A DNA stretch of 64,000 nt, from contig CAVPSB010000049.1 in the NCBI GenBank assembly GCA_963708025.1, positions 96,001 through 160,000 on the forward strand, given 5' to 3'. A model generated the notes under the pieces. The model did not search any database and was not told the origin of the DNA. It was given only the letters and a program-made list of their open reading frames with translations. The translations under genes were made by a program, and so were the position numbers. The DNA comes from an uncultured Candidatus Rokubacteria bacterium. GTDB taxonomy: Bacteria > Methylomirabilota > Methylomirabilia > Rokubacteriales > DASRDR01. Positions 1 through 64,000 of the stretch are shown piece by piece (position 1 is the first letter of the stretch; each line of letters starts with the position of its first letter).

Positions 1-2
1 CC

Positions 3-722
3 CGGACGCCGAGCCGCTTCGACACCTCGTCGATGCGCGTGTGGGGCTCGGGGGCGGCGCCCTTGCCGGTCGAGCTGGTGGAGCCGTTCGAGACGAGGTT
101 CGGCGGCCGGCTCCTCGAAGGGTACGGGCTGACCGAGGCCTCCCCCGTCGTCGCCACCCATCGCTACTCGGGCGTCCGGAAGCTCGGGTCGGTCGGCCAG
201 CCGCTGCCCGGGGTCGAGGTGCGGATCCTCGACGACGCGGACCGCGCCCTGCCGATCGGCGAAGCCGGTGAGATCGGCGTCCGGGGCCCCAACGTGATGC
301 TCGGCTACTACCGGATGGCGGAGGAGACTGCCGGCACCCTCCGGAACGGCTGGCTCCACACCGGCGACGTGGGACGCCTCGACGACGACGGCTTCCTCTA
401 CATCCTGGAAAGGAAGAAGGACCTCATCATCCGCGGCGGGCTGAACGTGTACCCCCGCGAAGTCGAGGACGTGCTCTACGCCCACCCCGGGGTGGCCGAG
501 GCCGCCGTGGTCGGCATGCCCGATCCTCTCATGGGCGAGGAGGGATGCGCGTTCGTCGTCTTGCGCGCCGGCGCCACCGCGACCCCCGAGGCGTTGATCG
601 CCTTCTGCCAGGAACGCCTGGCCAAGTTCAAGTGCCCGAAGCAGGTGCGCTTCGTCGAGGCGCTCCCGAAGAGTCCGATCGGCAAGATCCTGCGCAAGCA
701 GCTCCGGACTCTCGTCACCTGA
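3..722 (+). CDS. Long-chain acyl-CoA ligase (AMP-binding), 5' truncated by window edge
   Basis: GYGLTE, WLHTGD, RKKDLIIRGG and PKSPIGKILRK adenylate-forming motifs. Confidence 0.92.
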   Translation, partial: RTPSRFDTSSMRVWGSGAAPLPVELVEPFETRFGGRLLEGYGLTEASPVVATHRYSGVRKLGSVGQPLPGVEVRILDDADRALPIGEAGEIGVRGPNVMLGYYRMAEETAGTLRNGWLHTGDVGRLDDDGFLYILERKKDLIIRGGLNVYPREVEDVLYAHPGVAEAAVVGMPDPLMGEEGCAFVVLRAGATATPEALIAFCQERLAKFKCPKQVRFVEALPKSPIGKILRKQLRTLVT

Positions 723-744
723 CCGGACGCGAGGAGGTGAACCC

Positions 745-2374
745 ATGAGGCTCAGCCGTCGCGACCTGCTCAAGCTCGGCGCCGCCGCGGTCGGTGGCTT
801 CGTTCCGTCAGTGACGGACGCCCAGACCCCCAAGCGTGGCGGGACGCTCTCGGTCCGGATGTGGGACCCGCCCCACTTCGACCTGCACGCTGCCGGCGGG
901 CTCTCCTACAAGCTCCACACGCTGATGACCTACACCCACAGCCGGCTCCTGCGGCATCGAACGGGACCCTCCGTTCAGCCCGGGACGTTCGCCGTCGAGC
1001 CCGACCTCGCGGAGTCCTGGAGCCAGCCGAACGAGACGACGTACGTCTTCAAGCTCCGGCGCGGCGTGCGCTGGCACCCCAAGCCGCCGGTGAACGGTCG
1101 CGAGCTGGTCGCCGACGACGTCGTCTACACCATCGATCGATTCCTCAGCACCAAGGGTCACGGCAACGCGCACATGCTGAGCGCCGTGGACCGGGTCGAG
1201 GCGATCGACCAGTACACGGTGAAGTTCACGCTGAAGCAGCCGTACGCCTGGTTCCTCGACACGCTGGCCAGCCCCATGGTCGTGGCCATCGTCGCCAAGG
1301 ACAGCGCGGACCGGTTCGGCGACCTCAAGAAGCCGGAGTCTTTCGTCGGCACCGGCCCCTGGATGCTCGACAGCTACCGGCCGAACCAGGGCCTCACCCT
1401 CGTGCGCCACCCCCAGTACTTCCTGGCCGGCCTGCCCCACATCGACCGCATCGAGATCACGGTCGACGAGGACAACGCCTCGCGCATCGCCTCCTTCCTC
1501 GCCGGCAAGTACGACCTCGGCTGGGCGGACGCCGCCGGCACCATCAACCGGACCGACTGGGTCCAGATCCGGGATCCGCTCAAGCAGAAGCGGCCGGGGC
1601 TCCAGACGGCGGAGTTCCCTTCCAACGTCATGTCGCACATCTCCATGCGGACGGACCAGAAGCCCTTCAGCGACGTCCGCGTCCGCCAGGCGATCTCCCA
1701 CGCCATCGACCGTCAAGGCATCATCGACGCCACCTTCGAGGGCGTCGGGGTCTTCAACGCCGCGGTGCCGGCCGCGCTCAAGGACTGGGCCTTGCCCGTC
1801 GGCCAGCTCGGCGAGGGCGTGAAGTACTTCAAGTACGATCCCGCCGAGGCCAAGCGGCTGCTGGCGGCCGCCGGCTATCCGAACGGCTTCCCGGCCAGCG
1901 CCTGCTTCACGACGTACGGCTCCACGATCCTGATCGACGGCATGCAGCTGGTCCTGAAGTACCTGAAGGACGTCGGCATCGATGCCAAGCTCGACCAGAA
2001 GGAATACGGCGCCTACATCACGACCTGCTTCTACGGGAAGTTCGACTCGATGACCTACGGGCCCCAGACGCCGTTCCTGGAGCCGGACAGCTTCCTGTAC
2101 GGCCAGTACTACCCCGGGGAGCCCCGCAACCAGAGCCACATCAGCGACCCGGTCCTGTCCGATCTGCTCGTCCGGCAGCGACGAACGATCGACCTCCCCA
2201 AGCGCCGGGAGGTCGTCCACGAGATCCAGCGCCACCTGGCCAAGCAGCAGTACTACGTGACGACGCCCTCCGGGATCTACATCGCGGTGTGGGACGGCGC
2301 CCTGAAGAACTACGGGCCGAACGTCGGCTACGACTACGGCGGGCGACTCGTGGCGAGCCTGGCTGGACCGCTAG
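745..2374 (+). CDS. ABC transporter substrate-binding protein (family 5, DppA/OppA-like) with Tat signal; probable 1-bp insertion near 2356
   Basis: SRRDLLK twin-arginine leader; PDLAESW, GTGPW and VRQAISHAIDR motifs. Removing one base near 2356 gives AAWLDR then TAG at 2372-2374, immediately followed by a stop-associated hairpin repeat. Confidence 0.9.
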
Positions 2375-2450
2375 CTTCCTCGGGGGGTCTCGGAAGACCC
2401 CCGATCCCTCCCTCGGTTGCGGCGGCCAAGCCGCCGCTCGGAGCGCTTCG
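2375..2450 (+). repeat. Repeat family B (GGGGGTCT-CGGA-AGACCCCC hairpin plus extension)
   Basis: Related copies at about 17495-17629, 35470-35541, 49004-49128 and 55667-55777. Confidence 0.8.
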
Positions 2451-2468
2451 ACGATCACGCGAGTCGAC

Positions 2469-3452
2469 ATGAGTAGTCGGCGACGTCATGGAGCATGCGA
2501 GGCCGACCTGCTGAGGCGGTATCTCGCCCGACGGCTCATGGTCGCGATCCCGTCGCTGCTGATCGCGTCGCTCGTCGTCTTCGCGCTGCCGCGGCTGATC
2601 CCGGGCGACGTCGTCGCCCTCATGCTCGAGGAGAAGGCGTACGCCCGCGACCTCGCCGAGCTGCGGGCCAGGCTCGGCCTCGACCGGCCGCTCCCCGTCC
2701 AGTACGTCGAGTGGCTCGGGCGCGTGCTGCGCGGCGACCTGGGAGAGTCGCTCTGGACCAAGCGCCCCGTCGTCGAGGAGCTGGCCCGGAGGCTGCCCCT
2801 GACTCTCGAGCTCTCGCTCCTGGCCACCGTGTTCGCGGTCCTGATCGCGGTCCCGGTCGGCGTCGTCTCCGCGACCCGCCAGGACACCCTCCAGGACTAC
2901 GCCGCCCGCAGCACCGCGGTCCTGGGGCTCTCGATTCCCAGCTTCTGGCTGGCGACGCTGGTGATCGTGCTGCCGGCGATCTGGTGGGGCTGGCGGCCCG
3001 TCAGCGGCTTCGTCGAGTTCTCGCAAGCCCCCCTCACCAATCTCGGCCAGCTCCTGCTGCCCGCCCTCATCCTGGGCCTGGCGTCCGCGGCGGCCCTGAT
3101 GCGCCTGATCCGGGGCATGCTGCTCGAGGTCCTCCGCCAGGACTACGTCCGGACCGCGTGGGCGAAAGGCCTGCGTGAGCGCGTGGTCGTCCTCAAGCAC
3201 AGTCTCCGGAATGCGGTCATCCCGGTCATCACCGTGCTGGGCATCCAGATCGCGCAGGTTCTCGGCGGCACGGTCATCATCGAGACGATCTTCGGCCTCC
3301 CCGGCGTGAGCCGCTTCCTCTTCGACGCCATCAACCAGCGCGACTACCCGGTCATCCAGGGCGTCAACCTGGTCGTCGTCTCGCTGATCGTCCTGATCAA
3401 CCTCGTCGTCGACGCCGTCTATGCCGTCCTCGACCCCCGCATCCGCTACTAG
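2469..3452 (+). CDS. ABC transporter permease (DppB/OppB-like); start uncertain (2469 or about 2511)
   Basis: PGD, LGLDRP, DYVRTAWAKGL EAA-like loop and LDPRIRY C-terminus. Confidence 0.92.
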   Translation: MSSRRRHGACEADLLRRYLARRLMVAIPSLLIASLVVFALPRLIPGDVVALMLEEKAYARDLAELRARLGLDRPLPVQYVEWLGRVLRGDLGESLWTKRPVVEELARRLPLTLELSLLATVFAVLIAVPVGVVSATRQDTLQDYAARSTAVLGLSIPSFWLATLVIVLPAIWWGWRPVSGFVEFSQAPLTNLGQLLLPALILGLASAAALMRLIRGMLLEVLRQDYVRTAWAKGLRERVVVLKHSLRNAVIPVITVLGIQIAQVLGGTVIIETIFGLPGVSRFLFDAINQRDYPVIQGVNLVVVSLIVLINLVVDAVYAVLDPRIRY

Positions 3453-3557
3453 TGCCGTTCCAACTACATGAGCCAAGATAGGCATGCGATTCTTGAAGCG
3501 CACGGATCTGCCGCATCCCTCGAAGGCATCGGCCGAAACAAGTTGGAACGGCACTAG
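3449..3557. mobile_element. 109-bp MITE with 17-bp perfect terminal inverted repeats
   Basis: CTAGTGCCGTTCCAACT (3449-3465) and AGTTGGAACGGCACTAG (3541-3557); CTAG at both ends, overlapping the permease stop codon. Confidence 0.85.
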
Positions 3558-4440
3558 GCTCGCCGACCCGGCACCGACGCTGCCGGGCCTGGTCGGCCGC
3601 ACGCTCCGCCTCGTCGGCTGGTTCGTCCGAAAGAAGCCCCTGGGGGCCCTCGGCGGGGCGATCGTCGTGGCGATGCTCGTCATGGCGGCCGGCGCCGAGT
3701 GGATCGCCCCCTACGGCTACGACGAGATGATCCGGGGCGCGCGGATGAAGCCGCCCGGCCTCTCCCACTGGCTGGGAACCGACAACCTGAGCCGCGACCT
3801 CTGGAGCCGCATCGTCTACGGCGCGCGCGTCTCGGTGACGGTGGGCTTCGCCACCATCGCGCTCGGGACCGTGTGCGCCACCGCGATCGGCGTCTCCAGC
3901 GGGTACTTCGGCGGGGTCTACGATCTCCTCGTCCAGCGCGTGGTGGACGCGTGGATGTCGTTCCCCTACCTGGTGATCGTGCTGTCGGTGATGGCGGTCC
4001 TGGGACCCGGGCTGACCAACGTGATCCTGTCGCTGTCCATCATCGTCACGGCGACCAGCTCGCGGGTCATCCGCGGCGCGACCATCGCCGTCGCCCAGCA
4101 CTCCTACGTCGAGGCCGGCCGGGCCATCGGCTGCGGGCACGGTCGGATCGTCCTCCGCTACATCCTGCCGGGCGTCGTCCCGACCGTCATCATCCTGGCC
4201 ACCATCGGGCTGGGCGGCGTGATCCTCGCCGAGTCGGCGCTCTCGTTCCTCGGCTTCGGCGTTCCCCCGCCCTACCCGTCGTGGGGAGCCATGCTGGCGG
4301 GCTCCGGTCGGACCTACATGCTGCGGGCGCCGTGGATGGCGATCTGGCCCGGCGCCGCCATCTCGCTGGCGGTCTTCGGCTTCAACATGCTGGGCGATGC
4401 GCTGCGGGACGTCCTCGACCCGAGACTGCGCGGCGGCTGA
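3484..4440 (+). CDS. ABC transporter permease (DppC/OppC-like); the ORF start lies inside the MITE
   Basis: HWLGTDNLSRD, YVEAGRAIG, ESALSFLGFG, PSWG and GDALRDVLDPR motifs. Confidence 0.92.
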   Translation: MRFLKRTDLPHPSKASAETSWNGTRLADPAPTLPGLVGRTLRLVGWFVRKKPLGALGGAIVVAMLVMAAGAEWIAPYGYDEMIRGARMKPPGLSHWLGTDNLSRDLWSRIVYGARVSVTVGFATIALGTVCATAIGVSSGYFGGVYDLLVQRVVDAWMSFPYLVIVLSVMAVLGPGLTNVILSLSIIVTATSSRVIRGATIAVAQHSYVEAGRAIGCGHGRIVLRYILPGVVPTVIILATIGLGGVILAESALSFLGFGVPPPYPSWGAMLAGSGRTYMLRAPWMAIWPGAAISLAVFGFNMLGDALRDVLDPRLRGG

Positions 4441-4483
4441 CCCGCGGAAGTCACTTCGGGCGGCCCCATCGCTCCCCTCGCGC

Positions 4484-5273
4484 TCATCTCCGCGGCCGGC
4501 CGCCGCCGGGGAAGAGCGGGACGGGGTAGCGCACGCTGAGGAGATGCAGCCCGTGGGCCGGCGCCGTCGGCCCGGCCCGCCGCCGATCGCGCCCGGCCAG
4601 GACGTCGGCGACCCAGTTCGACCGGCCGGCGGCCCTCCCCGACCTCGAGCAGCGTGCCGACGAGGTTCCGCACCATGTGGTGGAGGAACGCGTCCGCCGA
4701 GACGAAGACGCCCACCAGGTCGCCTCGCGCCACCAGGCGCAGCGCGTACACGCGGCAGACGGGCGATCGATCCCGACCGGCCGCGGCCTGGAAGGCCGAG
4801 AAGTCGTGCTTGCCCCGAAATGTCTGCAGGGCGGCCGCCATCGCGGCGAGGTCCAGGGGCCGGGAACGGTGGCACGTGTAGCCGCGCAGGAACGGCGAGG
4901 CGACCGGCCCCCGGCCGATCAGGTAGCCGTAGCGCTTGAGGCGCGCCGAGCGCCGGGCGTCGAAGCCTCGGGGGGCGGCCCGGGCGGCCAGGACGCGGAT
5001 GTCGCGAGGCAGCGTCGCGTTGAGCGCGGCCTGAACGACCGCCGGCGCCAGCGCCTTCTCGGCGTGGACGCTCGCGACCTGGCCGAGCGCGTGCACCCCG
5101 GCGTCGGTGCGGCTGGCCCCCGTCAGCCGCACGGGCCCACCGGCCAGCGGTGTCAGGGCGTCGCCGACGACCCCCTGAACCGTCCGGGTGTCGGCCTGCA
5201 CCTGCCAGCCGTGGTAGGCGGCGCCGTCGTAGGCCAGCAGGAGCGCGAGGGGCGTCGGGCCAGGGTCCGGCAC
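4484..5273 (-). CDS. truA: tRNA pseudouridine(38-40) synthase; 1-bp frameshift at about 4617
   Basis: [29 protein letters not shown] and FLHHMVRN; the shifted frame continues [13 protein letters not shown] to TGA at 4484. Confidence 0.93.
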
Positions 5274-5324
5274 CGGGCCTTCAGCCAGGGCTCCTCCCCC
5301 GGACGGGAGAGCGCGTGAAGGAGG

Positions 5325-5624
5325 TCACACGCGTGGCGAGCCGATCAGCAGCTCGGCGATCTGGACGGCGTTCGTCGCCGCCCCTTTGTGGAGCTGGTCG
5401 CCCACGACCCAGATGTTGAGGGCCCGGTCGAGGGAGAGGTCCTGGCGAATCCGTCCCACCACGCAGTCGTCCTACCCCTCGACGATCACCGGCATCGGGA
5501 GTACGCCGAGGGTCGGCGACGACCGAGGACGACCATTGGTCGGGACGGACGCCCCCAGGCCGAAGGCCGTCCGATCGACGCAGGCCGAGCGCGTTCCCCC
5601 CGAGATGAAGGTTGCGACGCTCAT
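5325..5624 (-). pseudogene. asd: Aspartate-semialdehyde dehydrogenase remnant (C-terminal about 57 codons, internal TAG at 5472-5474)
   Basis: Manual translation [50 protein letters not shown] matches the Asd C-terminus; conserved leuB-asd-truA position. Confidence 0.85.
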
Positions 5625-5637
5625 CGCCCCCGCCCCG

Positions 5638-6724
5638 TTAGGAGTAGAGGGCTTCCAGCTCGCGGATCACCCGGTCGCCCATCTGCGTGGTGCCCACGAG
5701 GGTGGTCCCCGGCGCGTGGATGTCCCGGGTCCGGTAGCCCGCGGCCAGCGTCCGCTCCACGGCCTGCTCGACCCGCTCGGCCTCCTGGGGTAGGCCGAGC
5801 GAATGGCGGAGGAGCATCCCCACCGAGAGGATCGCCGCCAGCGGGTTGGCGATTCCCTTCCCGGCGATGTCGGGCGCCGTGCCGTGGATGGGCTCGTAGA
5901 GCCCGATGCGTCCCACCGAGGCTCGCCGACGGCAGCATCCCCATCGACCCCGCGATGATCGCCGCCTCGTCCGACAGGATGTCGCCGAAGGTGTTCTCGG
6001 TCACGATCGTGTCGAAGCGTCGCGGCTCGGCCACCAGGGCCATCGCGCAGTTGTCCACCAGGAGGTGATCGAGGGCCACGTCCGGATAGGCCTTGCCGAC
6101 CTCGCCGACCACCTCGCGCCAGAGCTGGGACACGACCAGCACGTTCGACTTGTCCACCGAGGTCAGTCGCCGCCGCCGGCCCCGCGCCACCTGGAAGGCG
6201 AGGTGGGCGATCCGCTCGATCTCGGCCACGGTGTAGACCATCGTGTTCACGCCGCGCCGGCCGGGGCCGCTCCCCTCGATCCCCCGCGGCTCGCCGAAGT
6301 AGAGGCCCCCGGTCAGCTCGCGGATGACCATCAGGTCGGCCCCCTCGACGACCTCCCGCTTGAGGGGCGAGCTGTCCACCAGCATCGGGTACAGGCGCGC
6401 CGGCCGCAGGTTGGCGTAGAGGTCGAGGGCCTTCCGGATCCGGAGGATGCCGGCCTCGGGGCGCTCGCCCGGACGCAGGTGATCCCACTTCGGCCCGCCG
6501 ACCGCGCCGAACAGGATCGCCTGGCTCTCCCGGCAGAGGCGGAGGGTGGCGTCGGGGAGCGGGGTGCCGAGGGCGTCGATGGCCGCCCCCCCGATGATGC
6601 CCTCCTCCAGCTCGAACCCGACCCCGGCGCCCTTGCCGACCGCCTGGAGCACGCGCACCGCTTCCCGGATGACCTCGACCCCGATCCCGTCGCCGGGGAG
6701 GACCGCGATCCGGTGGCTGGCCAT
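5638..6724 (-). CDS. leuB: 3-isopropylmalate dehydrogenase; 1-bp frameshift at about 5913
   Basis: [28 protein letters not shown] and [10 protein letters not shown], then [18 protein letters not shown] in the next frame. Confidence 0.96.
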
Positions 6725-6725
6725 G

Positions 6726-8297
6726 CTAGGGACCGACCTCCTTCACCTGGGTCGCCGCCGCCGGTCGCACCAGCCGGTTGATCGCGTGGAGGTACGCGCG
6801 GGCGCTGGCCTCGATGACGTCGGTGGAGGAGCCCTTCCCGGACACGATGGTGCCGTCGAAGTCCACCTTGACCGAGACCTCGCCCATCGCGTCCCGGCCC
6901 TGGGTGACGGCCCGCAGGTTGTAGTCGAGAAGGCGGCCCTTGGTCCCGGTGATGGCCTCGATCGCGTTGTACGTGGCCTCCACCGGCCCGTCTCCCGTGC
7001 CGGAGTCCTGGAAGGTCTGGCCCTCCCGTTGCAGCCGGACGGTAGCCGAGGGGATCAGGCCGGTGCCGGAGACGAAGTGGAGGTAGTCCAGCGTGAACGT
7101 CTCGGCGACCTGGGTCAGCTCGTCGCTCACGATCGCCAGCAGGTCCTCGTCGTAGACCTCCTTCTTCTTGTCGGCGAGGTCCTTGAAGCGCCGGAACGCT
7201 TTGTCCAGCTCGGCCCCTTCGAGGTCCACCCCGAGGTCCTTGAGGCGGATCTTGAACGCGTGGCGGCCGGAGTGCTTGCCGAGAACCAGCTTGTTCGAGC
7301 TCCGGCCGATGTCCTCCGGCCGCATGATCTCGTAGGTAAGCTTCTCCTTCAGCACGCCGTCCTGGTGGATGCCCGCCTCGTGGGCGAAGGCGTTCTCGCC
7401 CACCACGGCCTTGTTCGGCTGGACGTGGACGCCGGTGATGTGCGACAGGAGCTTGGAGCTGCGGTAGATCTCCTCGGTCCGGACCAGGGTGTCGATGCCG
7501 AAGAAGTCCTGGCGGGTGCGGAGCGCCATCACGATCTCCTCGAGGGAGGCGTTTCCGGCGCGCTCGCCGATGCCGTTGACGGTGCACTCCACCTGCCGCG
7601 CCCCGTTCTGGATGGCGACCAGGGAGTTGGCCACCGCCTGCCCGAGGTCGTTGTGGCAGTGCACCGAGATGACGGCCCGGTGGCTGTTCTTCACCCGCTC
7701 CCGGATCCGGGCGATCCGCTCCCCCCACTCGCGGGGCATCGCGTAACCGACGGTGTCCGGGATGTTGATCGTGCGGGCGCCGGCGTCGATCACCGCCTCC
7801 AGCACCTCACACATGTAGTCGAAATCCGACCGGGAGGCGTCCTCGGGAGAGAACTCGACGTCGTCGCAGTACCCCCGGGCGTGCTTGACGGCCTCGACGG
7901 CCGCCTTGAGGACCTCGGCCCGTGACTTCCGGAGCTTGTACTTCAGGTGGATGTCCGAGGTGGCGACGAAGGTGTGGATGCGCGGCCTCGTCGCGTGCTT
8001 CACCGCTTCCCAGCACCGGTCGATGTCGCCGAGCCCGACCCGGCTGAGGCCGCAGATCGACGGCGCGTGCTCGAGCTGGCCGACGGTCTTCGCCACCTCG
8101 CTGACCGCCTCGAAGTCCTCCTCGGATGAGATGGGGAACCCGGCCTCGATGACGTCGACCCCGAGCCGCGCCAGCTGGCGGGCCATCTCCAGCTTCTCGA
8201 CGACGTTCATCGAGAACCCCGGGGCCTGCTCGCCGTCTCGGAGGGTGGTGTCGAAGATGATCACCCGGTCGCCAGCGATGGAGCGTGCGTCGGACAT
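6726..8297 (-). CDS. leuA: 2-isopropylmalate synthase
   Basis: [33 protein letters not shown] and C-terminal regulatory domain (GDGPV). Confidence 0.96.
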
Positions 8298-8323
8298 GGT
8301 CGGCTCTCCTTGGTATTCGGGCA

Positions 8324-9139
8324 CTATGACGCCTCACCACCGGGGCTCGCGCCCGGGGTGGCCTCGCGGAGGACGCGCGGTGGCGCCGGCTCTCGCCTTC
8401 TCAGGAGGAGCCGCCGGACAGGCCCCGACAGCGCGTAGGCCGTGAAGGCGAGGAAGAGGAACAGCTGGGGGTGGGCGGCCACGATGAGCACGGCCAGGAC
8501 GACCACCAGCAGGACTCCGAATGCGTGGCGCCGGGCGAGGGCCGGCCCCTTGAAGGAGTAGTAACGGATGTTCGAGACCATCAGGAACGCCAGGAGATAG
8601 GTGGCGCAGGCGAGCGCGAACAGCTCGGCCCGCCCAAACTCCACGACGCCCAAGAACAGCACCATGGAGGCCACCGTCCCGGCCGCGCCGGGAATCGGGA
8701 GGCCGATGAAGTAGCGCCGGTCGGTGACGCCGGTGAGCACGTTGAAGCGCGCCAGCCGGAGGGCCCCGCAGATCACGTAGAGGAAAGCCGCCCCGGCCCC
8801 CACCCGCCCGAGAGGCGCCAGGGCCCACGAGTACAGCAGGAAGCCCGGCGCGACGCCGAACGAGACCACGTCGGCGAGCGAGTCGAACTCCACGCCGAAC
8901 TGCGTGGTCGTGCGCGTGAGGCGGGCGACCTTGCCGTCGAGGACGTCCATCACCATCGCCACGAACAGGGCGAGCGCCGCCCACTCGTGCCGGCCCTCGT
9001 GCGTGAGCACGATCGCGTAGAAGCCGCACAGCAGGTTGCCGGTCGTCAGGAGGCCAGGCAGCAGGAAGATGGTCTGCCGCCGGCGCTCCCGCAGCTCCGA
9101 CCAGCGCCGCCGCCGCAGTCCGACCGGACGCCGCCTCAT
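8324..9139 (-). CDS. pssA: CDP-diacylglycerol--serine O-phosphatidyltransferase
   Basis: DVLDGKVAR...FGVEFDSLADVVSFG CDP-alcohol phosphotransferase motif; adjacent to psd. Confidence 0.93.
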   Translation of the reverse strand: MRRRPVGLRRRRWSELRERRRQTIFLLPGLLTTGNLLCGFYAIVLTHEGRHEWAALALFVAMVMDVLDGKVARLTRTTTQFGVEFDSLADVVSFGVAPGFLLYSWALAPLGRVGAGAAFLYVICGALRLARFNVLTGVTDRRYFIGLPIPGAAGTVASMVLFLGVVEFGRAELFALACATYLLAFLMVSNIRYYSFKGPALARRHAFGVLLVVVLAVLIVAAHPQLFLFLAFTAYALSGPVRRLLLRRREPAPPRVLREATPGASPGGEAS

Positions 9140-9152
9140 TCGGGTACTTCCG

Positions 9153-9253
9153 GCAGGGGGGGAGTCCCAACCACTCCCCCCCTGGACCCCCCCACCTGGG
9201 GGCCGGTCGCGATCGCCTGGGGGTCGGTCGCGATCGCCTGGGGGTCGGTCGCG
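9153..9253. repeat. G/C hairpin plus about 2.8 tandem copies of a 21-bp unit (CCTGGGGGTCGGTCGCGATCG)
   Basis: Units at 9195-9215, 9216-9236 and 9237-9253; hairpin at about 9153-9184. Confidence 0.8.
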
Positions 9254-9269
9254 CGTCGGACTCGGAATC

Positions 9270-9950
9270 TCACTCGAGGACCGCCAGGACGGTCTCGCCG
9301 GCCCGGACCCGGTCACCGACCCGCACGGTGACCCGGGCCCGCTCGGGCATCACGACATCCATCCGGGACCCGAACCTGATCAGGCCGAACCGCTCCCCGG
9401 CCTCGACGACGTCGCCCGGCTCGACCCGGCAGACGATCCGCCGCGCCAGGACGCCCACGACCTGGCGCATGACCACCCGGCCCGTCTCGCCCTCCAGGGC
9501 GACCCGCACGCTGTGGTTTCCCTCGGCCTCCGGCCGGTAGGCCGCCGCGAACCCGCCCGGGCAGCGCTCGACGCTGGCCACCCGCCCGCTGATCGCCACC
9601 CGGTTCACGTGGACGTCGAGCGGCGAGAGGAAGATCACGACCCGCCGGGCCGGCCCCACGAACGCATCCTCGACCCCCGCGCGCACCTCGGTCACCCGCC
9701 CGTCGGCCGGGGCCAGGACCGCCCCCGCCGTCGCCGGCGGCGTGCGATCCGGGTCACGGAAGAAGAACGCCATGAAAGCGGCCAGCCCGGCGGGAAGGAC
9801 CGCCGTCTTGCGCCAGCCGAGCCCCGCCATCCCCAGCGCCAGCGCGAGGGGTACCAGGATGAATGGCCAGCCGTCGGCGGCGATCGGCAGCTTCGGGGCC
9901 GGGGACCCGGGACGCGGGGAGCGGGCGGCGGCGCGCGCGGCTTCCGGCAT
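9270..9950 (-). CDS. psd: Phosphatidylserine decarboxylase proenzyme
   Basis: FFRDP, APADG, FLSPLDVHVNR and FGS self-cleavage motif. Confidence 0.93.
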   Translation of the reverse strand: MPEAARAAARSPRPGSPAPKLPIAADGWPFILVPLALALGMAGLGWRKTAVLPAGLAAFMAFFFRDPDRTPPATAGAVLAPADGRVTEVRAGVEDAFVGPARRVVIFLSPLDVHVNRVAISGRVASVERCPGGFAAAYRPEAEGNHSVRVALEGETGRVVMRQVVGVLARRIVCRVEPGDVVEAGERFGLIRFGSRMDVVMPERARVTVRVGDRVRAGETVLAVLE

Positions 9951-9968
9951 CGGCCCTTCCGGTACCTC

Positions 9969-10973
9969 CTACATCCGGGGCGGCTTGATCCAGCTCATCA
10001 TCGAGCGGAGCCGCTGGCCCACCTCTTCGATCTGGTGGTCCGCCTCCACCCGGCGCATGGCCAGGAAGCCGGCCCGGTTGGCCTGGTTCTCCAGGACCCA
10101 CTCGCGGGCGAACTGCCCGGACTGGATCTCCCGGAGGATCTTCCGCATCTCGGCCCGGGTCTCGTCGGTGACGATGCGGGGACCCCGGGTGTAGTCGCCG
10201 TACTCGGCGGTGTCCGAGACCGAGTAGCGCATGTAGGCCAGGCCGCCCTGGTAGAAGAGGTCCACGATCAGCTTCATCTCGTGCATGCACTCGAAGTACG
10301 CCACCTCGGGCTGATACCCGGCGGCGACGAGGGTCTCGAAGCCGGCCTTGATCAGCGCGGACACGCCGCCACAGAGCACCGTCTGCTCGCCGAACAGGTC
10401 GGTCTCCGTCTCTTCCTTGAAGGTGGTTTCGATGACGCCGGCCCGGGTGCACCCCACGCCCCTGCCGTAGGCGAGCGCGAGCTCGCGGGCCTTGCCGGAG
10501 ACGTCCTGGTGCACGGCGATGAGGGCCGGCACCCCCGGGCCCTGGGTGAAGAGGTCCCGCATGATGTGGCCGGGCGCCTTGGGGGCGATCATCGAGACGT
10601 CGACGTCCGGCGGCGGGACGATCTGGTTGAAGTGGATCGAGAAGCCGTGCGCCACCATCAGCATCTTGCCCTTGGTGAGGGCGCCCCGGATCGACTCCTC
10701 GAAGACGGCCCGATGGGTCTGGTCGGGCAGCAGGATCATCACGACATCCGCCATCTGGGCGGCGTCGGCGACGCTGGCGACCCGGAGCCCATCCTTCTCG
10801 GCCTTGGCCCAGCTCTTGGAGCCCTTGTAGAGCGCGACCACCACGTCCAGGCCCGAGTCCTTGAGGTTCAGCGCGTGGGCGTGGCCCTGGCTGCCGTACC
10901 CGACGATGGCGATCTTCCTGCCCTTGAGCAGCGAGAGATCCGCGTCCTGATCGTAGTAGATCCGGGCGGGCAT
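9969..10973 (-). CDS. ilvC: Ketol-acid reductoisomerase
   Basis: [25 protein letters not shown] and SDTAEYG. Confidence 0.98.
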
Positions 10974-10987
10974 CCGTGCGCCTCCTT

Positions 10988-11611
10988 CTAGTCCGCGAAG
11001 CCGACGACCCGGGGATCGCGGCTCTGCTCGTCGAGCTGGTTCATCGCTTCCCGGCGGCGCCGGCCGCCCTCGGGGCCCTTGCCGAGCTTCTCCTCCGGGT
11101 GTCTCTTCGCAGTCTTCGAGGCGCGGGCGATCGCTACCTTGCCGGTCCGCACCAGCTCCTGGATTCCCATGGGCCGCAGCAGCTCGATGATCGCGTCCAG
11201 CTTCGTCTCGTCCCCGGTCACCTCGAGCGTGAACGTCGTCGGCGTCACGTCGACGACCTTGGCGCGGAAGATGTCGGCGGTCCGCAGGATCTCGGCCCGG
11301 TGCTGCGGCTCGGCGTTGACCCGCATGAGCACCAGCTCCCGCTCGACGTGGCTGTCCTGGGTCAGGTCGCTGACCTTGATGACGTCGATCAGCTTGTGGA
11401 GCTGCTTGACGACCTGCTCGATCACGAACTGGTCGCCCCGCACCACCAGCGTCATGCGCGACACCGTGGGGTCCAGGGTCTCGCCGACCGAGAGCGACTC
11501 GATGTTGTACCCGCGGGCGCTGAAGAGGCCGGCGACCCGCGACAGCACCCCGAACTTGTTTTCGACCAGCACCGCGATCGTATGCTTGCTGACTTCGTTC
11601 CCGTTCTGCAC
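10988..11611 (-). CDS. ilvN: Acetolactate synthase small subunit
   Basis: [27 protein letters not shown] domain; lies between ilvB and ilvC. Confidence 0.96.
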
Positions 11612-11654
11612 TCTACATCCCTTCCTGTCTTCGTGGATCGCCTGCGCCCGCGCC

Positions 11655-11785
11655 GGGCCGAGACCCGAGCAGCCCTAGGACGCAGGGAGTCGCCCACCGC
11701 AGGCGTATGCCGCATACGCCGAGGATGGGCGACGACCGAGGACGACGCGGATGCGACAGGCGTATCGGTGCGACGGCGGCACGGC
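11655..11785. repeat. Repeat family C (CGCAGGCGTA-loop-TACGCCGAGGA)
   Basis: Homologous to about 51430-51575 and to a partial copy at 5498-5535. Confidence 0.75.
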
Positions 11786-11787
11786 GC

Positions 11788-13545
11788 TCAAAAGCCGGTC
11801 TGGGACTTGGCGGCCTTGGCCTTCGCTTCCTTGTTCGGCTTCTCCAGCAACATGTCTTTGTTGGCGCCGCCCGCCGGCACCATCGGGAAGCAGTACTCGT
11901 CCTTGTCCACCATGACGTCGACCACCACCGGCCCCGGCGTGGCAAAGGCCTTCTCCAGCGCCGGCACCACCTCGTTCGGCTTGGAGGCCCGGATGCCGAC
12001 CGCCCCGTACGCCTCGGCCAGCTTGACGAAGTCCGGGCTGGCCGACAGGTCGATCGAGCAGAACCGGCCGCCGTAGATGATGTCCTGCCACTGGCGGACC
12101 ATCCCGTGGCCGCCGTTGTTGATGATCACGGTCTTGATCGGGAGCTGGTTCTCGACCACCGTGGCCAGCTCCTGGGAGTTCATGACGAAGCTGCCGTCGC
12201 CGTCGATCAGGACGACCAGCCGGTCGGGCCGGCCGACCTGGGCCCCCATCGCCGCCGGCAGCCCGTAGCCCATGGTGCCCAGGCCACCCGAGGTCAGCCA
12301 GTGGCGTGGGTGGCGGAAGCGATAGTGCTGGGCGGCCCACATCTGGTGCTGACCCACCCCGGTCACGATGATCGCCTCGCCGCGCGTGAGGTTCGACACC
12401 TCCTCGACGACGTACTGGGGCTTGATCAGCTCGTCGTCCCAGTCGTAGCGGAACGGATGCTTCGTCTGCCAGGCCAGGATCTGCTTGAGCCACGAATCCC
12501 GCGCTTCCCGCACCGCGGCGCTCGGCTCGGCGGCCCCCTCCTCGAGGAGGTGCTCCTTCAGCTTGGCCAGTACGCGCCGGCAGTCTCCCACGATCGGGAT
12601 GTGGACCTTGATGTTCTTCGAGATCGAGGACGGGTCGATGTCGATGTGGACGATCTCCGCCTGGGGGGCGAAGAACTCGACCTTGCCGGTCACGCGATCG
12701 TCGAAGCGGGCGCCCACCGCGATGAGCACGTCGGAGTTGTAGACCGCCATGTTGGGGGCGTAGCCCCCGTGCATGCCGAGCATCCCCATCGAGAGCGGGT
12801 GGTCGGAGGGGAAGGCGCCCATCGCCATGACGGTCGTGGTGACCGGGACCCGCGTGAGCTGGGCGACCTCGGCCAGCTCGGGGGCGGCGTCCGAGGCGAT
12901 GACGCCCCCGCCGACGTAGAGGACGGGGCGCTTCGCCCGCATGATCGCCCGGGCGGCTTTGCGGATCTGACCCGCGTGCCCCTCGTACGTCGGGTTGTAC
13001 GAGCGGAGGTGGACGGACTCGGGGTACTCGAATTCGGCCTGCTTGATCAGGATGTCCTTCGGCAGGTCGACGTGGACCGGCCCCGGTCGGCCGGTGGCGG
13101 CGACGTAGAAGGCCTCCTTGATGACCGGGGCGATGTCCTTGGTGTCCTTCACCAGGAAGTTGTGCTTGGTGCACGGCCGCGTGATGCCGACGTTGTCCGC
13201 CTCCTGGAAGGCGTCGTTCCCGATCAGGTGGGTGGGGACCTGGCCGGTGAAGGCGACGATCGGCATCGAGTCCATGTAGGCGTCCTGGAGGGCGGTCACC
13301 AGGTTCGTGGCCGCCGGGCCCGACGTCACCATGCACACGCCGACCTTGCCCGAGACGCGGGCGTAGCCCTCGGCGGCGTGGCCGGCGGCGGCCTCCTGGC
13401 GGCACAGGACGTGGCGCAGGGGCCCCGGGAAGTCGTAGAGCGCGTCGTAGATGGGCAGGACGGCTCCGCCGGGGAGGCCGAACACCACGTCCACGCCTTC
13501 ACGCTTGAGCGACTCGAGAACGATCCGGGCGCCGCTGAATTTCAT
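11788..13545 (-). CDS. ilvB: Acetolactate synthase large subunit
   Basis: GLPGGA, TSGPAATN, GARFDDRVTG, GQHQMW and GDGSF TPP motif. Confidence 0.97.
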   Translation of the reverse strand: MKFSGARIVLESLKREGVDVVFGLPGGAVLPIYDALYDFPGPLRHVLCRQEAAAGHAAEGYARVSGKVGVCMVTSGPAATNLVTALQDAYMDSMPIVAFTGQVPTHLIGNDAFQEADNVGITRPCTKHNFLVKDTKDIAPVIKEAFYVAATGRPGPVHVDLPKDILIKQAEFEYPESVHLRSYNPTYEGHAGQIRKAARAIMRAKRPVLYVGGGVIASDAAPELAEVAQLTRVPVTTTVMAMGAFPSDHPLSMGMLGMHGGYAPNMAVYNSDVLIAVGARFDDRVTGKVEFFAPQAEIVHIDIDPSSISKNIKVHIPIVGDCRRVLAKLKEHLLEEGAAEPSAAVREARDSWLKQILAWQTKHPFRYDWDDELIKPQYVVEEVSNLTRGEAIIVTGVGQHQMWAAQHYRFRHPRHWLTSGGLGTMGYGLPAAMGAQVGRPDRLVVLIDGDGSFVMNSQELATVVENQLPIKTVIINNGGHGMVRQWQDIIYGGRFCSIDLSASPDFVKLAEAYGAVGIRASKPNEVVPALEKAFATPGPVVVDVMVDKDEYCFPMVPAGGANKDMLLEKPNKEAKAKAAKSQTGF

Positions 13546-13593
13546 GTCTCGCTCCTACCTCTGCTCCGAATGAAGGCGGATGACGTCCGCCAC

Positions 13594-14491
13594 CTACAGG
13601 AGCCCCGCCGTGGCCAGGATCTCCGTGATCTCCTCGATCGCGTCCCCGTCGGGAACGGGCAGCGGCATGCGGGGCAGACCGCCGTAGTACCCCAGGAGAT
13701 CCTGGGCGGCCTTCAGGCCCCCGATCCCGTACCGCCCGCTGATGCCGGTCGCCAGCGGGCTCAGCCGGTAGACGATCTCGCGCGCCTCGCCCCACTGGCC
13801 GGCCCGGGCCAGGCGCCAGATCTCGCAGCACTCGCGGGGCGCCACGTTGGCCACCGCCAGGATCCCGCCGGCCGCGCCCAGCAGGAGCGCCGGCAGGAAG
13901 GCGATCGGCGAGCCGACCAGGACCTGGAACGTCTTCGGGGTCAGCCGCATCATCTCGGCCGCCTGGGGAACGTTGCCCGAGCTGTCCTTGATCCCGCGGA
14001 TGTTCGGGTGCTCGGCCAGCCTGGCGACGAGGTCGGGCTCCAGGTTGATCCCGGTGTTGGCCGGGAAGTTGTAGAGGAGCACCGGGACCGGCGAGGCGTC
14101 CGCGACCGCCCGGTAGTGCCGGATGAGGGCCGGCGGCTTCATCATCCCCTTGTAGTAGCTCGGGGTGATGATGATCACCGCGTCCGCCCCCAGCTCGGCC
14201 GCGCGGCGGGACAGCCGGATCGCGGCGCCGGTCGAACTCTCCCCCGGTGCCCGCGACCAGCTGCCGGGACCGCGGGATCTCGGCCCGGGCCGTCGCGATG
14301 ACCCGCTCCTTTTCGGCCTCGGAGAGGAGCGGGAACTCGCCGGTCGAGCCCAGCACCACGTAGCCGGCCAGCGGGTACTCGTCGAGACGGCGAAGGTTCG
14401 CGGCCAGCTTGTCGTGGGCCACGTGGTCGTCGCGGAAGGGGGTCAGGACCGGGGGATAGACACCCTCGAAGCTCGGCGCTCGGCTATCCAT
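13594..14491 (-). CDS. DapA-family aldolase, 4-hydroxy-2-oxoglutarate aldolase (HOGA)-like; 1-bp frameshift at about 14235
   Basis: GVYPPVLTPF, GSTGE, TPSYYKGMM, LYNFPANTG and Schiff-base GIKDSSG, split over two frames. Confidence 0.85.
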
Positions 14492-17312
14492 GGGCGCCCC
14501 GCTCCTTGATGCGGGCCTGGGCCGCTGCCAGCCGGGCGGTCGGGATCTGATACGGGGAGCACGAAACGTACGTCATACCCGCCCGGTGACAGAACTCCAC
14601 GGAAGACGGCTCGCCTCCGTGCTCACCGCAGATCCCGACCTTCAGATCGGGCCGTGTGCGCCGCCCGCGCTCGATGCCGATCCGGACCAGCTCGCCGACG
14701 CCCTCCTGGTCGAGGACCCGGAACGGATCGCGTGGCAACAGCTCCTTCTCCAGATAGAGCGGGAGGAACTTGCCCACGTCGTCGCGACTGTAGCCGTAGG
14801 TCAGCTGGGTGAGATCGTTGGTCCCGAACGAGAAGAAGGCCGCCTCGTGGGCGATCTGGTCGGCGACCAGGACCGCCCGCGGCACCTCGATCATCGTCCC
14901 GGTGGTATACGGGACCCGCACCCCCGTCTCGGCGAGGACCGCCTCGGCCGTCCGCTCGGTCAACTCCCGCGTCAATCGCATCTCGCCCACCGTGCCCGTC
15001 AGCGGGATCATGACCTCGGGCTCCACCGGAACGCCCTGCGTCACGAGCGCGGCGGCCGCCTCGAAGATGGCCCGGACCTGCATCTCGTAGATCTCGGGGT
15101 AGGTGATGCCCATCCGGCAGCCCCGGTTCCCGAGCATCGGATTGGCCTCCTGGAGGCTCCGCACGCTGACCAGATCCTCCTTCAGCTCATCGATCCGCGT
15201 CTGCACACGCGCCAGCTCGGTCTCGAGTGGAGCCCTGGCCATGACGCGCTGGAAGCCGGGGTCCAGCGCGAGCTGCGTCCGGACGCTCTGGTCAACGTGC
15301 TCCAGCCCGGGGCGCCGCTCCCGCAGGTCGCCCAGCTCTTCCAGCAGCTTGGCCTCCTTGGGCAGGAACTCGTGGAGGGGCGGATCCAGCAGGCGGATCG
15401 TCACCGGACGCCCGGCCATCGTCCGGAAGATGCCGACGAAGTCCTCGCGCTGCATCGGGAGGAGCTGGTCGAGCGCCCGCTGCCGGGTCTCCCGGTCCCG
15501 GGCCTGGATCATGTTGCGGACGATGGGAATCCGCTCCTCCGGCTTGAAGAACATGTGCTCGGTGCGACAGAGGCCGATCCCCTGGGCGCCGAAAGCCAGC
15601 GCGGTGGCCGAGTCGCCCGGCGTGTCCGCGTTGGCCCGCACCCCGAGGGTCCGCACCTCGTCCGCCCAACCGAGGATCGTGCTCCAGTAGCCGAAGAGCG
15701 GCGATTCCTCGGGCCGGAGCGACTTGGTGAGCTGGACCTGCACGATCTCCGACGGCTTGGTCGGCAGCTCGCCCAGGATCACCTCGCCGGTTTCGCCGTC
15801 GAGGGCGATCACGTCCCCCTGGCGGACCCGGAGGTCCCCGCGACGAAACTCGTGCGCCTCCTCGTCCACCGTGATGTCACCACAGCCGACCACGCAGCAT
15901 TTCCCCATGCCGCGACCAACGACCGCCGCGTGGGAGGTGAGGCCGCCTCGTGACGTCAGGATGCCGCCGGCCGCATACATCCCGGCCACGTCCTCCGGCG
16001 AGGTCTCGGCCCGGACCAGGATCACCTTCACGCCGCGGTCCGCCCACTCCTCGGCGTCGTCGGCCGTGAAGACGACCTTGCCGACGCAGGCCCCGGGGGC
16101 GGCCGGGAGACCCTTCGCGATCAGCCGCCCGCCCTCGATGGCACGAGCCTTGGCCTTGAGGTCGAAGCCGGGGTGCAGGAGCTGGTCGAGTTGCCCAGGG
16201 TCGACCCTCAGCAGGGCCAGGTCCCGATCGATCAGCCCTTCTTTCACCATCTCCACGGCGATCCGCACCGCGGCCGCCGCCGTCCGCTTCCCGCGCCGGG
16301 TCTGCAGGATGTACAGCGTCCCTTCCTGGATCGTGAACTCGATGTCGAGCATGTCCCGGTAGTGGCGCTCGAGCGTCTGGTACGTCGCCTCCAGCTCCTG
16401 GTACACGCCCGGCATCCGGTCACGCAGGTTGGCGATCGGCTGGGGGGTCCGGATGCCGGCCACCACGTCCTCGCCCTGCGCGTTGACCAGGAACTCGCCG
16501 AAGAACCGCCGCTCCCCGGTCGAGGGATCCCGGGTGAACGCGACGCCGGTCCCCGAACTGTCCCCGAGATTGCCGAAGACCATCGTCTGGACGGTGACCG
16601 CGGTCCCCCAGTCGTTCGGGATTCCGTGGATCCGGCGGTAGTCCTCGGCCTTCTTCGAGAACCAGGAGCCAAAGACCGCGCGAATCGCCAGGTTGAGCTG
16701 CAGCTGCGGCTCTTGCGGGAAGGGCTCGCCGGCCTCCTCGTAGAGGCCCTTGTAGGCGGAGACGAGCCCGCGCAGCGCAGGCGCTGGCAGCTCGGCGTCG
16801 GACGCGGCTCCCATTCGCACCTTCGCCGCGTCGAGCAGGTCGTCGAAGAGACGGCGGTTGATCCCGAGGACGACGTCGCCGAACATCGTGAGGAAGCGGC
16901 GATAGCAGTCCCAGGCGAAGCGCTCGTTTCCGGTCCGCTGGGCGAGCCCCTCGACGGTCTTGTCGTTCAGGCCGAGGTTCAGGACCGTTTCCATCATGCC
17001 CGGCATCGAGACCCGCGCGCCGGAACGGACGGAAACGAGGAGCGGGCGGTCGGGATCGCCGAGCCGGAGGCCGACCAGACTCTCGAGGCGTCCGAGATGC
17101 TCCTGCACCTCGTCCCACAGGCCGTCGGGGTCGCGACGTCCGAGGCGCTCGTACTCCGTCCACGCCTCGGTCGTGATGGTGAGCCCGGGCGGGACCCGGA
17201 TTCCCAGGTTCGTCATCTCGGCCAGCTCGCACCCCTTGCCGCCGAGGAGGTTCCTGAGCTGGCTCGAACCTTCGGCCCGCCCGCCTCCGAAAAAGTAGAC
17301 AAGCTTCCTCAT
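14484..17312 (-). CDS. ppdK: Pyruvate, phosphate dikinase
   Basis: LLGGKG, SVRSGARVSMPGMM, GGLTSHAAVV phospho-His, CRTEHMF and FGTNDLTQ. Confidence 0.97.
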   Translation of the reverse strand: MRKLVYFFGGGRAEGSSQLRNLLGGKGCELAEMTNLGIRVPPGLTITTEAWTEYERLGRRDPDGLWDEVQEHLGRLESLVGLRLGDPDRPLLVSVRSGARVSMPGMMETVLNLGLNDKTVEGLAQRTGNERFAWDCYRRFLTMFGDVVLGINRRLFDDLLDAAKVRMGAASDAELPAPALRGLVSAYKGLYEEAGEPFPQEPQLQLNLAIRAVFGSWFSKKAEDYRRIHGIPNDWGTAVTVQTMVFGNLGDSSGTGVAFTRDPSTGERRFFGEFLVNAQGEDVVAGIRTPQPIANLRDRMPGVYQELEATYQTLERHYRDMLDIEFTIQEGTLYILQTRRGKRTAAAAVRIAVEMVKEGLIDRDLALLRVDPGQLDQLLHPGFDLKAKARAIEGGRLIAKGLPAAPGACVGKVVFTADDAEEWADRGVKVILVRAETSPEDVAGMYAAGGILTSRGGLTSHAAVVGRGMGKCCVVGCGDITVDEEAHEFRRGDLRVRQGDVIALDGETGEVILGELPTKPSEIVQVQLTKSLRPEESPLFGYWSTILGWADEVRTLGVRANADTPGDSATALAFGAQGIGLCRTEHMFFKPEERIPIVRNMIQARDRETRQRALDQLLPMQREDFVGIFRTMAGRPVTIRLLDPPLHEFLPKEAKLLEELGDLRERRPGLEHVDQSVRTQLALDPGFQRVMARAPLETELARVQTRIDELKEDLVSVRSLQEANPMLGNRGCRMGITYPEIYEMQVRAIFEAAAALVTQGVPVEPEVMIPLTGTVGEMRLTRELTERTAEAVLAETGVRVPYTTGTMIEVPRAVLVADQIAHEAAFFSFGTNDLTQLTYGYSRDDVGKFLPLYLEKELLPRDPFRVLDQEGVGELVRIGIERGRRTRPDLKVGICGEHGGEPSSVEFCHRAGMTYVSCSPYQIPTARLAAAQARIKERGAHG

Positions 17313-17494
17313 GGTCTCGGCTCTCCACCCAGATTGGCAGAAAAGTCTTTCCAACGTATCAGTTAAGGCGCTGTTCTGTCAAGGCAAAGCCGGTTCTACG
17401 GTGCCCGCTGAACCAGTCCGACGAGTAGGGAGACCGAGGCGAGGCGCGACGGCTCGAGGGCGAGCCGATCCGGCGGCTCCCATTCCCACCGCCC

Positions 17495-17629
17495 GTCGGC
17501 TTCTCGCAACCCTCGGGCTCTGGCCACGCGGCCGTGGCGTTCCGCTCCGCGCCCCGGCCCAAAGGCCGAAAAATAGTCGCGGCCTCCGAGGGGGGACTCG
17601 TGGGCGTCTTCCAAGACCCCCCGATGTTC
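17495..17629 (-). repeat. Repeat family B, long form, abutting the FadR-regulator stop codon
   Basis: TCGGCTTCTCGCAAC...GGCCACGCGGCC...GGCGTTCCGCT shared with the copies at 49004 and 55667. Confidence 0.8.
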
Positions 17630-18424
17630 TCAGCGCGGGGGCCGGGGACGGCGGGAGCGGCGCGCTCGCGACGAGACCGGGGCCTCGTCGCCCCGGGCTT
17701 CGCCCTCCACGCCCTCGACCGGCGTCTCGCGTCCGACGACGAGCTGCTCGACGGCGATCAGATGCGCGAGCATGGCCCGCCGCGCGGCTTCCTCGTCACG
17801 GGCCTGAATGGCGGCGAGGACTTGCCGGTGATCCTGGTGGGAGCGCTCCGGCCGGCCGGGGATGTGGAGCGATTCCTCTCGCGTCTGGGTGAGCAGGTCC
17901 ATGAGGGCCGTCACGATGCGGGTGATCGCCCGGTTGTGGGCGGAGTGGGCGATGGCGGTGTGGAACGCGGCGTCCTGTGCCAGCCCCGTCCGGCCCGCCG
18001 CGATCTCCCGGGCCTGCTCGTCCAGGATGCGTCCCAGCTCGAGCGCCTCCTCGTGGGTCGCCCGGCGCGCCGCCAGCCCGGCGATGGGCGGCTCCAGGAG
18101 GCGCCGCGCCTCGTAGAGGTCGGCGATCCCCTCACGCTGGTTCAGGATGACCAGGGCCAGCGGCTCGACGAGCGATTCGACCGAGATGCTGCGGACGAAG
18201 GCTCCCTCGCCGGCCCGGATCTCGACCAGCCCGGTGCTCTCCAGCGCCCGCAAGGCTTCCCGGACCGACGTCCGGCTCACCCGGAAGCGCTCGGCGAGGT
18301 CGCGCTCGGGCGGGAGGCGATCGCCCGACTTGAGCTGACCGTCGGCGATCAGGCCGCGGATCTGCCGGACGATCTCCGCGTAGATGCGGGTGGACTTGAC
18401 GGGCTCGACGCTCGGCCAGCTCAT
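17630..18424 (-). CDS. FadR/GntR-family transcriptional regulator (FCD domain)
   Basis: GDRLPPERDLAERFRVSRTSVREAL winged helix; DAAFH...AHN...DH FCD motif. Confidence 0.93.
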   Translation of the reverse strand: MSWPSVEPVKSTRIYAEIVRQIRGLIADGQLKSGDRLPPERDLAERFRVSRTSVREALRALESTGLVEIRAGEGAFVRSISVESLVEPLALVILNQREGIADLYEARRLLEPPIAGLAARRATHEEALELGRILDEQAREIAAGRTGLAQDAAFHTAIAHSAHNRAITRIVTALMDLLTQTREESLHIPGRPERSHQDHRQVLAAIQARDEEAARRAMLAHLIAVEQLVVGRETPVEGVEGEARGDEAPVSSRARRSRRPRPPR

Positions 18425-18475
18425 GACGTGAGGGAGTATACCGGCGCCGGCCGGCGCGGCGCAAACGCGGCCGGG

Positions 18476-19189
18476 CTACTTCCGCGACGCGGCCGGACGA
18501 TGGCGAGCCGCCGTTCGCCGGGCGACCCACAGGCGCCCGGCGAGGACCACCGCGACCCCGAGGGTGGCCGGGAGCACCCAGTGCAGGGCGTCGGCCGCCC
18601 CCTCGCCCATCCAGCGCCGGAGGACGTGGTCCTTGAGGATCATCTCGCCGGCCACCCAGCCGAGGATCCCGGCGCCCAGGTCCACGATCCAGGTGAACCG
18701 GCCCATCAGCCGGGCGAGGATACCGCTGCCCCAGATCACGATCGGGATCGAGAGCCCGACTCCGAAGACGACGAGCAGCATGTCGCCGTGGGCGGCGGCG
18801 GCGACGGCCAGGACGTTGTCCAGGCTCATGATCACGTCGGCCACGATGATGATCCAGATGGCCTCGAACAGTGAGGTCCCGTGGCGCACGGTGTGGTCAC
18901 CGGCCTCCTGGGTGACCAGCTTCACCGCGATCCAGAGCAGCAGCCCGCCCCCCACCGCCTGGAGGAGCGGAATCCGCAGCAGGAACGTGATGATGCCGAT
19001 GAACAGGATCCGGAGGGCCACGGCGCCGAAGGTGCCCCAGAGGCGGCCCTGCCATTGCTGGCGCTTCGGCAGGTTCCGGACGGCGAGCGCGATGACCAGC
19101 GCGTTGTCGCCGGCCAGCGTGAGGTCGAGGATGACGATGGCGATCCAGCGGGCCCAGAACTCGGGGTCGGCCAGCTCGGCGAAGTTCAT
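18476..19189 (-). CDS. TerC/YjbE-family membrane protein
   Basis: DLTLAGDNALVIA and ADVIMSLDNVLAVA motifs. Confidence 0.92.
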   Translation of the reverse strand: MNFAELADPEFWARWIAIVILDLTLAGDNALVIALAVRNLPKRQQWQGRLWGTFGAVALRILFIGIITFLLRIPLLQAVGGGLLLWIAVKLVTQEAGDHTVRHGTSLFEAIWIIIVADVIMSLDNVLAVAAAAHGDMLLVVFGVGLSIPIVIWGSGILARLMGRFTWIVDLGAGILGWVAGEMILKDHVLRRWMGEGAADALHWVLPATLGVAVVLAGRLWVARRTAARHRPAASRK

Positions 19190-19301
19190 CGGGCTACGCC
19201 GGGCCAACGCGTGACACGTTCACGGCGACGGGGCCGGCTCGGCGGACGGGGTGGCGGCACGCCCCGATGATCGGCATGCCGCGCCACCGGAGGGCTCCGC
19301 C

Positions 19302-20825
19302 TCAATGTCGTTCGGAGGAGACGACGGACCCCGGCAGGGCCCGGAGCCGGCGCACCACCGGCCCCAGCACGGGCAGCGCGAACAGCACGAGCGCCACCAG
19401 GGTGATGGCGGCCGAGATCGGGCTCTGAAAGAAGATGAGCAGCGAGCCCTGCGACATGATCAGGCTCTGACGGAGCGCGCTCTCGGCCAGGTCGCCGAGG
19501 ACGAGGGCCAGGACCAGCGGCGCCAGCGGGTAGTCGAGCTTCTTGAACACGTAGCCCAGCAGGCCGAAGCCGAGCATGTACCAGACGTCGAGCATGCTGT
19601 TGCTCACCGCGTAGGCCCCGATCGCGCACACGAAGACGATGAGCGGCGTCAGGATCGCGAACGGCAGCCTCAGGATGGCGGCGAAGGCGGGGACGAAGGC
19701 CAGGACCATCACCACGCCGATGACGTTGCCCGTGTACATGCTGGCGATGAGGCCCCAGACGAAGTCCGGCTTCTCGATGAAGAGCATGGGCCCCGGCTGG
19801 AGACCCCAGATCAGGAGCCCCCCGAGCATGACGGCCGCCGTCGGCGAGCCCGGGATGCCGAGCGTGATCATCGGGAGCATGGCCGCCACGCCGGCCGCGT
19901 GGGCGGCCGTCTCGGGGGCGACCACCCCTTCCAGCACGCCGGTCCCGAACTTCTCGGGGTGCCGGGAGAACCTCCGGGCGAAGCCGTAGCTCATGAACGA
20001 GGCCGGGGTGGCGCCGCCCGGCTTGAAGCCCATCCAGAACCCGATCAGCGCGCTCCGGAGGAACGTCTTCCAGTAGCCCGCCAGCTCGCGCCACGTCTTC
20101 AGCATCTCGCGGAACCGGACCCGCGGCGTGATGCCCCGGAACTCGAGCCCCTCCTCGACGGTCAGGAGGATCTCACCCAGCCCGAAGAGGCCGATGACCG
20201 CGACGATGAACGAGAAGCCCCGCATCAGCTCGATGGAGCCGAAGGTCATCCGCAGCTTGCCGGTCACGACGTCGAGCCCGACCGCCGCCAGGATGAAGCC
20301 GATGAGGATCGAGACGAGGGACTTCACGGGGTTCCCGCCACCCAGCCCGATGAAGCTGGAGAAGGTCAGGAGCTGGATGGCGAAGAACTCGGGCGGGCCG
20401 AACTTGAGGGCCAGCTCGGCCAGCGGCAGGGCGAAGAACGAGACCAGGACGATGGCGAACGCCGCGCCCACGAACGAGGACGTGAAGGCCGCGGTGAGGG
20501 CCTCGCCCCCCCGGCCCTGCTTGGCCAGCGGGTAGCCGTCGAGCGTGGTGGCCACCGACCACGGCTCGCCCGGGATGTTGAACAGGATCGAGGTGATCGC
20601 CCCGCCGAAGAGGGCGCCCCAGTAGATGCAGGTCAGCAGGATGATCGCCGAGGTAGGGGGCATCGTGAAGGTCAGGGGCAGCAGGATGGCCACGCCGTTG
20701 GCGCCGCCCAGCCCCGGGAGCACGCCGATGATCGTGCCGAGAGTGATCCCGATCACCGCCATCAGGAGGTTGAACGGGGTGATCGCGATCTGAAAGCCGA
20801 GGAGGAGGTGCTCGATGCCCCCCAT
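19302..20825 (-). CDS. tctA: Tripartite tricarboxylate transporter large permease
   Basis: GVLPGLG, NIPGEP, GVVAPE and TLGIPGS repeated motifs. Confidence 0.95.
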   Translation of the reverse strand: MGGIEHLLLGFQIAITPFNLLMAVIGITLGTIIGVLPGLGGANGVAILLPLTFTMPPTSAIILLTCIYWGALFGGAITSILFNIPGEPWSVATTLDGYPLAKQGRGGEALTAAFTSSFVGAAFAIVLVSFFALPLAELALKFGPPEFFAIQLLTFSSFIGLGGGNPVKSLVSILIGFILAAVGLDVVTGKLRMTFGSIELMRGFSFIVAVIGLFGLGEILLTVEEGLEFRGITPRVRFREMLKTWRELAGYWKTFLRSALIGFWMGFKPGGATPASFMSYGFARRFSRHPEKFGTGVLEGVVAPETAAHAAGVAAMLPMITLGIPGSPTAAVMLGGLLIWGLQPGPMLFIEKPDFVWGLIASMYTGNVIGVVMVLAFVPAFAAILRLPFAILTPLIVFVCAIGAYAVSNSMLDVWYMLGFGLLGYVFKKLDYPLAPLVLALVLGDLAESALRQSLIMSQGSLLIFFQSPISAAITLVALVLFALPVLGPVVRRLRALPGSVVSSERH

Positions 20826-20881
20826 CACGCCCCAGTTCCCGCGCCCTTCCGGGAAGCGGGGACAGAACCAGGATCAGCCAC

Positions 20882-21355
20882 TCAGTATCCGAAATAGGCT
20901 TCGAGGGGGCCCTTGGGCATCGGCACCAGGAACCACACCTCGAAGATCAGAAAGGTGACAACGGGGATCCCAACGCTCAGGAGGATAATCAGGCCCCAGG
21001 AGTGCCGCCCGAGCCAGCGCATGTAGGCGGCCAGGTAGAGCCCTCCGGCGACGTAGAGCCCGAGGGGATACACCAGCAGCACCATGCCCGCCGCCGGCAG
21101 CGCAACCTTGGCCACCGGCGCCAGCTGACCCGGCGCCAGGAACGGCTTCCGGTAGAGGGGGAGGTCGGGCTGGAGCGCCGCCTGCCCCAGGACGACGGCG
21201 GAGGAAAGCCCGAGGCCCAGGCCGAGGTAGAACACGAAGAAGCCCGACTGGGGGCCGTCCGTGCTCCAGCCGATCCCCAGACGCAGCCCTTCGGCGATGA
21301 CCACGATCGCCCCGGCGAGCAGGACGATCGCGCAGACGACGTCAGCCCGGCGCAT
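20882..21355 (-). CDS. tctB: Tripartite tricarboxylate transporter small subunit
   Basis: About four TM helices, GPQSGFF and VPMPKG; lies between tctC and tctA. Confidence 0.88.
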   Translation of the reverse strand: MRRADVVCAIVLLAGAIVVIAEGLRLGIGWSTDGPQSGFFVFYLGLGLGLSSAVVLGQAALQPDLPLYRKPFLAPGQLAPVAKVALPAAGMVLLVYPLGLYVAGGLYLAAYMRWLGRHSWGLIILLSVGIPVVTFLIFEVWFLVPMPKGPLEAYFGY

Positions 21356-21394
21356 GATGACTCGGACCGCTTCGCTCTCGCCGCCGGCGGGCGG

Positions 21395-22375
21395 CTACTT
21401 GAGGAGCCCGCCCTTCGTCATCAACTCCCGGTGGAGCCCCTCGGCCCCTTCCAGCCACTGCACGAACTCCGGCCCCGTCTGCCAGGACGGCTTCAGCGCG
21501 CCCTGCTCGAGGTAGTCCTTGAACTCGGGAGTCTCGTAGACCTTCTTCAGCAGGCCCTGATAGAACGCCACCGCGTCGGGCGGCATCTTCGGGGCCCCGA
21601 AGATCCCGCGCAGCATCAGGTACTCGATGTTGGCCCCGAGCGCCTCCTTGACCGTCGGGACGTCACCCCATCCCTTGGCCGACAGCCGGTCGCCGTCGAA
21701 CACTGCCAGCGGCCGGACGCGATTCGCCTTCCAGTGTCCGGCGCACTCGATGGGGTTGTTCACCGTCGAATCGATGTGCTTCCCCACCAGGTTCGCGCAG
21801 ACCTCCCCGCCACCCTTGAAGGGGACGTAGATGAACTTGAGCCCGAGGGCCTGCTCGAGCTGGATCGTGATGATCTGGTCTTCCTGGGCGGTGCCGGTCC
21901 CCCCCATCTTGAACGTGCTGGCCTTGGCCTTCACCGCGTCAACGTACTCCTTGGCCGTCTTGTAGGGCGTCTCGGCGTTCACCCACAGGATGAACTCGTC
22001 CAGCGCGAGCCGGGCCACCGGGGTCAGGTCCTTCCAGTTGAACGGCACCCCGGTGTGGAGGGGCGTCGTGAAGAGGTTGGAGAGCGTGATGATGATGGTG
22101 TGGGCATCGCCCTCCTTGGCCTTGACGTGGATGAACCCTTCGGCTCCGGCGCCGCCCGGCTTGTTGACGACGATGAGCGGCCGCGGCGAGAGCTTGTACT
22201 TGTCGACGAGCGGCGCGATGATCCGCGCCATCTGGTCGGCGCCGCCGCCGGTGCCCGCCGGCACGATGAACTCGACCGGCTTCGTGGGCTCCCAAGCCAG
22301 GGCCGAGCCTCCGGCGACCGTGAGCCCGACACAGACGAGGAGCGCGATCCCGAGACAGAGCGCCACGTTGCGCAT
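21395..22375 (-). CDS. tctC: Tripartite tricarboxylate transporter substrate-binding protein (Bug family)
   Basis: Signal peptide; PAGTGGGADQMAR, NKPGGAG and VPFKGGG. Confidence 0.93.
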   Translation of the reverse strand: MRNVALCLGIALLVCVGLTVAGGSALAWEPTKPVEFIVPAGTGGGADQMARIIAPLVDKYKLSPRPLIVVNKPGGAGAEGFIHVKAKEGDAHTIIITLSNLFTTPLHTGVPFNWKDLTPVARLALDEFILWVNAETPYKTAKEYVDAVKAKASTFKMGGTGTAQEDQIITIQLEQALGLKFIYVPFKGGGEVCANLVGKHIDSTVNNPIECAGHWKANRVRPLAVFDGDRLSAKGWGDVPTVKEALGANIEYLMLRGIFGAPKMPPDAVAFYQGLLKKVYETPEFKDYLEQGALKPSWQTGPEFVQWLEGAEGLHRELMTKGGLLK

Positions 22376-22470
22376 CGCGACACCTCCCGCGGTTGGCGCG
22401 GTTGGAGAGTGGAGGAAGGGGGAGAGTGTCCCCCTCCCTCGGGTAACCTCGGTCCCGCCGGAAAGTTCCC

Positions 22471-22562
22471 TCAGTTTGGGACCTCCCGCCCACCCCCCCA
22501 GCCCCCCTCCCCCACCCACCGGGGGGAGGGGGGAGCCGGAGGTCCCATTCCTTCACACACTC
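22471..22562 (-). repeat. Repeat family A (about 92 bp, G/C-tract hairpin), copy 1
   Basis: Near-identical to units at 26701, 32621-32905, 50464 and 60946; flanked by TGAG on the minus strand. Confidence 0.9.
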
Positions 22563-23579
22563 TCAGTGCTTGCCCTCGACGTCCTTCCTGAAGGCGACGA
22601 CACCGGGCAGCTCCCACTTGTCCCACATCTCGTCGACCTTCCGCTGGAAGTAGACGAGGTCCTCCTCGATGAAGTGGGCGAAGCGGCCCTGCTTCAGGAG
22701 GTACTCCCGGGCCGGCTTGCGCGGGCGGCCCTCCACGATGGCCTTGGTCTTCCCGTAGTAGCGGACGACGCCGTCCTCCACCTCGTACAGGGGGAAGATG
22801 CCCGTCTCGATGGCCAGCTCGCCCAGCTCGTGGGAGAGCATCGGGTCGTAGTCCCAGCCCTTGGGGCACGGGTCGAGGGAGTGGATGAAGGTCGGGCCGC
22901 CGATGGTCAGCGCCTTGCGGACCTTGTTCATCATCTCGACCGCGTAGGACGCGCACACGGTGGCGACGTAGCGGCACTCCGGATGGCCGGCGGCCAGCAT
23001 GCCGGCCACGTTCTTCTTCCAGCGGGTGTGGATGAGCCGCTTGACCACGCCCGGGGGGCTGAAGGTCGTGTGAGCCCCGTACGGGGTGAGGCCGGACAGC
23101 TGGATGTCGGTGTTGGCGTACGACTCGTTGTCGTAGAGGAGGATCAGCGAGTTGTACTCCTTGTGGGTCAGGGTCGCGGAGATGGCGGCCAGGCCCATGT
23201 CGGCGCCGCCGCCGTCGCCGCAGAAGGCGATGACGTTGATGGGCTCGGTCTTCATCTTACCCTTGGACATGAGGGACTTGAGGCCGGCGGCGGTGCCGAG
23301 GGCCGCCGAGCCGGAGGAGCCGAGCTGCGTGTGCATCCAGGGCACCACCCAGGGGGTGGAGTAGTACGTCGTGTTGGCGACGTACATGCAGCCGGTCGAT
23401 CCCAGCACGATCGTCCGGGGGCCGGCCGCCTTGATCATCAGCTTCATGACCAGGGCCGACTCGCAGCCCTGGCAGGTCCGGTGACCCGAGCTGAAGTACT
23501 CCTCGAGCGTGACCTTCTTGACGCCCTTGAAGGGCTGGAGCACCTGGGTGGCGTTCGTGAACGTGGTTGTCTCGGCCAT
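22563..23579 (-). CDS. 2-oxoacid:ferredoxin oxidoreductase beta subunit, oxalate oxidoreductase-like
   Basis: GHRTCQGC, TGCMYVANT, GDGG TPP motif, YDNESYANT and CPKGW. Confidence 0.92.
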   Translation of the reverse strand: MAETTTFTNATQVLQPFKGVKKVTLEEYFSSGHRTCQGCESALVMKLMIKAAGPRTIVLGSTGCMYVANTTYYSTPWVVPWMHTQLGSSGSAALGTAAGLKSLMSKGKMKTEPINVIAFCGDGGGADMGLAAISATLTHKEYNSLILLYDNESYANTDIQLSGLTPYGAHTTFSPPGVVKRLIHTRWKKNVAGMLAAGHPECRYVATVCASYAVEMMNKVRKALTIGGPTFIHSLDPCPKGWDYDPMLSHELGELAIETGIFPLYEVEDGVVRYYGKTKAIVEGRPRKPAREYLLKQGRFAHFIEEDLVYFQRKVDEMWDKWELPGVVAFRKDVEGKH

Positions 23580-23597
23580 CGCTGGTCTCCTTGTCCC

Positions 23598-24833
23598 CTA
23601 CTCGCGCACCCCGAGCCAGTGGGTCGGCTGGGCCGCCCGGCCGGCGTCGGCCGCCTTGAAACAGATGTCGGTCGCCTTGTACACGTCGTTCAGGGTGACT
23701 TCGCGGCCGCCCAGCCCGCAGATGAAGCCGATGAGCGGGGGTCGATGCTCGGCGTTGTAGAGCGTGGCCCGGACTTCGGTCGCGACGACCCCGGAGCCGA
23801 ACGGGGACCCGAACGAGTAGTCGCGGTCGATGACCCCGATCGCCTTCGCCTTGGCGAGCGCATGCGCGAGCTGACGATACGGGAACGGCCGGAACCAGCG
23901 GAGTCGGATCAGCCCGACCTTCTTGCCGTCGGCCCGCATCTTCCGGATCGCGACCTTGACGGGGAGGGACAGCGTCCCCATGCCGATGAGGATCACCTCG
24001 GCATCCTCCGTCATGTACTCCTCGAACCACGGATTCTCGGGCCCGCGGCCGAAGACGCGGCGGAAGTCGGCGTAGGCCTCCTCGATCACCGTGTAGGCGC
24101 GCTCGGTGGCCGCGTTGTTCTGCCGGCGGATCTCGATGACCCAGTCCTCGTTGACCTGGGGCGCCACCGTGATCGGGTTGTCGGGGTGGAGCTGGAGGTC
24201 GCCGCGGTTGTAGGCGGGCAGGAACTGGTCCACCCATTCCCGGGGTGGCACACGGGTCAGCGCCTGGGAGTGGGTGAGGAAGGCGCCGTCGGCCGAGATG
24301 GCGATGGGCAGGAAGACCCGCCGGTCCTCGGCCACCCGGTAGGCGATCAGGGTCGTGTCGAAGGCCTCCTGCGAGGTGTCGATCCAGCAGAGCAGCCACC
24401 CGAGGTCCCGGACGAACAGGGCGTCGTTGTGCTCCACGCCGAAGGCCCCGGGGTCGTCGAGGGCGCGGTTGCCGACAAGGGCCACCATCGGGATCCGCAG
24501 CGCCGGCGTCACCACCAGGCACTCCATCGCGTAGGCCCAGCCGACCCCGGAAGACCCGCAGAACACGCGAGCCCCGACGGCGGAGGCATGCTTGACGATC
24601 TCGAACTGGCTGTGCTCGCCCTCGGCGACGATGTACTCGGCCGTGAGCTTGCCGTTGGCGATCTTCTTGGCGATCGCCTGCATGACGGTGTCGTAAGGCC
24701 GGATCGGGTAGGCGGTGACGACGTCGATGTCGGCGAGCGTCAAGGCCTCGGCTACGGCCTCGCTGCCGGAGATCAGCATCTCCTTCTCTTCCAGGACCGC
24801 GGCGCCGGGCGCCGGGGTGGTCACGACTGCCAT
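23598..24833 (-). CDS. 2-oxoacid:ferredoxin oxidoreductase alpha subunit with YPIRP motif (OOR-like)
   Basis: AYPIRPY, EGEHS, GSSGVG, NRALDDPGAFGVEH and GLGGRE; RBS GGAGG before ATG 24833. Confidence 0.92.
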   Translation of the reverse strand: MAVVTTPAPGAAVLEEKEMLISGSEAVAEALTLADIDVVTAYPIRPYDTVMQAIAKKIANGKLTAEYIVAEGEHSQFEIVKHASAVGARVFCGSSGVGWAYAMECLVVTPALRIPMVALVGNRALDDPGAFGVEHNDALFVRDLGWLLCWIDTSQEAFDTTLIAYRVAEDRRVFLPIAISADGAFLTHSQALTRVPPREWVDQFLPAYNRGDLQLHPDNPITVAPQVNEDWVIEIRRQNNAATERAYTVIEEAYADFRRVFGRGPENPWFEEYMTEDAEVILIGMGTLSLPVKVAIRKMRADGKKVGLIRLRWFRPFPYRQLAHALAKAKAIGVIDRDYSFGSPFGSGVVATEVRATLYNAEHRPPLIGFICGLGGREVTLNDVYKATDICFKAADAGRAAQPTHWLGVRE

Positions 24834-24858
24834 CTGGATTCCTCCTCGGTCTGGCGAG

Positions 24859-26139
24859 CTATGCGCCCGGGGCTTCCGCGACGCCCGTGATGATCGACGT
24901 GGACGACTGGTGCATGTGGACCCCGGGCGGCAGCCCCTTCTCCGCCGCGTTCTCGCCCGGAATGCCCTCGGTGACCGGGAGGCCGCCCAGCTCCAGCGGG
25001 CCGCCCGCCAGCTCCTCCTCGTACTGTCCGCGGTACCGGAAGCCGTGAGAGCGGATGGTGTGGACCTTGTCCCGGCTCTTCTCCTGGAGCCAGACCCGGT
25101 AGGCATCCTTGTCCTTCCGCCACATCTCCCACTGGCTCGCGTTGTCCTCGAAGACCGCCTCGTTCACCATCGTGATGCAGTTGTGCACCGGGCAGACCGC
25201 CTCGCAGACGCCGCACCCGCAGCAGGACTCCATGTTGGCGTCGTAGAGCCCGTCGGGCATCACGTCGAAGCAGCTGTCCGGGCACTGGAGCCAGCAGAGC
25301 GTGCATTTCACGCAGGTCTCGAAGTCGATGACCGGCCGCATCGTGCGGCTGGAGAACTTCTTGAAAACCTGGCTCCGCTCCGGCCGGTACCCCTTGCCGC
25401 CCTCGATCGGCTTCCCGATCGGCAGCGACGGGATGGACACGCCCTCGCGCATCTCCCACCAGCGCGGCAGCTCGAAGGAGTAGGGGGTCTCTGGATTGCC
25501 CTCGGTGACCGGAACCGGCCGGCCCTCGATCCGCTCGTAGGCCTTGCTGGCGGATTCCACCTTCAGCTCGGACCCCCACTCGGCCTCCCGGATCGCCTGG
25601 CCCACCGCCTCGACGCTGAGGAACTGCGGGGCGATCTTCGCCAGGGCCCCCAGGAGCCGGACCTCCGTGTGGTCCTCCTTGTAGACCCACAGACCCGAGA
25701 ATGACGCCTTGCCCTGCAGGATCCACAGGTTGTAGACGGAGTCCTTCTTGTGGATGTCCCGGAGGAGGTCGGCCGGCCGCTGGGTCGAGATCACCAGCAG
25801 GTGGCCATTCGGGTGGAGCAGGCGGTTGATCGGCTGGAGGCCATACCAGGCCCAGGATTCCACCCCCTTGGCCAGGGTGTCGTCCACGCAGATGGTGACG
25901 TGGAGCTCCTTGGGCTCGTAGCGGGCCATGTGCTGCTCGAGCTCTTCCTTGGTATCGGCGACGATGGCGAAGTCCTTGGCCGGGACGCCGTTGCGCTGCG
26001 GGCTGTCCCCGTAGCGGCCGAAGGCGATGCCCCACCGCCCCGCCTTCCGGGCCGAGAGGACGATCCCCCGGGTGATGCGGGCCGCCAGGTTCTTCTGGAA
26101 GATCCCGCGGTAGACCACCTCACAGATCAAGTGCGCCAT
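24859..26139 (-). CDS. 2-oxoacid:ferredoxin oxidoreductase fused gamma/ferredoxin (delta) subunit
   Basis: N-terminal gamma-like domain; CVKCTLCWLQCP and CCGCGVCEAVCP 2x[4Fe-4S] motifs. Confidence 0.9.
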   Translation of the reverse strand: MAHLICEVVYRGIFQKNLAARITRGIVLSARKAGRWGIAFGRYGDSPQRNGVPAKDFAIVADTKEELEQHMARYEPKELHVTICVDDTLAKGVESWAWYGLQPINRLLHPNGHLLVISTQRPADLLRDIHKKDSVYNLWILQGKASFSGLWVYKEDHTEVRLLGALAKIAPQFLSVEAVGQAIREAEWGSELKVESASKAYERIEGRPVPVTEGNPETPYSFELPRWWEMREGVSIPSLPIGKPIEGGKGYRPERSQVFKKFSSRTMRPVIDFETCVKCTLCWLQCPDSCFDVMPDGLYDANMESCCGCGVCEAVCPVHNCITMVNEAVFEDNASQWEMWRKDKDAYRVWLQEKSRDKVHTIRSHGFRYRGQYEEELAGGPLELGGLPVTEGIPGENAAEKGLPPGVHMHQSSTSIITGVAEAPGA

Positions 26140-26202
26140 TCCGGGCCTCCTACCTCACCTCACCGGGACAGATTGCGAGCGCAGACCTCCGTCGAGGTAT
26201 GC

Positions 26203-26239
26203 TGGTCAGACCATAGGACAGCCCCGCCGATCCTGTCAA
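26203..26239 (-). promoter_or_regulatory. Sigma70-type promoter with overlapping FadR-type palindromic operator
   Basis: Minus-strand TTGACA (26234-26239), 18-bp spacer, TATGGT (26210-26215); palindrome TGGTCAGACCA at 26203-26213. Confidence 0.72.
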
Positions 26240-26273
26240 GACCGACTTTGTCGGGCTCAATCCGGCCGCGGGG

Positions 26274-26672
26274 TTACCCCATCACGGCGACACGCTCCGG
26301 CTGGATCTTGTAGATCACCCGCACCTCGCCGGGGCGCCGGTACGGATACCGGTCCTGTCCGAGGTACTTCTTGGCCAGCGCGTCGATGTGGTCGTCGGCC
26401 CCCTGCTCGGTCATCTCCACCACGCGCCCTCGCACCGCGAGGTGCCGGTAGGGGTTGTCGGGGTCGAGGATCGCCAGCGCGACCTTCGGTGTCCGCCGCA
26501 TGTTGCGGTCCTTCACGCGGCCCTTCGCCGAGTTGATCCGGATGTGACTGCCGTCCCAGTCGAACCAGACCGGGGTCACCTGGGGGCTCCCGTCCGGCAT
26601 GACGGTGGCGAGGTTCGCGAAGGCCTTCTTCTGGAAGAGGTCCTTGAAGTTGTCTGGTACCGAGGCTGCCAT
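26274..26672 (-). CDS. PPOX-class (putative F420-dependent) oxidoreductase
   Basis: LATVMPDGSPQVTPVW, KDRNMRRTPKVAL and YLGQDRYP. Confidence 0.88.
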   Translation of the reverse strand: MAASVPDNFKDLFQKKAFANLATVMPDGSPQVTPVWFDWDGSHIRINSAKGRVKDRNMRRTPKVALAILDPDNPYRHLAVRGRVVEMTEQGADDHIDALAKKYLGQDRYPYRRPGEVRVIYKIQPERVAVMG

Positions 26673-26700
26673 CCATCCTCCTCTGGTTGTTCTCTGCTTG

Positions 26701-26798
26701 TTCGGGACGATCGAGACCTCCCGCCCACCCCCCCAGCCCCCCTCCCCCACCCACCGGGGGGGAGGGGGAGCCGGAGGACTCCATTCCTTGACACACGC
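26701..26798 (-). repeat. Repeat family A, copy 2
   Basis: Same core as 22471-22562; abuts the stop codon at 26799. Confidence 0.88.
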
Positions 26799-27995
26799 TC
26801 AGTCTCCGGTGGCGCCGAGTGCGCTCTCGAGGGCTTCGCGCAGATCCTCTACATCTTCGATCCCCACCGACATCCGCACAAGCCCCGGGTCGATCCCGAG
26901 CTTGGCCTGCTCCTCGGCTGAGAGCGGGCGGTGGGAGGTCCGGCTCGGATAGCTCCAGGTCGTCGTCACATCCCCGAAGCTCGGCGCGAACTCGATGAGG
27001 CGAAGCGCTCGGAAGAAGCGCTCCACGGCCGGGGCGCCGCCCCGCAACTCGAAGGCCAGCATCCCGCCGAAGCCGGCCGGGAACAGCTTGGCGGCCAGGG
27101 CGTGCTGGGGATGCGTGGGGAGGCCCGGGTAGTGGACGCGGCGAACCTCGTCACGGCCGGCCAGGAATCGCGCCAGGGCGAGCGCGTTGGCGGAGTGCCG
27201 CTCCATCCGGAGGGCGAGCGTGCGCACGCCGCGGAGCGTGAGCCAGGCATCGAACGGGCCCAGGTTGAGCCCGATTCGAACCGCCTGGGCCCGGGCGCCG
27301 GCGATCAGTGGCGCCGATCCGGCCAGCACCCCGGCGGTGACGTCGCCGTGCCCGCTCAGGTACTTGGTCGCGCTGTGGTGCACCACCGCGGCGCCGTGCT
27401 CGATCGGTCGCAGGAGTGCTGGCGTGGAGAAAGTCGCGTCGACGAGGAGGTGGAGGCCCCGGCGGCGCGCCACCTCGGCCAGCCCCGGGAGATCGGCCAG
27501 TCGGAGCAGCGGGTTCGACACGGCCTCGACGAAGATCGCCCGCGTCGCCGGCGTCAGGGCCGCCTCCACGGCCGCCGCCTCCGAGCCGTCCGTGAACGAG
27601 ACCGCGATGCCCCAGCGGGGCGCCTGCTCGCGAAGGAGGGCCGTCGTCGAGCCGTAGAGGTCCCGCCCGGCCACCAGATGGTCGCCCGGCCCGAGCGTGG
27701 CCAGCAGCATCGCCGTCAGCGCGCCCATGCCGGACGCGGTCACCAGGGCGGCCTCGGCCTCCTCCAGCCCGGCCAGCGTCGCCTCCAGCATGGTGTGGTT
27801 CGGGGTGCCGAATCGCCCGTAGACGTAGCCGGGGCGCTGGCCTTCCCAGACCGCCTCCACCTCCGGGAGATTCTCGAACGTGTAGACGTTGGCGAGGTAG
27901 ATCGGCGGGGACAGCGGCCGCGATACCGACGCGGGGATGGGAACCGCCCGGGCGGCCCGCGTCGCGAAGCGCGCCCCTGACTTTTCCTTGGACAT
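26799..27995 (-). CDS. Cys/Met metabolism PLP-dependent enzyme (cystathionine gamma-synthase/lyase family)
   Basis: YGRFGTP, ASGMGA, HSATKYLSGHGD PLP-lysine and SVGIED. Confidence 0.92.
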   Translation of the reverse strand: MSKEKSGARFATRAARAVPIPASVSRPLSPPIYLANVYTFENLPEVEAVWEGQRPGYVYGRFGTPNHTMLEATLAGLEEAEAALVTASGMGALTAMLLATLGPGDHLVAGRDLYGSTTALLREQAPRWGIAVSFTDGSEAAAVEAALTPATRAIFVEAVSNPLLRLADLPGLAEVARRRGLHLLVDATFSTPALLRPIEHGAAVVHHSATKYLSGHGDVTAGVLAGSAPLIAGARAQAVRIGLNLGPFDAWLTLRGVRTLALRMERHSANALALARFLAGRDEVRRVHYPGLPTHPQHALAAKLFPAGFGGMLAFELRGGAPAVERFFRALRLIEFAPSFGDVTTTWSYPSRTSHRPLSAEEQAKLGIDPGLVRMSVGIEDVEDLREALESALGATGD

Positions 27996-28022
27996 GAGTC
28001 TCTCCTTCGTGTCGCGATCGGT

Positions 28023-28188
28023 CACAGCCACTCAGTCGGGCCGGGGGGGAGCTACGCGCTCCTCCACCTCGCCGCGGCGCCTCGGTCCTGCGGCCCTCGG
28101 TGCGCCGCGTCCCTCCGGACGCCCCGGGCCCCCCCTCCGGGTTGCCCAATGCTCGGGCATCCCCGGCGATTCCCCCACAGCCACTCAG
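28023..28188. repeat. 140-bp hairpin-rich insert flanked by 13-bp direct repeats
   Basis: CACAGCCACTCAG at 28023-28035 and 28176-28188. Confidence 0.7.
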
Positions 28189-29813
28189 ACCAGTGGCAGC
28201 GCGGGTCGCGTGGCCGCCGGGGCCCGCCGCCGCCGACGGAGGGCCTCCCGCACGACCTCGCCGAGCCGCCGCACCCCTTCCTCGATCCGTGCCGCCGGCA
28301 GGGCGGCGAAGGACAGCCGCAGGGCGCGGCCGCCCTGGCCGGCGACGTAGAAGTACTGGCCGGGCAGGTACACTACGCCTCGGTCGACGGCGCGCGGCAG
28401 GAGTGCCCGGGCTTCCAGCCCCTCGGGCAAAGTGACCAGGAGCGAGAACGCGCTCTCGTCCGGCGTCGTCCACGCCACCCCGGCCGGCATGTGTCGCTCG
28501 AGCGCGGCCAGGAGCGCGACGCGCCGGCGCGCGTACTCGGCGCGGACGGTCCGCGCGTGACGCTCCAGGCGCCGCCGCTCGCTGAACTCGACGATTGCCG
28601 CCTGGAGGAGCGCGCCCGTCGAGAGATCGGCGAGCTGCTTGGTGGCGGCGAGCGGCTCGACCAGTGCGCGGGGCACCACCATCCAGCCCAGACGCAGCCC
28701 GGGAAACAGGATCTTGGAAAAGGTGCCGAGGTGGATCAGCAGGCCGCGGCGGTCCAGCGCCCGGAGCGGCTGTCGCCCGGCCTCGGCGTCGGCCGGGCCG
28801 CCGAAGCCATCCTCGACGATCGGAAGCCGATGGCGCGCCGCCAGCTCGACGAGCGCGTGGCGCGCCGCCGGATCGAGGGACACCCCGGTCGGGTTCTGGC
28901 CGGTCGGCTGGCAGTAGAGAAGCTTCGGCCGGTGCCGCTCGATGAGCGGCTCGATCAGGTCCACGCGCAGACCCGCGGGGCCGACCGGGACCGGTACGAT
29001 CTCGGCCTGGGCGGCCTCGAACGTCTGGATGGCTCCCGGGTAGGTCGGCTGCTCGAGCAGCACCGGGTCACCAGGATCCAGCAGTACCCGGGCGATGAGG
29101 TCGAGGCCTTGCTGCGATCCGTTCACCACGAGCAGCTCCTCGTCGGACGCCTCGATCCCGTGGCGCAGGAGCCAGGTCGCCAGGTAGCGGCGAAGCGGTG
29201 GGTAGCCGGCGACCGGGTGATATTGCAGCAGCATCCGACCCTCGCGCTGGACGACCCGGTTCAGCGCGCGCCGGAAGGCCTCGGTAGGAAACAGAGTCGG
29301 ATCCGGGCTCGCCCCGACGAATGACACGACGCCCGCGGCGGAGGCCGCCGCCGGGTCGAAGCCGTCGCGCCGCCGCGCCTCGGCGGCGAGCCGCCGCGCG
29401 CCCCGCGAGAGGGCGGCCTCCCAGTCCACGACGGGCCCCGCGGGGGCCCGCGCCGGCTCGGAGGATCGCCCGGCCGCCGCCGGGCGCTCGGCCACGAAGG
29501 TGCCCTGCCCCACGTGGGCTCGGACCCAGCCCTCGGCCACCAGCATGTCGTAGGCCGTGGCCACCGTGGCGCGGTTCAGGTCGAGCGCGCCGGCCAGCTC
29601 GCGGGTTGCCGGGAGCTTGGTTCCCGGATGGAGCACCTGGCCGGCGATGAGCCGCTCGACGTGACGCTTGATCTGGAGGAAGAGCGGAACGTCGCTCGCC
29701 CGGTCGAGCGGAATCTGCAGGAGAGCCTCCCGATGTCGTCGAACGGTCCCGCCGCCGCCACGCTCGCCGGGCAGGACAGGGCCATTAGAGCCCAGCCCTC
29801 CGCTCAGTCGCAA
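28185..29813 (-). CDS. MocR/GabR-family regulator (GntR HTH plus PLP aminotransferase domain); start uncertain
   Basis: KLPATRELA...NRATVATAY HTH; NGSQQGL, QNPTG and TFSKILFPGLRLG. Confidence 0.92.
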   Translation of the reverse strand: MRLSGGLGSNGPVLPGERGGGGTVRRHREALLQIPLDRASDVPLFLQIKRHVERLIAGQVLHPGTKLPATRELAGALDLNRATVATAYDMLVAEGWVRAHVGQGTFVAERPAAAGRSSEPARAPAGPVVDWEAALSRGARRLAAEARRRDGFDPAAASAAGVVSFVGASPDPTLFPTEAFRRALNRVVQREGRMLLQYHPVAGYPPLRRYLATWLLRHGIEASDEELLVVNGSQQGLDLIARVLLDPGDPVLLEQPTYPGAIQTFEAAQAEIVPVPVGPAGLRVDLIEPLIERHRPKLLYCQPTGQNPTGVSLDPAARHALVELAARHRLPIVEDGFGGPADAEAGRQPLRALDRRGLLIHLGTFSKILFPGLRLGWMVVPRALVEPLAATKQLADLSTGALLQAAIVEFSERRRLERHARTVRAEYARRRVALLAALERHMPAGVAWTTPDESAFSLLVTLPEGLEARALLPRAVDRGVVYLPGQYFYVAGQGGRALRLSFAALPAARIEEGVRRLGEVVREALRRRRRAPAATRPALPLV

Positions 29814-30015
29814 GGGCCCACGTCTCGGGGCGAAAAAAGGTGGGCTGCGGGGCCCCCCGGTAGTAGAGTGATGGGCGGCCGGAACGCTGCAGGGTTAGCC
29901 TGGCTTCAATCAATCTCAGAGTCGTTCGGAGGGCATCGGTGCTATCTCTGCGCGGTTCAAGATGTTCTGACTTGATTGACGCGGGGCGCCACCGACCTGG
30001 TGGACGACGGGTTCC

Positions 30016-30708
30016 ATGACGGGAATCGCCGCGGTGATCTTCGACATGGACGGGGTCCTCGTGGATTCCGAACCCCTCCACCTCCGGGCCACGCAGGCGG
30101 CCCTGGGGACCCGCGGGGCCTCCTACACCGAGCGCGACAACCAGAGCTTCTTCGGCGCGACCGACGCGGACCTGCTCCGACTCCTGCGCATCCTCTTCAA
30201 TCTGCCGGACACGACGGCGGCGCTCGTCGAGGCGAAGACTGCGCACTTCATCACGATGATCCGGACCGAAGGGCGCCTGCGGCCGGGCGTCCCGGTCGTT
30301 CCGCTCACGCTGCGCCAGGCGGGGCTCCCGCTGGCGCTCGCCACCGCCTCGCGCCGGCCCGTCATCCAGGCCGTCCTCGAGCGGGTCGGCCTGGACCGGG
30401 CGTTCGGGGCGGTGGTCTCCGGTGACGAGGTGGCCCGGGGCAAGCCGGCGCCGGACGGCTTCCTGATGGCGGCGCGCCGGCTCGAGGTCGAGCCCGAGCA
30501 GTGTCTGGTCGTGGAGGACTCCCGGAACGGCGTCCTGGCCGCCAAGGCGGCCGGCATGCTGGTCGCCGCGGTGCCCTGCCCGGCCACGAGTCACGAGGAC
30601 TTCTCAGCCGCCGACTTCGTCCTCCCGAGCCTGGAGGCGCTCCTCACGCTGCTCGGCCAGGGCACCGCGGTGGTCGACCCACGGGGAGTCCGAGATGGGA
30701 CTGGGTGA
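30016..30708 (+). CDS. HAD-family phosphatase (CbbY/beta-PGM-like)
   Basis: FDMDGVLVDSE, KPAPD and EDSRNG motifs. Confidence 0.92.
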   Translation: MTGIAAVIFDMDGVLVDSEPLHLRATQAALGTRGASYTERDNQSFFGATDADLLRLLRILFNLPDTTAALVEAKTAHFITMIRTEGRLRPGVPVVPLTLRQAGLPLALATASRRPVIQAVLERVGLDRAFGAVVSGDEVARGKPAPDGFLMAARRLEVEPEQCLVVEDSRNGVLAAKAAGMLVAAVPCPATSHEDFSAADFVLPSLEALLTLLGQGTAVVDPRGVRDGTG

Positions 30709-30883
30709 GCCGAGGATCAAGCGCGCGCTCAAGTGGATCCTCGACCGGCAGGTGGACGAGCCCACGGCGAAGCGTTCCGAGCTGATCGAGCGGGCCTCGC
30801 GGGAGTTCGATCTGACGCCCGTCGAGGTGGACTTCCTCTACCGGCAGCTCACCGACGTCGAGAAGAAGGGCGGAGGCGCATGA
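30695..30883 (+). CDS. Small hypothetical protein (62 aa)
   Basis: GC3-biased codons, overlaps the HAD stop, helical ALKWI...FDLTP..FL pattern. Confidence 0.65.
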   Translation: MGLGEPRIKRALKWILDRQVDEPTAKRSELIERASREFDLTPVEVDFLYRQLTDVEKKGGGA

Positions 30884-30963
30884 AGCTGATCCGGAGCCGG
30901 ACCATCGTGGAGGGGGCGCCCTGCTGTAACTTCCGCTACCGGATGGAGCCCGACCCCGCGTAG
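30880..30963 (+). pseudogene. 27-codon remnant resembling the C-terminus of the ATC-hydrolase (L-2-amino-thiazoline-4-carboxylate hydrolase) family
   Basis: MKLIRSRTIVEGAPCCNFRY matches the L-x-R-x-x-T-I-x-x-G-x-x-x-C-D/N-F-R-Y pattern; RBS GGAGG and ATGA overlap. Confidence 0.55.
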
Positions 30964-30975
30964 TCGGCTCCCCTC

Positions 30976-31176
30976 TCAGGCCGGCTTCCGGTAGCGCTCC
31001 TTGAATGCCTTCGGGGCGATGGCGATCCGCTTTCCCGACACGTCGTCCAGGATGTAGACCTCGTCGGTCAAGGAGCCGCTGGCAAAGACCTCGAAGACCT
31101 CGAGGGCCTCCTCGAGGGAGACTCCGGACCCCCGGGCCGCCATCAGGGCCTCAACCTCTCCGAGCGGCAGTCGCAT
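30976..31176 (-). CDS. Small hypothetical protein (66 aa)
   Basis: RBS GGAGG then ATG 31176; MRLPLGEVEAL...YILDDVSGKRIAIAP with natural composition. Confidence 0.7.
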   Translation of the reverse strand: MRLPLGEVEALMAARGSGVSLEEALEVFEVFASGSLTDEVYILDDVSGKRIAIAPKAFKERYRKPA

Positions 31177-31178
31177 GG

Positions 31179-32624
31179 TCAGATCCTCCCGGGCGCCGGC
31201 GGTGAAGCTCGCCGCCGCGGCAGGAGCGCCACCGCGAGCGAGGCCAGCGCCACCACGGCGAGCGTGGCCGCGACGTTCGGAGTGTAGAGATACGGCCGCA
31301 GCCGGGCGGCGGCGGCGTTCCGCACGAAGACGCTCGCCGGGGCCAGCTCGATCCGGAGCCCGCCCGGCGCCGCGGCCGGACCGGCCGGCCGCCACACCTC
31401 CCGGCCCTCCTCGACCACGACGACGCCGGGCCGGCTCGCGTAGTGAAAGGCCCCGGACGGCAGCGCCACGCCCTCCAGGCGTCCGGGGGCGGCCGGAAGG
31501 GCGAGGGTCACGCCCGGTCCTGCCGGCTCGTCGAGCGCCACGGTCGCGAGGAGCGTCACCGGTCGATCCCCGGCGGCGCCGACATCCAGTCGATGGAACG
31601 GGATGGGCCGGAGCGCCGGCCGGAGGGCGACCGGGCGGGCCGCCTGCGTCCGGCGGTCGTCGATCACGATCCGCATCGCGCCGCCGTCGCCCATGACGAT
31701 CTCGGACCCACCCCCCGTCCCCTGGGATCCTGCCGCATCCGCCGTGTAGATCAGTGTCTGCGCCACGCCCGCCTCGGTGGCGACCCGCCGGAGGGCCGCG
31801 ACGTCGAGCCGGACCAGACGCAGGGGGCGAGTCGCCTCGATCTCGAAGCGTCGCTCGGCGATCACATGCCCGCGTTCCTCGTCGTAGGTCAGCCGGGCGG
31901 TCCCGCTCACCGCGATCGTGGCGCCGGTGACCGCGCGGACCGCGACGACCAGCGCCGCCTCCGCCCGCCCGAGGTCCTCCCGCACCGCGTGCAGCGATAC
32001 GCCGGCCAGCGCGGCGGGCTCGAGCGCGCGGCTCACCGCGGCGACCTCGGTCGCGTCGGCGCTCGACGCCAGCTTCGCGTCGACGGCCGCCAGCCACTCG
32101 ATCAGCCGGGCCCGCCGCCCGTCCAGGTCGCGGAACTCCGGCGCGGTGAGCGTCAGGGCCAGCCGGCGCGCCGCCTCCTCCGCCGCGGTGACCTCTCCCG
32201 GCGCCCGCCCGCGCCACCGGGCGATCTGCCGGGCCGCCGCGATCGCGGCCCCGGCCCGCTGCTCCAGCTCCCGGTTGGTCGGCTCCAGCTCTTCGGCGCG
32301 GAGCGCGGCCAGCCGCACCCGCGCCGCCGCCTGGGGCGGCACCGGTCGCTCCGGTTCGGTGAGCGGGGCGAGCCGGCTCCGGAGCCAGGCCCACTCGTCC
32401 ACGTCATAGCTCGCCGCCGGCGGCTCCCGCAGCCAGCCGAGCCGCTCCGAGCATGCCCCCGCGGCCACGACGAGCCCGAGGACGAGCCATGCCGCCCCGC
32501 GCGTGCGACGCCGCCACGCGAGGATCGCGACGAGGGTCGCGACCCAGAATCCGCCGAGGGCCAGGTTGAGCGCGCTGGCGGCGAAGACCACGAAGAGGAT
32601 CGCCGCGAGGAGCCCGGCCCTCAG
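31179..32624 (-). CDS. Hypothetical membrane protein; 5' end disturbed by repeat insertion
   Basis: N- and C-terminal hydrophobic helices around a long soluble region. Confidence 0.7.
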   Translation of the reverse strand: MRAGLLAAILFVVFAASALNLALGGFWVATLVAILAWRRRTRGAAWLVLGLVVAAGACSERLGWLREPPAASYDVDEWAWLRSRLAPLTEPERPVPPQAAARVRLAALRAEELEPTNRELEQRAGAAIAAARQIARWRGRAPGEVTAAEEAARRLALTLTAPEFRDLDGRRARLIEWLAAVDAKLASSADATEVAAVSRALEPAALAGVSLHAVREDLGRAEAALVVAVRAVTGATIAVSGTARLTYDEERGHVIAERRFEIEATRPLRLVRLDVAALRRVATEAGVAQTLIYTADAAGSQGTGGGSEIVMGDGGAMRIVIDDRRTQAARPVALRPALRPIPFHRLDVGAAGDRPVTLLATVALDEPAGPGVTLALPAAPGRLEGVALPSGAFHYASRPGVVVVEEGREVWRPAGPAAAPGGLRIELAPASVFVRNAAAARLRPYLYTPNVAATLAVVALASLAVALLPRRRASPPAPGRI

Positions 32625-32905
32625 TTCGGGACCTCCCGCCCACCCCCCCAACCCCCCTCCCCCACCCACTGGGGGGAGGGGGGAGTCGGACGACCCATTC
32701 CTTCACACGCTCTCAGTTCGGGACCTCCCGCCCACCCGATCCTTCGGACGGCCTTCGGCCTTTGGCGACGGCCTTCGGCCCCCCTCCCCTACCGACGCTT
32801 TCTTCACGCTCTCGGTTCGGGACCTCCCGCCTACCCCCCCAACCCCCCTCCCCCACCCACTGGGGGGGAGGGGGGAGCCGGAGAACCCCATTCCTTCACA
32901 CGCTC
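32621..32905 (-). repeat. Repeat family A, three tandem units (middle unit carries nested 18-bp modules)
   Basis: Units at about 32621-32712, 32713-32811 and 32812-32905. Confidence 0.9.
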
Positions 32906-33469
32906 TCACCGCCGGAGCCGCGCGATGGTCGCCCCCCAGCCGCCACGCTCGGCGGGCGCGTCCCCGAACGCGACGACCAGGGAGGAGGCCGCCAGCAGGC
33001 GGCGCACTGCCTCCCGCTGCACCCCGCGCCCCCGGCCGTGGATCAGGCGAACCTCGTGGAGCCCGGCCGCGTGAGCCCGCGCCAGGTACTCGCCGATGAC
33101 GTCGGTGATCTCCGACGGCGTGAACGGATGGAGATCGAGGGCGTCCTCGAGCGGAACCGGCACCGCCTCGATGGTCACCGGGGTACCCGGCCGGATGGCG
33201 CCCCCCTCGACGACACGCGCCGCGCGCGGGGCGCCCACCTCGTCGGAGTCGACGATGCCACCGGCGGCGACCGGCAGCTCGGCTCCCACCAGCTCCACCA
33301 CCGCCTCGCCGACCCGGAGTCGCGTCCCGGCCACCAGCTCCGCCAGCGGGAGGCCGGTGACGACGAGGGTCTCGCCGAGCTCCCCGGGCGGAAGATCGAG
33401 GCGCTCGCGGATCTCGCCGCCGCCGCGCCACACCGCCGTCACGCGGCCAACAGGCAGGCCCTCTCCCAC
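32906..33469 (-). CDS. Smr-domain protein with N-terminal MOSC-like segment
   Basis: LDLH, IHGRGRG and GGWGAT Smr motifs; upstream PGELGETLVVTGL...GTRLRVGEAVVEL...ARVVEGGAIRPG. Confidence 0.78.
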   Translation of the reverse strand: MGEGLPVGRVTAVWRGGGEIRERLDLPPGELGETLVVTGLPLAELVAGTRLRVGEAVVELVGAELPVAAGGIVDSDEVGAPRAARVVEGGAIRPGTPVTIEAVPVPLEDALDLHPFTPSEITDVIGEYLARAHAAGLHEVRLIHGRGRGVQREAVRRLLAASSLVVAFGDAPAERGGWGATIARLRR

Positions 33470-33523
33470 CGACCTACCCTGCCGTCCCCACGCCGTGCAG
33501 TCTCCTTCGCCCGCTACTATACA

Positions 33524-35392
33524 ATGGCGCTCGTGGCGACCGTCCCGGTCACCTTCCTCCCGGACGACCGGACCGTGCCGGCCGAGCCGGGAACGCCGCT
33601 GCTCCGTGCCGCCCACGCTCACCACGTCGACATCACCGCCACCTGCGGCGGGCGCGGTCGGTGCACGTCCTGCCGGGTCAAGTTCGTCGCGGGCACCGTG
33701 CCGCCGCCCACCATCAGCGACGAGCTGCAGCTCGGCGCCGACCTCGTCCGCGAGGGATACCGCCTCGCCTGCCAGGCGCTCGCGACCGAGCCCGTCACCG
33801 TGCAGGTCGCGCCGGCACTGGAGGAGCGCGCGTTCCAGATCCTGGACACCGCCCGCGACCCGGGCGCCCTGACCCGGGTCACCCTGGACTCCGGCGTCCG
33901 CAAGCGCCACCTCCGCGTCGAGCTGCCTCGCGAAGAGCGCCACCAGACCTCGGATCTCGAGCAGCTCTGCCGGATCGCGGGGATGGCCCCCGAGACGATG
34001 CCCCTGGAGGTGGTCCGCACGCTGCCCGCGACCCTGCGCGAGGCCAAGGGCGAGGTGACGGTGGTCAGCTTCCTCGATGCGCCCCTCGGCGTCGAGCGGG
34101 GAGACACGACGGCGATGGCGTTCGGGCTAGCGGTGGATGTCGGCACGACGAGCGTCGTCACCGCCCTGCTCGAGCTGGCCTCCGGCGAGGTCATGGCCTC
34201 CGTCTCGAGCCTCAACCCCCAGGCGGTGTTCGGCGGCGACCTGATGAGCCGGATCGCCTTCGCCCAGTGGAACCCGGCCAACCTCCGGAAGCTCCAGTCC
34301 CGGATCCTCGGCCTCCTCAACCAGCAGATCGACGAGGTCCTCGATCGCGCCGGCGTCCTCCCCCAGTGGGTCTACAAGGTCACCGTGGTGGGCAACACGT
34401 GCATGCACCACGTGCTCCTCGGGATCGACCCGACCCACGTCGGCCTCGCGCCCTATGCCCCGGTGCTCCGGCATCCGGTGATCCTCCCCGCCCGCACGCT
34501 CCACCTCAAGGTGAACCCGGAGGCGCGCGTGTGCTTCCTCCCGATCGTCGCGGGCTTCGTGGGCGCCGACGCCGTCGCCGTCGCCCTGGCCACGCGGATC
34601 TACGACAGCCCGGTCGCCCGGGCCGCCGTGGACATCGGGACCAACGGCGAGGTGATCATGGGCACGCGCGACCGGCTCTTCGCCTGCTCGGCGCCGGCCG
34701 GCCCGGCGCTGGAAGGCGCGCAGATCCGCCACGGCATGCGGGGCGCGCTGGGAGCCATCGACCGCGTGTGGCTCGAGGACGGCACCCTCCGCTGGCACGT
34801 CATCGGTGAGGCGGCGCCGCAGGGCATCGCGGGATCCGGGCTCATCGACGCGGTCGCGACGGCCCTCGACGCCGGCCTGATCGACTGGACCGGGCTGATC
34901 CGCGTGGAGGCTCGGGAGGCGCTGCCGCCGGGCCTGCGGGCGGCGGTCGAGCTGCGCGGCGAGGAGCGGGTCCTGATCCTGGTACCCCGGGGCCAGGCGG
35001 CAGGGGAGGGCGAGATCGTCCTCTCCCAGGAGGACATCCGCCAGGTCCAGCTCGCCAAGGGCGCCATCGCCGGGGGCATCCGGATGCTCCAGCACGTCCT
35101 CGGGCTCGGCGAGGGAGAGCTGGCCGAGCTAATGCTGGCCGGCGGCTTCGGCAACTACCTGTCGGCGCGCAGCGCGGTCCGGATCGGGCTCATCCCGCCG
35201 CTGCCGCTCGAGCGCATCCGCTACGTGGGCAACGCCGCCGCGCTCGGGGCCCAGCTCGCTCTGCTCTCGGAGCCGGAGCGGGCGCGGGCCGAGGGCCTGG
35301 CCCGGCGGATCGAGCACGTCTCCCTCGCCGCCCACCCGGACTTCCAGGACATCTTCGTGGATTCGATGAACTTCCCGGCCGGCTCCGGATGA
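33524..35392 (+). CDS. ASKHA-type ATPase with N-terminal 2Fe-2S domain (RACo/DUF4445 corrinoid reactivase family)
   Basis: CGGRGRCTSC...RLACQ, DVGTT, DIGTNGE, APAGPALEG and LAGGFG. Confidence 0.92.
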   Translation: MALVATVPVTFLPDDRTVPAEPGTPLLRAAHAHHVDITATCGGRGRCTSCRVKFVAGTVPPPTISDELQLGADLVREGYRLACQALATEPVTVQVAPALEERAFQILDTARDPGALTRVTLDSGVRKRHLRVELPREERHQTSDLEQLCRIAGMAPETMPLEVVRTLPATLREAKGEVTVVSFLDAPLGVERGDTTAMAFGLAVDVGTTSVVTALLELASGEVMASVSSLNPQAVFGGDLMSRIAFAQWNPANLRKLQSRILGLLNQQIDEVLDRAGVLPQWVYKVTVVGNTCMHHVLLGIDPTHVGLAPYAPVLRHPVILPARTLHLKVNPEARVCFLPIVAGFVGADAVAVALATRIYDSPVARAAVDIGTNGEVIMGTRDRLFACSAPAGPALEGAQIRHGMRGALGAIDRVWLEDGTLRWHVIGEAAPQGIAGSGLIDAVATALDAGLIDWTGLIRVEAREALPPGLRAAVELRGEERVLILVPRGQAAGEGEIVLSQEDIRQVQLAKGAIAGGIRMLQHVLGLGEGELAELMLAGGFGNYLSARSAVRIGLIPPLPLERIRYVGNAAALGAQLALLSEPERARAEGLARRIEHVSLAAHPDFQDIFVDSMNFPAGSG

Positions 35393-35469
35393 TAGCCCAC
35401 CGGCGGCCTCGACAGAAGCGTGTCGGGTATCGGTAGGCCGTCGCTTGCCGTGCTCGGCCTCGAGCCGCG

Positions 35470-35541
35470 TCCGAGCGCCGGCTTCGCCGGCGCAACCGAG
35501 GGGGGGAATCGGGGGGGTCTTCCGAGACACCCCCGAAGGAT
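35470..35541 (-). repeat. Repeat family B, abutting the lysA stop codon
   Basis: Reverse-complement match to 2375-2450. Confidence 0.8.
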
Positions 35542-36780
35542 CTAGACCTCGTTGGCCCAGACCTGCTCCAGGGACTGGCGCCGGCGAAGCAGCCGGAGGG
35601 TCCCGTCCGGCTCCAGCATGACCTCGGGCGCCTGGGGGTACGAGTTGTAGTTGACCGTGGACATCGCCGCGCAGTAGGCGCCGGCCCCGCCCACGACCAC
35701 GAGGTCGCCGATCTCCGGGCGCGGGACCCGGCGCGGGGCCAGGGCTTCGGGGTCGCCGGGGGCCGGGGTCAGGATGTCGCCCGACTCGCAGCACGGGCCG
35801 ACGAAGACGACGTCGGCCTTCCCGCGGCCCTCGGCCAGGACGTGGATCGGGTGCTGGGCGCCGTAGAGGGACGGGCGCGTCACCTCGGGCATCCCGGTGT
35901 CGAGCTTGGCGAAGGAATAGCCGTCGCGCCCGGTGTCGACCACGTTGACGCACGTCGCGACCACGAAGCCGGCGGTGGCGACCAGATAGGTCCCGGGCTC
36001 GATCTCCAGCCGGAGGGCCCGCCCGTCGCGGTCGCGGAACGCGAGCAACTCCTGCCGCACGTGCTCGCCCACGTCGGCCAGATCCACGGTCGGCTCCCCC
36101 GGCATCCGGCCGACCTTGAAGCCGCCACCCAGGTTCACCACCGCCACTTCGGGAAGCTTGGCGGCGAGGTCGAGCGTCATGCGCGTCACGCGCTTCCACA
36201 CCTCGGGGTCCGTTCCCGACCCGATGTGACTGTGGAGCCCCGTGATCCGCACGCCGGACCGTTCGGCGATCGTCTTCACGTCACCCAGATACTCGTGCCA
36301 GACGCCGAAGCTCGAGGCGGGACCGCCGGTGTTGGTGCGGTTGGTGGACCCGCTGCCGAGGCCGGGGTTCATCCGGACCGAGACCTCCTGGCCGGGGGCG
36401 AGGCGGCCGAACTCCTCGAGCTGGTGGAGCGAGCAGGCGTTGAATCGCACGCCGCGGGCGAGGTGCTCGGTCAGCCGGCGCGAGGGCATCTGGGAAGTGA
36501 GCTGGATCGTCTGGGGCGGGAACCCCGCCCGGAGGGCACGCTCGACCTCGGGGTCGCTGGAGGCGTCGATGTGGAGGCCGAGATCGCGGAACACGGCCAG
36601 CACGCCGTGGCTCGGGTTGGCTTTCATCGCGTAGCGCAGCGTGAGCCCGAAGGGCGCCGGGAAGGCCAGGGCGCGGCGGGCGGCCGCCTCGAGGCCGGTG
36701 CGATCGTAGACGTAGCACGGCGTGCCGAAGCGGTCGCGCACCTCGGTGGCCTGCTCGCGGGTCAGCGCGGTCGGGCTCAT
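35542..36780 (-). CDS. lysA: Diaminopimelate decarboxylase
   Basis: YAMKAN, HSHIGS, NLGGG, EPGTY, CCESGD and GAY. Confidence 0.9.
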   Translation of the reverse strand: MSPTALTREQATEVRDRFGTPCYVYDRTGLEAAARRALAFPAPFGLTLRYAMKANPSHGVLAVFRDLGLHIDASSDPEVERALRAGFPPQTIQLTSQMPSRRLTEHLARGVRFNACSLHQLEEFGRLAPGQEVSVRMNPGLGSGSTNRTNTGGPASSFGVWHEYLGDVKTIAERSGVRITGLHSHIGSGTDPEVWKRVTRMTLDLAAKLPEVAVVNLGGGFKVGRMPGEPTVDLADVGEHVRQELLAFRDRDGRALRLEIEPGTYLVATAGFVVATCVNVVDTGRDGYSFAKLDTGMPEVTRPSLYGAQHPIHVLAEGRGKADVVFVGPCCESGDILTPAPGDPEALAPRRVPRPEIGDLVVVGGAGAYCAAMSTVNYNSYPQAPEVMLEPDGTLRLLRRRQSLEQVWANEV

Positions 36781-36817
36781 CGTCCCTCCTGGTGAAACGG
36801 CCGGCGGCGCCACGTCG

Positions 36818-37885
36818 TCATCGCGCGACGTTGAAGCGAAAGTGGCACATCTCCCCGTCCTTGACGGGATACTCCTTGCCTTCCAAGCGCAGCGTCGCCC
36901 GCTTGCGGGCCTCCGCCAGCGACCCGGCCTCGAGCAGCTCCTGCCAGCCGATGACCTCCGCCCGGATGAAGCCGCGGGCGATGTCGGAGTGGACGGCGCC
37001 GGCGGCCTCGAGCGCCGTCGCGCCAGCCGGGATCGTCCAGGCCCGGACCTCGTCCTCCCCGACGGTGAAGAAGCTTGCGAGCCCGAGGAGCGCGTAGGCG
37101 TCGCGGATCACGCGGTGGAGCGCCGGCTCCGGGAGCCCGAGCGCGTCGAGGAACGCCGTCTGCTCGTCGGGCGGCAGCGCCGCCACCTCGGCCTCGACCA
37201 CCGCCGAGACCCAGCCGATCATCGTCCCCGGCCGTGTCGCCACCTTGGCGAGCGTCGCCAGCCACTCGTCGCGCCGCGGCACGTCGGCCTCGGCCAGGTT
37301 CAGGCAGTGGAGGACCGGCTTCAGCGAGAGGAGCTGGAAGCCGCGAACGAGCAGGAGGTCGTCGGCCGACAGCGACTGGGCGCGCAGGGACACGCCCTCC
37401 TCCAGCGGGCCCTTGAGCCGGGCCAGCACCGCCTCCTGGCGCTGCTCGACGTCCGTCGGCTTCCGCTTGAGCCCCTTGCCCAGCTTCTCGAGGCGGCGTT
37501 CGACGACCTCGAGGTCGGCGAGGATCAGCTCCTCCTCGAGCGCCGTGACGTCCCGGGCCGGGTCCGGAGGCTCGGCCAGCGCCGGCGACGGGAAGGCGCG
37601 CACGACGTGGAGCAGGGCGTCGGCATTGCGGAGGTCGCCCACGTCCAGACCGGACCGCTGGCCACGGTCGAAGCCCGCCAGGTTGACGACGTCCACGGCG
37701 GCGAACACCACCCGCTCCGGCTTGAAGAGCGCCGCCAGCCGCGTCACCCGGTCGTCTGGCACCCGGGCCACGCCGACGTGGAGCTCGCCGCGGGAGACCC
37801 GCCGCACGGCGGCGTCGGCGCCGGTCAGCAGGTTGAACAGGGTGGTCTTGCCGGTCTGAGGAAACCCGATGATGCCCAGTTTCAT
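36818..37885 (-). CDS. ychF: Ribosome-binding ATPase YchF
   Basis: GFPQTGKTTLFN, FFTVGEDEVRAW, HSDIARGFIRAE and EGKEYPVKDG. Confidence 0.93.
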   Translation of the reverse strand: MKLGIIGFPQTGKTTLFNLLTGADAAVRRVSRGELHVGVARVPDDRVTRLAALFKPERVVFAAVDVVNLAGFDRGQRSGLDVGDLRNADALLHVVRAFPSPALAEPPDPARDVTALEEELILADLEVVERRLEKLGKGLKRKPTDVEQRQEAVLARLKGPLEEGVSLRAQSLSADDLLLVRGFQLLSLKPVLHCLNLAEADVPRRDEWLATLAKVATRPGTMIGWVSAVVEAEVAALPPDEQTAFLDALGLPEPALHRVIRDAYALLGLASFFTVGEDEVRAWTIPAGATALEAAGAVHSDIARGFIRAEVIGWQELLEAGSLAEARKRATLRLEGKEYPVKDGEMCHFRFNVAR

Positions 37886-37968
37886 GGCGTCCTGCAGCGT
37901 ACGCGAGGCCAACCGGGTTGTCCAGCGCGGGACCCCGCCGCCGGACCCGATCCGGGTCGCGCGGATCG

Positions 37969-39156
37969 TCAGGACGTGACGGTGAGCAGTCCGCGGGTGT
38001 GCCGGGCGATCATCAGCTCCTCGTTGGTGGGAACGACGAGCACGTGAACGGCGCTGTCCTCTGTGTGCAGCACGGTCTGGCTGGCCGCGTTGGCATCCGG
38101 ATCGATCCGGATCCCGAGCCAGCCCGCCAGCTCGGCGACGCGCGCCCGCACCGGCGCCGCGTGCTCGCCGATCCCGCCCGTGAACACGACGGCGTCGAGT
38201 CCGCCGAGCGCGGCGGTCAGCGACCCCAGCTCCCGCGCCACGCGGTAGCAGAAGTACTCGACGGCCTCGACGGCGCCGGCCTCGCGACTGCTCAGCAGGT
38301 CGCGCATGTCGGCGCTGACGCCGGAGATCCCCAGCAGCCCCGAGCGGTGGTAGAGCAGCTCGGTCAGTCCTTCGACGGTCATCTTCCCGTGATCCAGGAG
38401 GTGCAGCAGGACGCCGGGGTCGATGGATCCGCACCGGGTGCCCATGGGCAAGCCCTCCAGCGCGGTGAAGCCCATGGTGGTCGCCACGCTGCGCCCGGCC
38501 CGCATCGCGCACAGGCTGGCGCCGTTGCCCAGGTGGCAGACCACGGTCCGGCCGGAGGCCGCCCGCCCGTTGACGTCCGGCAGCCGCGTGGCGACGTACT
38601 CGTAGGAGAGGCCGTGGAAGCCGTAGCGCTTGATGCCCTGGTCGAAGCTGGAGCGCGGGAGGCCGTACAGCCGCTCGATGCGGGACTGCGTGGCATGGAA
38701 GGCCGTATCGAAGCAGACGACTTGGGGCAGGTCGGGGAATCGCCGGGCCAGGAAACGGATGGGGGCCAGGTTGTGCGGCTGGTGCAGCGGCGCCAGCGGG
38801 ACGAGCGCCTCCAGCCGTTCCAGCAGCTCGGCCGTGACCCGGGCGGGCGCGACGAGCGAGTCGCCGCCATGCACGACGCGGTGACCGATCGCCCGAGGCC
38901 GGAGCAGGGGCTGGGCCGTGTCCAGCCACTCGAAGAGCCATTCCAGGGCCTGTCCGTGATCCCGGGCCGGGATCGAGCCGTCGTAGAGGTCGGCCCCCTC
39001 CGCGTCCCGGATCCTGGCATGAGGCGCTGCGGCCTGCGAGGGGCCGAGGCGATCGATCAGGCCCTTGCAGGCCGCCTGCTCACCTCTCAGGATCGAGAAC
39101 TTGAGCGTGGCGGAGCCGGCGTTGACGACGGCGATCAGATCGCGCTCCGGAGGCAT
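37969..39156 (-). CDS. ackA: Acetate/propionate kinase
   Basis: [36 protein letters not shown] and TNEE. Confidence 0.96.
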
Positions 39157-39511
39157 GACCGGTGCTCCAGAAGGGCCCCTTCTCCTTGTAGCCGCGGACG
39201 TGGATGTTGGCGTGGTTGGCGCGACGGTAGGTCAGCCGGTGGATCAGCGTGGGATAGCCGTGGAAGTTGAAGACGACCGGCTTGTCCCGCGTGAACAGGC
39301 TGTCGAAGTCGCGGTCGCTCAGGCCGTGCTGGTGCTCCCCGGCCGGCTGGAGCTTGAAGAGGTCCACCACGTTGACGAACCGGATCCTCAGGTCGGGGAA
39401 CTCCTGACGGAGCAGCGTGGTCGCCGCCAGGGCTTCCAGGGTCGGGATGACGGTGGCTGGGCTCGTCGGGTCAGCAGGGCGGGCCTTGGCGTCCGTGGCG
39501 GCGTGAGTCAT
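39080..39511 (-). pseudogene. xfp: Phosphoketolase remnant (about 90 aa of the C-terminal domain)
   Basis: PTLEALAA...FVNVVDL...[26 protein letters not shown]...HVRGYKEKG; lies directly upstream of ackA. Confidence 0.88.
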
Positions 39512-39783
39512 GGGCGTGCACCTCATCCCGAGCCGGCGCCGCCGCGGTCGCGGCGGAGCCGGCGCGTCGAATCGATTCGCGGGCGAGACCGGCATCGGGG
39601 CCGCTCGTCATCATGTCGTCATGTTCCAGCGAGTCGCTCGGCCCCGTCGTCTCTTCTCCAGATATACCGGGGTCCACACGTTGTCAAATGGGATCTCCCG
39701 GACACCGGGCCCGGCGGCGCGGTGGCCCGCGATCCGTGCCTCTGCTACAGTGAAGACGCCATGCCCGCGGACGTCCGCGCCCG

Positions 39784-40740
39784 GTGAGCCGACCGCGCGA
39801 GCTCGACGCGCCGGCCATCGGCCTGGTCCTCTTGCTCTCGGCGCTCTGGGGCGGCAACACGGTCGCGATCAAGGTCGGTCTCCTCGACGCCCCCCCGCTC
39901 GCGCTCGGCTGGATGCGCTTCGTTTTGGGCGGGATCTGTGTCCTCGCCTGGGGCTGGTGGATCCGGGCGCCGTTCCGGCCGCGACCCGACGAGCTGCCGC
40001 CGCTCCTCGGCCTCGGACTCCTGTTCGCGATCCAGCTCGGGCTCCTCAACGTGGGCACCTGGCTCTCCACCGCCGGCCACGCCGCCGTGCTGCTCAACGC
40101 CTACCCGGTCCACGTCGTGGTGATCGCACACTTCCTGGTACCGGGCGACCGGCTCACCGCGGCCAAGCTGGGCGGCGTCCTCCTGGGTTACGGCGGGATC
40201 CTTCTCCTCTTCTGGGACCAGCTCGCCACGCTGCGCGTCACGGACCCCCGTGTCCTGGCCGGCGACCTCACGCTCTCCGTGAGCGCGCTGCTCCTCGGGC
40301 TCCGCCAGGTGATCCTGAGCCGCCAGCTCCAGTCCATCCACCCCGCCAAGCCCCTCCTCGCCCAGGTCGTCATCGGGACGCCGCTCTGTGTGCTCCTCTC
40401 GCTCTGGTTCGAGCCGCAGACCTTCCACTACACGGCGCGGCTCGCCGGATCCCTCTTCTACCAGGGCATCCTCGTGGCCGGCTTCAACTTCATCGCGCTG
40501 ATGTGGGTGCTCAAGGTCTACCGGCCGAGCGCGGTGGCCGCCTTCTCGCTGACGACGCCGCTCTTCGGCGTGGCGGCGACCGCCTTCTGGCTGGCCGAGC
40601 CGATCACGTGGACGCTCGCCGCCTCGGCGGTCCTGGTCGCCGGCGGGATCGCGCTGGCCAGCCTTCGCCCCGAGCCGGGCCCGGCGCCGGCCGCGGTCGC
40701 GGTCACCCCCGAGCCGGGGCGGCCCCGGACATCGCCGTGA
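39784..40740 (+). CDS. DMT/EamA-family transporter
   Basis: About ten TM helices with LWGGN, RF and EPIT motifs. Confidence 0.88.
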   Translation: MSRPRELDAPAIGLVLLLSALWGGNTVAIKVGLLDAPPLALGWMRFVLGGICVLAWGWWIRAPFRPRPDELPPLLGLGLLFAIQLGLLNVGTWLSTAGHAAVLLNAYPVHVVVIAHFLVPGDRLTAAKLGGVLLGYGGILLLFWDQLATLRVTDPRVLAGDLTLSVSALLLGLRQVILSRQLQSIHPAKPLLAQVVIGTPLCVLLSLWFEPQTFHYTARLAGSLFYQGILVAGFNFIALMWVLKVYRPSAVAAFSLTTPLFGVAATAFWLAEPITWTLAASAVLVAGGIALASLRPEPGPAPAAVAVTPEPGRPRTSP

Positions 40741-41990
40741 GGCGGCGCCGTCTGGCTCTCGCGGCTGGTCTCGCCCTCCTGCTGGCCGGCGCCGCCCTCA
40801 GCGCCGCGCAGCCCTTGGGCGTCCGCGAGCTGGCCGCCGAGGCGCCGGCGATCCTCCGGGACCTGGCCCGGCTCCGCGGTCTTCCCTCCGCCGGGCCGCC
40901 CCCGCGGGTCGTGATCCGCACGCGCGACGAGCGCCGACGGTTCATCCTGGGCGAGATGCGACGGAAGTACGCGGCGCCGCGGCTGGACGCCGAGCGGCGC
41001 GCGATGGTCGCCTGGGGCCTGATCCCGCCCGACTTCGATCTCGGCGGCTTCCTCACCGATCTCGTCCTCGAGCAGGCGGCCGCCTACTACGATCCGGTCG
41101 GCAAGGTGATGGTCCTGGCGAACTGGCTCCCCCGCGACGAGCAGCGAGGCGCCCTGACCCACGAGCTGGTGCACCTCCTTCAGGACCGGCAGATCGGCCT
41201 CGACCGCTTCCTGACCGCGGGGCCGGGCAAAGGGGACCAGGCGCTCGCCCGGCAGGCCCTCGTCGAGGGCGAGGCGGTCGCCCTCACCTTCGATCGCACG
41301 CTGCGGCGTCAGGGCGGCGACCTCGGCCAGCTCCCCGACGTCCTGGCCATGCAGCGCGCGATCCTCACCTCGGCCACCGGACCGGTCTTCGGCCGGGCGC
41401 CGCGGTTCCTCAAGCACCTGCTGACCTTCCCCTACGCCTACGGCCTCGGCTTCGTCCATCAGTTCCGCCGGCGTCACGGCTGGGCCGAGCTGTCGCGGCT
41501 CTACACCGATCCCCCGCGCTCCACGACCCAGATCCTGCATCCGGAGCGCTACCTCGACCGCCGGGAGGATCCCGTCGCAGTGGCGCTGCCGGACCTCGGC
41601 CCAGCGCTCGGCGGCGCCCGGCGCATCTTCGAGGACGAGGCGGGCGAGTTCGGGCTCCAGGGAATCCTCGCCGAGTTCCTTGGCGACGCGGCCTCGGCGG
41701 CCGGCTGGCGAGGCGACCGCTACGGCCTCTGGGAGGACGCGGGGGGCACGACGGTGCTGGTCGGCCTCTCCGCCTGGGAGAGCGACGCCGCCGCGGCCGC
41801 CTTCACCGACGCCTACGCGCGGCTCCTCGCGCGAAAGCACGGGCTCCCGACCGCGACGGACCCGCCCTGGCAGGCCGGCGGTCAGGCCTTCGGAGTGGAG
41901 CGGCGCGGGAGCGAGGTGCTGCTCTTCGAGCGCGTGCCGGCGGCGAAGCTCGACGCCGTCCGGCAAGCCGCCTGGCCGACCCGCCCCTGA
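40737..41990 (+). CDS. Secreted putative zinc metallopeptidase-like protein
   Basis: Signal peptide; AYYDP, THELVHLLQD (HExxH), ALVEGEA, FPY and PPRSTTQILHPERY. Confidence 0.72.
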   Translation: MRRRRLALAAGLALLLAGAALSAAQPLGVRELAAEAPAILRDLARLRGLPSAGPPPRVVIRTRDERRRFILGEMRRKYAAPRLDAERRAMVAWGLIPPDFDLGGFLTDLVLEQAAAYYDPVGKVMVLANWLPRDEQRGALTHELVHLLQDRQIGLDRFLTAGPGKGDQALARQALVEGEAVALTFDRTLRRQGGDLGQLPDVLAMQRAILTSATGPVFGRAPRFLKHLLTFPYAYGLGFVHQFRRRHGWAELSRLYTDPPRSTTQILHPERYLDRREDPVAVALPDLGPALGGARRIFEDEAGEFGLQGILAEFLGDAASAAGWRGDRYGLWEDAGGTTVLVGLSAWESDAAAAAFTDAYARLLARKHGLPTATDPPWQAGGQAFGVERRGSEVLLFERVPAAKLDAVRQAAWPTRP

Positions 41991-42146
41991 CGGACGACCC
42001 TTTGTAACGCACGACCAGCTGACCCGCGGCCCAGAGGACGCCGTGAGCGCACGGAAGCGAGGCAACCGTGACCGACGGCGCCAAGCTGGAGTGCCTGGGA
42101 TGCAGCTGCCGACACCGGGCCCGCACGCCCGTGTATGATGAGCGCG

Positions 42147-42569
42147 ATGATTCGTGGAAACCCGCTGCCACCGGACATCTCTCGACGTCTGAGCACGCTT
42201 GGTGAGGCTCTCGCGGGCTGCCCGGTCGTCGTCTTCGCGTATCTCTTCGGCGGCGCGGCGGCTGGGCGCGTGACGCCTCTCAGCGACGTCAACGTGGCGG
42301 TGTACCTGGACCCGGCCGCGGATCTGGTCGCGGCGCGGTTGCAGGCGATCGACGCGGTGACCCGTCATCTCGCCACCGATGCCGTGGATCTGGTCGTCCT
42401 CAACTCCGCGCCCACCGCCCTGGTGGGACGTGTCCTGACGAGCCGGCAGGTGATCCTCGACCGCGATCCCTTCCTCCGCCACCGGTTCGAGTCTCTCGCG
42501 CTGCGAGAGTTCGCCGACTTTCGAGTCTTCGAGCACAGGCTCCTCGAGAGGCGGGGCCGGCGTGGTTGA
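42147..42569 (+). CDS. mntA: Minimal nucleotidyltransferase antitoxin (type VII TA), degenerate catalytic motif
   Basis: FAYLFGG...SDVNVAV and VDLVVLNSAP; directly upstream of a HEPN gene. Confidence 0.82.
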   Translation: MIRGNPLPPDISRRLSTLGEALAGCPVVVFAYLFGGAAAGRVTPLSDVNVAVYLDPAADLVAARLQAIDAVTRHLATDAVDLVVLNSAPTALVGRVLTSRQVILDRDPFLRHRFESLALREFADFRVFEHRLLERRGRRG

Positions 42570-42975
42570 CCGGGACCTGCTCCTGCGCAAGCTGGCCGAC
42601 CTCGATCTCTACCTGAGTCAGGTCGCTGAGTACCGGGGGATCAGCCTCCAGGACTACCGCGGCGACTGGAAGACCCAGCGGATCGTCGAGCGGACGCTTC
42701 AGATGGCGATCGAGGTGTGTGCCGACGTCGCGAACCACGTCATCGCGGACCGCGGTCTACGAGTCCCGGCCACCTACTCGGAGGCCTTCGACGTCCTCGC
42801 CGAGGCGGGAATGCTCCCCGGGCCCGAGCGAGACACGATGGTGCGGATCGTCGGGTTCCGGAACGTGATCGTCCACGAGTACGCCCGCATCGACGCCGAG
42901 ATCGTCGTCCGGATCCTGCGTCAGCACATCGACGACCTGGCCCGCTTCGGCGCCACGGCGCGCGCCTGGGTCTAG
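42562..42975 (+). CDS. hepT: HEPN/DUF86 RNase toxin
   Basis: VERTLQ..IE and GFRNVIVHEY (Rx4HxY). Confidence 0.9.
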   Translation: MVDRDLLLRKLADLDLYLSQVAEYRGISLQDYRGDWKTQRIVERTLQMAIEVCADVANHVIADRGLRVPATYSEAFDVLAEAGMLPGPERDTMVRIVGFRNVIVHEYARIDAEIVVRILRQHIDDLARFGATARAWV

Positions 42976-43021
42976 GGGGCGCGCCGGGCGATCCGGGCGA
43001 GCCCGGCTGCATCGGCTCGGC

Positions 43022-43909
43022 CTACCGAACGCCGGCCAGGCTGAGGAGGATCATCCCCGCCAGCATCACGCCGGCGCCCAGCGAGATCTCGCGGACGCGC
43101 TGGCGCTCGCCGAAGACGAGGGCGCCGATCGCCAGCGCGAAGAGGATCTCCACCTGCTTCACCGCCTCGACGTAGCTCGAGAGCGTCAGCGTGTAGGCGA
43201 TGGTCTGGCAGACCGTCGTGAGCGCCGCGAAGAGCCCCAGGCCGACGAAGGCCTTCCAGTTGGCCGGGATCTGCCGGAAGTGTCGGCCCGAGGTGTGGAG
43301 GACGAGCGGGGTGACCACGAGGCTGGCCGCCAGGTAGCAGCCGAGGCTTCCGGTGTAGGGGTCCGACAGGAGCGCGGCCTGCTTGATGGTCAGGACGGAG
43401 GGGGCGTAGAAGACGGCGGCCACCAGCGTCCAGCGCTGGCCGGGGTCGGCCACCAGGGCGATCAGGGGCGCCAGCGGGGACAGGCGCGCGCGCCGGACGT
43501 TGAGCAGGTAGACGCCGGCCGTGCTGAGGAGGACCCCGGCGAGGCCGAGGAGGCTCGGCCGCTCGCGGAGGGTGAAGTAGCCCATCACCAGGAGCACGAT
43601 GAGGCTCACCTTCCAGAGCGCGGTGACGATGGAGATGTCGCCGAGCTTGAGGGCTTTCGACAGGGCGAGCGTCGCGATCGCCTGGCAGACGCCGAAGGCC
43701 AGGCAGGCCACGACGAAGCCGGGCTGGGGGTGGGGCCAGCCCCGGACGCGCCAGACGAACCACCAGGCCATGGCCAGCGTGAACGGGAGCAGGAACGTGA
43801 AGCGGCCCCAGACGTTGATGTACTCGTCGAGCCGGTGGCCGAGCTGCTTCATGGTCATGTTCCGGAGCACCTGAAAGAAGGCGGAGGCCAGGGCCAGAGC
43901 GAACCACAT
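43022..43909 (-). CDS. EamA/DMT-family transporter
   Basis: About ten TM helices, duplicated halves with LRE/FGE motifs. Confidence 0.85.
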   Translation of the reverse strand: MWFALALASAFFQVLRNMTMKQLGHRLDEYINVWGRFTFLLPFTLAMAWWFVWRVRGWPHPQPGFVVACLAFGVCQAIATLALSKALKLGDISIVTALWKVSLIVLLVMGYFTLRERPSLLGLAGVLLSTAGVYLLNVRRARLSPLAPLIALVADPGQRWTLVAAVFYAPSVLTIKQAALLSDPYTGSLGCYLAASLVVTPLVLHTSGRHFRQIPANWKAFVGLGLFAALTTVCQTIAYTLTLSSYVEAVKQVEILFALAIGALVFGERQRVREISLGAGVMLAGMILLSLAGVR

Positions 43910-43963
43910 GCGGCGGATTCTAGCACCCGCGCGCGATTCCGACCGGCGGGCGCCTGGAGAAGG

Positions 43964-45040
43964 TTACGCGCCGGCCAGGCGGCGGGCTCGGGCCGTCCAG
44001 ATGCGACCGTCGAGCCAGTAGTGGCAGAGGAGGCCGCCCACCAGGAAGGGGGTCAGCCACGGAAGCTCCGAGAGCTTGCACGCCGCCCAGCCGGCGAGCC
44101 CGAGGGTCGGCCAGATCGCGAAGGAGGCGAGCAGGCGAAGCTCGGCGCCGAGGCCCCCGAGCCGGGCGCCGGCGGAGCGCCGGGCCATGGCGTAGGTGAA
44201 GTAGAGGTACTGGACCTCGTGGTGGAGGACCAGCACCAGGATGAACGACACGGTCCCGGCCCCCAGCACGTAGGCGCTCCCGAAGGCGACGGCGTTCGCC
44301 ACCACGAGCCACCGCTCGCCCGGATGCACCCGCCCGCGGCGTCCCGCCGTGCACGCCAGGTAGGCGGTGACGCTCACCACGGCCAGGCTGCCGAGCGCCC
44401 AGAGGACCCCGGGCTCGAGCGACAGGCCGAGATACTCCTCGCCCTCGTGGAGCGGTGAGGTGCTGGTGAAGAAGGCCACGGCGGCGGCCATCGGCAGGTA
44501 GATGGCGGCGCGGAAGAGCGACCGGTGCCAGGACGACACCGGGCCGCCGACGCGCGCCTGGTAGTAGCGCGCGATCCCCAGGTTCTGACGCCCGCGGTGC
44601 CAGGCGGCCAGGTACACGATCGCGGTCGTGACCAGGATCGGGTAGCCGCCGAGCATCAGAGCGTACGTGGCGGCCATGATGCCGACCGGGACCCCCACCA
44701 CGTCGAGGGGCATGCGCCGCCACAGCCGGCCTCGGGCGACGGCATCGTAAGTGGCACCGAGGTGGAGCTCGGACAGCAGCAGGTCGGCCGCATCCAGCTC
44801 CCGAGCGCCGTGCCAGTGGAGCACCAGGGCCAGGCCCGCCAGGAGCACGCCCCCGCCGCCGCAGGCCAGCCAGAAGTCGCCGGTCCTGGACAGGAGCCAC
44901 TCCCCCGGCGCCGGGCGGCGGTCGCGCCACCCCGAGACGGCCGGGAGGGCAACCGCGCCGCCCGGCCGCGCCAGGGCCATCACGTCCCGGTCGGCACCGC
45001 CGGGGATCGGCCAGCGAGGCTCGGAGCCCGGGTAGAGCAT
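43964..45040 (-). CDS. Multi-TM membrane protein with several membrane histidines
   Basis: HLGATY, WHRGRQNLG, HHEVQY and HYWLDGRIW in a hydrophobic protein. Confidence 0.72.
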   Translation of the reverse strand: MLYPGSEPRWPIPGGADRDVMALARPGGAVALPAVSGWRDRRPAPGEWLLSRTGDFWLACGGGGVLLAGLALVLHWHGARELDAADLLLSELHLGATYDAVARGRLWRRMPLDVVGVPVGIMAATYALMLGGYPILVTTAIVYLAAWHRGRQNLGIARYYQARVGGPVSSWHRSLFRAAIYLPMAAAVAFFTSTSPLHEGEEYLGLSLEPGVLWALGSLAVVSVTAYLACTAGRRGRVHPGERWLVVANAVAFGSAYVLGAGTVSFILVLVLHHEVQYLYFTYAMARRSAGARLGGLGAELRLLASFAIWPTLGLAGWAACKLSELPWLTPFLVGGLLCHYWLDGRIWTARARRLAGA

Positions 45041-45055
45041 CTCCGGTCTCTCCGG

Positions 45056-45445
45056 CTACCGAGCGGGCAACGCGCCTTCGGGCCCGAGGCGCCGGCCGGC
45101 GGCCGGCATACTCTCCAGGACATCGCGGGCCGTCCAGGTGCCGAACACGCTCAAGAGCACGGAGACCAGTCCCGTCCACCCCGTCTGGTGGCTGGCTCCC
45201 ACGCCGGCCCCGTTGTCACCGTGGAAGTACTCGTAGAACAGGAGGCAGTCCCGCCAGTGGGGATCGGCCTGGAACCGGGTCGTCCCCCCGTAGACGGGCC
45301 AGGCGGTGCCATGCGGGCTGTAGTCCTCGCGAACCGTCCCCCACTGGCGCTCGCTGAGATACGGCCCCCAGCGGCGCCACGCGACACCCTGCTCGCGGGC
45401 CTCACGGAGCCGAGCGTGCTCCACCGTCTCTCCGTTCGTCGACAC
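45056..45445 (-). pseudogene. Internally deleted MGH1/GH63-like glycoside hydrolase (N- and C-termini fused in frame)
   Basis: [21 protein letters not shown] joined directly to PVYGG...[25 protein letters not shown]. Confidence 0.85.
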
Positions 45446-45594
45446 TCCGGGCACCTCGCTTCGTCGGCCCCACCGGACGACCCCGACCCCGGGCACCATC
45501 GCCCGGCCGGCGCGTCCGCGAGATGGCCGGAGCGTAGCGTGCCCCGGGCGGGCTCCGCAAGAGGCGCCGGGGCCCGATGCTATACTGACCCGCG

Positions 45595-45957
45595 ATGCCG
45601 AGCGCACCGTCCGGGAAGCTCGAGCGGGTGCCGAACCGACACCCCGACCGCGACTACGAGGTGGACCTGGCGGTCCCCGAGTTCACCTGCGTGTGCCCGC
45701 TGACCGGCCAGCCCGACTTCGCCACGTTCCGCATCCGCTACGTCCCCGACCAGTGGCTCGTCGAGCTCAAGTCGCTCAAGCTCTACATGTGGGCGTACCG
45801 GAACGAGGGCGCCTTCCACGAGGACGTGACCAACCGGGTCCTGAACGACCTGGTCGAGACCGTCGCGCCCCGCCGGATGGAGGTCGTCGGCGACTGGAGC
45901 GTGCGGGGCGGCATCAAGACGGTCGTGACCGCCCGCCACGAGAAGCCGCCGGCCTGA
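45595..45957 (+). CDS. queF: NADPH-dependent 7-cyano-7-deazaguanine reductase (preQ1 synthase)
   Basis: [26 protein letters not shown] and RGGI. Confidence 0.96.
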
Positions 45958-45966
45958 CGCCGCGCC

Positions 45967-47259
45967 CTACGCGGCAGGCGGGAGGACGCCGGGGAAGGCT
46001 TCGGGGCGGAGGCGGTAGCCGGGGAAGAGGGCCGCCGTCCACGGGATGCCGAGGTGGCGGACGGCGACCTCGGCGAACAGGTCGCGGAAGTCCGTGGTGA
46101 GGGCGAGGTCGCGCCCCTCGAAGAGCTGCTCGGGCGCCAGCCCGGGCCAGCGCCCGTAGACCTTCCCGCCCCGCACGCGCCCGCCGAGGACGAGCATCAC
46201 GCTCGCGTGGCCGTGGTCGGTGCCGGCGTTCCCGTTCTCCCGCACCGTGCGGCCGAACTCGGTCATGGTCAGGACCACGACCTCGGCCCGCCGCTCGCCG
46301 AGGTCCTGCCAGAGCGCGGCGAGCCCCTGGGCCAGCTCGTCGAGCCGATTCGCGAGCAGCCCCCGGGCCCCGCCCTCGGCGACGTGGTGGTCCCAGCCGC
46401 CGATCTCGAGGAACGCCACCTCGAGGCCGACGTCGGCCTTGACGAGCTGGGCCGTCTGGCGAAGCGCGTCGCCGAAGCGACCCTTCGGGTAGACCGCGCC
46501 GTGCTCGGGCGGCCGCGCAGTGGGCCGGGCCGCTCGCAGCCGCTTGACGGCGTCGAAGGTCGCCTGCCCCGTCCCGCCCAGGAAGTCCTGCACCGCCTGG
46601 CGGTAGAGGGACTCGAACCCCTGCCGGACGTCGGGGGGCGAGCCGCGGAGATCGAAGGCCTCGAGCGCGGGCAGCGCCAGGGCGGTCGCCGGGCCCTGGA
46701 GCGATCGCGGCAGGATCGGCGCCAGCGCGACGCCGCGGAACACGGAGCTCTCCGCGGGGACGGGCCCGTGCTGGAGGCAGCGGTTCAACCAGCCGTCGGC
46801 CGTGGACTTGACCCCGGGCGTTCCGGCCTCCATGAAGTCCTGCGCGTCGAAGTGCGAGCGGGTCGTGTCGGGCGAGCCGACCGCGTGGACGCACGCCAGC
46901 TCCTTCCGGTCCCAGAGAGGACGCACCGGCGCCAGGCTCGGGTGGAGCCCGAAGAAGCCGTCGAGGTCGAGGGCCCGGTCCCCGGCGGCCCCCGCCGGCT
47001 CCGGGATCCCGATCCGCGGGCGGGCCCGGGCGTAGTCGGGGTCGCCGTGCGGGATCACGATGTTCAGCCCGTCGGCGGCGCCGCGCTGGAAGATCGCGAC
47101 GAGGACCCGCCGCTGGCGCTCGGGCGGCGCCGCCGCCGCCGTCCGCAGGAGGAAGCGGGGCGGGAGCCCACCAAGCCCGCCAGTCCCGCCAAGCCCGCCA
47201 AGCCCGAAAGTCACGAGCGCCACCGCTCCCTGCTTGGCGAACTCGCGCCGGGTCAGCAT
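45967..47259 (-). CDS. DUF1501-family protein with Tat signal
   Basis: TRREF leader; RGAADGL, RSHFDAQ, GWDHH, EFGRT and GTDHG. Confidence 0.9.
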   Translation of the reverse strand: MLTRREFAKQGAVALVTFGLGGLGGTGGLGGLPPRFLLRTAAAAPPERQRRVLVAIFQRGAADGLNIVIPHGDPDYARARPRIGIPEPAGAAGDRALDLDGFFGLHPSLAPVRPLWDRKELACVHAVGSPDTTRSHFDAQDFMEAGTPGVKSTADGWLNRCLQHGPVPAESSVFRGVALAPILPRSLQGPATALALPALEAFDLRGSPPDVRQGFESLYRQAVQDFLGGTGQATFDAVKRLRAARPTARPPEHGAVYPKGRFGDALRQTAQLVKADVGLEVAFLEIGGWDHHVAEGGARGLLANRLDELAQGLAALWQDLGERRAEVVVLTMTEFGRTVRENGNAGTDHGHASVMLVLGGRVRGGKVYGRWPGLAPEQLFEGRDLALTTDFRDLFAEVAVRHLGIPWTAALFPGYRLRPEAFPGVLPPAA

Positions 47260-47261
47260 GG

Positions 47262-48887
47262 CTACCGCCGCTGGAACTCGGGAGAGCCCAGCACCAGCGC
47301 CGCGATCTTCGCCACGTCGGGCGCGGTCACCGGATCGTCGAGCGTGGCCCGCATGACCGCCGGCTGGGCCAGCGCCTCCTGGATCACGGCGCGGCTCTCG
47401 GCGGAGAGGTCGCCACCCAGCAGTCGCTCGATCAGCCGGTCGGCGATCCCCGCGGCGTCGCCGCCGCCCGCGAAGAGCGGCGCCAGGTTGACCGAGGTGC
47501 CGGGGAGCCGGTCGGCGGCCAGGGCCCGGGCGAAGTTCAGGCGCGCCAGGAGGCCGCCGGGGCTCGTCCAGACCTCGGCCCGATCCGCGTAGCCGGTCGG
47601 CGCCTGGGCCCCGTAGAGCGGCTGGCCCATGCCCGCCAGCGCGCGCTGGACGGGCGGGCCCCCGTCGGTCTCCGCGCCGACGGCGCGGAGCGCGCTCACC
47701 GCGAACTCGAGCGGGGTCTTGATCTTGGCCCGGTAGGCCGCCGCCGAGAAGAACTCGGGGGAGAGCACGATCGTCCGCACGACGGCCATGATGTCGCCGT
47801 CGCTCTCCCGGAAGACGGCGGCGGCGCGCTCGACGAGGGCCGGCGGCGGCTGGTCCGCCACGAACCGGCGGGCGAGCTTGGTGGCGATGAACCGGGCCGT
47901 CGACGGGTGGCGCGCCACCAGGTCCAGGACGCGCTCCCCCTCCTCGCGCCCGCCGCCCGCCGGGAAGGTCCGGCCCAGGATGGTCTTCGCCCCGCGATCG
48001 TGGGCCCGGGGGGCGAACACGAAACCGCCGCCCGACCGCGGGTGGCCGGGCCGGGGGTGGTCGATGGTCCACCCGGTGAAGGCTCGCGCCACCGCCACCA
48101 CGTCGGCCTCCGTGTACCCGCCATCCACGCCGAGCGTGTGGAGCTCCAGCAGCTCACGCGCGTAGTTCTCGTTGAGGCCGGCCCGCCGCTCCCCGAGCAT
48201 CAGGTCGGGCGCCGTCGAGAGCCACGCGTCCAGGTAGTAGAGCATGGCGGGATGGTGCGCCACCGCGCCGAGGAGGTCCCGGAACCGGCCGAGGGCGTGC
48301 GGGCGGATGGCCGCGCGCTCGTACTCCGGCAGGTAGTAGCGGACCGTCCCCTTCCCCGCGAACACGTTGAAGTGGTTGAACCAGAAGTCGGTCAGGACCT
48401 CGAGGAGCTGGCGCTCGCTGTAGACGGCGCGCAAGAGACGCGCCCGCCCCAGCTCGCCCAGCATCGCCTGGGGGCTCTGCTCCGGCCGCAGCTCCATGCC
48501 CTGGCGCTTGGTCTCCTGCGGCAGCGGATAGGCGTCCATGAGGGCCCGCGGGCTCATCGCCGGCACGCGGAGCGCGGCCACCCGCGCCTCGGCTGCCGGG
48601 TCGTCCAGCCCCGCCGGGTGGAGCTGGGCCTCGACCCACGCCGCGACCCCCACGCGACGCACCGCCTCGGCGTCCCCGGGCCGGGGGCCGTACCCGAGGC
48701 GGCCCAGCACGTGCACGATCTGCTGCGTCTCGGACAGCGGGGAGGCCGGCAGGGCGTCGGGCGGGCGAGCCGGCGCCGGCCCGGGGGCGGCCGGCGTGGA
48801 GACGCCGGGGGTCGGGCCCGGCGGGGCGGCGGTGCACCCCGAGAGGGCGACGAGCAGCGCGAGGGAAAGCCACGAGCGCGCGCGCAT
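47262..48887 (-). CDS. DUF1800-family lipoprotein
   Basis: LSGC lipobox; FWFNHF, NENYARELLELHTLG, FTGW and SPEFQRR. Confidence 0.9.
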   Translation of the reverse strand: MRARSWLSLALLVALSGCTAAPPGPTPGVSTPAAPGPAPARPPDALPASPLSETQQIVHVLGRLGYGPRPGDAEAVRRVGVAAWVEAQLHPAGLDDPAAEARVAALRVPAMSPRALMDAYPLPQETKRQGMELRPEQSPQAMLGELGRARLLRAVYSERQLLEVLTDFWFNHFNVFAGKGTVRYYLPEYERAAIRPHALGRFRDLLGAVAHHPAMLYYLDAWLSTAPDLMLGERRAGLNENYARELLELHTLGVDGGYTEADVVAVARAFTGWTIDHPRPGHPRSGGGFVFAPRAHDRGAKTILGRTFPAGGGREEGERVLDLVARHPSTARFIATKLARRFVADQPPPALVERAAAVFRESDGDIMAVVRTIVLSPEFFSAAAYRAKIKTPLEFAVSALRAVGAETDGGPPVQRALAGMGQPLYGAQAPTGYADRAEVWTSPGGLLARLNFARALAADRLPGTSVNLAPLFAGGGDAAGIADRLIERLLGGDLSAESRAVIQEALAQPAVMRATLDDPVTAPDVAKIAALVLGSPEFQRR

Positions 48888-49003
48888 CGCGTCCTTGGAC
48901 GCCCGCCGCCGGTCCAGCATTTCCCGGGGGCCCTGGCCGATCAGCAGGCCCCGGTCACGTCAGGGCCCGTGAGCAAATGCCGGTGGGTCCGATTCGCACC
49001 GCC

Positions 49004-49128
49004 GATCGGCTTCTCGCAACGCTCAGGCTCCGGCCACGCGGCCATGGCGTTCCGCTTCGCGCCGCGGCTTCGCCGCGGCCTCCGCGGGGGGGCATCGGGG
49101 GGGTCTTCCGAGACCCCTCCGAAGATCT
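49004..49128 (-). repeat. Repeat family B, long form, abutting the clpS stop codon
   Basis: High similarity to 17495-17629 and 55667-55777. Confidence 0.82.
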
Positions 49129-49428
49129 TCAGGCTTCCGTCACCGTGACCTGGAGCCCGATCTCGGCCAGGATCCGCGCCACCCGCTCGCACTCCGGGCG
49201 GGGACCTACCCGGACCGCGGCCTTGCCCTCGTTGTGGACCCGCCACGCGATGGCCATGCCCTCGTCGTGGGAGCAGCCGATCGCCTTCACGCACTGCGAG
49301 GCGACCTGCTCGAAGGTGTGGCAGTCGCAGTTCCAGAGGAGCGTGATCCAGGGCGGGGGCACCGCCGTCTGCTGGTCGGTCTCCTCCACCACCACCGGGC
49401 GGGTCACCGTCCGCTCCGGCACGGTCAC
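49129..49428 (-). CDS. clpS: ATP-dependent Clp protease adaptor ClpS-like protein
   Basis: LLWNCDCHTFEQV...VHNEGKAAV...GL; GTG start overlaps the upstream TGA. Confidence 0.85.
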   Translation of the reverse strand: MTVPERTVTRPVVVEETDQQTAVPPPWITLLWNCDCHTFEQVASQCVKAIGCSHDEGMAIAWRVHNEGKAAVRVGPRPECERVARILAEIGLQVTVTEA

Positions 49429-50453
49429 CCGCCGGCCCCTCCGGGAAAGACCGCCACCTTGATCGCCTCCGGTCGCCGGTGAGTCTCGAGCGCTTCCTCG
49501 ATGGCCTCCAGGGGAAAGCGATGCGTGAGGAGCGGGGTCACGTCGACGGCACCCCGGGCCAGCAGCGCGAGCGCCTCGGCGAACTCTCCCTGGTAGATCA
49601 TCGAGCCCCGGACGTCGATCTCGCGGCGAACGAGCCAGAAGACCTCGACCCGGGCCGGCTCGTGCGGGAGCCCGGTCAACACGACCCGGCCGCCCGGCCG
49701 GACGAATCCCACCGCGCCCAGCGTGAACTCGACGGCCGCCGCCGTCCCCGCGGTCTCGACGACCAGGTCGACGCCGTCCCGGCCCGACAGCGCGCGGGCG
49801 GCGGCCACCGCGTCGCCGGCCCCGAGCGCCACCGTCGCTTCCGCCCCCAGGGCGCGGGCCAGGGACAGCCGGCGGTCGCTCCGGCTGACGACGAGGACCC
49901 GGCAGCCCCGCGACCTGAGAACCTGGAGGGCGAGCAGCCCGAGGGTGCCGGCGCCGACGACCGCCGCGGTCTCGCCGGCCCGCGGGGCCGCCCGTCCAAC
50001 CGCGCGGACGACGACGGCCAGCGGCTCGGTGAGGAGCAGGCGGTCCTCGTCCAGACCGGCCGGCGCCGGCCAGCAGGCGCGCTCGGGGAGCGCGACCAGC
50101 TCGGCGAAGCCGCCGTCGCGGTCGATGCCGACGGCCGTCCGCTGGAGGCACACGTTCCCCTGCCCGTCCCGGCAGAGATCGCAGCTCCCGCACCCCCAGT
50201 TCGGCTCCACCGCGACCCGGTCGCCGGCCCGGATGCCACGAACGCCCGCCCCCACCCCGACCACCTCGCCGACGAACTCGTGGCCCGGCGTCAGTGGGTA
50301 CCGGACCGCTCGGTCGCCGGTCCAGATGCGGAAGTCGGTGCCGCAGATCCCCGCCGCGCTCACGCGCACCAGGGCCTCGCCCGGCCCGGGAGCCGGCGGC
50401 TCGACCTGCTCGACGCGGAGCGTCCGTGGCGCGCGCAGGACCGCGGCCCTCAT
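49425..50453 (-). CDS. Zinc-dependent alcohol dehydrogenase (MDR family)
   Basis: GICGTD, GHE, CGSCDLC...C and GAGTLG. Confidence 0.92.
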   Translation of the reverse strand: MRAAVLRAPRTLRVEQVEPPAPGPGEALVRVSAAGICGTDFRIWTGDRAVRYPLTPGHEFVGEVVGVGAGVRGIRAGDRVAVEPNWGCGSCDLCRDGQGNVCLQRTAVGIDRDGGFAELVALPERACWPAPAGLDEDRLLLTEPLAVVVRAVGRAAPRAGETAAVVGAGTLGLLALQVLRSRGCRVLVVSRSDRRLSLARALGAEATVALGAGDAVAAARALSGRDGVDLVVETAGTAAAVEFTLGAVGFVRPGGRVVLTGLPHEPARVEVFWLVRREIDVRGSMIYQGEFAEALALLARGAVDVTPLLTHRFPLEAIEEALETHRRPEAIKVAVFPGGAGG

Positions 50454-50463
50454 GGTGTCGGGC

Positions 50464-50598
50464 TCACTTTCGGGACCTCCCGCCTACCCGATCCTTCGAC
50501 GGCCTTCGGCCTTTGGCCCCCGTCCCCCACCCGTTGGACGGCCTTCGGCCTGTGGCGGGGGGGAGGGGGGTCGGAGGGACCGATCGCTTCACACGCTC
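50464..50598 (-). repeat. Repeat family A variant with two nested 18-bp modules
   Basis: Family A ends; ACGGCCTTCGGCCT(T/G)TGG at 50499 and 50538. Confidence 0.85.
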
Positions 50599-51366
50599 TC
50601 ACCCGGCCAGCTGGCCTCCGTCGATGAAGATGGTCTCGCCGGTCATGAAGTCGGAGGCGGGCGAGGCCAGGTAGACCACGAGCGGGCCCAGCTCTTCGGG
50701 CCGCCCGGTGCGCCGGGCGGGGACCTCGCGGAGGAGGCGCTCGCGGGTCTTCTCGTCGGCGAAGGCGTGGGCGTTCATCGGGGTCACGAACCAGCCCGGC
50801 GCGATGGCGTTCACCTGGATGTTGTGGCGGGCCCACTCGACGGCCAGCGTCCGCGTCAGCGCGATCAGGCCGCCCTTGGACGCGCTGTAGGCGGTGTAGC
50901 CGGCCAGCCCGTGGGCGCCGAGCACGGAGGCGATGTTGATCACCTTGCCGCTCCGCCGGGCAATCATGGCCCGCCCGGCCGCCCGGCACAGCGCGAACAC
51001 GCCGGTCAGGTTCGTGTCGAGGACGACCCGCCATTCCTCGAGCGTCGTCTCCACCAGCGGCTTGACCACCGCGGTGCCGGAGTTGTTGACGAGCACGTCG
51101 ATCCTCCCGAGCGCGTCGAGGATGTCTCCCACCGCCCCCTCGATCTCGGCGGGGACCGCGATGTCGGCTGGCCGCACCAGGACCGAGCGCCCGAGGTCCT
51201 TCGCGGCGGCGGCGGTCTCCTCGAGATCGCCGCGCGATCGGGCTAGCAGCGCGAGGTCGGCTCCCGCCTCGGCCAGGGCCAGCGCCATCGCCCGGCCGAG
51301 CCCGCGGCTGGCCCCGGTCACCAGGGCGACCCGGCCATCGAGCCGGAGCTGATCGAAGACCCCCAC
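50599..51366 (-). CDS. SDR oxidoreductase (KduD/gluconate 5-dehydrogenase-like)
   Basis: TGASRGLG, NNSG, YSASK and NAIAPG. Confidence 0.9.
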   Translation of the reverse strand: MGVFDQLRLDGRVALVTGASRGLGRAMALALAEAGADLALLARSRGDLEETAAAAKDLGRSVLVRPADIAVPAEIEGAVGDILDALGRIDVLVNNSGTAVVKPLVETTLEEWRVVLDTNLTGVFALCRAAGRAMIARRSGKVINIASVLGAHGLAGYTAYSASKGGLIALTRTLAVEWARHNIQVNAIAPGWFVTPMNAHAFADEKTRERLLREVPARRTGRPEELGPLVVYLASPASDFMTGETIFIDGGQLAG

Positions 51367-51429
51367 GGTTTCCGCCTAGGCTCCCTGAACCGCCAAAGTG
51401 ACTGAAGACGAGTCGAGTTCTCGGCAGGG

Positions 51430-51575
51430 CCGAGGAGCGAGCAGCGCCCACAGGCCGAAGGCCGTCCGAAGAACGCAGGGAGTCGCCGACCGCAGGCGTA
51501 CTCCTAGTACGCCGAGGATCGGCGACGACCCCAAAGGCCGAAGGCCGTCCGAACGACGACGCGATGCGACGCTCA
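51430..51575. repeat. Repeat family C with two nested 18-bp modules
   Basis: Aligns to 11655-11785 apart from inserts at 51448-51465 and 51531-51548. Confidence 0.78.
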
Positions 51576-51587
51576 TCGGCCCTGCCG

Positions 51588-53417
51588 CTAGCTCTGATAC
51601 AGAGACTCGATGAGATCCGTGTAGTTCGCGCTGACCACCTTCCGCTTCACCTTCAGTGTCGGGGTCAGCTCCCCGCTCTCCGTCGTGAAGTCGGCCGGCA
51701 GCACCGCGAACCGCTTCAACCGCGCGTACGAGGCGAGCTTGTCGTTGACCTGATCCACGGTCCGGCGGATCCGCTCCACCACGGCCGGGTTGCGGGCCAT
51801 CTCGGCCAGCGGCTTGTCGCCGAGCCCGGCGTTCCGGGCGAACTTGCCCAACTCGTCGGGGTTCAGGGTGATCAGGGCGATCGGGTAGGGCCGGCGGTCC
51901 CCGTAGACCATCGCCTGGCTGACGAAGGGGTCACCCTTCAGGAGGTTCTCGATGTGCTGCGGGGCGACGTAGCTGCCCCCGGCCGTCTTGATCAAGTCCT
52001 TCTTCCGGTCGGTGATGCGGAGGAAGCCCTCGGCGTCGATCTCACCGATGTCGCCGGTGTGGAACCAGCCGTCGGCCTTGAAGACCTCGCCGGTCTCCTC
52101 GGGCCGGCGGTAGTACCCCTTCGCGATGTTCCCGCCCCGGGCCACGATCTCCCCGTCGTCGGCGATCCGGAGCTCGACCCCGGGGAAAGCCATCCCGACC
52201 GTGCCGAACTTATAGCGCCGCACCCGGTTGGCGGTGAGGATGGGACAGGTCTCGGTCAACCCGTACCCCTCCAGGATCAGGATCCCGACGGCGTGGAAGA
52301 ATTCGGCGATCTCGCGGGCCAGCGGGGCGCCGCCCGAGAAGCAGAAGCGGAGCCGGCCACCGAGCGCCGCGTGGAGCTTCGAGAACACGAGCTTGTGGGC
52401 GATGGCGTGCTGGGCGGTGAGCCCGAGCGGCAGCGGCCGGCCCTCCCGGGCGTGGCGGCTCACCTCGCGGCCGACGCCCAGCGCCCAGTAGAAGATCTTC
52501 TTCTTCAGCCCGGGGCCGGCCTCCACACCCGTCAGGACCTTGGCGTAGACCTTCTCGAAGACGCGCGGGACGCTGCAGATGAAATGGGGCCGGACCTCCT
52601 TCAGGTTCTCCGAGAGCTTCTCGAGGCTCTCGGCGAACGCCGTCACCAGCCCCTCGTGCACGCCGAGCAAGCTCTCGAAGCGGGCGAAGGAGTGGGCGAG
52701 GGGCAGGAAGAGGAGATGGACGTCGCCCTCGCCGACCTCGGTTACCTCCTCCGCCGCCCGGAGGGCGGCGAGGTGGTTGGCGTGGGTCTGGACGACGCCC
52801 TTGGGATGCCCGGTGGTGCCGGAGGTGTAGACGATCGTCGCGATGTCGTCCGGGGCGACCGCGGCGAGCCGTTCGGCCAGCGCGGGCTCGAGCTGCGTCC
52901 GTCCGGAGCGCCCGAGCGAGCGCAAGCCCGCCCAGTCCAGCAGTCGGAGCTTTCGTCCGCCAGCCGGGACCTCGGCTCCGGGCGCGTCGCCCTGGATCAC
53001 CACGATGGACTGCAGCCCCGGCATCTCCTTCGCCGCCTCGAGCGCCTTGGCGAGCTGGGCCGCGTCCTCCACGACGAGGGTCTTGGCCTCGGAGTCGTTC
53101 ACGATGAAGGCCAGGCCCTCGACGGGATAGCTCGGGTAGACGGGGATCGTGACCGCCCCGGCCGAGAAGATCGCGAAGTCCGCACGCACCCACTCCGCCC
53201 GCGTCTGGGAGAGCAGCGCGACCCGGTCGCCCCGCTGCCGGCCGAGGGCGAGCAGCCCCAGGGCCAGCTCGCGGACTTCGTCACCCAGCTCACGCCAGGA
53301 AACCTCCTTCCAGCCGCCACCGACCTTGACCATCTGGGCCGGCCGGTCCGCGTGCCGCTCGACCCGCTCCCAGAACATCCGCGCGAGCGTCTCCTGAGCC
53401 ACGGCATCCCTCCTCAT
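51588..53417 (-). CDS. Long-chain-fatty-acid--CoA ligase (FadD15-like); start may be GTG 53402
   Basis: YTSGTTGHPKG, GYGLTE, WFHTGD and LTPTLKVKR. Confidence 0.93.
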   Translation of the reverse strand: MRRDAVAQETLARMFWERVERHADRPAQMVKVGGGWKEVSWRELGDEVRELALGLLALGRQRGDRVALLSQTRAEWVRADFAIFSAGAVTIPVYPSYPVEGLAFIVNDSEAKTLVVEDAAQLAKALEAAKEMPGLQSIVVIQGDAPGAEVPAGGRKLRLLDWAGLRSLGRSGRTQLEPALAERLAAVAPDDIATIVYTSGTTGHPKGVVQTHANHLAALRAAEEVTEVGEGDVHLLFLPLAHSFARFESLLGVHEGLVTAFAESLEKLSENLKEVRPHFICSVPRVFEKVYAKVLTGVEAGPGLKKKIFYWALGVGREVSRHAREGRPLPLGLTAQHAIAHKLVFSKLHAALGGRLRFCFSGGAPLAREIAEFFHAVGILILEGYGLTETCPILTANRVRRYKFGTVGMAFPGVELRIADDGEIVARGGNIAKGYYRRPEETGEVFKADGWFHTGDIGEIDAEGFLRITDRKKDLIKTAGGSYVAPQHIENLLKGDPFVSQAMVYGDRRPYPIALITLNPDELGKFARNAGLGDKPLAEMARNPAVVERIRRTVDQVNDKLASYARLKRFAVLPADFTTESGELTPTLKVKRKVVSANYTDLIESLYQS

Positions 53418-53494
53418 CCCATCACCCCGCAGCCGAGGTGATCATGTGTAACTAGCTGTACAGTCGTGACTAACCACCATACTAGCGCCTTGGA

Positions 53495-53546
53495 TAACGC
53501 ATCGCGTTAGAAATCGCTTGCCCGTCATGACGCACCGTGTTATCGT
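53495..53546 (+). promoter_or_regulatory. Palindrome TAACGC-N3-GCGTTA and putative phasin promoter
   Basis: Palindrome at 53495-53509; TTGCCC (53518-53523), 17-bp spacer, TG-extended TATCGT (53541-53546). Confidence 0.5.
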
Positions 53547-53641
53547 CCTCTGTGATGAAGCTCAGCGGTTCCCGATCCCGATCATCGGCGGCGTCCCGCC
53601 AGCCCGGCGGCGCGACCGCCCTCCACAGGAGGAGTCACCAG

Positions 53642-54118
53642 ATGGCCACCGCGAAGTCCCAGACCGAGACCCACGCCGACACCGCGTCCCAGCTGTTCAC
53701 CCAGATCCAGACCAAGGCGCTCGACGCATTTGCCGCGTTCGCCGAGACGAACCAGCGCGTCCTCCAGGGGTTCGTCGACCTCACCGTGTCGACCGCGAAG
53801 GAGAGCATGCGCGCCTACGCCGAGCTGCAGTCTGCCGCCGTCGAGACGGCGCGGGCGAACCAGCCGGTGGGCCCGACGGCGCCGACCTTCCCGACCGCCG
53901 AGGAGCTGCGGACCGATCCCTTCACCTGGTACCAGAAGGGCCTCCTCACCTCGATCGACGGGACCCAGAAGGCGTTCCGGCTCATGGAGGCCAACGCCCA
54001 GGTCGTGACCCGCAGCGCGGAGCGCCTCCAGGCGTCGGCCGAGCGGACCGGCAAGGAGATCCAGGAGGCCCTCACCTCCTACGTGAGCCGGATGAAGGAC
54101 CTCTACGCCCGCAACTAA
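53642..54118 (+). CDS. phaP: Putative phasin (PHA granule-associated protein)
   Basis: Strong RBS; Ala/Gln/Thr-rich amphipathic helical protein next to phaR; assignment mainly by context. Confidence 0.7.
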   Translation: MATAKSQTETHADTASQLFTQIQTKALDAFAAFAETNQRVLQGFVDLTVSTAKESMRAYAELQSAAVETARANQPVGPTAPTFPTAEELRTDPFTWYQKGLLTSIDGTQKAFRLMEANAQVVTRSAERLQASAERTGKEIQEALTSYVSRMKDLYARN

Positions 54119-54164
54119 CGGGCCGGGCCCCCAAAGGGTCCAAGACCCTTCGCCTGACTCGAGT

Positions 54165-54197
54165 CCTCGGAGGGGGCCGCCGAGGCCCCCTCCGAGG
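54165..54197. terminator. 14-bp-stem hairpin between convergent phasin and phaR (REP-like, possible terminator)
   Basis: CCTCGGAGGGGGCC-N5-GGCCCCCTCCGAGG. Confidence 0.6.
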
Positions 54198-54201
54198 GGT
54201 C

Positions 54202-54690
54202 TCAGCGCTGGGGTCGCGACTCGAGATCCCGCAGCTTGGCCTTGAGCGCGGCCACCTCGGCGCGCAGATCGTCCAGCTCGCTGGCCGCCGGCGTCTCCGG
54301 GGGCTGCGCCGACCCCGACCCTGCAGGCCACCATCCGGCCCGGCTCCCCCACTCCCGCAACACCCGCTCGGCCTCGCGCTGGCTGGCCACGATGCCGGAG
54401 AGGCTTGCTTGCAGCGACTGCTGCACGAACTCCTGCCACGTCTCCCCGTGCTTGATGAGCTGGTGCAGGAAGGAGGTCGGTAGCGCCGAGCGGCGCTCGC
54501 GCTGATTGTCCAGGATGATCTGGGCCAGCGTGAGCGCGGTGAGATCGTCCCCGGTCACTGCGTCCACCACCCGGATCTCCCGGCCCTGCCGGATGAGCTC
54601 CTCCAGCTCCTCCAGCGTCACGTAACGGCTGCGGCTCTGGTCGTAGAGCTTCCGGTTGGCGTAGCGCTTGATGAGGATTGGCTCGTCCAT
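54202..54690 (-). CDS. phaR: Polyhydroxyalkanoate synthesis regulator
   Basis: IKRYANRKLYD...YVTL...TGDDLTALTLAQII. Confidence 0.92.
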   Translation of the reverse strand: MDEPILIKRYANRKLYDQSRSRYVTLEELEELIRQGREIRVVDAVTGDDLTALTLAQIILDNQRERRSALPTSFLHQLIKHGETWQEFVQQSLQASLSGIVASQREAERVLREWGSRAGWWPAGSGSAQPPETPAASELDDLRAEVAALKAKLRDLESRPQR

Positions 54691-54830
54691 GCCTCGGTCG
54701 GCCCCCCCGGCCCGGAAGCCAAGTCTAACACCCCGCGTCATCGGGGCAAAGCGTCGGGCAAGCCGGGATGGCGCTGAGGCCCCGGGGCCGCGACGACCGA
54801 TCGGATGTCCGCCGAATTTGGGCGACGCCC

Positions 54831-54860
54831 GCCAATGCCTGCCAATGCCCGCCAATGCCC
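54831..54860. promoter_or_regulatory. Three tandem 10-bp GCCAATGCCY repeats in the phaR/phaB divergent region
   Basis: GCCAATGCCT GCCAATGCCC GCCAATGCCC; related motif cluster at 57039-57077. Confidence 0.6.
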
Positions 54861-54920
54861 GATTGATCCGCGGCCGAGGGCGTGCTATCAGGGAACATCC
54901 GCACCGAAGGAGGTCCCCCC

Positions 54921-55666
54921 ATGAAGCTGGAAGGCCGGAATGCTCTCGTCACGGGCGGCTCGCGCGGGATCGGTCGGGCCATCGCCCTCGAGCTGGCCCG
55001 GGAGGGGGCCGACGTCGTGGTCAACTATCTGGCGAGCGAGGGGGCGGCGCTGGAGGTCGTCCGGGAGATCGAGAAGCTGGGGCGCCGAGCCTTGGCCGTG
55101 CGGGCGGACGTGAGCGACTTCCCCGACACCTTCCGCATGGCCCAGGAGATCCTGGGCACCTTCGGGACCGTCAACATCCTCGTGAACAACGCCGGCATCA
55201 GCAGCGACAAGACCTTCGTCAAGATGGACCACGCCTCCTGGCGCAAGGTGCTCGCGATCAACCTCGACGGCGTCTTCAACTGCACCAAGGTCTTCGTGGA
55301 CTCCATGCTCAAGCGAACTACGGGCGGATCGTGAACATCACCTCGGTCATCGGTCAGATCGGCAACTTCGGCCAGGCGAACTACGCGGCGTCGAAGGCGG
55401 GAGTGAGCGCCATGACCAAGTCGCTGGCCAAGGAGCTGGCCGGCAAGGGCATCACCGTCAATGCCGTCGCCCCCGGCTTCATCGAGACCGAGATGGTGGA
55501 CTCGATCCCCGAGAAGGTGAAGCAGCGACTCCTGGACCAGATTCCCCTGCGCCGCTTCGGGAAGGCCGAAGAGGTGGCGCGGGCCGTGATCTACCTGGTC
55601 TCCTCCGACGGCGACTACATCACCGGCGAGGAGCTCTCGATGAACGGCGGCCTATTGATGAGGTGA
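54921..55666 (+). CDS. phaB: Acetoacetyl-CoA reductase; 1-bp deletion at about 55313
   Basis: TGGSRGIG and NNAGI..DKTF.KM, then GNFGQANYAASK and PGFIETEM in the next frame; PHA cluster context. Confidence 0.85.
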
Positions 55667-55777
55667 GACTCGGAAGACCCCCCCGATTCCCTCCCGCGGA
55701 GGCCGCGGCGAATCCGCGGCTCGTAGCGGAACGCCACGGCCGCGCGGCCAGCACCACAGGGTTGCGAGAAGCCGATG
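55667..55777 (+). repeat. Repeat family B, long form, abutting the phaB stop codon
   Basis: Reverse complement of the 49004-49128 type. Confidence 0.8.
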
Positions 55778-55851
55778 CGCGGCCGGAACTGCAGTCCCCG
55801 GGCATTCGTTCACGAGCGCTGACCGTCCCAGGGCCGTGCCCGTCGCCGTGG

Positions 55852-56430
55852 TCAGGAGCGGACGGGGCGGGGCTCCCACAGCTCGAGCATCTTCGTCGCG
55901 ACTGCCAGGCCGCTCGTCGCCCAGAACGACATCGCGTGGACGGCCAGCGCGACCGGCGTGCAGGCGACGCCACCCCAGCCCCGGGCGGGCTGCGGCTCGG
56001 CGTAGTCGATGTGCACCCGGGACGGCATCACCCAGGCCTCGCCCTCGACCACGATCTCGCCGGCCTGGTTGGCGCAGGCCGTCCGGAGCGCCACGCGGTT
56101 CCGCTCCCGCAGCACCTCGGTCACCTCCACGCGCGCCGTGATCGCGTCCCCGATGCGGACCGGGCGCAGGAACCGGAACGTCTGCGAGAGATAGATGGTG
56201 CCCGGGCCGGGCAGCCGCGTGCCGATTACCGCCGAGAGGAGCCCGCCGGTGAGGATGCCGGGCGCGATGACCTCGCCGAAGCGCGTCGTGGCGGCGAAGG
56301 CCGGGTCCGAATGGAGCGGGTTGTCGTCGCCGGTCGCCTCGACGAACTCGCGAATCGTCTCCGCCGTCACCGAGCGTGTCAGCTCGGCCGTGTCACCGAC
56401 CGCCAGCTCCTCGATCGTGCGTCCGGTCAT
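55852..56430 (-). CDS. phaJ: MaoC-family (R)-specific enoyl-CoA hydratase with C-terminal extension
   Basis: TGDDNPLH hydratase motif, LPGPG and FLRPVRIGD; coupled to phaE. Confidence 0.85.
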   Translation of the reverse strand: MTGRTIEELAVGDTAELTRSVTAETIREFVEATGDDNPLHSDPAFAATTRFGEVIAPGILTGGLLSAVIGTRLPGPGTIYLSQTFRFLRPVRIGDAITARVEVTEVLRERNRVALRTACANQAGEIVVEGEAWVMPSRVHIDYAEPQPARGWGGVACTPVALAVHAMSFWATSGLAVATKMLELWEPRPVRS

Positions 56431-57011
56431 GCTCCCTCCTTAGGTCCGGCGGCGCGCCGCTGGGCCGCCTCTTCGTGGTCGGTGACCGCGCGCAGCGTGG
56501 CCGTGATGAGCGCCTTCAGCTCGTCGAGACGATCCTCGACCCGCTCGATCCGCTCCTCGAGGTTCACCACCTGCGCAGCGATGCCGACGACCTGCCCGCG
56601 GGAGGGCAGACCGAGTGCCTTGAGCGCCACGTCGTTGTACTGCTCCATCGCCTTCTTCGCCGGTGCCTGGATCGACAGGAACTGATCCATGTAGCGACCC
56701 AGGGCCTGGGCGAACCCCTCGCTGGCCATCGCCTGGCCGAGCGCCCGGGACCAGACCTCGATCCACTGGTCCATGAAAGCCTTCCACTGCTGCATGAACT
56801 CGGGGCTCACCTTCCCCTGCGCCGCCGCCTGCTGCCAGACGTCCATGCCCTGGGTGAGGAGCGGTCGCCAGAACTGGCTGAAGTCGAAGGGCGGCGAGCT
56901 GGGCGGGGCCTGGGTCATGGGCCCCATTGCCTTGAGCCACGCCTGGGTCCCCTCCTCGAGAGAGCGGCGCCAGAGGTCGAACAGCTCCTGGGTCGCGCCT
57001 TGGGTCGCCAT
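56427..57011 (-). CDS. phaE: Class III PHA synthase subunit PhaE-like
   Basis: Trp/Gln-rich N-terminus, ALGLPSR motif and C-terminal coiled coil; adjacent to phaC. Confidence 0.8.
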   Translation of the reverse strand: MATQGATQELFDLWRRSLEEGTQAWLKAMGPMTQAPPSSPPFDFSQFWRPLLTQGMDVWQQAAAQGKVSPEFMQQWKAFMDQWIEVWSRALGQAMASEGFAQALGRYMDQFLSIQAPAKKAMEQYNDVALKALGLPSRGQVVGIAAQVVNLEERIERVEDRLDELKALITATLRAVTDHEEAAQRRAAGPKEGA

Positions 57012-57099
57012 ACGCCTGTCTCCCGTGTGCCCGATCAGAATGCAATGCCCATGCCCAATGCCCATGGGCATGGGCATACCGGGCCGCCGCAACCGGCCG

Positions 57100-58203
57100 T
57101 CAACCCGAGCGCTCCGCCAGCCACTCGGAGACGCGCGGCCAGCAGTGCCGGAAGGCGGCGCGGCCGGCGATGAGTGAAATGTGACCGCCCGGCAGCTCCA
57201 GGTACGTCTTGTCCTGGGTCCCGACGTGGTCGAGCAGGGCCCGGACGCACGGCGCCGGCGCGATGTAGTCCTCGGCGCCGGCCGCCACGAACACCGGGCA
57301 GCGAATCTGCTGGAGGTCCACGAGTCGCCCGCCGAGCCGCAGCTCCTTGCGGATCAATCGGTTCTCCTGGTAGAACTCCTTCACCCACTGCCGGAAGAAC
57401 TCGCCCGGGAACGGCACGTACTCGTTCGCCCATCGCCCGAGCGCCTTGTAGCCGTCCACGTACTTGTCGTTGTCGAGGTTCCACCACAGGTTGAGGGCGG
57501 TGGTGAGGTCCATCGTAGGCCGGAGCAGCTTGAACCCGACCCGGACCCAGTCGGCGGGGATCGCGCCCACCGTGTCAACGACCCGGTCCACGTCGTAGAA
57601 CCGCTTGTCGAGCCAGCGCGCGAAGAGCCCGGCCTGCGAGAAATCGATCGGGCCCGCCATGTTCACGTACGCCCTCACCGGCGCCTCCGGGTGCAGCGCG
57701 ACGTAGCAGGCCGAGAGCGGCGCCCCCATGCAGTAGCCGACGATGGACAGCCCGGAGACGCCCGAGGCCTCGAGCGTCTTCTTGACCATCCGCGGCAGGA
57801 TGCGCGTGACACACTCGTCCACGGTGAGGCCGTTGTCTTCCTCGCCGTAGACGCCCCAGTCCAGGAGGAAGAAGTCGAACCCCTGCCCGCTCATGTACTC
57901 CACGAAGGACGACCCGGGCTGGAGGTCGAAGATCGTCGGCCGGCTGATCCCGAGGTTGGGCACGAACAAGAGCGGGACCCGGCGCGTGCGCGGGCCCGCG
58001 TACCGGTAGAGCCGCGCCTTGTTCCGGCGGTAGACCTCCTCCCGCGGGCTGACGCCGATCTGAGGCTCGGCGGGATCGGTGATGAACTCCATGGCCCTGG
58101 CGGAGCGCCTGACGTTCCGGAGCCACTCGTCGGAGAGCGCCTTGAACGTCTCCGCCTGCTGCGCCGCATCGAGCATCGGGTCCCTCCCTGTCGGGGTCGT
58201 CAT
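57100..58203 (-). CDS. phaC: Class III poly(R)-hydroxyalkanoate synthase
   Basis: About 360 aa; KARLYRY, DLQPGSS, LLDWG, GYCMG lipase box, EDYI and GGH catalytic triad. Confidence 0.92.
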   Translation of the reverse strand: MTTPTGRDPMLDAAQQAETFKALSDEWLRNVRRSARAMEFITDPAEPQIGVSPREEVYRRNKARLYRYAGPRTRRVPLLFVPNLGISRPTIFDLQPGSSFVEYMSGQGFDFFLLDWGVYGEEDNGLTVDECVTRILPRMVKKTLEASGVSGLSIVGYCMGAPLSACYVALHPEAPVRAYVNMAGPIDFSQAGLFARWLDKRFYDVDRVVDTVGAIPADWVRVGFKLLRPTMDLTTALNLWWNLDNDKYVDGYKALGRWANEYVPFPGEFFRQWVKEFYQENRLIRKELRLGGRLVDLQQIRCPVFVAAGAEDYIAPAPCVRALLDHVGTQDKTYLELPGGHISLIAGRAAFRHCWPRVSEWLAERSG

Positions 58204-58209
58204 GGCTGT

Positions 58210-59532
58210 CTAGATGATACCGTTGGACCGCAGCTCCGCCAGCCTCTCCGGGCCGAAGCCGCAGTACCGGGCGTAGACCTGGCCGTTGTGGTAGCCGACC
58301 GGACGCCCCGGGACCTTCAGGCGGGGCGGCGTGCGGGTCATGCGCCAGGCGGGCATGGCGAGGAGGAGGGGTCCGTAGAGGGGGTCCTCGACGCGGCCGA
58401 AGCAGCCGCGCTCCCACCAGTGCGTCTCCGCCAGCGTCTGGCTTGGCCGGTTGACGGGCCCGAACACCACGACCCCCGGGCCCGGGTCGGCCAGCACCCG
58501 GGCCAGGATCTCGCTCGCGGTGTGGTTCACCGACCACCGCGCGATCTCCTCCCGGAGCGCGGCGCGGTTCTCGGGCTTCGTTCGATCGAGCGTCGTCTTG
58601 AAGCGCGGGTCCTGGGCCAGCTCCGGCCGCCCCATGATCCGGCAGATCGCATGGAAGTTCGGGTCGGTGTAGCCGGCGATGAAGGCCCACCCGTCCTTCA
58701 CCGGGACGAAGGTGTACACGGAGACCGCGAGGTCGTAGACGCCCATGCGCTGCCGGACGTCGCGGGCGGTGTGGTAGAGGAGCAGCGTGTACTCGAGGTA
58801 CCGCATGAGCGCCTCGGCCCCCGACACGTCGATCATCTGGCCCGCGCCCCCCGGCTGATCGCGCCAGTGGAGCGCGGCCAGCGTCGCCGCCCCGGCCCAC
58901 GCCGCCTGGGCGTAGGCGCTGATCCAGCTCCCGACCCGGGTCGGTCGAGCTTCCGGTCGGTCGTCGCCGGGCTCGCCCGTCAGGAACGCCAGTCCCGACA
59001 GGGCCTGGTCGATGAGGTCGTACTCGGGACCACCCTGGGCCGCCCGCGGGCCGAACTGGCCGTGGGTCGAGAGGGCGACGTACACCAGGCGCGGGTTGAG
59101 CGGCTGGAGCTGGCGGTAGCCGATTCCCCAGGCGTCCATCCGACCCGGCGGAAAGCCTTCGATGAGAACGTCGGCGCGGGTCGCGAGCCGCCGGAGCAGC
59201 GCCTGGCCCTCGGGGTGGGCCAGGTTCAGCGTCGCGTACGCGCGGTTCCGACCCTCGGCGAGGAACGCCAGGCCATCGCCCCCCACGCTCGCGTCGACCG
59301 GGCCCCACGCCCGGGCCGGGTCGCCCTCCGGGGGCTCCAGCTTCACCACCTCGGCGCCCAGCTCGCCGAGGAAGCCGGCCAGGACGTGGCCGCCGTAGTG
59401 GCCGACCGAGCAGTCGAGGACGAGCAGCCCGTCGAGCGCCTCGGGCTTCTCGGACACGCGGGCGGGGTCTTCCGCGTGGTGGATCCACTCCTGCCAGGAC
59501 GACGACCGCTCCGCCGAGCCCGGGTTGCTCAT
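58210..59532 (-). CDS. Class III (CaiB/BaiF) CoA-transferase subunit lacking the catalytic Asp
   Basis: ELGAEVVKLE, NPRLVY, FGP and YD; PTRVGSWISAY at the Asp position. Confidence 0.88.
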   Translation of the reverse strand: MSNPGSAERSSSWQEWIHHAEDPARVSEKPEALDGLLVLDCSVGHYGGHVLAGFLGELGAEVVKLEPPEGDPARAWGPVDASVGGDGLAFLAEGRNRAYATLNLAHPEGQALLRRLATRADVLIEGFPPGRMDAWGIGYRQLQPLNPRLVYVALSTHGQFGPRAAQGGPEYDLIDQALSGLAFLTGEPGDDRPEARPTRVGSWISAYAQAAWAGAATLAALHWRDQPGGAGQMIDVSGAEALMRYLEYTLLLYHTARDVRQRMGVYDLAVSVYTFVPVKDGWAFIAGYTDPNFHAICRIMGRPELAQDPRFKTTLDRTKPENRAALREEIARWSVNHTASEILARVLADPGPGVVVFGPVNRPSQTLAETHWWERGCFGRVEDPLYGPLLLAMPAWRMTRTPPRLKVPGRPVGYHNGQVYARYCGFGPERLAELRSNGII

Positions 59533-60863
59533 GGGGTCGGGGCGCCGCCTTTCCACTCGTCCGGCGGCTTGGCCCCCCGCCGGTCGGCCCACCGGCCGAT
59601 GACGCCGCGGCGCTCGAGGTCGGCGATCTCCGCGTCGGTCAGCCCGAGGAGCCCCTTGAGCACGTGCGCGTTGTGCCAGCCGACCGGCTTGCCGGCCCAC
59701 TTGTGGCGGGCTGGCGTGGCCGAGAGCTTCGGCGCCGGCCCGTAGTCGACGACCCGACCGTAGACCTCGTCGTCCAGCTCCCACACGCTGCCGCGCGCGC
59801 GGAAGTGGGGGTCCGCGTACTGGTCGCCCCCGTGCATCACGGGCGCGGCTGCGAAGCCGTGGCTCAGGGCCGCCGCCTCGACCTCCGCCCGCGAGCGCCC
59901 CTCGCACCAGCCCTGGATGAGTCGATCGAGCTCGTCGGCGGCGTCCGGCACCCGCCGGGCGGCGGCCGCTCGGAAGCGAGGGGCGTCGGCCAGCTCGGGT
60001 CGGCCGAGCGCTCGGACCAGCCCGGCGAACTCGCCGTCGGCGCCGGCCACGATCGCGGCGTAGCCATCCCGGCAGCGGAAGATCCCGGAGGGCACGTGCA
60101 CCGGGTCCCGGTTGCCCGTCTTCGGCCGGTCGCGCCCGGTGAGGCCCGCGTAGAGCCAGGTCCAGTCCATCGCCCGGACGAGCCCCTCGCACTGCGCCAT
60201 CTCGACGAACTGGCCCTCGCCCGTCCGATCACGCCAGCGGAGGGCGGCCAGGGCGCCCATCGCCGACAGGCAGGCTCCGAACCAGTCGCCCAGGTAGTTC
60301 CCGATCTTGGTCGGCAACGCCCCCTCGAAGCCCGAGATCGCCGTGAGCCCCGAGACCGCCTGGGCCAGCCCGTCGTACGAGGCCCGGCCCTCGGCAAAGG
60401 GCCCCCACTGGCCGAACCCGGTGTTGGAGACGTAGATGAGCTTCGGGTTCAGCTCCCGGAGCTGCCGGTAGCCGAGCCCCCACTTCGCCTCGGTGGTGCC
60501 GGGCTTGAAGTTCTCGATCACGATGTCGGAGCGAACGGCGAGCTTCCGGATAAGCGCCTGACCCTCGGCGTGATGGAGGTCGACGCCGATATGGTACTTG
60601 CCGTGGTTCTGCGGGAAGAAGGCGACCGAGACGTTCTTCCAGAAGCAGCCGGCGTGGCCGAGGATCCGGGTCACGTCGCCCCCGCCCGGCATCTCCACCT
60701 TGATCACCTCGGCGCCCAGCTCGCCCAGGAAATCCGCGGTGGCCGGGCCGAAGATGATGACCGAGAGATCGAGCACCCGGATGCCCCGGAGCGCCTCCGG
60801 CTTGGCGTGGAGCAGGGCGGGGTCGAATAACCGCCCCGCCCAGTCGAAGTAGGATTCGGTCAT
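59529..60863 (-). CDS. Class III (CaiB/BaiF) CoA-transferase, catalytic subunit
   Basis: GIRVLDLS, ENFKPG, GFGQWGP and PTKIGNYLGD with Asp. Confidence 0.92.
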   Translation of the reverse strand: MTESYFDWAGRLFDPALLHAKPEALRGIRVLDLSVIIFGPATADFLGELGAEVIKVEMPGGGDVTRILGHAGCFWKNVSVAFFPQNHGKYHIGVDLHHAEGQALIRKLAVRSDIVIENFKPGTTEAKWGLGYRQLRELNPKLIYVSNTGFGQWGPFAEGRASYDGLAQAVSGLTAISGFEGALPTKIGNYLGDWFGACLSAMGALAALRWRDRTGEGQFVEMAQCEGLVRAMDWTWLYAGLTGRDRPKTGNRDPVHVPSGIFRCRDGYAAIVAGADGEFAGLVRALGRPELADAPRFRAAAARRVPDAADELDRLIQGWCEGRSRAEVEAAALSHGFAAAPVMHGGDQYADPHFRARGSVWELDDEVYGRVVDYGPAPKLSATPARHKWAGKPVGWHNAHVLKGLLGLTDAEIADLERRGVIGRWADRRGAKPPDEWKGGAPTP

Positions 60864-60945
60864 TTGGCTGGGGCCGGCGTCGGGGACCCCGGTGGCGGCG
60901 AGATCCGAGGCGGCCCCGCCCGGGGCTCCGGGCCGGGCCGCTCGC

Positions 60946-61034
60946 TCAGTTCGGGACCTCCCCACCCCCCCAACCCCCCTCCCCCACCCACCGGGGGGAG
61001 GGGGGAGCCGGAGGACGCCATTCCTTCAGACCCT
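60946..61034 (-). repeat. Repeat family A, abutting the SCP2 stop codon
   Basis: Same core as the other family A copies. Confidence 0.88.
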
Positions 61035-61355
61035 CTAGATGCCGAACATCCCGGCCAGCTTCATCGCCAGCCCCATGTCTCCCTTGATCTTGAGCTTCCC
61101 GGACATGAACGCCATCTGACCGTTCAGCTTGCCGGAGACCATGTCGATCCAGTCCGGGGCCGCCATCGTCAGCGTGAGGTTCGGCGTGGCCGCCGCCCCC
61201 TCCTGCATGGCGCACTTCCCGTCGGCGATGTCGACGTGGTAGCTGCCCCCGCCCTGTCCCGTGATGTCGTACTGGATCGTCGCGTTGACGCCCTGCGCGC
61301 GGTCCGGCTTGAACCGGCCCGGCATCGCGTCGAAAGACTCCTTCACGGTGGCCAT
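61035..61355 (-). CDS. SCP2 sterol/lipid-binding domain protein
   Basis: QYDITG and GKLNGQMAFMSGKLKIKGDM. Confidence 0.92.
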   Translation of the reverse strand: MATVKESFDAMPGRFKPDRAQGVNATIQYDITGQGGGSYHVDIADGKCAMQEGAAATPNLTLTMAAPDWIDMVSGKLNGQMAFMSGKLKIKGDMGLAMKLAGMFGI

Positions 61356-61379
61356 AGTCACTCTCCTCGGAATCGAGGC

Positions 61380-62129
61380 TCAGAACGTGAACAGGTCCAT
61401 CCCGCCCGTCACCGTCAGCACGGCGCCGGTGATGTAGCGGGCGCGCTCGGAGCAGAGAAACGCGATGGCGTTGGCAATGTCCTCGGGATCACCCTCCCGC
61501 TGCATCGCCACCCGCTTCACCATCCGATCGTACATCGGTGACAGCTTCGTGTGCTCCCCGATGATCCCGGGGGCGATCACGTTGGCGGTCACGCCGTAGC
61601 GGGCGCCTTCCAGGGCCACCGAGCGCGCGAAGCCGATGACCCCCATCTTCGTCGTCGAGTACGCCGTCTGGCCGAAGCCGCCCATCAGGCCGGCGATGGA
61701 CGCCATGCAGACGACCCGGCCCCACCGGCGCTCCCGCATCCCGGGAAAGACGGCCTTGGTGACGTTGTAGGTGCCGCTGAGGTTGACCCGAAGGTTCAGG
61801 TCCCAGTCCTCGTCCTTCATGTCCTTGAGCTGGGCGAGCGTCCAGATGATCGAGGCGTTGTTCACCAGGATATCCACCGGCCCCAGCTCCCCCTGGACCC
61901 GGGCCACCGCGGCCTGCACGCCCGTCCGATCGGCGATGTCGCACTCGACGCCGAGGGCCTGCCCGCCCTTGCCGCGGATCTCCGCCGCCGTCTCCTCGGC
62001 GCCGTCCTTGTTGAGGTCGAGCACGGCCACCCGGCACCCTTCCTCCGCGAGCTTCAGGCAATCGGCGCGCCCCAGGTTCCGGGCACCCCCGGTCACCAGG
62101 GCGGTCTTTCCCGCAATCCCCAGGTCCAT
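61380..62129 (-). CDS. SDR oxidoreductase (FabG/PhaB-like)
   Basis: TGGARNLG, NNAS, GGFGQTAYSTTK and VTGG. Confidence 0.9.
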   Translation of the reverse strand: MDLGIAGKTALVTGGARNLGRADCLKLAEEGCRVAVLDLNKDGAEETAAEIRGKGGQALGVECDIADRTGVQAAVARVQGELGPVDILVNNASIIWTLAQLKDMKDEDWDLNLRVNLSGTYNVTKAVFPGMRERRWGRVVCMASIAGLMGGFGQTAYSTTKMGVIGFARSVALEGARYGVTANVIAPGIIGEHTKLSPMYDRMVKRVAMQREGDPEDIANAIAFLCSERARYITGAVLTVTGGMDLFTF

Positions 62130-62429
62130 TGCGTCCCCCCGGTTGGAGCCCGATGCTTCCGTCAGATGGCCGTCGGTGGTCGCTCCCGGCCGATGACGCG
62201 GCGCGTCCCGCGCAAAACGTAGCAGAACGGAGATGGGTACGCAACCTTCGTCGGGCAGCATGGAGGGGCGGTGGGATGCCGGCGCCTCAGAGCGGCGCTC
62301 TACGGGGTCATCTCGATGGACAGGCCTCCGCCGCAGACGGACGATGCAGGAGTATGGAGTGCGCGCGACATCCGACGGCCCACCTGAAGGCGCGGGGCCG
62401 GAACCATCGTGACCGGAGGAGCCTGCCCG

Positions 62430-62885
62430 ATGCCCGACGAGCATCACGACCGCCTTCGCATTCCTGAGCGGACGGAGTCCATCGACAGCGACGGCACTCG
62501 CCTCCTGCGGGTTCAAGACGGCAAGGCCCTGGCCCAGCGGACCCTGCACCCCGGGCTCTCGCCGGGGGCGGCGCCGGGGGCGATCATCACTCTGGCCAAC
62601 GCGGCGGCGTCGGCGGCCGGCACCTCGGCGCTGACCCCGACGGCGTCGCCCGCCTCCGGCGTCGTGCCGGTCACGATGCAGCTCTCCGTCAACCTGTTCC
62701 GCGAAGCGAGCCGCGGCATCCTGACTGCCGAGGCCGAAACCATCTACCGGGGGCGAAGCACGCTGATCGTCAACGTCAAGGTCCGGGACGAGCAGCGGAG
62801 CCTGGTCGCCACGCTCGTGGTGACCCAGCTCGCCCCCCGGGCGGCGGCTGGACCGGCGCAGGACGCCCCCCGGCTCGCCTCGTGA
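62430..62885 (+). CDS. PaaI/hotdog-fold thioesterase-like protein, degenerate active site
   Basis: VTMQLSVNLFR, LTAEA..IYRGRST and VRDEQ..LVA; usual HGG..D is replaced by APG..N. Confidence 0.65.
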   Translation: MPDEHHDRLRIPERTESIDSDGTRLLRVQDGKALAQRTLHPGLSPGAAPGAIITLANAAASAAGTSALTPTASPASGVVPVTMQLSVNLFREASRGILTAEAETIYRGRSTLIVNVKVRDEQRSLVATLVVTQLAPRAAAGPAQDAPRLAS

Positions 62886-62899
62886 ACCGCGGAGGTTCG

Positions 62900-63235
62900 A
62901 TGACGAGGAATCAGCTCCAGGCGTGCATCGCGGCTTGCCTCGACACGCACCGCATCTGCATGGAGACCGTGACGTATCTGCAGGCGAGCGAACCACGGAT
63001 CGACCCGGAGGGGATCCGCCTGCTCTTCACCTGCGCCGACGTCTGCCGGATGGGCGCCAGCCTGCTCCGGGGCGGCTGGGAGCTGCACGGACGGACCGGC
63101 GCCATCTGCGCCGAGGTGTGCGAGGAGTCGGCCCGGTATTGCGACCGGCTCGGCGGCGATCCGCGACTTCAGGCCTGCGCCGAAGCCTGCCGGCGCTGCG
63201 CCGAGGCCTGTTACCAGGCGGCACTCGCCGCCTGA
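62900..63235 (+). CDS. Four-helix bundle copper-binding protein (Csp/DUF326)
   Basis: Repeated CxxxC and CxxC motifs, ending CAEACRRCAEAC. Confidence 0.88.
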   Translation: MTRNQLQACIAACLDTHRICMETVTYLQASEPRIDPEGIRLLFTCADVCRMGASLLRGGWELHGRTGAICAEVCEESARYCDRLGGDPRLQACAEACRRCAEACYQAALAA

Positions 63236-63251
63236 GGGTGATCGGGCGCGG

Positions 63252-64000
63252 TCAGACCCCCCGGAACTCGGGGGGACGCTTGGCGAAGAAGGCCTGGATG
63301 CCTTCCGCCGCGTCCTCCGTCTTGAGGACCTCGAGGAACGCGCGGACCTCGGTGTCGATCCCCTGCTCGATCGGGCCGTTGAGACCGCGGTCCACGCACT
63401 CGAGGATGAGGCGGGTCGCGATCGGCGCGCGTTTCGCCAGGGTCCGGGCGAGGGCCTTCGCCTCGTTGAGCGTCTCGCCCTCCTTGGCCAGGCGGTTCAC
63501 GAGACCGAGGGCGAGCGCCTCGGACGCCGGGATCTGGGTGCCGAGGAGCAGGTACTCGAGGGCCTTGGTCCGACCGATGAGGCGAGGCAGCCGCTGGGTG
63601 CCGCCGTAGCCCGGGATGATGCCGAGGTTCGACTCGGTCTGCCCGATCCGGGCGGTCTCCTTCATCACCCGGAGGTGACAGGCCATCGCGATCTCGCAGC
63701 CGCCGCCGGTCGCATGTCCCTGGATCGCCGCGATGACGGGCTTGGGGAGCGTCTCGATCCGGCGGAGGAGCCCGGTCCCCCGCCGGAGGAAGGCCTCGAC
63801 GTCGTCGGCGGCGCCCCCGAAGGCGCTACCGAGGTCGGCCCCCCCGCAGAAGATCCGGTCCCCGGCGCCCGTGACGATGACGACCCGAACCGCGGCGTCG
63901 GCGACCAGCTCCGCCACGGCCGCCTCGAGGTCCACCACGAGCTGGGCCGAGATCGCGTTGGCTGGCGGTCGATTCAGGGTCACGACCGCAAATCCGTCCT
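63252..64000 (-). CDS. Enoyl-CoA hydratase/crotonase, 5' truncated by window edge
   Basis: LNRPPANA, FCGGAD, GGGCE..MACH and E.NLGIIPGYGGTQRL. Confidence 0.93.
   Translation of the reverse strand, partial: DGFAVVTLNRPPANAISAQLVVDLEAAVAELVADAAVRVVIVTGAGDRIFCGGADLGSAFGGAADDVEAFLRRGTGLLRRIETLPKPVIAAIQGHATGGGCEIAMACHLRVMKETARIGQTESNLGIIPGYGGTQRLPRLIGRTKALEYLLLGTQIPASEALALGLVNRLAKEGETLNEAKALARTLAKRAPIATRLILECVDRGLNGPIEQGIDTEVRAFLEVLKTEDAAEGIQAFFAKRPPEFRGV

Follow-up and report, generated by a model that had tools for sequence, protein, structure and literature searches.

A type-B oxalate oxidoreductase-like gene cluster with a TctCBA transporter and an FCD-type GntR regulator in an uncultured Rokubacteria bacterium

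We report an eight-gene cluster from an uncultured Candidatus Rokubacteria bacterium (GCA_963708025.1, contig CAVPSB010000049.1) whose enzyme, judged by sequence, is a member of a well-supported sister clade (type B) of the Moorella-like oxalate oxidoreductases (OOR; type A) and whose TctCBA importer occupies the place held by an oxalate transporter in related bacteria. Moorella OOR is the only oxalate:ferredoxin oxidoreductase known so far. Given an OOR sister-clade enzyme and an importer in that slot, the cluster probably serves to import oxalate and to oxidize it to CO2. The reading that we favor, with moderate confidence, is that of an oxalate:ferredoxin oxidoreductase that is induced by oxalate, works independently of CoA and receives its substrate from a TTT-family oxalate importer. 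An FCD-type GntR repressor would bind the palindrome that overlaps the -10 box and would be released upon oxalate or a metal-oxalate complex; the TctC binding protein and the TctBA membrane subunits would import oxalate, which the type-B enzyme would oxidize to 2 CO2 independently of CoA, with reduction of ferredoxin. TerC might, speculatively, export a divalent cation that enters with oxalate.

Gene content

The window analyzed is a 64,000-nucleotide stretch of the contig (positions 96,001 to 160,000, forward strand). Gene calls and Pfam domains agree with a first-pass annotation of this DNA, which had read a co-oriented run of eight genes. These are gamma/delta, alpha, beta, tctC, tctB, tctA, terC and an FCD-type GntR gene, all on the minus strand (Table 1). 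Gene content, clade membership, conserved residues, synteny and operator conservation are established here. From these, we infer the substrate, the direction of the reaction, the effector and the transport function.

Table 1. Features of the cluster, in window coordinates
Feature	Position	Strand	Description
Gamma/delta fusion subunit	24859-26139	-	426 aa; OFOR domain III, 2x[4Fe-4S] ferredoxin domain V, C-terminal extension
Alpha subunit	23598-24833	-	411 aa; domains I-II; Pfam POR_N, PFOR_II
Beta subunit	22563-23579	-	338 aa; TPP-binding domain VI; proximal-cluster Cys ligands; Pfam TPP_enzyme_C
TctC-family periplasmic binding protein	21395-22375	-	326 aa; signal-like N-terminal segment; Pfam TctC 1.8e-30
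TctB small membrane subunit	20882-21355	-	157 aa; Pfam TctB 2.9e-13
TctA large membrane subunit	19302-20828	-	508 aa; Pfam TctA 3.4e-150
TerC/YjbE-family membrane protein	18476-19207	-	243 aa counted from first TTG; Pfam TerC 3e-47
GntR-family regulator with FCD domain	17630-18424	-	264 aa; PF00392 78 bits, PF07729 94.6 bits
Promoter and candidate operator	26203-26239	-	-35 TTGACA, -10 TATGGT, palindrome TGGTCTGACCA
GC-rich palindromic REP-like element	22470-22550	.	in beta-tctC gap

Enzyme subunits and family placement

In PDB sequence searches, the closest solved chain to alpha was 5c4i_A of Moorella OOR (1.2e-97, vs 3.8e-63 for the pyruvate:ferredoxin oxidoreductase [PFOR] chain 9bt4_B) and the closest to beta was 5c4i_C (2.9e-84, vs 1.6e-57 for the best PFOR match), while gamma/delta matched the OOR delta chain 5c4i_B (3.5e-18). 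Gamma/delta also carries a Pfam Fer4_21 domain, and its AF2 model (pLDDT 74), taken as evidence for fold only, had 5c4i_E as its best fold match (E, 3e-19) and a TM score of 0.79, normalized by target, against PorC 2raa. Its C-terminal extension of approximately 45 residues or more is a conserved trait of type B, kept in 22 relatives. The enzyme has the OOR arrangement of three subunits, including a chain that fuses domains III and V, and the Fe-S cysteine motifs of the subunits are intact. The motifs listed at first pass were each located in the translations (YPIRP in alpha; GHRTC, TGCMYVANT and DNESYANT in beta). YPIRP, present in the window alpha and in 165/165 type-A and type-B sequences gathered, supplies Arg45, equivalent to Arg31 of Moorella alpha, and the second substrate arginine is likewise kept (Arg123, aligned with Moorella alpha Arg109).

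All subunits scored below the cut-offs of the NCBIfam OOR models (alpha, 376 vs 500 bits; beta, 334 vs 590; delta, 77.5 vs 230); despite this, OOR alpha was the top model for the window alpha, and a type-A control (P0134) cleared the OOR cut-off with 583. An alpha-subunit tree with 58 sequences, built by a quick IQ-TREE search and bearing SH-aLRT values as its only support, gave 99% support to the YPIRP clade, 100% to type A (Moorella-like) and 99% to type B, which includes the window; the window alpha thus falls outside the Moorella-type clade, in its sister clade and inside the shared YPIRP clade. This OFOR phylogeny, suggested at first pass as a check, places the enzyme with the OOR type and not with ordinary PFOR, and it upholds the view of an OOR-clade enzyme outside acetogens, found in Rokubacteria as well as in many further phyla of soil bacteria.

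We consider it very improbable that the enzyme is an ordinary CoA-dependent PFOR with the TTT genes as unrelated neighbors. Type-B relatives do carry the database source name "pyruvate ferredoxin oxidoreductase alpha subunit," and the PorA and PorB models score strongly, but they come second-best and both fail (332 vs a cut-off of 550 bits and 276 vs 405 bits, respectively). The alpha subunit has YPIRP instead of YPITP and groups with the OOR type at 99% support, and a PFOR-like match separate from these genes lies in a large open frame of 1,312 aa in this genome. The neighborhood also speaks against unrelated genes, with a conserved transporter position at which TTT and OxlT genes are mutually exclusive and with enzyme-linked TTT proteins that form their own clade (see below).

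Switch loop and catalytic acid

The window switch loop reads N122-R-A-L-D-D-P-G-A130-F, compared with DRTLDPPGDF in Moorella. Alignment to 5c4i_A sets RTLDPPGDF (residues 109 to 117) opposite RALDDPGAF, with Moorella Asp116 replaced by Ala (Ala130) and Pro113, three residues before, replaced by Asp (Asp127), exactly the exchange that had been read from the letters earlier (Asp to Ala, with a new Asp three residues upstream). Ala occupies the Asp116 position in 82/82 type-B sequences, in all of which the type-B loop is fixed, and the Moorella loop is found in 83/83 type-A sequences. Beta has Asp158 where OOR has Gly145, a clade-specific position; in total, 68 alpha and 54 beta positions are fixed differently between types A and B. 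In PMC5020499, Asp116 of the switch loop is described as important for the OOR mechanism and Arg31 of OOR alpha as a substrate arginine. The role of Asp116 has probably been taken over by alpha Asp127 and/or beta Asp158, and since the acidic residue has changed its place, an altered mechanism, as proposed at first pass, is plausible.

Transporter and choice of substrate

TctC, TctB and TctA domains (PF03401, PF07331 and PF01970) are encoded together and all score above their cut-offs, which identifies a TTT system. TctC orthologues in related operons are 69 to 84% identical, and the best paralogue in this genome is 36% identical. The 20 enzyme-linked TctC proteins form one clade with 100% local support, as do the 20 enzyme-linked TctA proteins (the window's own included in each), and both clades stand apart from the 9 to 10 paralogues of this genome. 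Operons with a linked TTT system come from four or more phyla.

Among 68 type-B loci (those with at least 1.3 kb of DNA after beta), an OxlT-type oxalate/formate MFS gene was present in 39, directly after beta in 38 and within 3.5 kb in 1; TctCBA was present in 20, both transporters in 0 and neither in 9. All of the downstream MFS proteins tested (8/8) passed the TIGR04259 oxalate/formate antiporter model (389 to 564 vs a cut-off of 335 bits). A profile search of this genome gave no OxlT, oxc or frc above cut-offs (best OxlT, 148.7 vs 335 bits). This synteny survey, also suggested at first pass, found the tct genes conserved with the enzyme genes. The importer would be of high affinity, and reduced ferredoxin would be the product of the enzyme.

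Type B could be OOR-like and yet use a different substrate (glyoxylate, oxamate, mesoxalate or another small acid negatively charged beside the carbonyl), which the TTT system would then import; we regard this as unlikely. The invariant split of the loop, the positions fixed per clade and the scores of all subunits under the OOR cut-offs are points in its favor, and the side-by-side occurrence of types A and B in seven loci (L045, L055, L061, L167, L169, L170 and L171) is what one might see with paralogues that differ in substrate or partner. TctC groups only with enzyme-linked copies, and 4x9t_A (6.4e-33), the nearest chain of solved structure, is titled an uncharacterized protein and so offers no pointer to a ligand. 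The loss of Asp116 across type B counts against oxalate as well. So does the nature of OxlT, an oxalate/formate exchanger, since full oxalate oxidation gives no formate, and so does the fact that no TTT system is known to transport oxalate. These points are set against the OxlT-type gene behind orthologous operons and the retention of both dicarboxylate-suited arginines, which together indicate oxalate rather than glyoxylate or another 2-oxo-diacid; the annotated flanks contain no glyoxylate- or oxamate-specific genes. The altered specificity offered at first pass is not supported as stated and stands as the less likely alternative.

Promoter and regulator

A -35 box (TTGACA, 26239-26234), an 18-nt spacer and a -10 box (TATGGT, 26215-26210) on the minus strand form the sole sigma-70-like site within 17300-26900. 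TGGTCTGACCA, a palindrome at 26213-26203, extends over part of the -10 box and over the likely start of transcription, and GGTCNGACC lies 45 to 100 nt upstream of gamma/delta in 16/16 Rokubacteria-type loci. The half-sites TGGTC/GACCA occur in 16/16 Rokubacterial promoters and, in other phyla, upstream of the gene for the regulator, with a spacing of 1 nt in Rokubacteria vs 8 to 9 nt in Acidobacteria. The palindrome count in the window is not significant (23/100 shuffles reach 2 matches); support for the predicted operator comes from conservation, not rarity. A second exact genome site for TGGTCNGACCA (C16:99918), between molybdopterin oxidoreductase and GAF histidine kinase genes, was treated as chance, because our base-composition estimate expects several such sites in 8.2 Mb.

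The regulator combines an N-terminal GntR winged helix with a C-terminal FCD domain, the architecture of the FadR subfamily. It is most similar to NanR/LldR/PdhR and misses every NCBIfam equivalog cut-off, and it was rejected as an orthologue of Escherichia coli FadR (NF003444, 33 bits vs a cut-off of 189). What had been called a FadR regulator with a FadR-type operator is accordingly retained as a promoter palindrome and a FadR-subfamily FCD GntR protein, and not as a FadR orthologue. An orthologue of the regulator adjoins the enzyme genes in 63/80 loci (48 upstream and 15 downstream), and the protein is presumed to be the candidate repressor at the operator.

Transcription and accessory gene

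The beta-tctC gap is 184 nt long and contains a GC-rich repeat hairpin, the REP-like element of Table 1, which has a second copy at 26715-26777. The element is a genome-wide repeat and not operon specific, with at least 50 matches from the 40 scored of 529 first-look candidates. Relatives have a GC hairpin, often then a T-run, between beta and tctC, and an operator was found in 0/15 of their gaps; for these reasons, the tct genes may be expressed separately from the enzyme genes, and a single eight-gene transcript across the hairpin gap is only putative. The earlier linkage of tct to the enzyme genes thus holds for conservation, with co-transcription left putative.

The same observations bear on another possibility, namely, that the enzyme oxidizes oxalate while TctCBA, TerC and the regulator are a separately transcribed unit that imports another compound, their adjacency coming from shared regulation or ancestry. 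In addition to the gap, the terminator-like hairpins and the lack of an operator in relatives' gaps, the closest relative by alpha (L003, 88%) has a TctC only 37% identical. We nonetheless find this quite improbable: TTT and OxlT share one slot (20 vs 39 loci, with no locus holding both), TTT-linked operons span four or more phyla and their TTT proteins cluster with one another, this genome lacks another recognizable oxalate transporter, and no second promoter-like site was found within 17300-26900.

RNA-library contigs of close relatives from two soil runs covered 30/30 bins of the cluster, which records presence in RNA libraries only; because the contigs are short, they are uninformative on co-transcription. 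One X2 RNA contig that passes from 22387 directly to 22562 without the repeat was excluded, as the 25 letters on one side fall below the bridging rule.

TerC passes TIGR03717 (212 bits vs a cut-off of 134.8), and its true start may be at a later ATG. The gene is present in 9/15 Rokubacteria-type TTT loci and in 0 other loci, and it is an optional accessory gene. Rfam gave no match over 17000-27000 at E up to 1, so no riboswitch was recognized before terC.

Distribution and significance

The type-B enzyme clade is present in 124/201 sampled genomes of the window's phylum, a count that includes four unpublished genomes, 4/4 matching (120/197 without them), and it extends to Acidobacteriota and to seven or more further phyla. 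The oxalate released by plants and fungi is of major importance both as carbon and as a metal chelator, and its bacterial turnover is usually tracked via the frc and oxc genes. More tentatively than for the cluster itself, we propose that type-B enzymes may be true oxalate:ferredoxin oxidoreductases in which the catalytic acid has moved from the alpha loop to beta and which, together with OxlT (as in Acidobacteria, among others) or a dedicated TTT importer (as in Rokubacteria, among others), would form a widespread frc/oxc-independent soil route missed by marker surveys and annotation. If so, much soil oxalate-degrading capacity would now be annotated as pyruvate oxidoreductase, low-potential electrons would be available to bacteria that are not known to be specialized anaerobes, and the TTT family would gain its first C2-dicarboxylate substrate. 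The OxlT/TctCBA swap predicts, in a testable way, the ligand of an orphan TTT system, and the relocated aspartate would be a natural experiment on the OOR mechanism.

Literature searches found nothing for oxalate oxidoreductase in Rokubacteria or for oxalate oxidoreductase with "switch loop," and only unrelated work for Moth locus tags. By title or abstract start, the type-B clade was not met among the oxalate oxidoreductase papers listed, nor was oxalate found as a TTT substrate in the literature searched; the portions seen of the literature on oxalate and Rokubacteria contained nothing relevant. Within this literature, the earlier description of the system as undescribed stands, and new here are the TTT link, the OxlT/TctCBA swap, the enzyme-linked TctC/TctA clades, the cross-phylum operator half-sites and the lack of OxlT, oxc and frc above cut-offs in this genome.

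Comparison with known systems

The enzyme shares with Moorella thermoacetica OOR (EC 1.2.7.10; PDB 5c4i, 5exd and 5exe; NCBIfam NF045790-NF045792) the three-subunit layout with a gamma/delta (III and V) fusion, a TPP-binding beta subunit with proximal-cluster cysteines, the YPIRP arginine and the Arg109 equivalent, and Moorella OOR is the best sequence match for all three subunits and, for gamma/delta, also by modeled fold. It differs in the loop NRALDDPGAF, beta Asp158, the gamma/delta C-terminal extension, the sub-cut-off scores and its type-B hosts, which are soil phyla and not acetogens. Type-A OOR operons of soil Acidobacteria and metagenomes (L094-L173) share the YPIRP clade and a nearby FCD-GntR gene, with an OxlT-type MFS gene 2 to 3 kb downstream in 22/80 loci. 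In one such locus (L126), gamma is a separate subunit and is accompanied by a Cdc48-like AAA ATPase and a GltD/NfnB-like NAD(P)-type flavoprotein, and a separate gamma subunit and flavoprotein also stand beside the type-A pair in L061, whereas type B has the gamma/delta fusion and lacks these partners.

Like known TTT systems, the transporter has the canonical C-B-A order, and its TctC aligns over the full length with solved members (4x9t, 2dvz, 2qpq and 7ndr). Unlike them, it belongs to a clade of its own tied to OOR-like genes, and its predicted ligand, oxalate, is no described TTT substrate in the literature searched. In the orthologous operons of other phyla, the same slot immediately behind beta is taken by the OxlT-type antiporter (TIGR04259), which is not homologous to TctCBA. 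The regulator resembles FCD GntR repressors of small-carboxylate catabolism (LldR, PdhR, GlcC and NanR) in domain architecture and in a promoter-overlapping TGGT..ACCA-type palindrome and differs from them in scoring below every equivalog cut-off.

Eight co-oriented minus-strand genes, all supported by Pfam domains, occupy 17630-26139 in a region of ~70% G+C, confirming the gene cluster proposed in the first-pass annotation. Intergenic spacing is 18 to 94 nt, except between the beta subunit gene and tctC (184 nt). The cluster is flanked by housekeeping genes (ppdK, ilvBHC, psd, pssA, and leuAB downstream; a PNPOx-like gene, a Cys/Met PLP enzyme gene, and a MocR-like regulator gene upstream). 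Elsewhere in the window (32762-35392, plus strand), an 876-aa protein with 2Fe-2S ferredoxin, RACo linker, RACo middle, and RACo C-terminal domains resembles, by domain content, the reductive activator of corrinoid proteins.

Coordinates of features in the window (repeat positions are G000:C49 coordinates, from the window's own genome, minus 96000)
Feature	Position(s)	Strand	Basis or remark
Gamma/delta protein, 426 aa, 2x[4Fe-4S] domain	24859-26139	-	Pfam
Alpha subunit, 411 aa, POR_N + PFOR_II	23598-24833	-	Pfam
Beta subunit, TPP_enzyme_C	22563-23579	-	Pfam
TctC	21395-22375	-	Pfam
TctB	20882-21355	-	Pfam
TctA	19302-20828	-	Pfam
TerC	18476-19207	-	Pfam
GntR + FCD regulator	17630-18424	-	Pfam
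Palindrome TGGTCTGACCA	26213-26203		Overlaps -10 box
81-nt GC-rich palindromic intergenic element (REP- or MITE-like)	22470-22550; 26715-26777; 32620-32700; 32811-32893; 60945-61023		

By sequence, the nearest solved chains were those of Moorella thermoacetica oxalate oxidoreductase (OOR; alpha, 1.2e-97; beta, 2.9e-84; delta, 3.5e-18), followed by a four-subunit pyruvate-type enzyme (PFOR; alpha, 3.8e-63; beta, 1.6e-57). NCBIfam OOR models were the top matches for all three subunits, each below cut-off (376/500, 334/590, and 77.5/230); a Moorella-like control protein (P0134) passed the OOR model at 583 and scored 511.7 bits to 5c4i_A. The cysteine motifs of all three clusters are complete. Alignment to OOR alpha bore out the residues singled out at first pass (YPIRP, and a loop Asp replaced by Ala with a new Asp three residues before): alpha carries YPIRP, Arg123 lies opposite OOR Arg109, and the OOR switch loop RTLDPPGDF (109-117) reads RALDDPGAF, with Ala130 at OOR Asp116 and Asp127 at OOR Pro113 (411-aa alpha numbering). 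In beta, Asp158 aligns in place of OOR Gly145, two residues past the Asn of DNESYANT. Pfam assigned no domain to residues 1-250 of the gamma/delta protein; its AlphaFold model (23 sequences; pLDDT, 74) had the OOR delta chain as best fold match (5c4i_E; E, 3e-19) and also matched PorC gamma subunits (2raa; TM, 0.79 normalised by target), and because of these matches the protein is, as modelled, an OOR-like fusion of domains III and V. The OOR delta chain has no extension past the ferredoxin domain, whereas type-B relatives (defined below) share a conserved one. The genome holds one other match resembling the alpha subunit of 2-oxoacid:ferredoxin enzymes, located in an open frame of 1312 aa, about as long as a single-chain PFOR.

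In a quick IQ-TREE analysis of 58 alpha subunits (SH-aLRT support only), the YPIRP proteins formed a single clade (99), divided into a Moorella-like type A (100) and a type B (99) that contains the window enzyme and with which P0132, an intermediate representative, branches (92). The switch loop is DRTLDPPGDF in 83/83 type-A sequences and NR[A/T]LDDPGAF in 82/82 type-B sequences (window counted), and 68 positions in alpha and 54 in beta are fixed differently (≥95% within each clade), beta Asp158 among them. The clade and its fixed loop support the proposal of an OOR-clade enzyme with a variant loop outside acetogens. At alpha E ≤ 1e-140, 124/201 sampled Methylomirabilota genomes had a match, one each (high-quality genomes, 69/104); without the unpublished genomes G029, G058, G152, and G047, the count is 120/197. 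The best 80 loci from named genomes also span Acidobacteriota (45), Armatimonadota, Myxococcota, Sysuimicrobiota, Bacillota, Dormiibacterota, Bipolaricaulota, and Actinomycetota, with 62 to 73% identity in non-Rokubacterial loci. Rokubacteria-like alpha genes (81% identity) also occur in metagenome-assembled genomes titled Nitrosocosmicus (an archaeon; locus L013) and Thermodesulfobacteriota (locus L018, lacking tct genes, regulator upstream), on contigs that are probably mis-binned.

Fifteen Rokubacteria-type loci share the order gamma/delta, alpha, beta, tctC, tctB, tctA, terC (present in 9/15), and regulator, mostly followed by ppdK; the sequence of a sixteenth ends after beta. Outside this group, in other phyla, the regulator gene stands first. 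Leaving out 12 of the best 80 loci that end after beta (n = 68), a gene for an MFS protein like the oxalate/formate antiporter OxlT lies immediately 3' of beta in 38 and within 3.5 kb in 1 more, TctCBA (or TctBA) occurs in 20, neither in 9, and both together in none. Behind the same enzyme, a single slot is thus filled by one or the other of two carboxylate importers that are not homologous. All eight MFS proteins tested, one of them adjoining a type-A operon, exceeded the NCBIfam oxalate/formate antiporter equivalog cut-off (389 to 564 bits versus 335). Operons linked to the tripartite tricarboxylate transporter (TTT) were found in Rokubacteria, Sysuimicrobiota, Myxococcota, and Bipolaricaulota. 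Enzyme-linked TctC and TctA each formed one clade (100% local support, FastTree), separate from 9 to 10 paralogues of the window genome, the sole source of outgroups. Window TctC is 69 to 84% identical to its Rokubacterial counterparts and 36% to its best in-genome paralogue. Both the conserved slot and these clades support the linkage of the tct genes to the enzyme. Locus L003 (12326-15373) is nearest by alpha (88%), but its TctC and TctB are 37% and 43% identical and its TctA groups with that of Bipolaricaulota, suggesting a transporter swapped within the enzyme-linked clade.

Since one partner in this alternation is an oxalate-type transporter, oxalate is the likely substrate of the enzyme and of the TTT alike. 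Nothing in the genome scored above cut-off for OxlT (best, 148.7 versus 335), oxalyl-CoA decarboxylase (287.6 versus 739.4), or formyl-CoA transferase (193 versus 504). The initial interpretation is partly supported: the enzyme is an OOR-clade member outside acetogens with a fixed variant loop, linked to a dedicated TTT and an FCD repressor, and context favours oxalate over a new substrate. A literature search, with the original OOR papers outside its scope, found no published work on the type-B clade or on TTT-mediated oxalate uptake. New from the window are the alternation between TTT and OxlT, a TTT clade linked to the enzyme, operator conservation, and a genome without any other recognisable oxalate route.

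The sole sigma-70-like site within 17300-26900 is TTGACA, 18 nt, TATGGT (26239-26210, minus strand), and the placement of the palindrome over its -10 box fits repressor action. GGTCNGACC occurs 45 to 100 nt 5' of gamma/delta in 16/16 Rokubacteria-type loci; regulator-first operons carry TGGTC-N-GACCA, or a wider-spaced form (TGGTCCGGTTAGCGGACCA in Acidobacteria), immediately past a TTGACA/TATAAT-like promoter. The only further exact TGGTCNGACCA site in the genome (G000:C16:99918; ~position 6918 of locus L182), between genes for a 701-aa molybdopterin oxidoreductase and a triple-GAF hybrid histidine kinase, is probably due to chance.

The beta-tctC gap contains a copy of the 81-nt element, a genome-wide repeat (at least 50 matches among those listed; 529 first-look candidates, 40 scored) whose copies are 93 to 100% identical and sometimes in tandem. 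In relatives, a GC hairpin occupies this gap, in many cases with a T-run after it, and an operator was present in 0/15 gaps. Given the hairpin or repeat and this lack of an operator, the transporter genes may be expressed on their own or by attenuated read-through from the enzyme genes. With 17300-26400 divided into 30 bins, RNA-library contigs (≥88% likeness) cover every bin in two soil runs, and 24 and 22 bins in two others; whole-cluster sequences of close relatives are present in RNA libraries, and presence is all that this coverage shows.

Type-A loci were drawn from soil metagenomes, with one (L126) annotated in full. It comprises an FCD regulator, a Cdc48-like AAA ATPase, a separate gamma subunit, a GltD/NfnB-like flavoprotein (Fer4_20 + Pyr_redox_2), alpha, and beta, the ATPase, gamma subunit, and flavoprotein preceding the type-A genes. 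The type-A pair in L061 likewise adjoins this gamma subunit and this flavoprotein, with a Cdc48-like AAA ATPase ~7 kb off. This arrangement, noted in L061 and the metagenome loci L126, L132, L153, and L171, suggests an NAD(P)-linked form. A regulator-like gene is present in 47/80 type-A loci and an OxlT-type MFS gene 2 to 3 kb 3' of beta in 22/80. Type-A and type-B gene sets lie within a few kilobases on the same contig in seven loci (L045, L055, L061, L167, L169, L170, and L171), and this adjacency is the strongest argument that the two types are not simply interchangeable.
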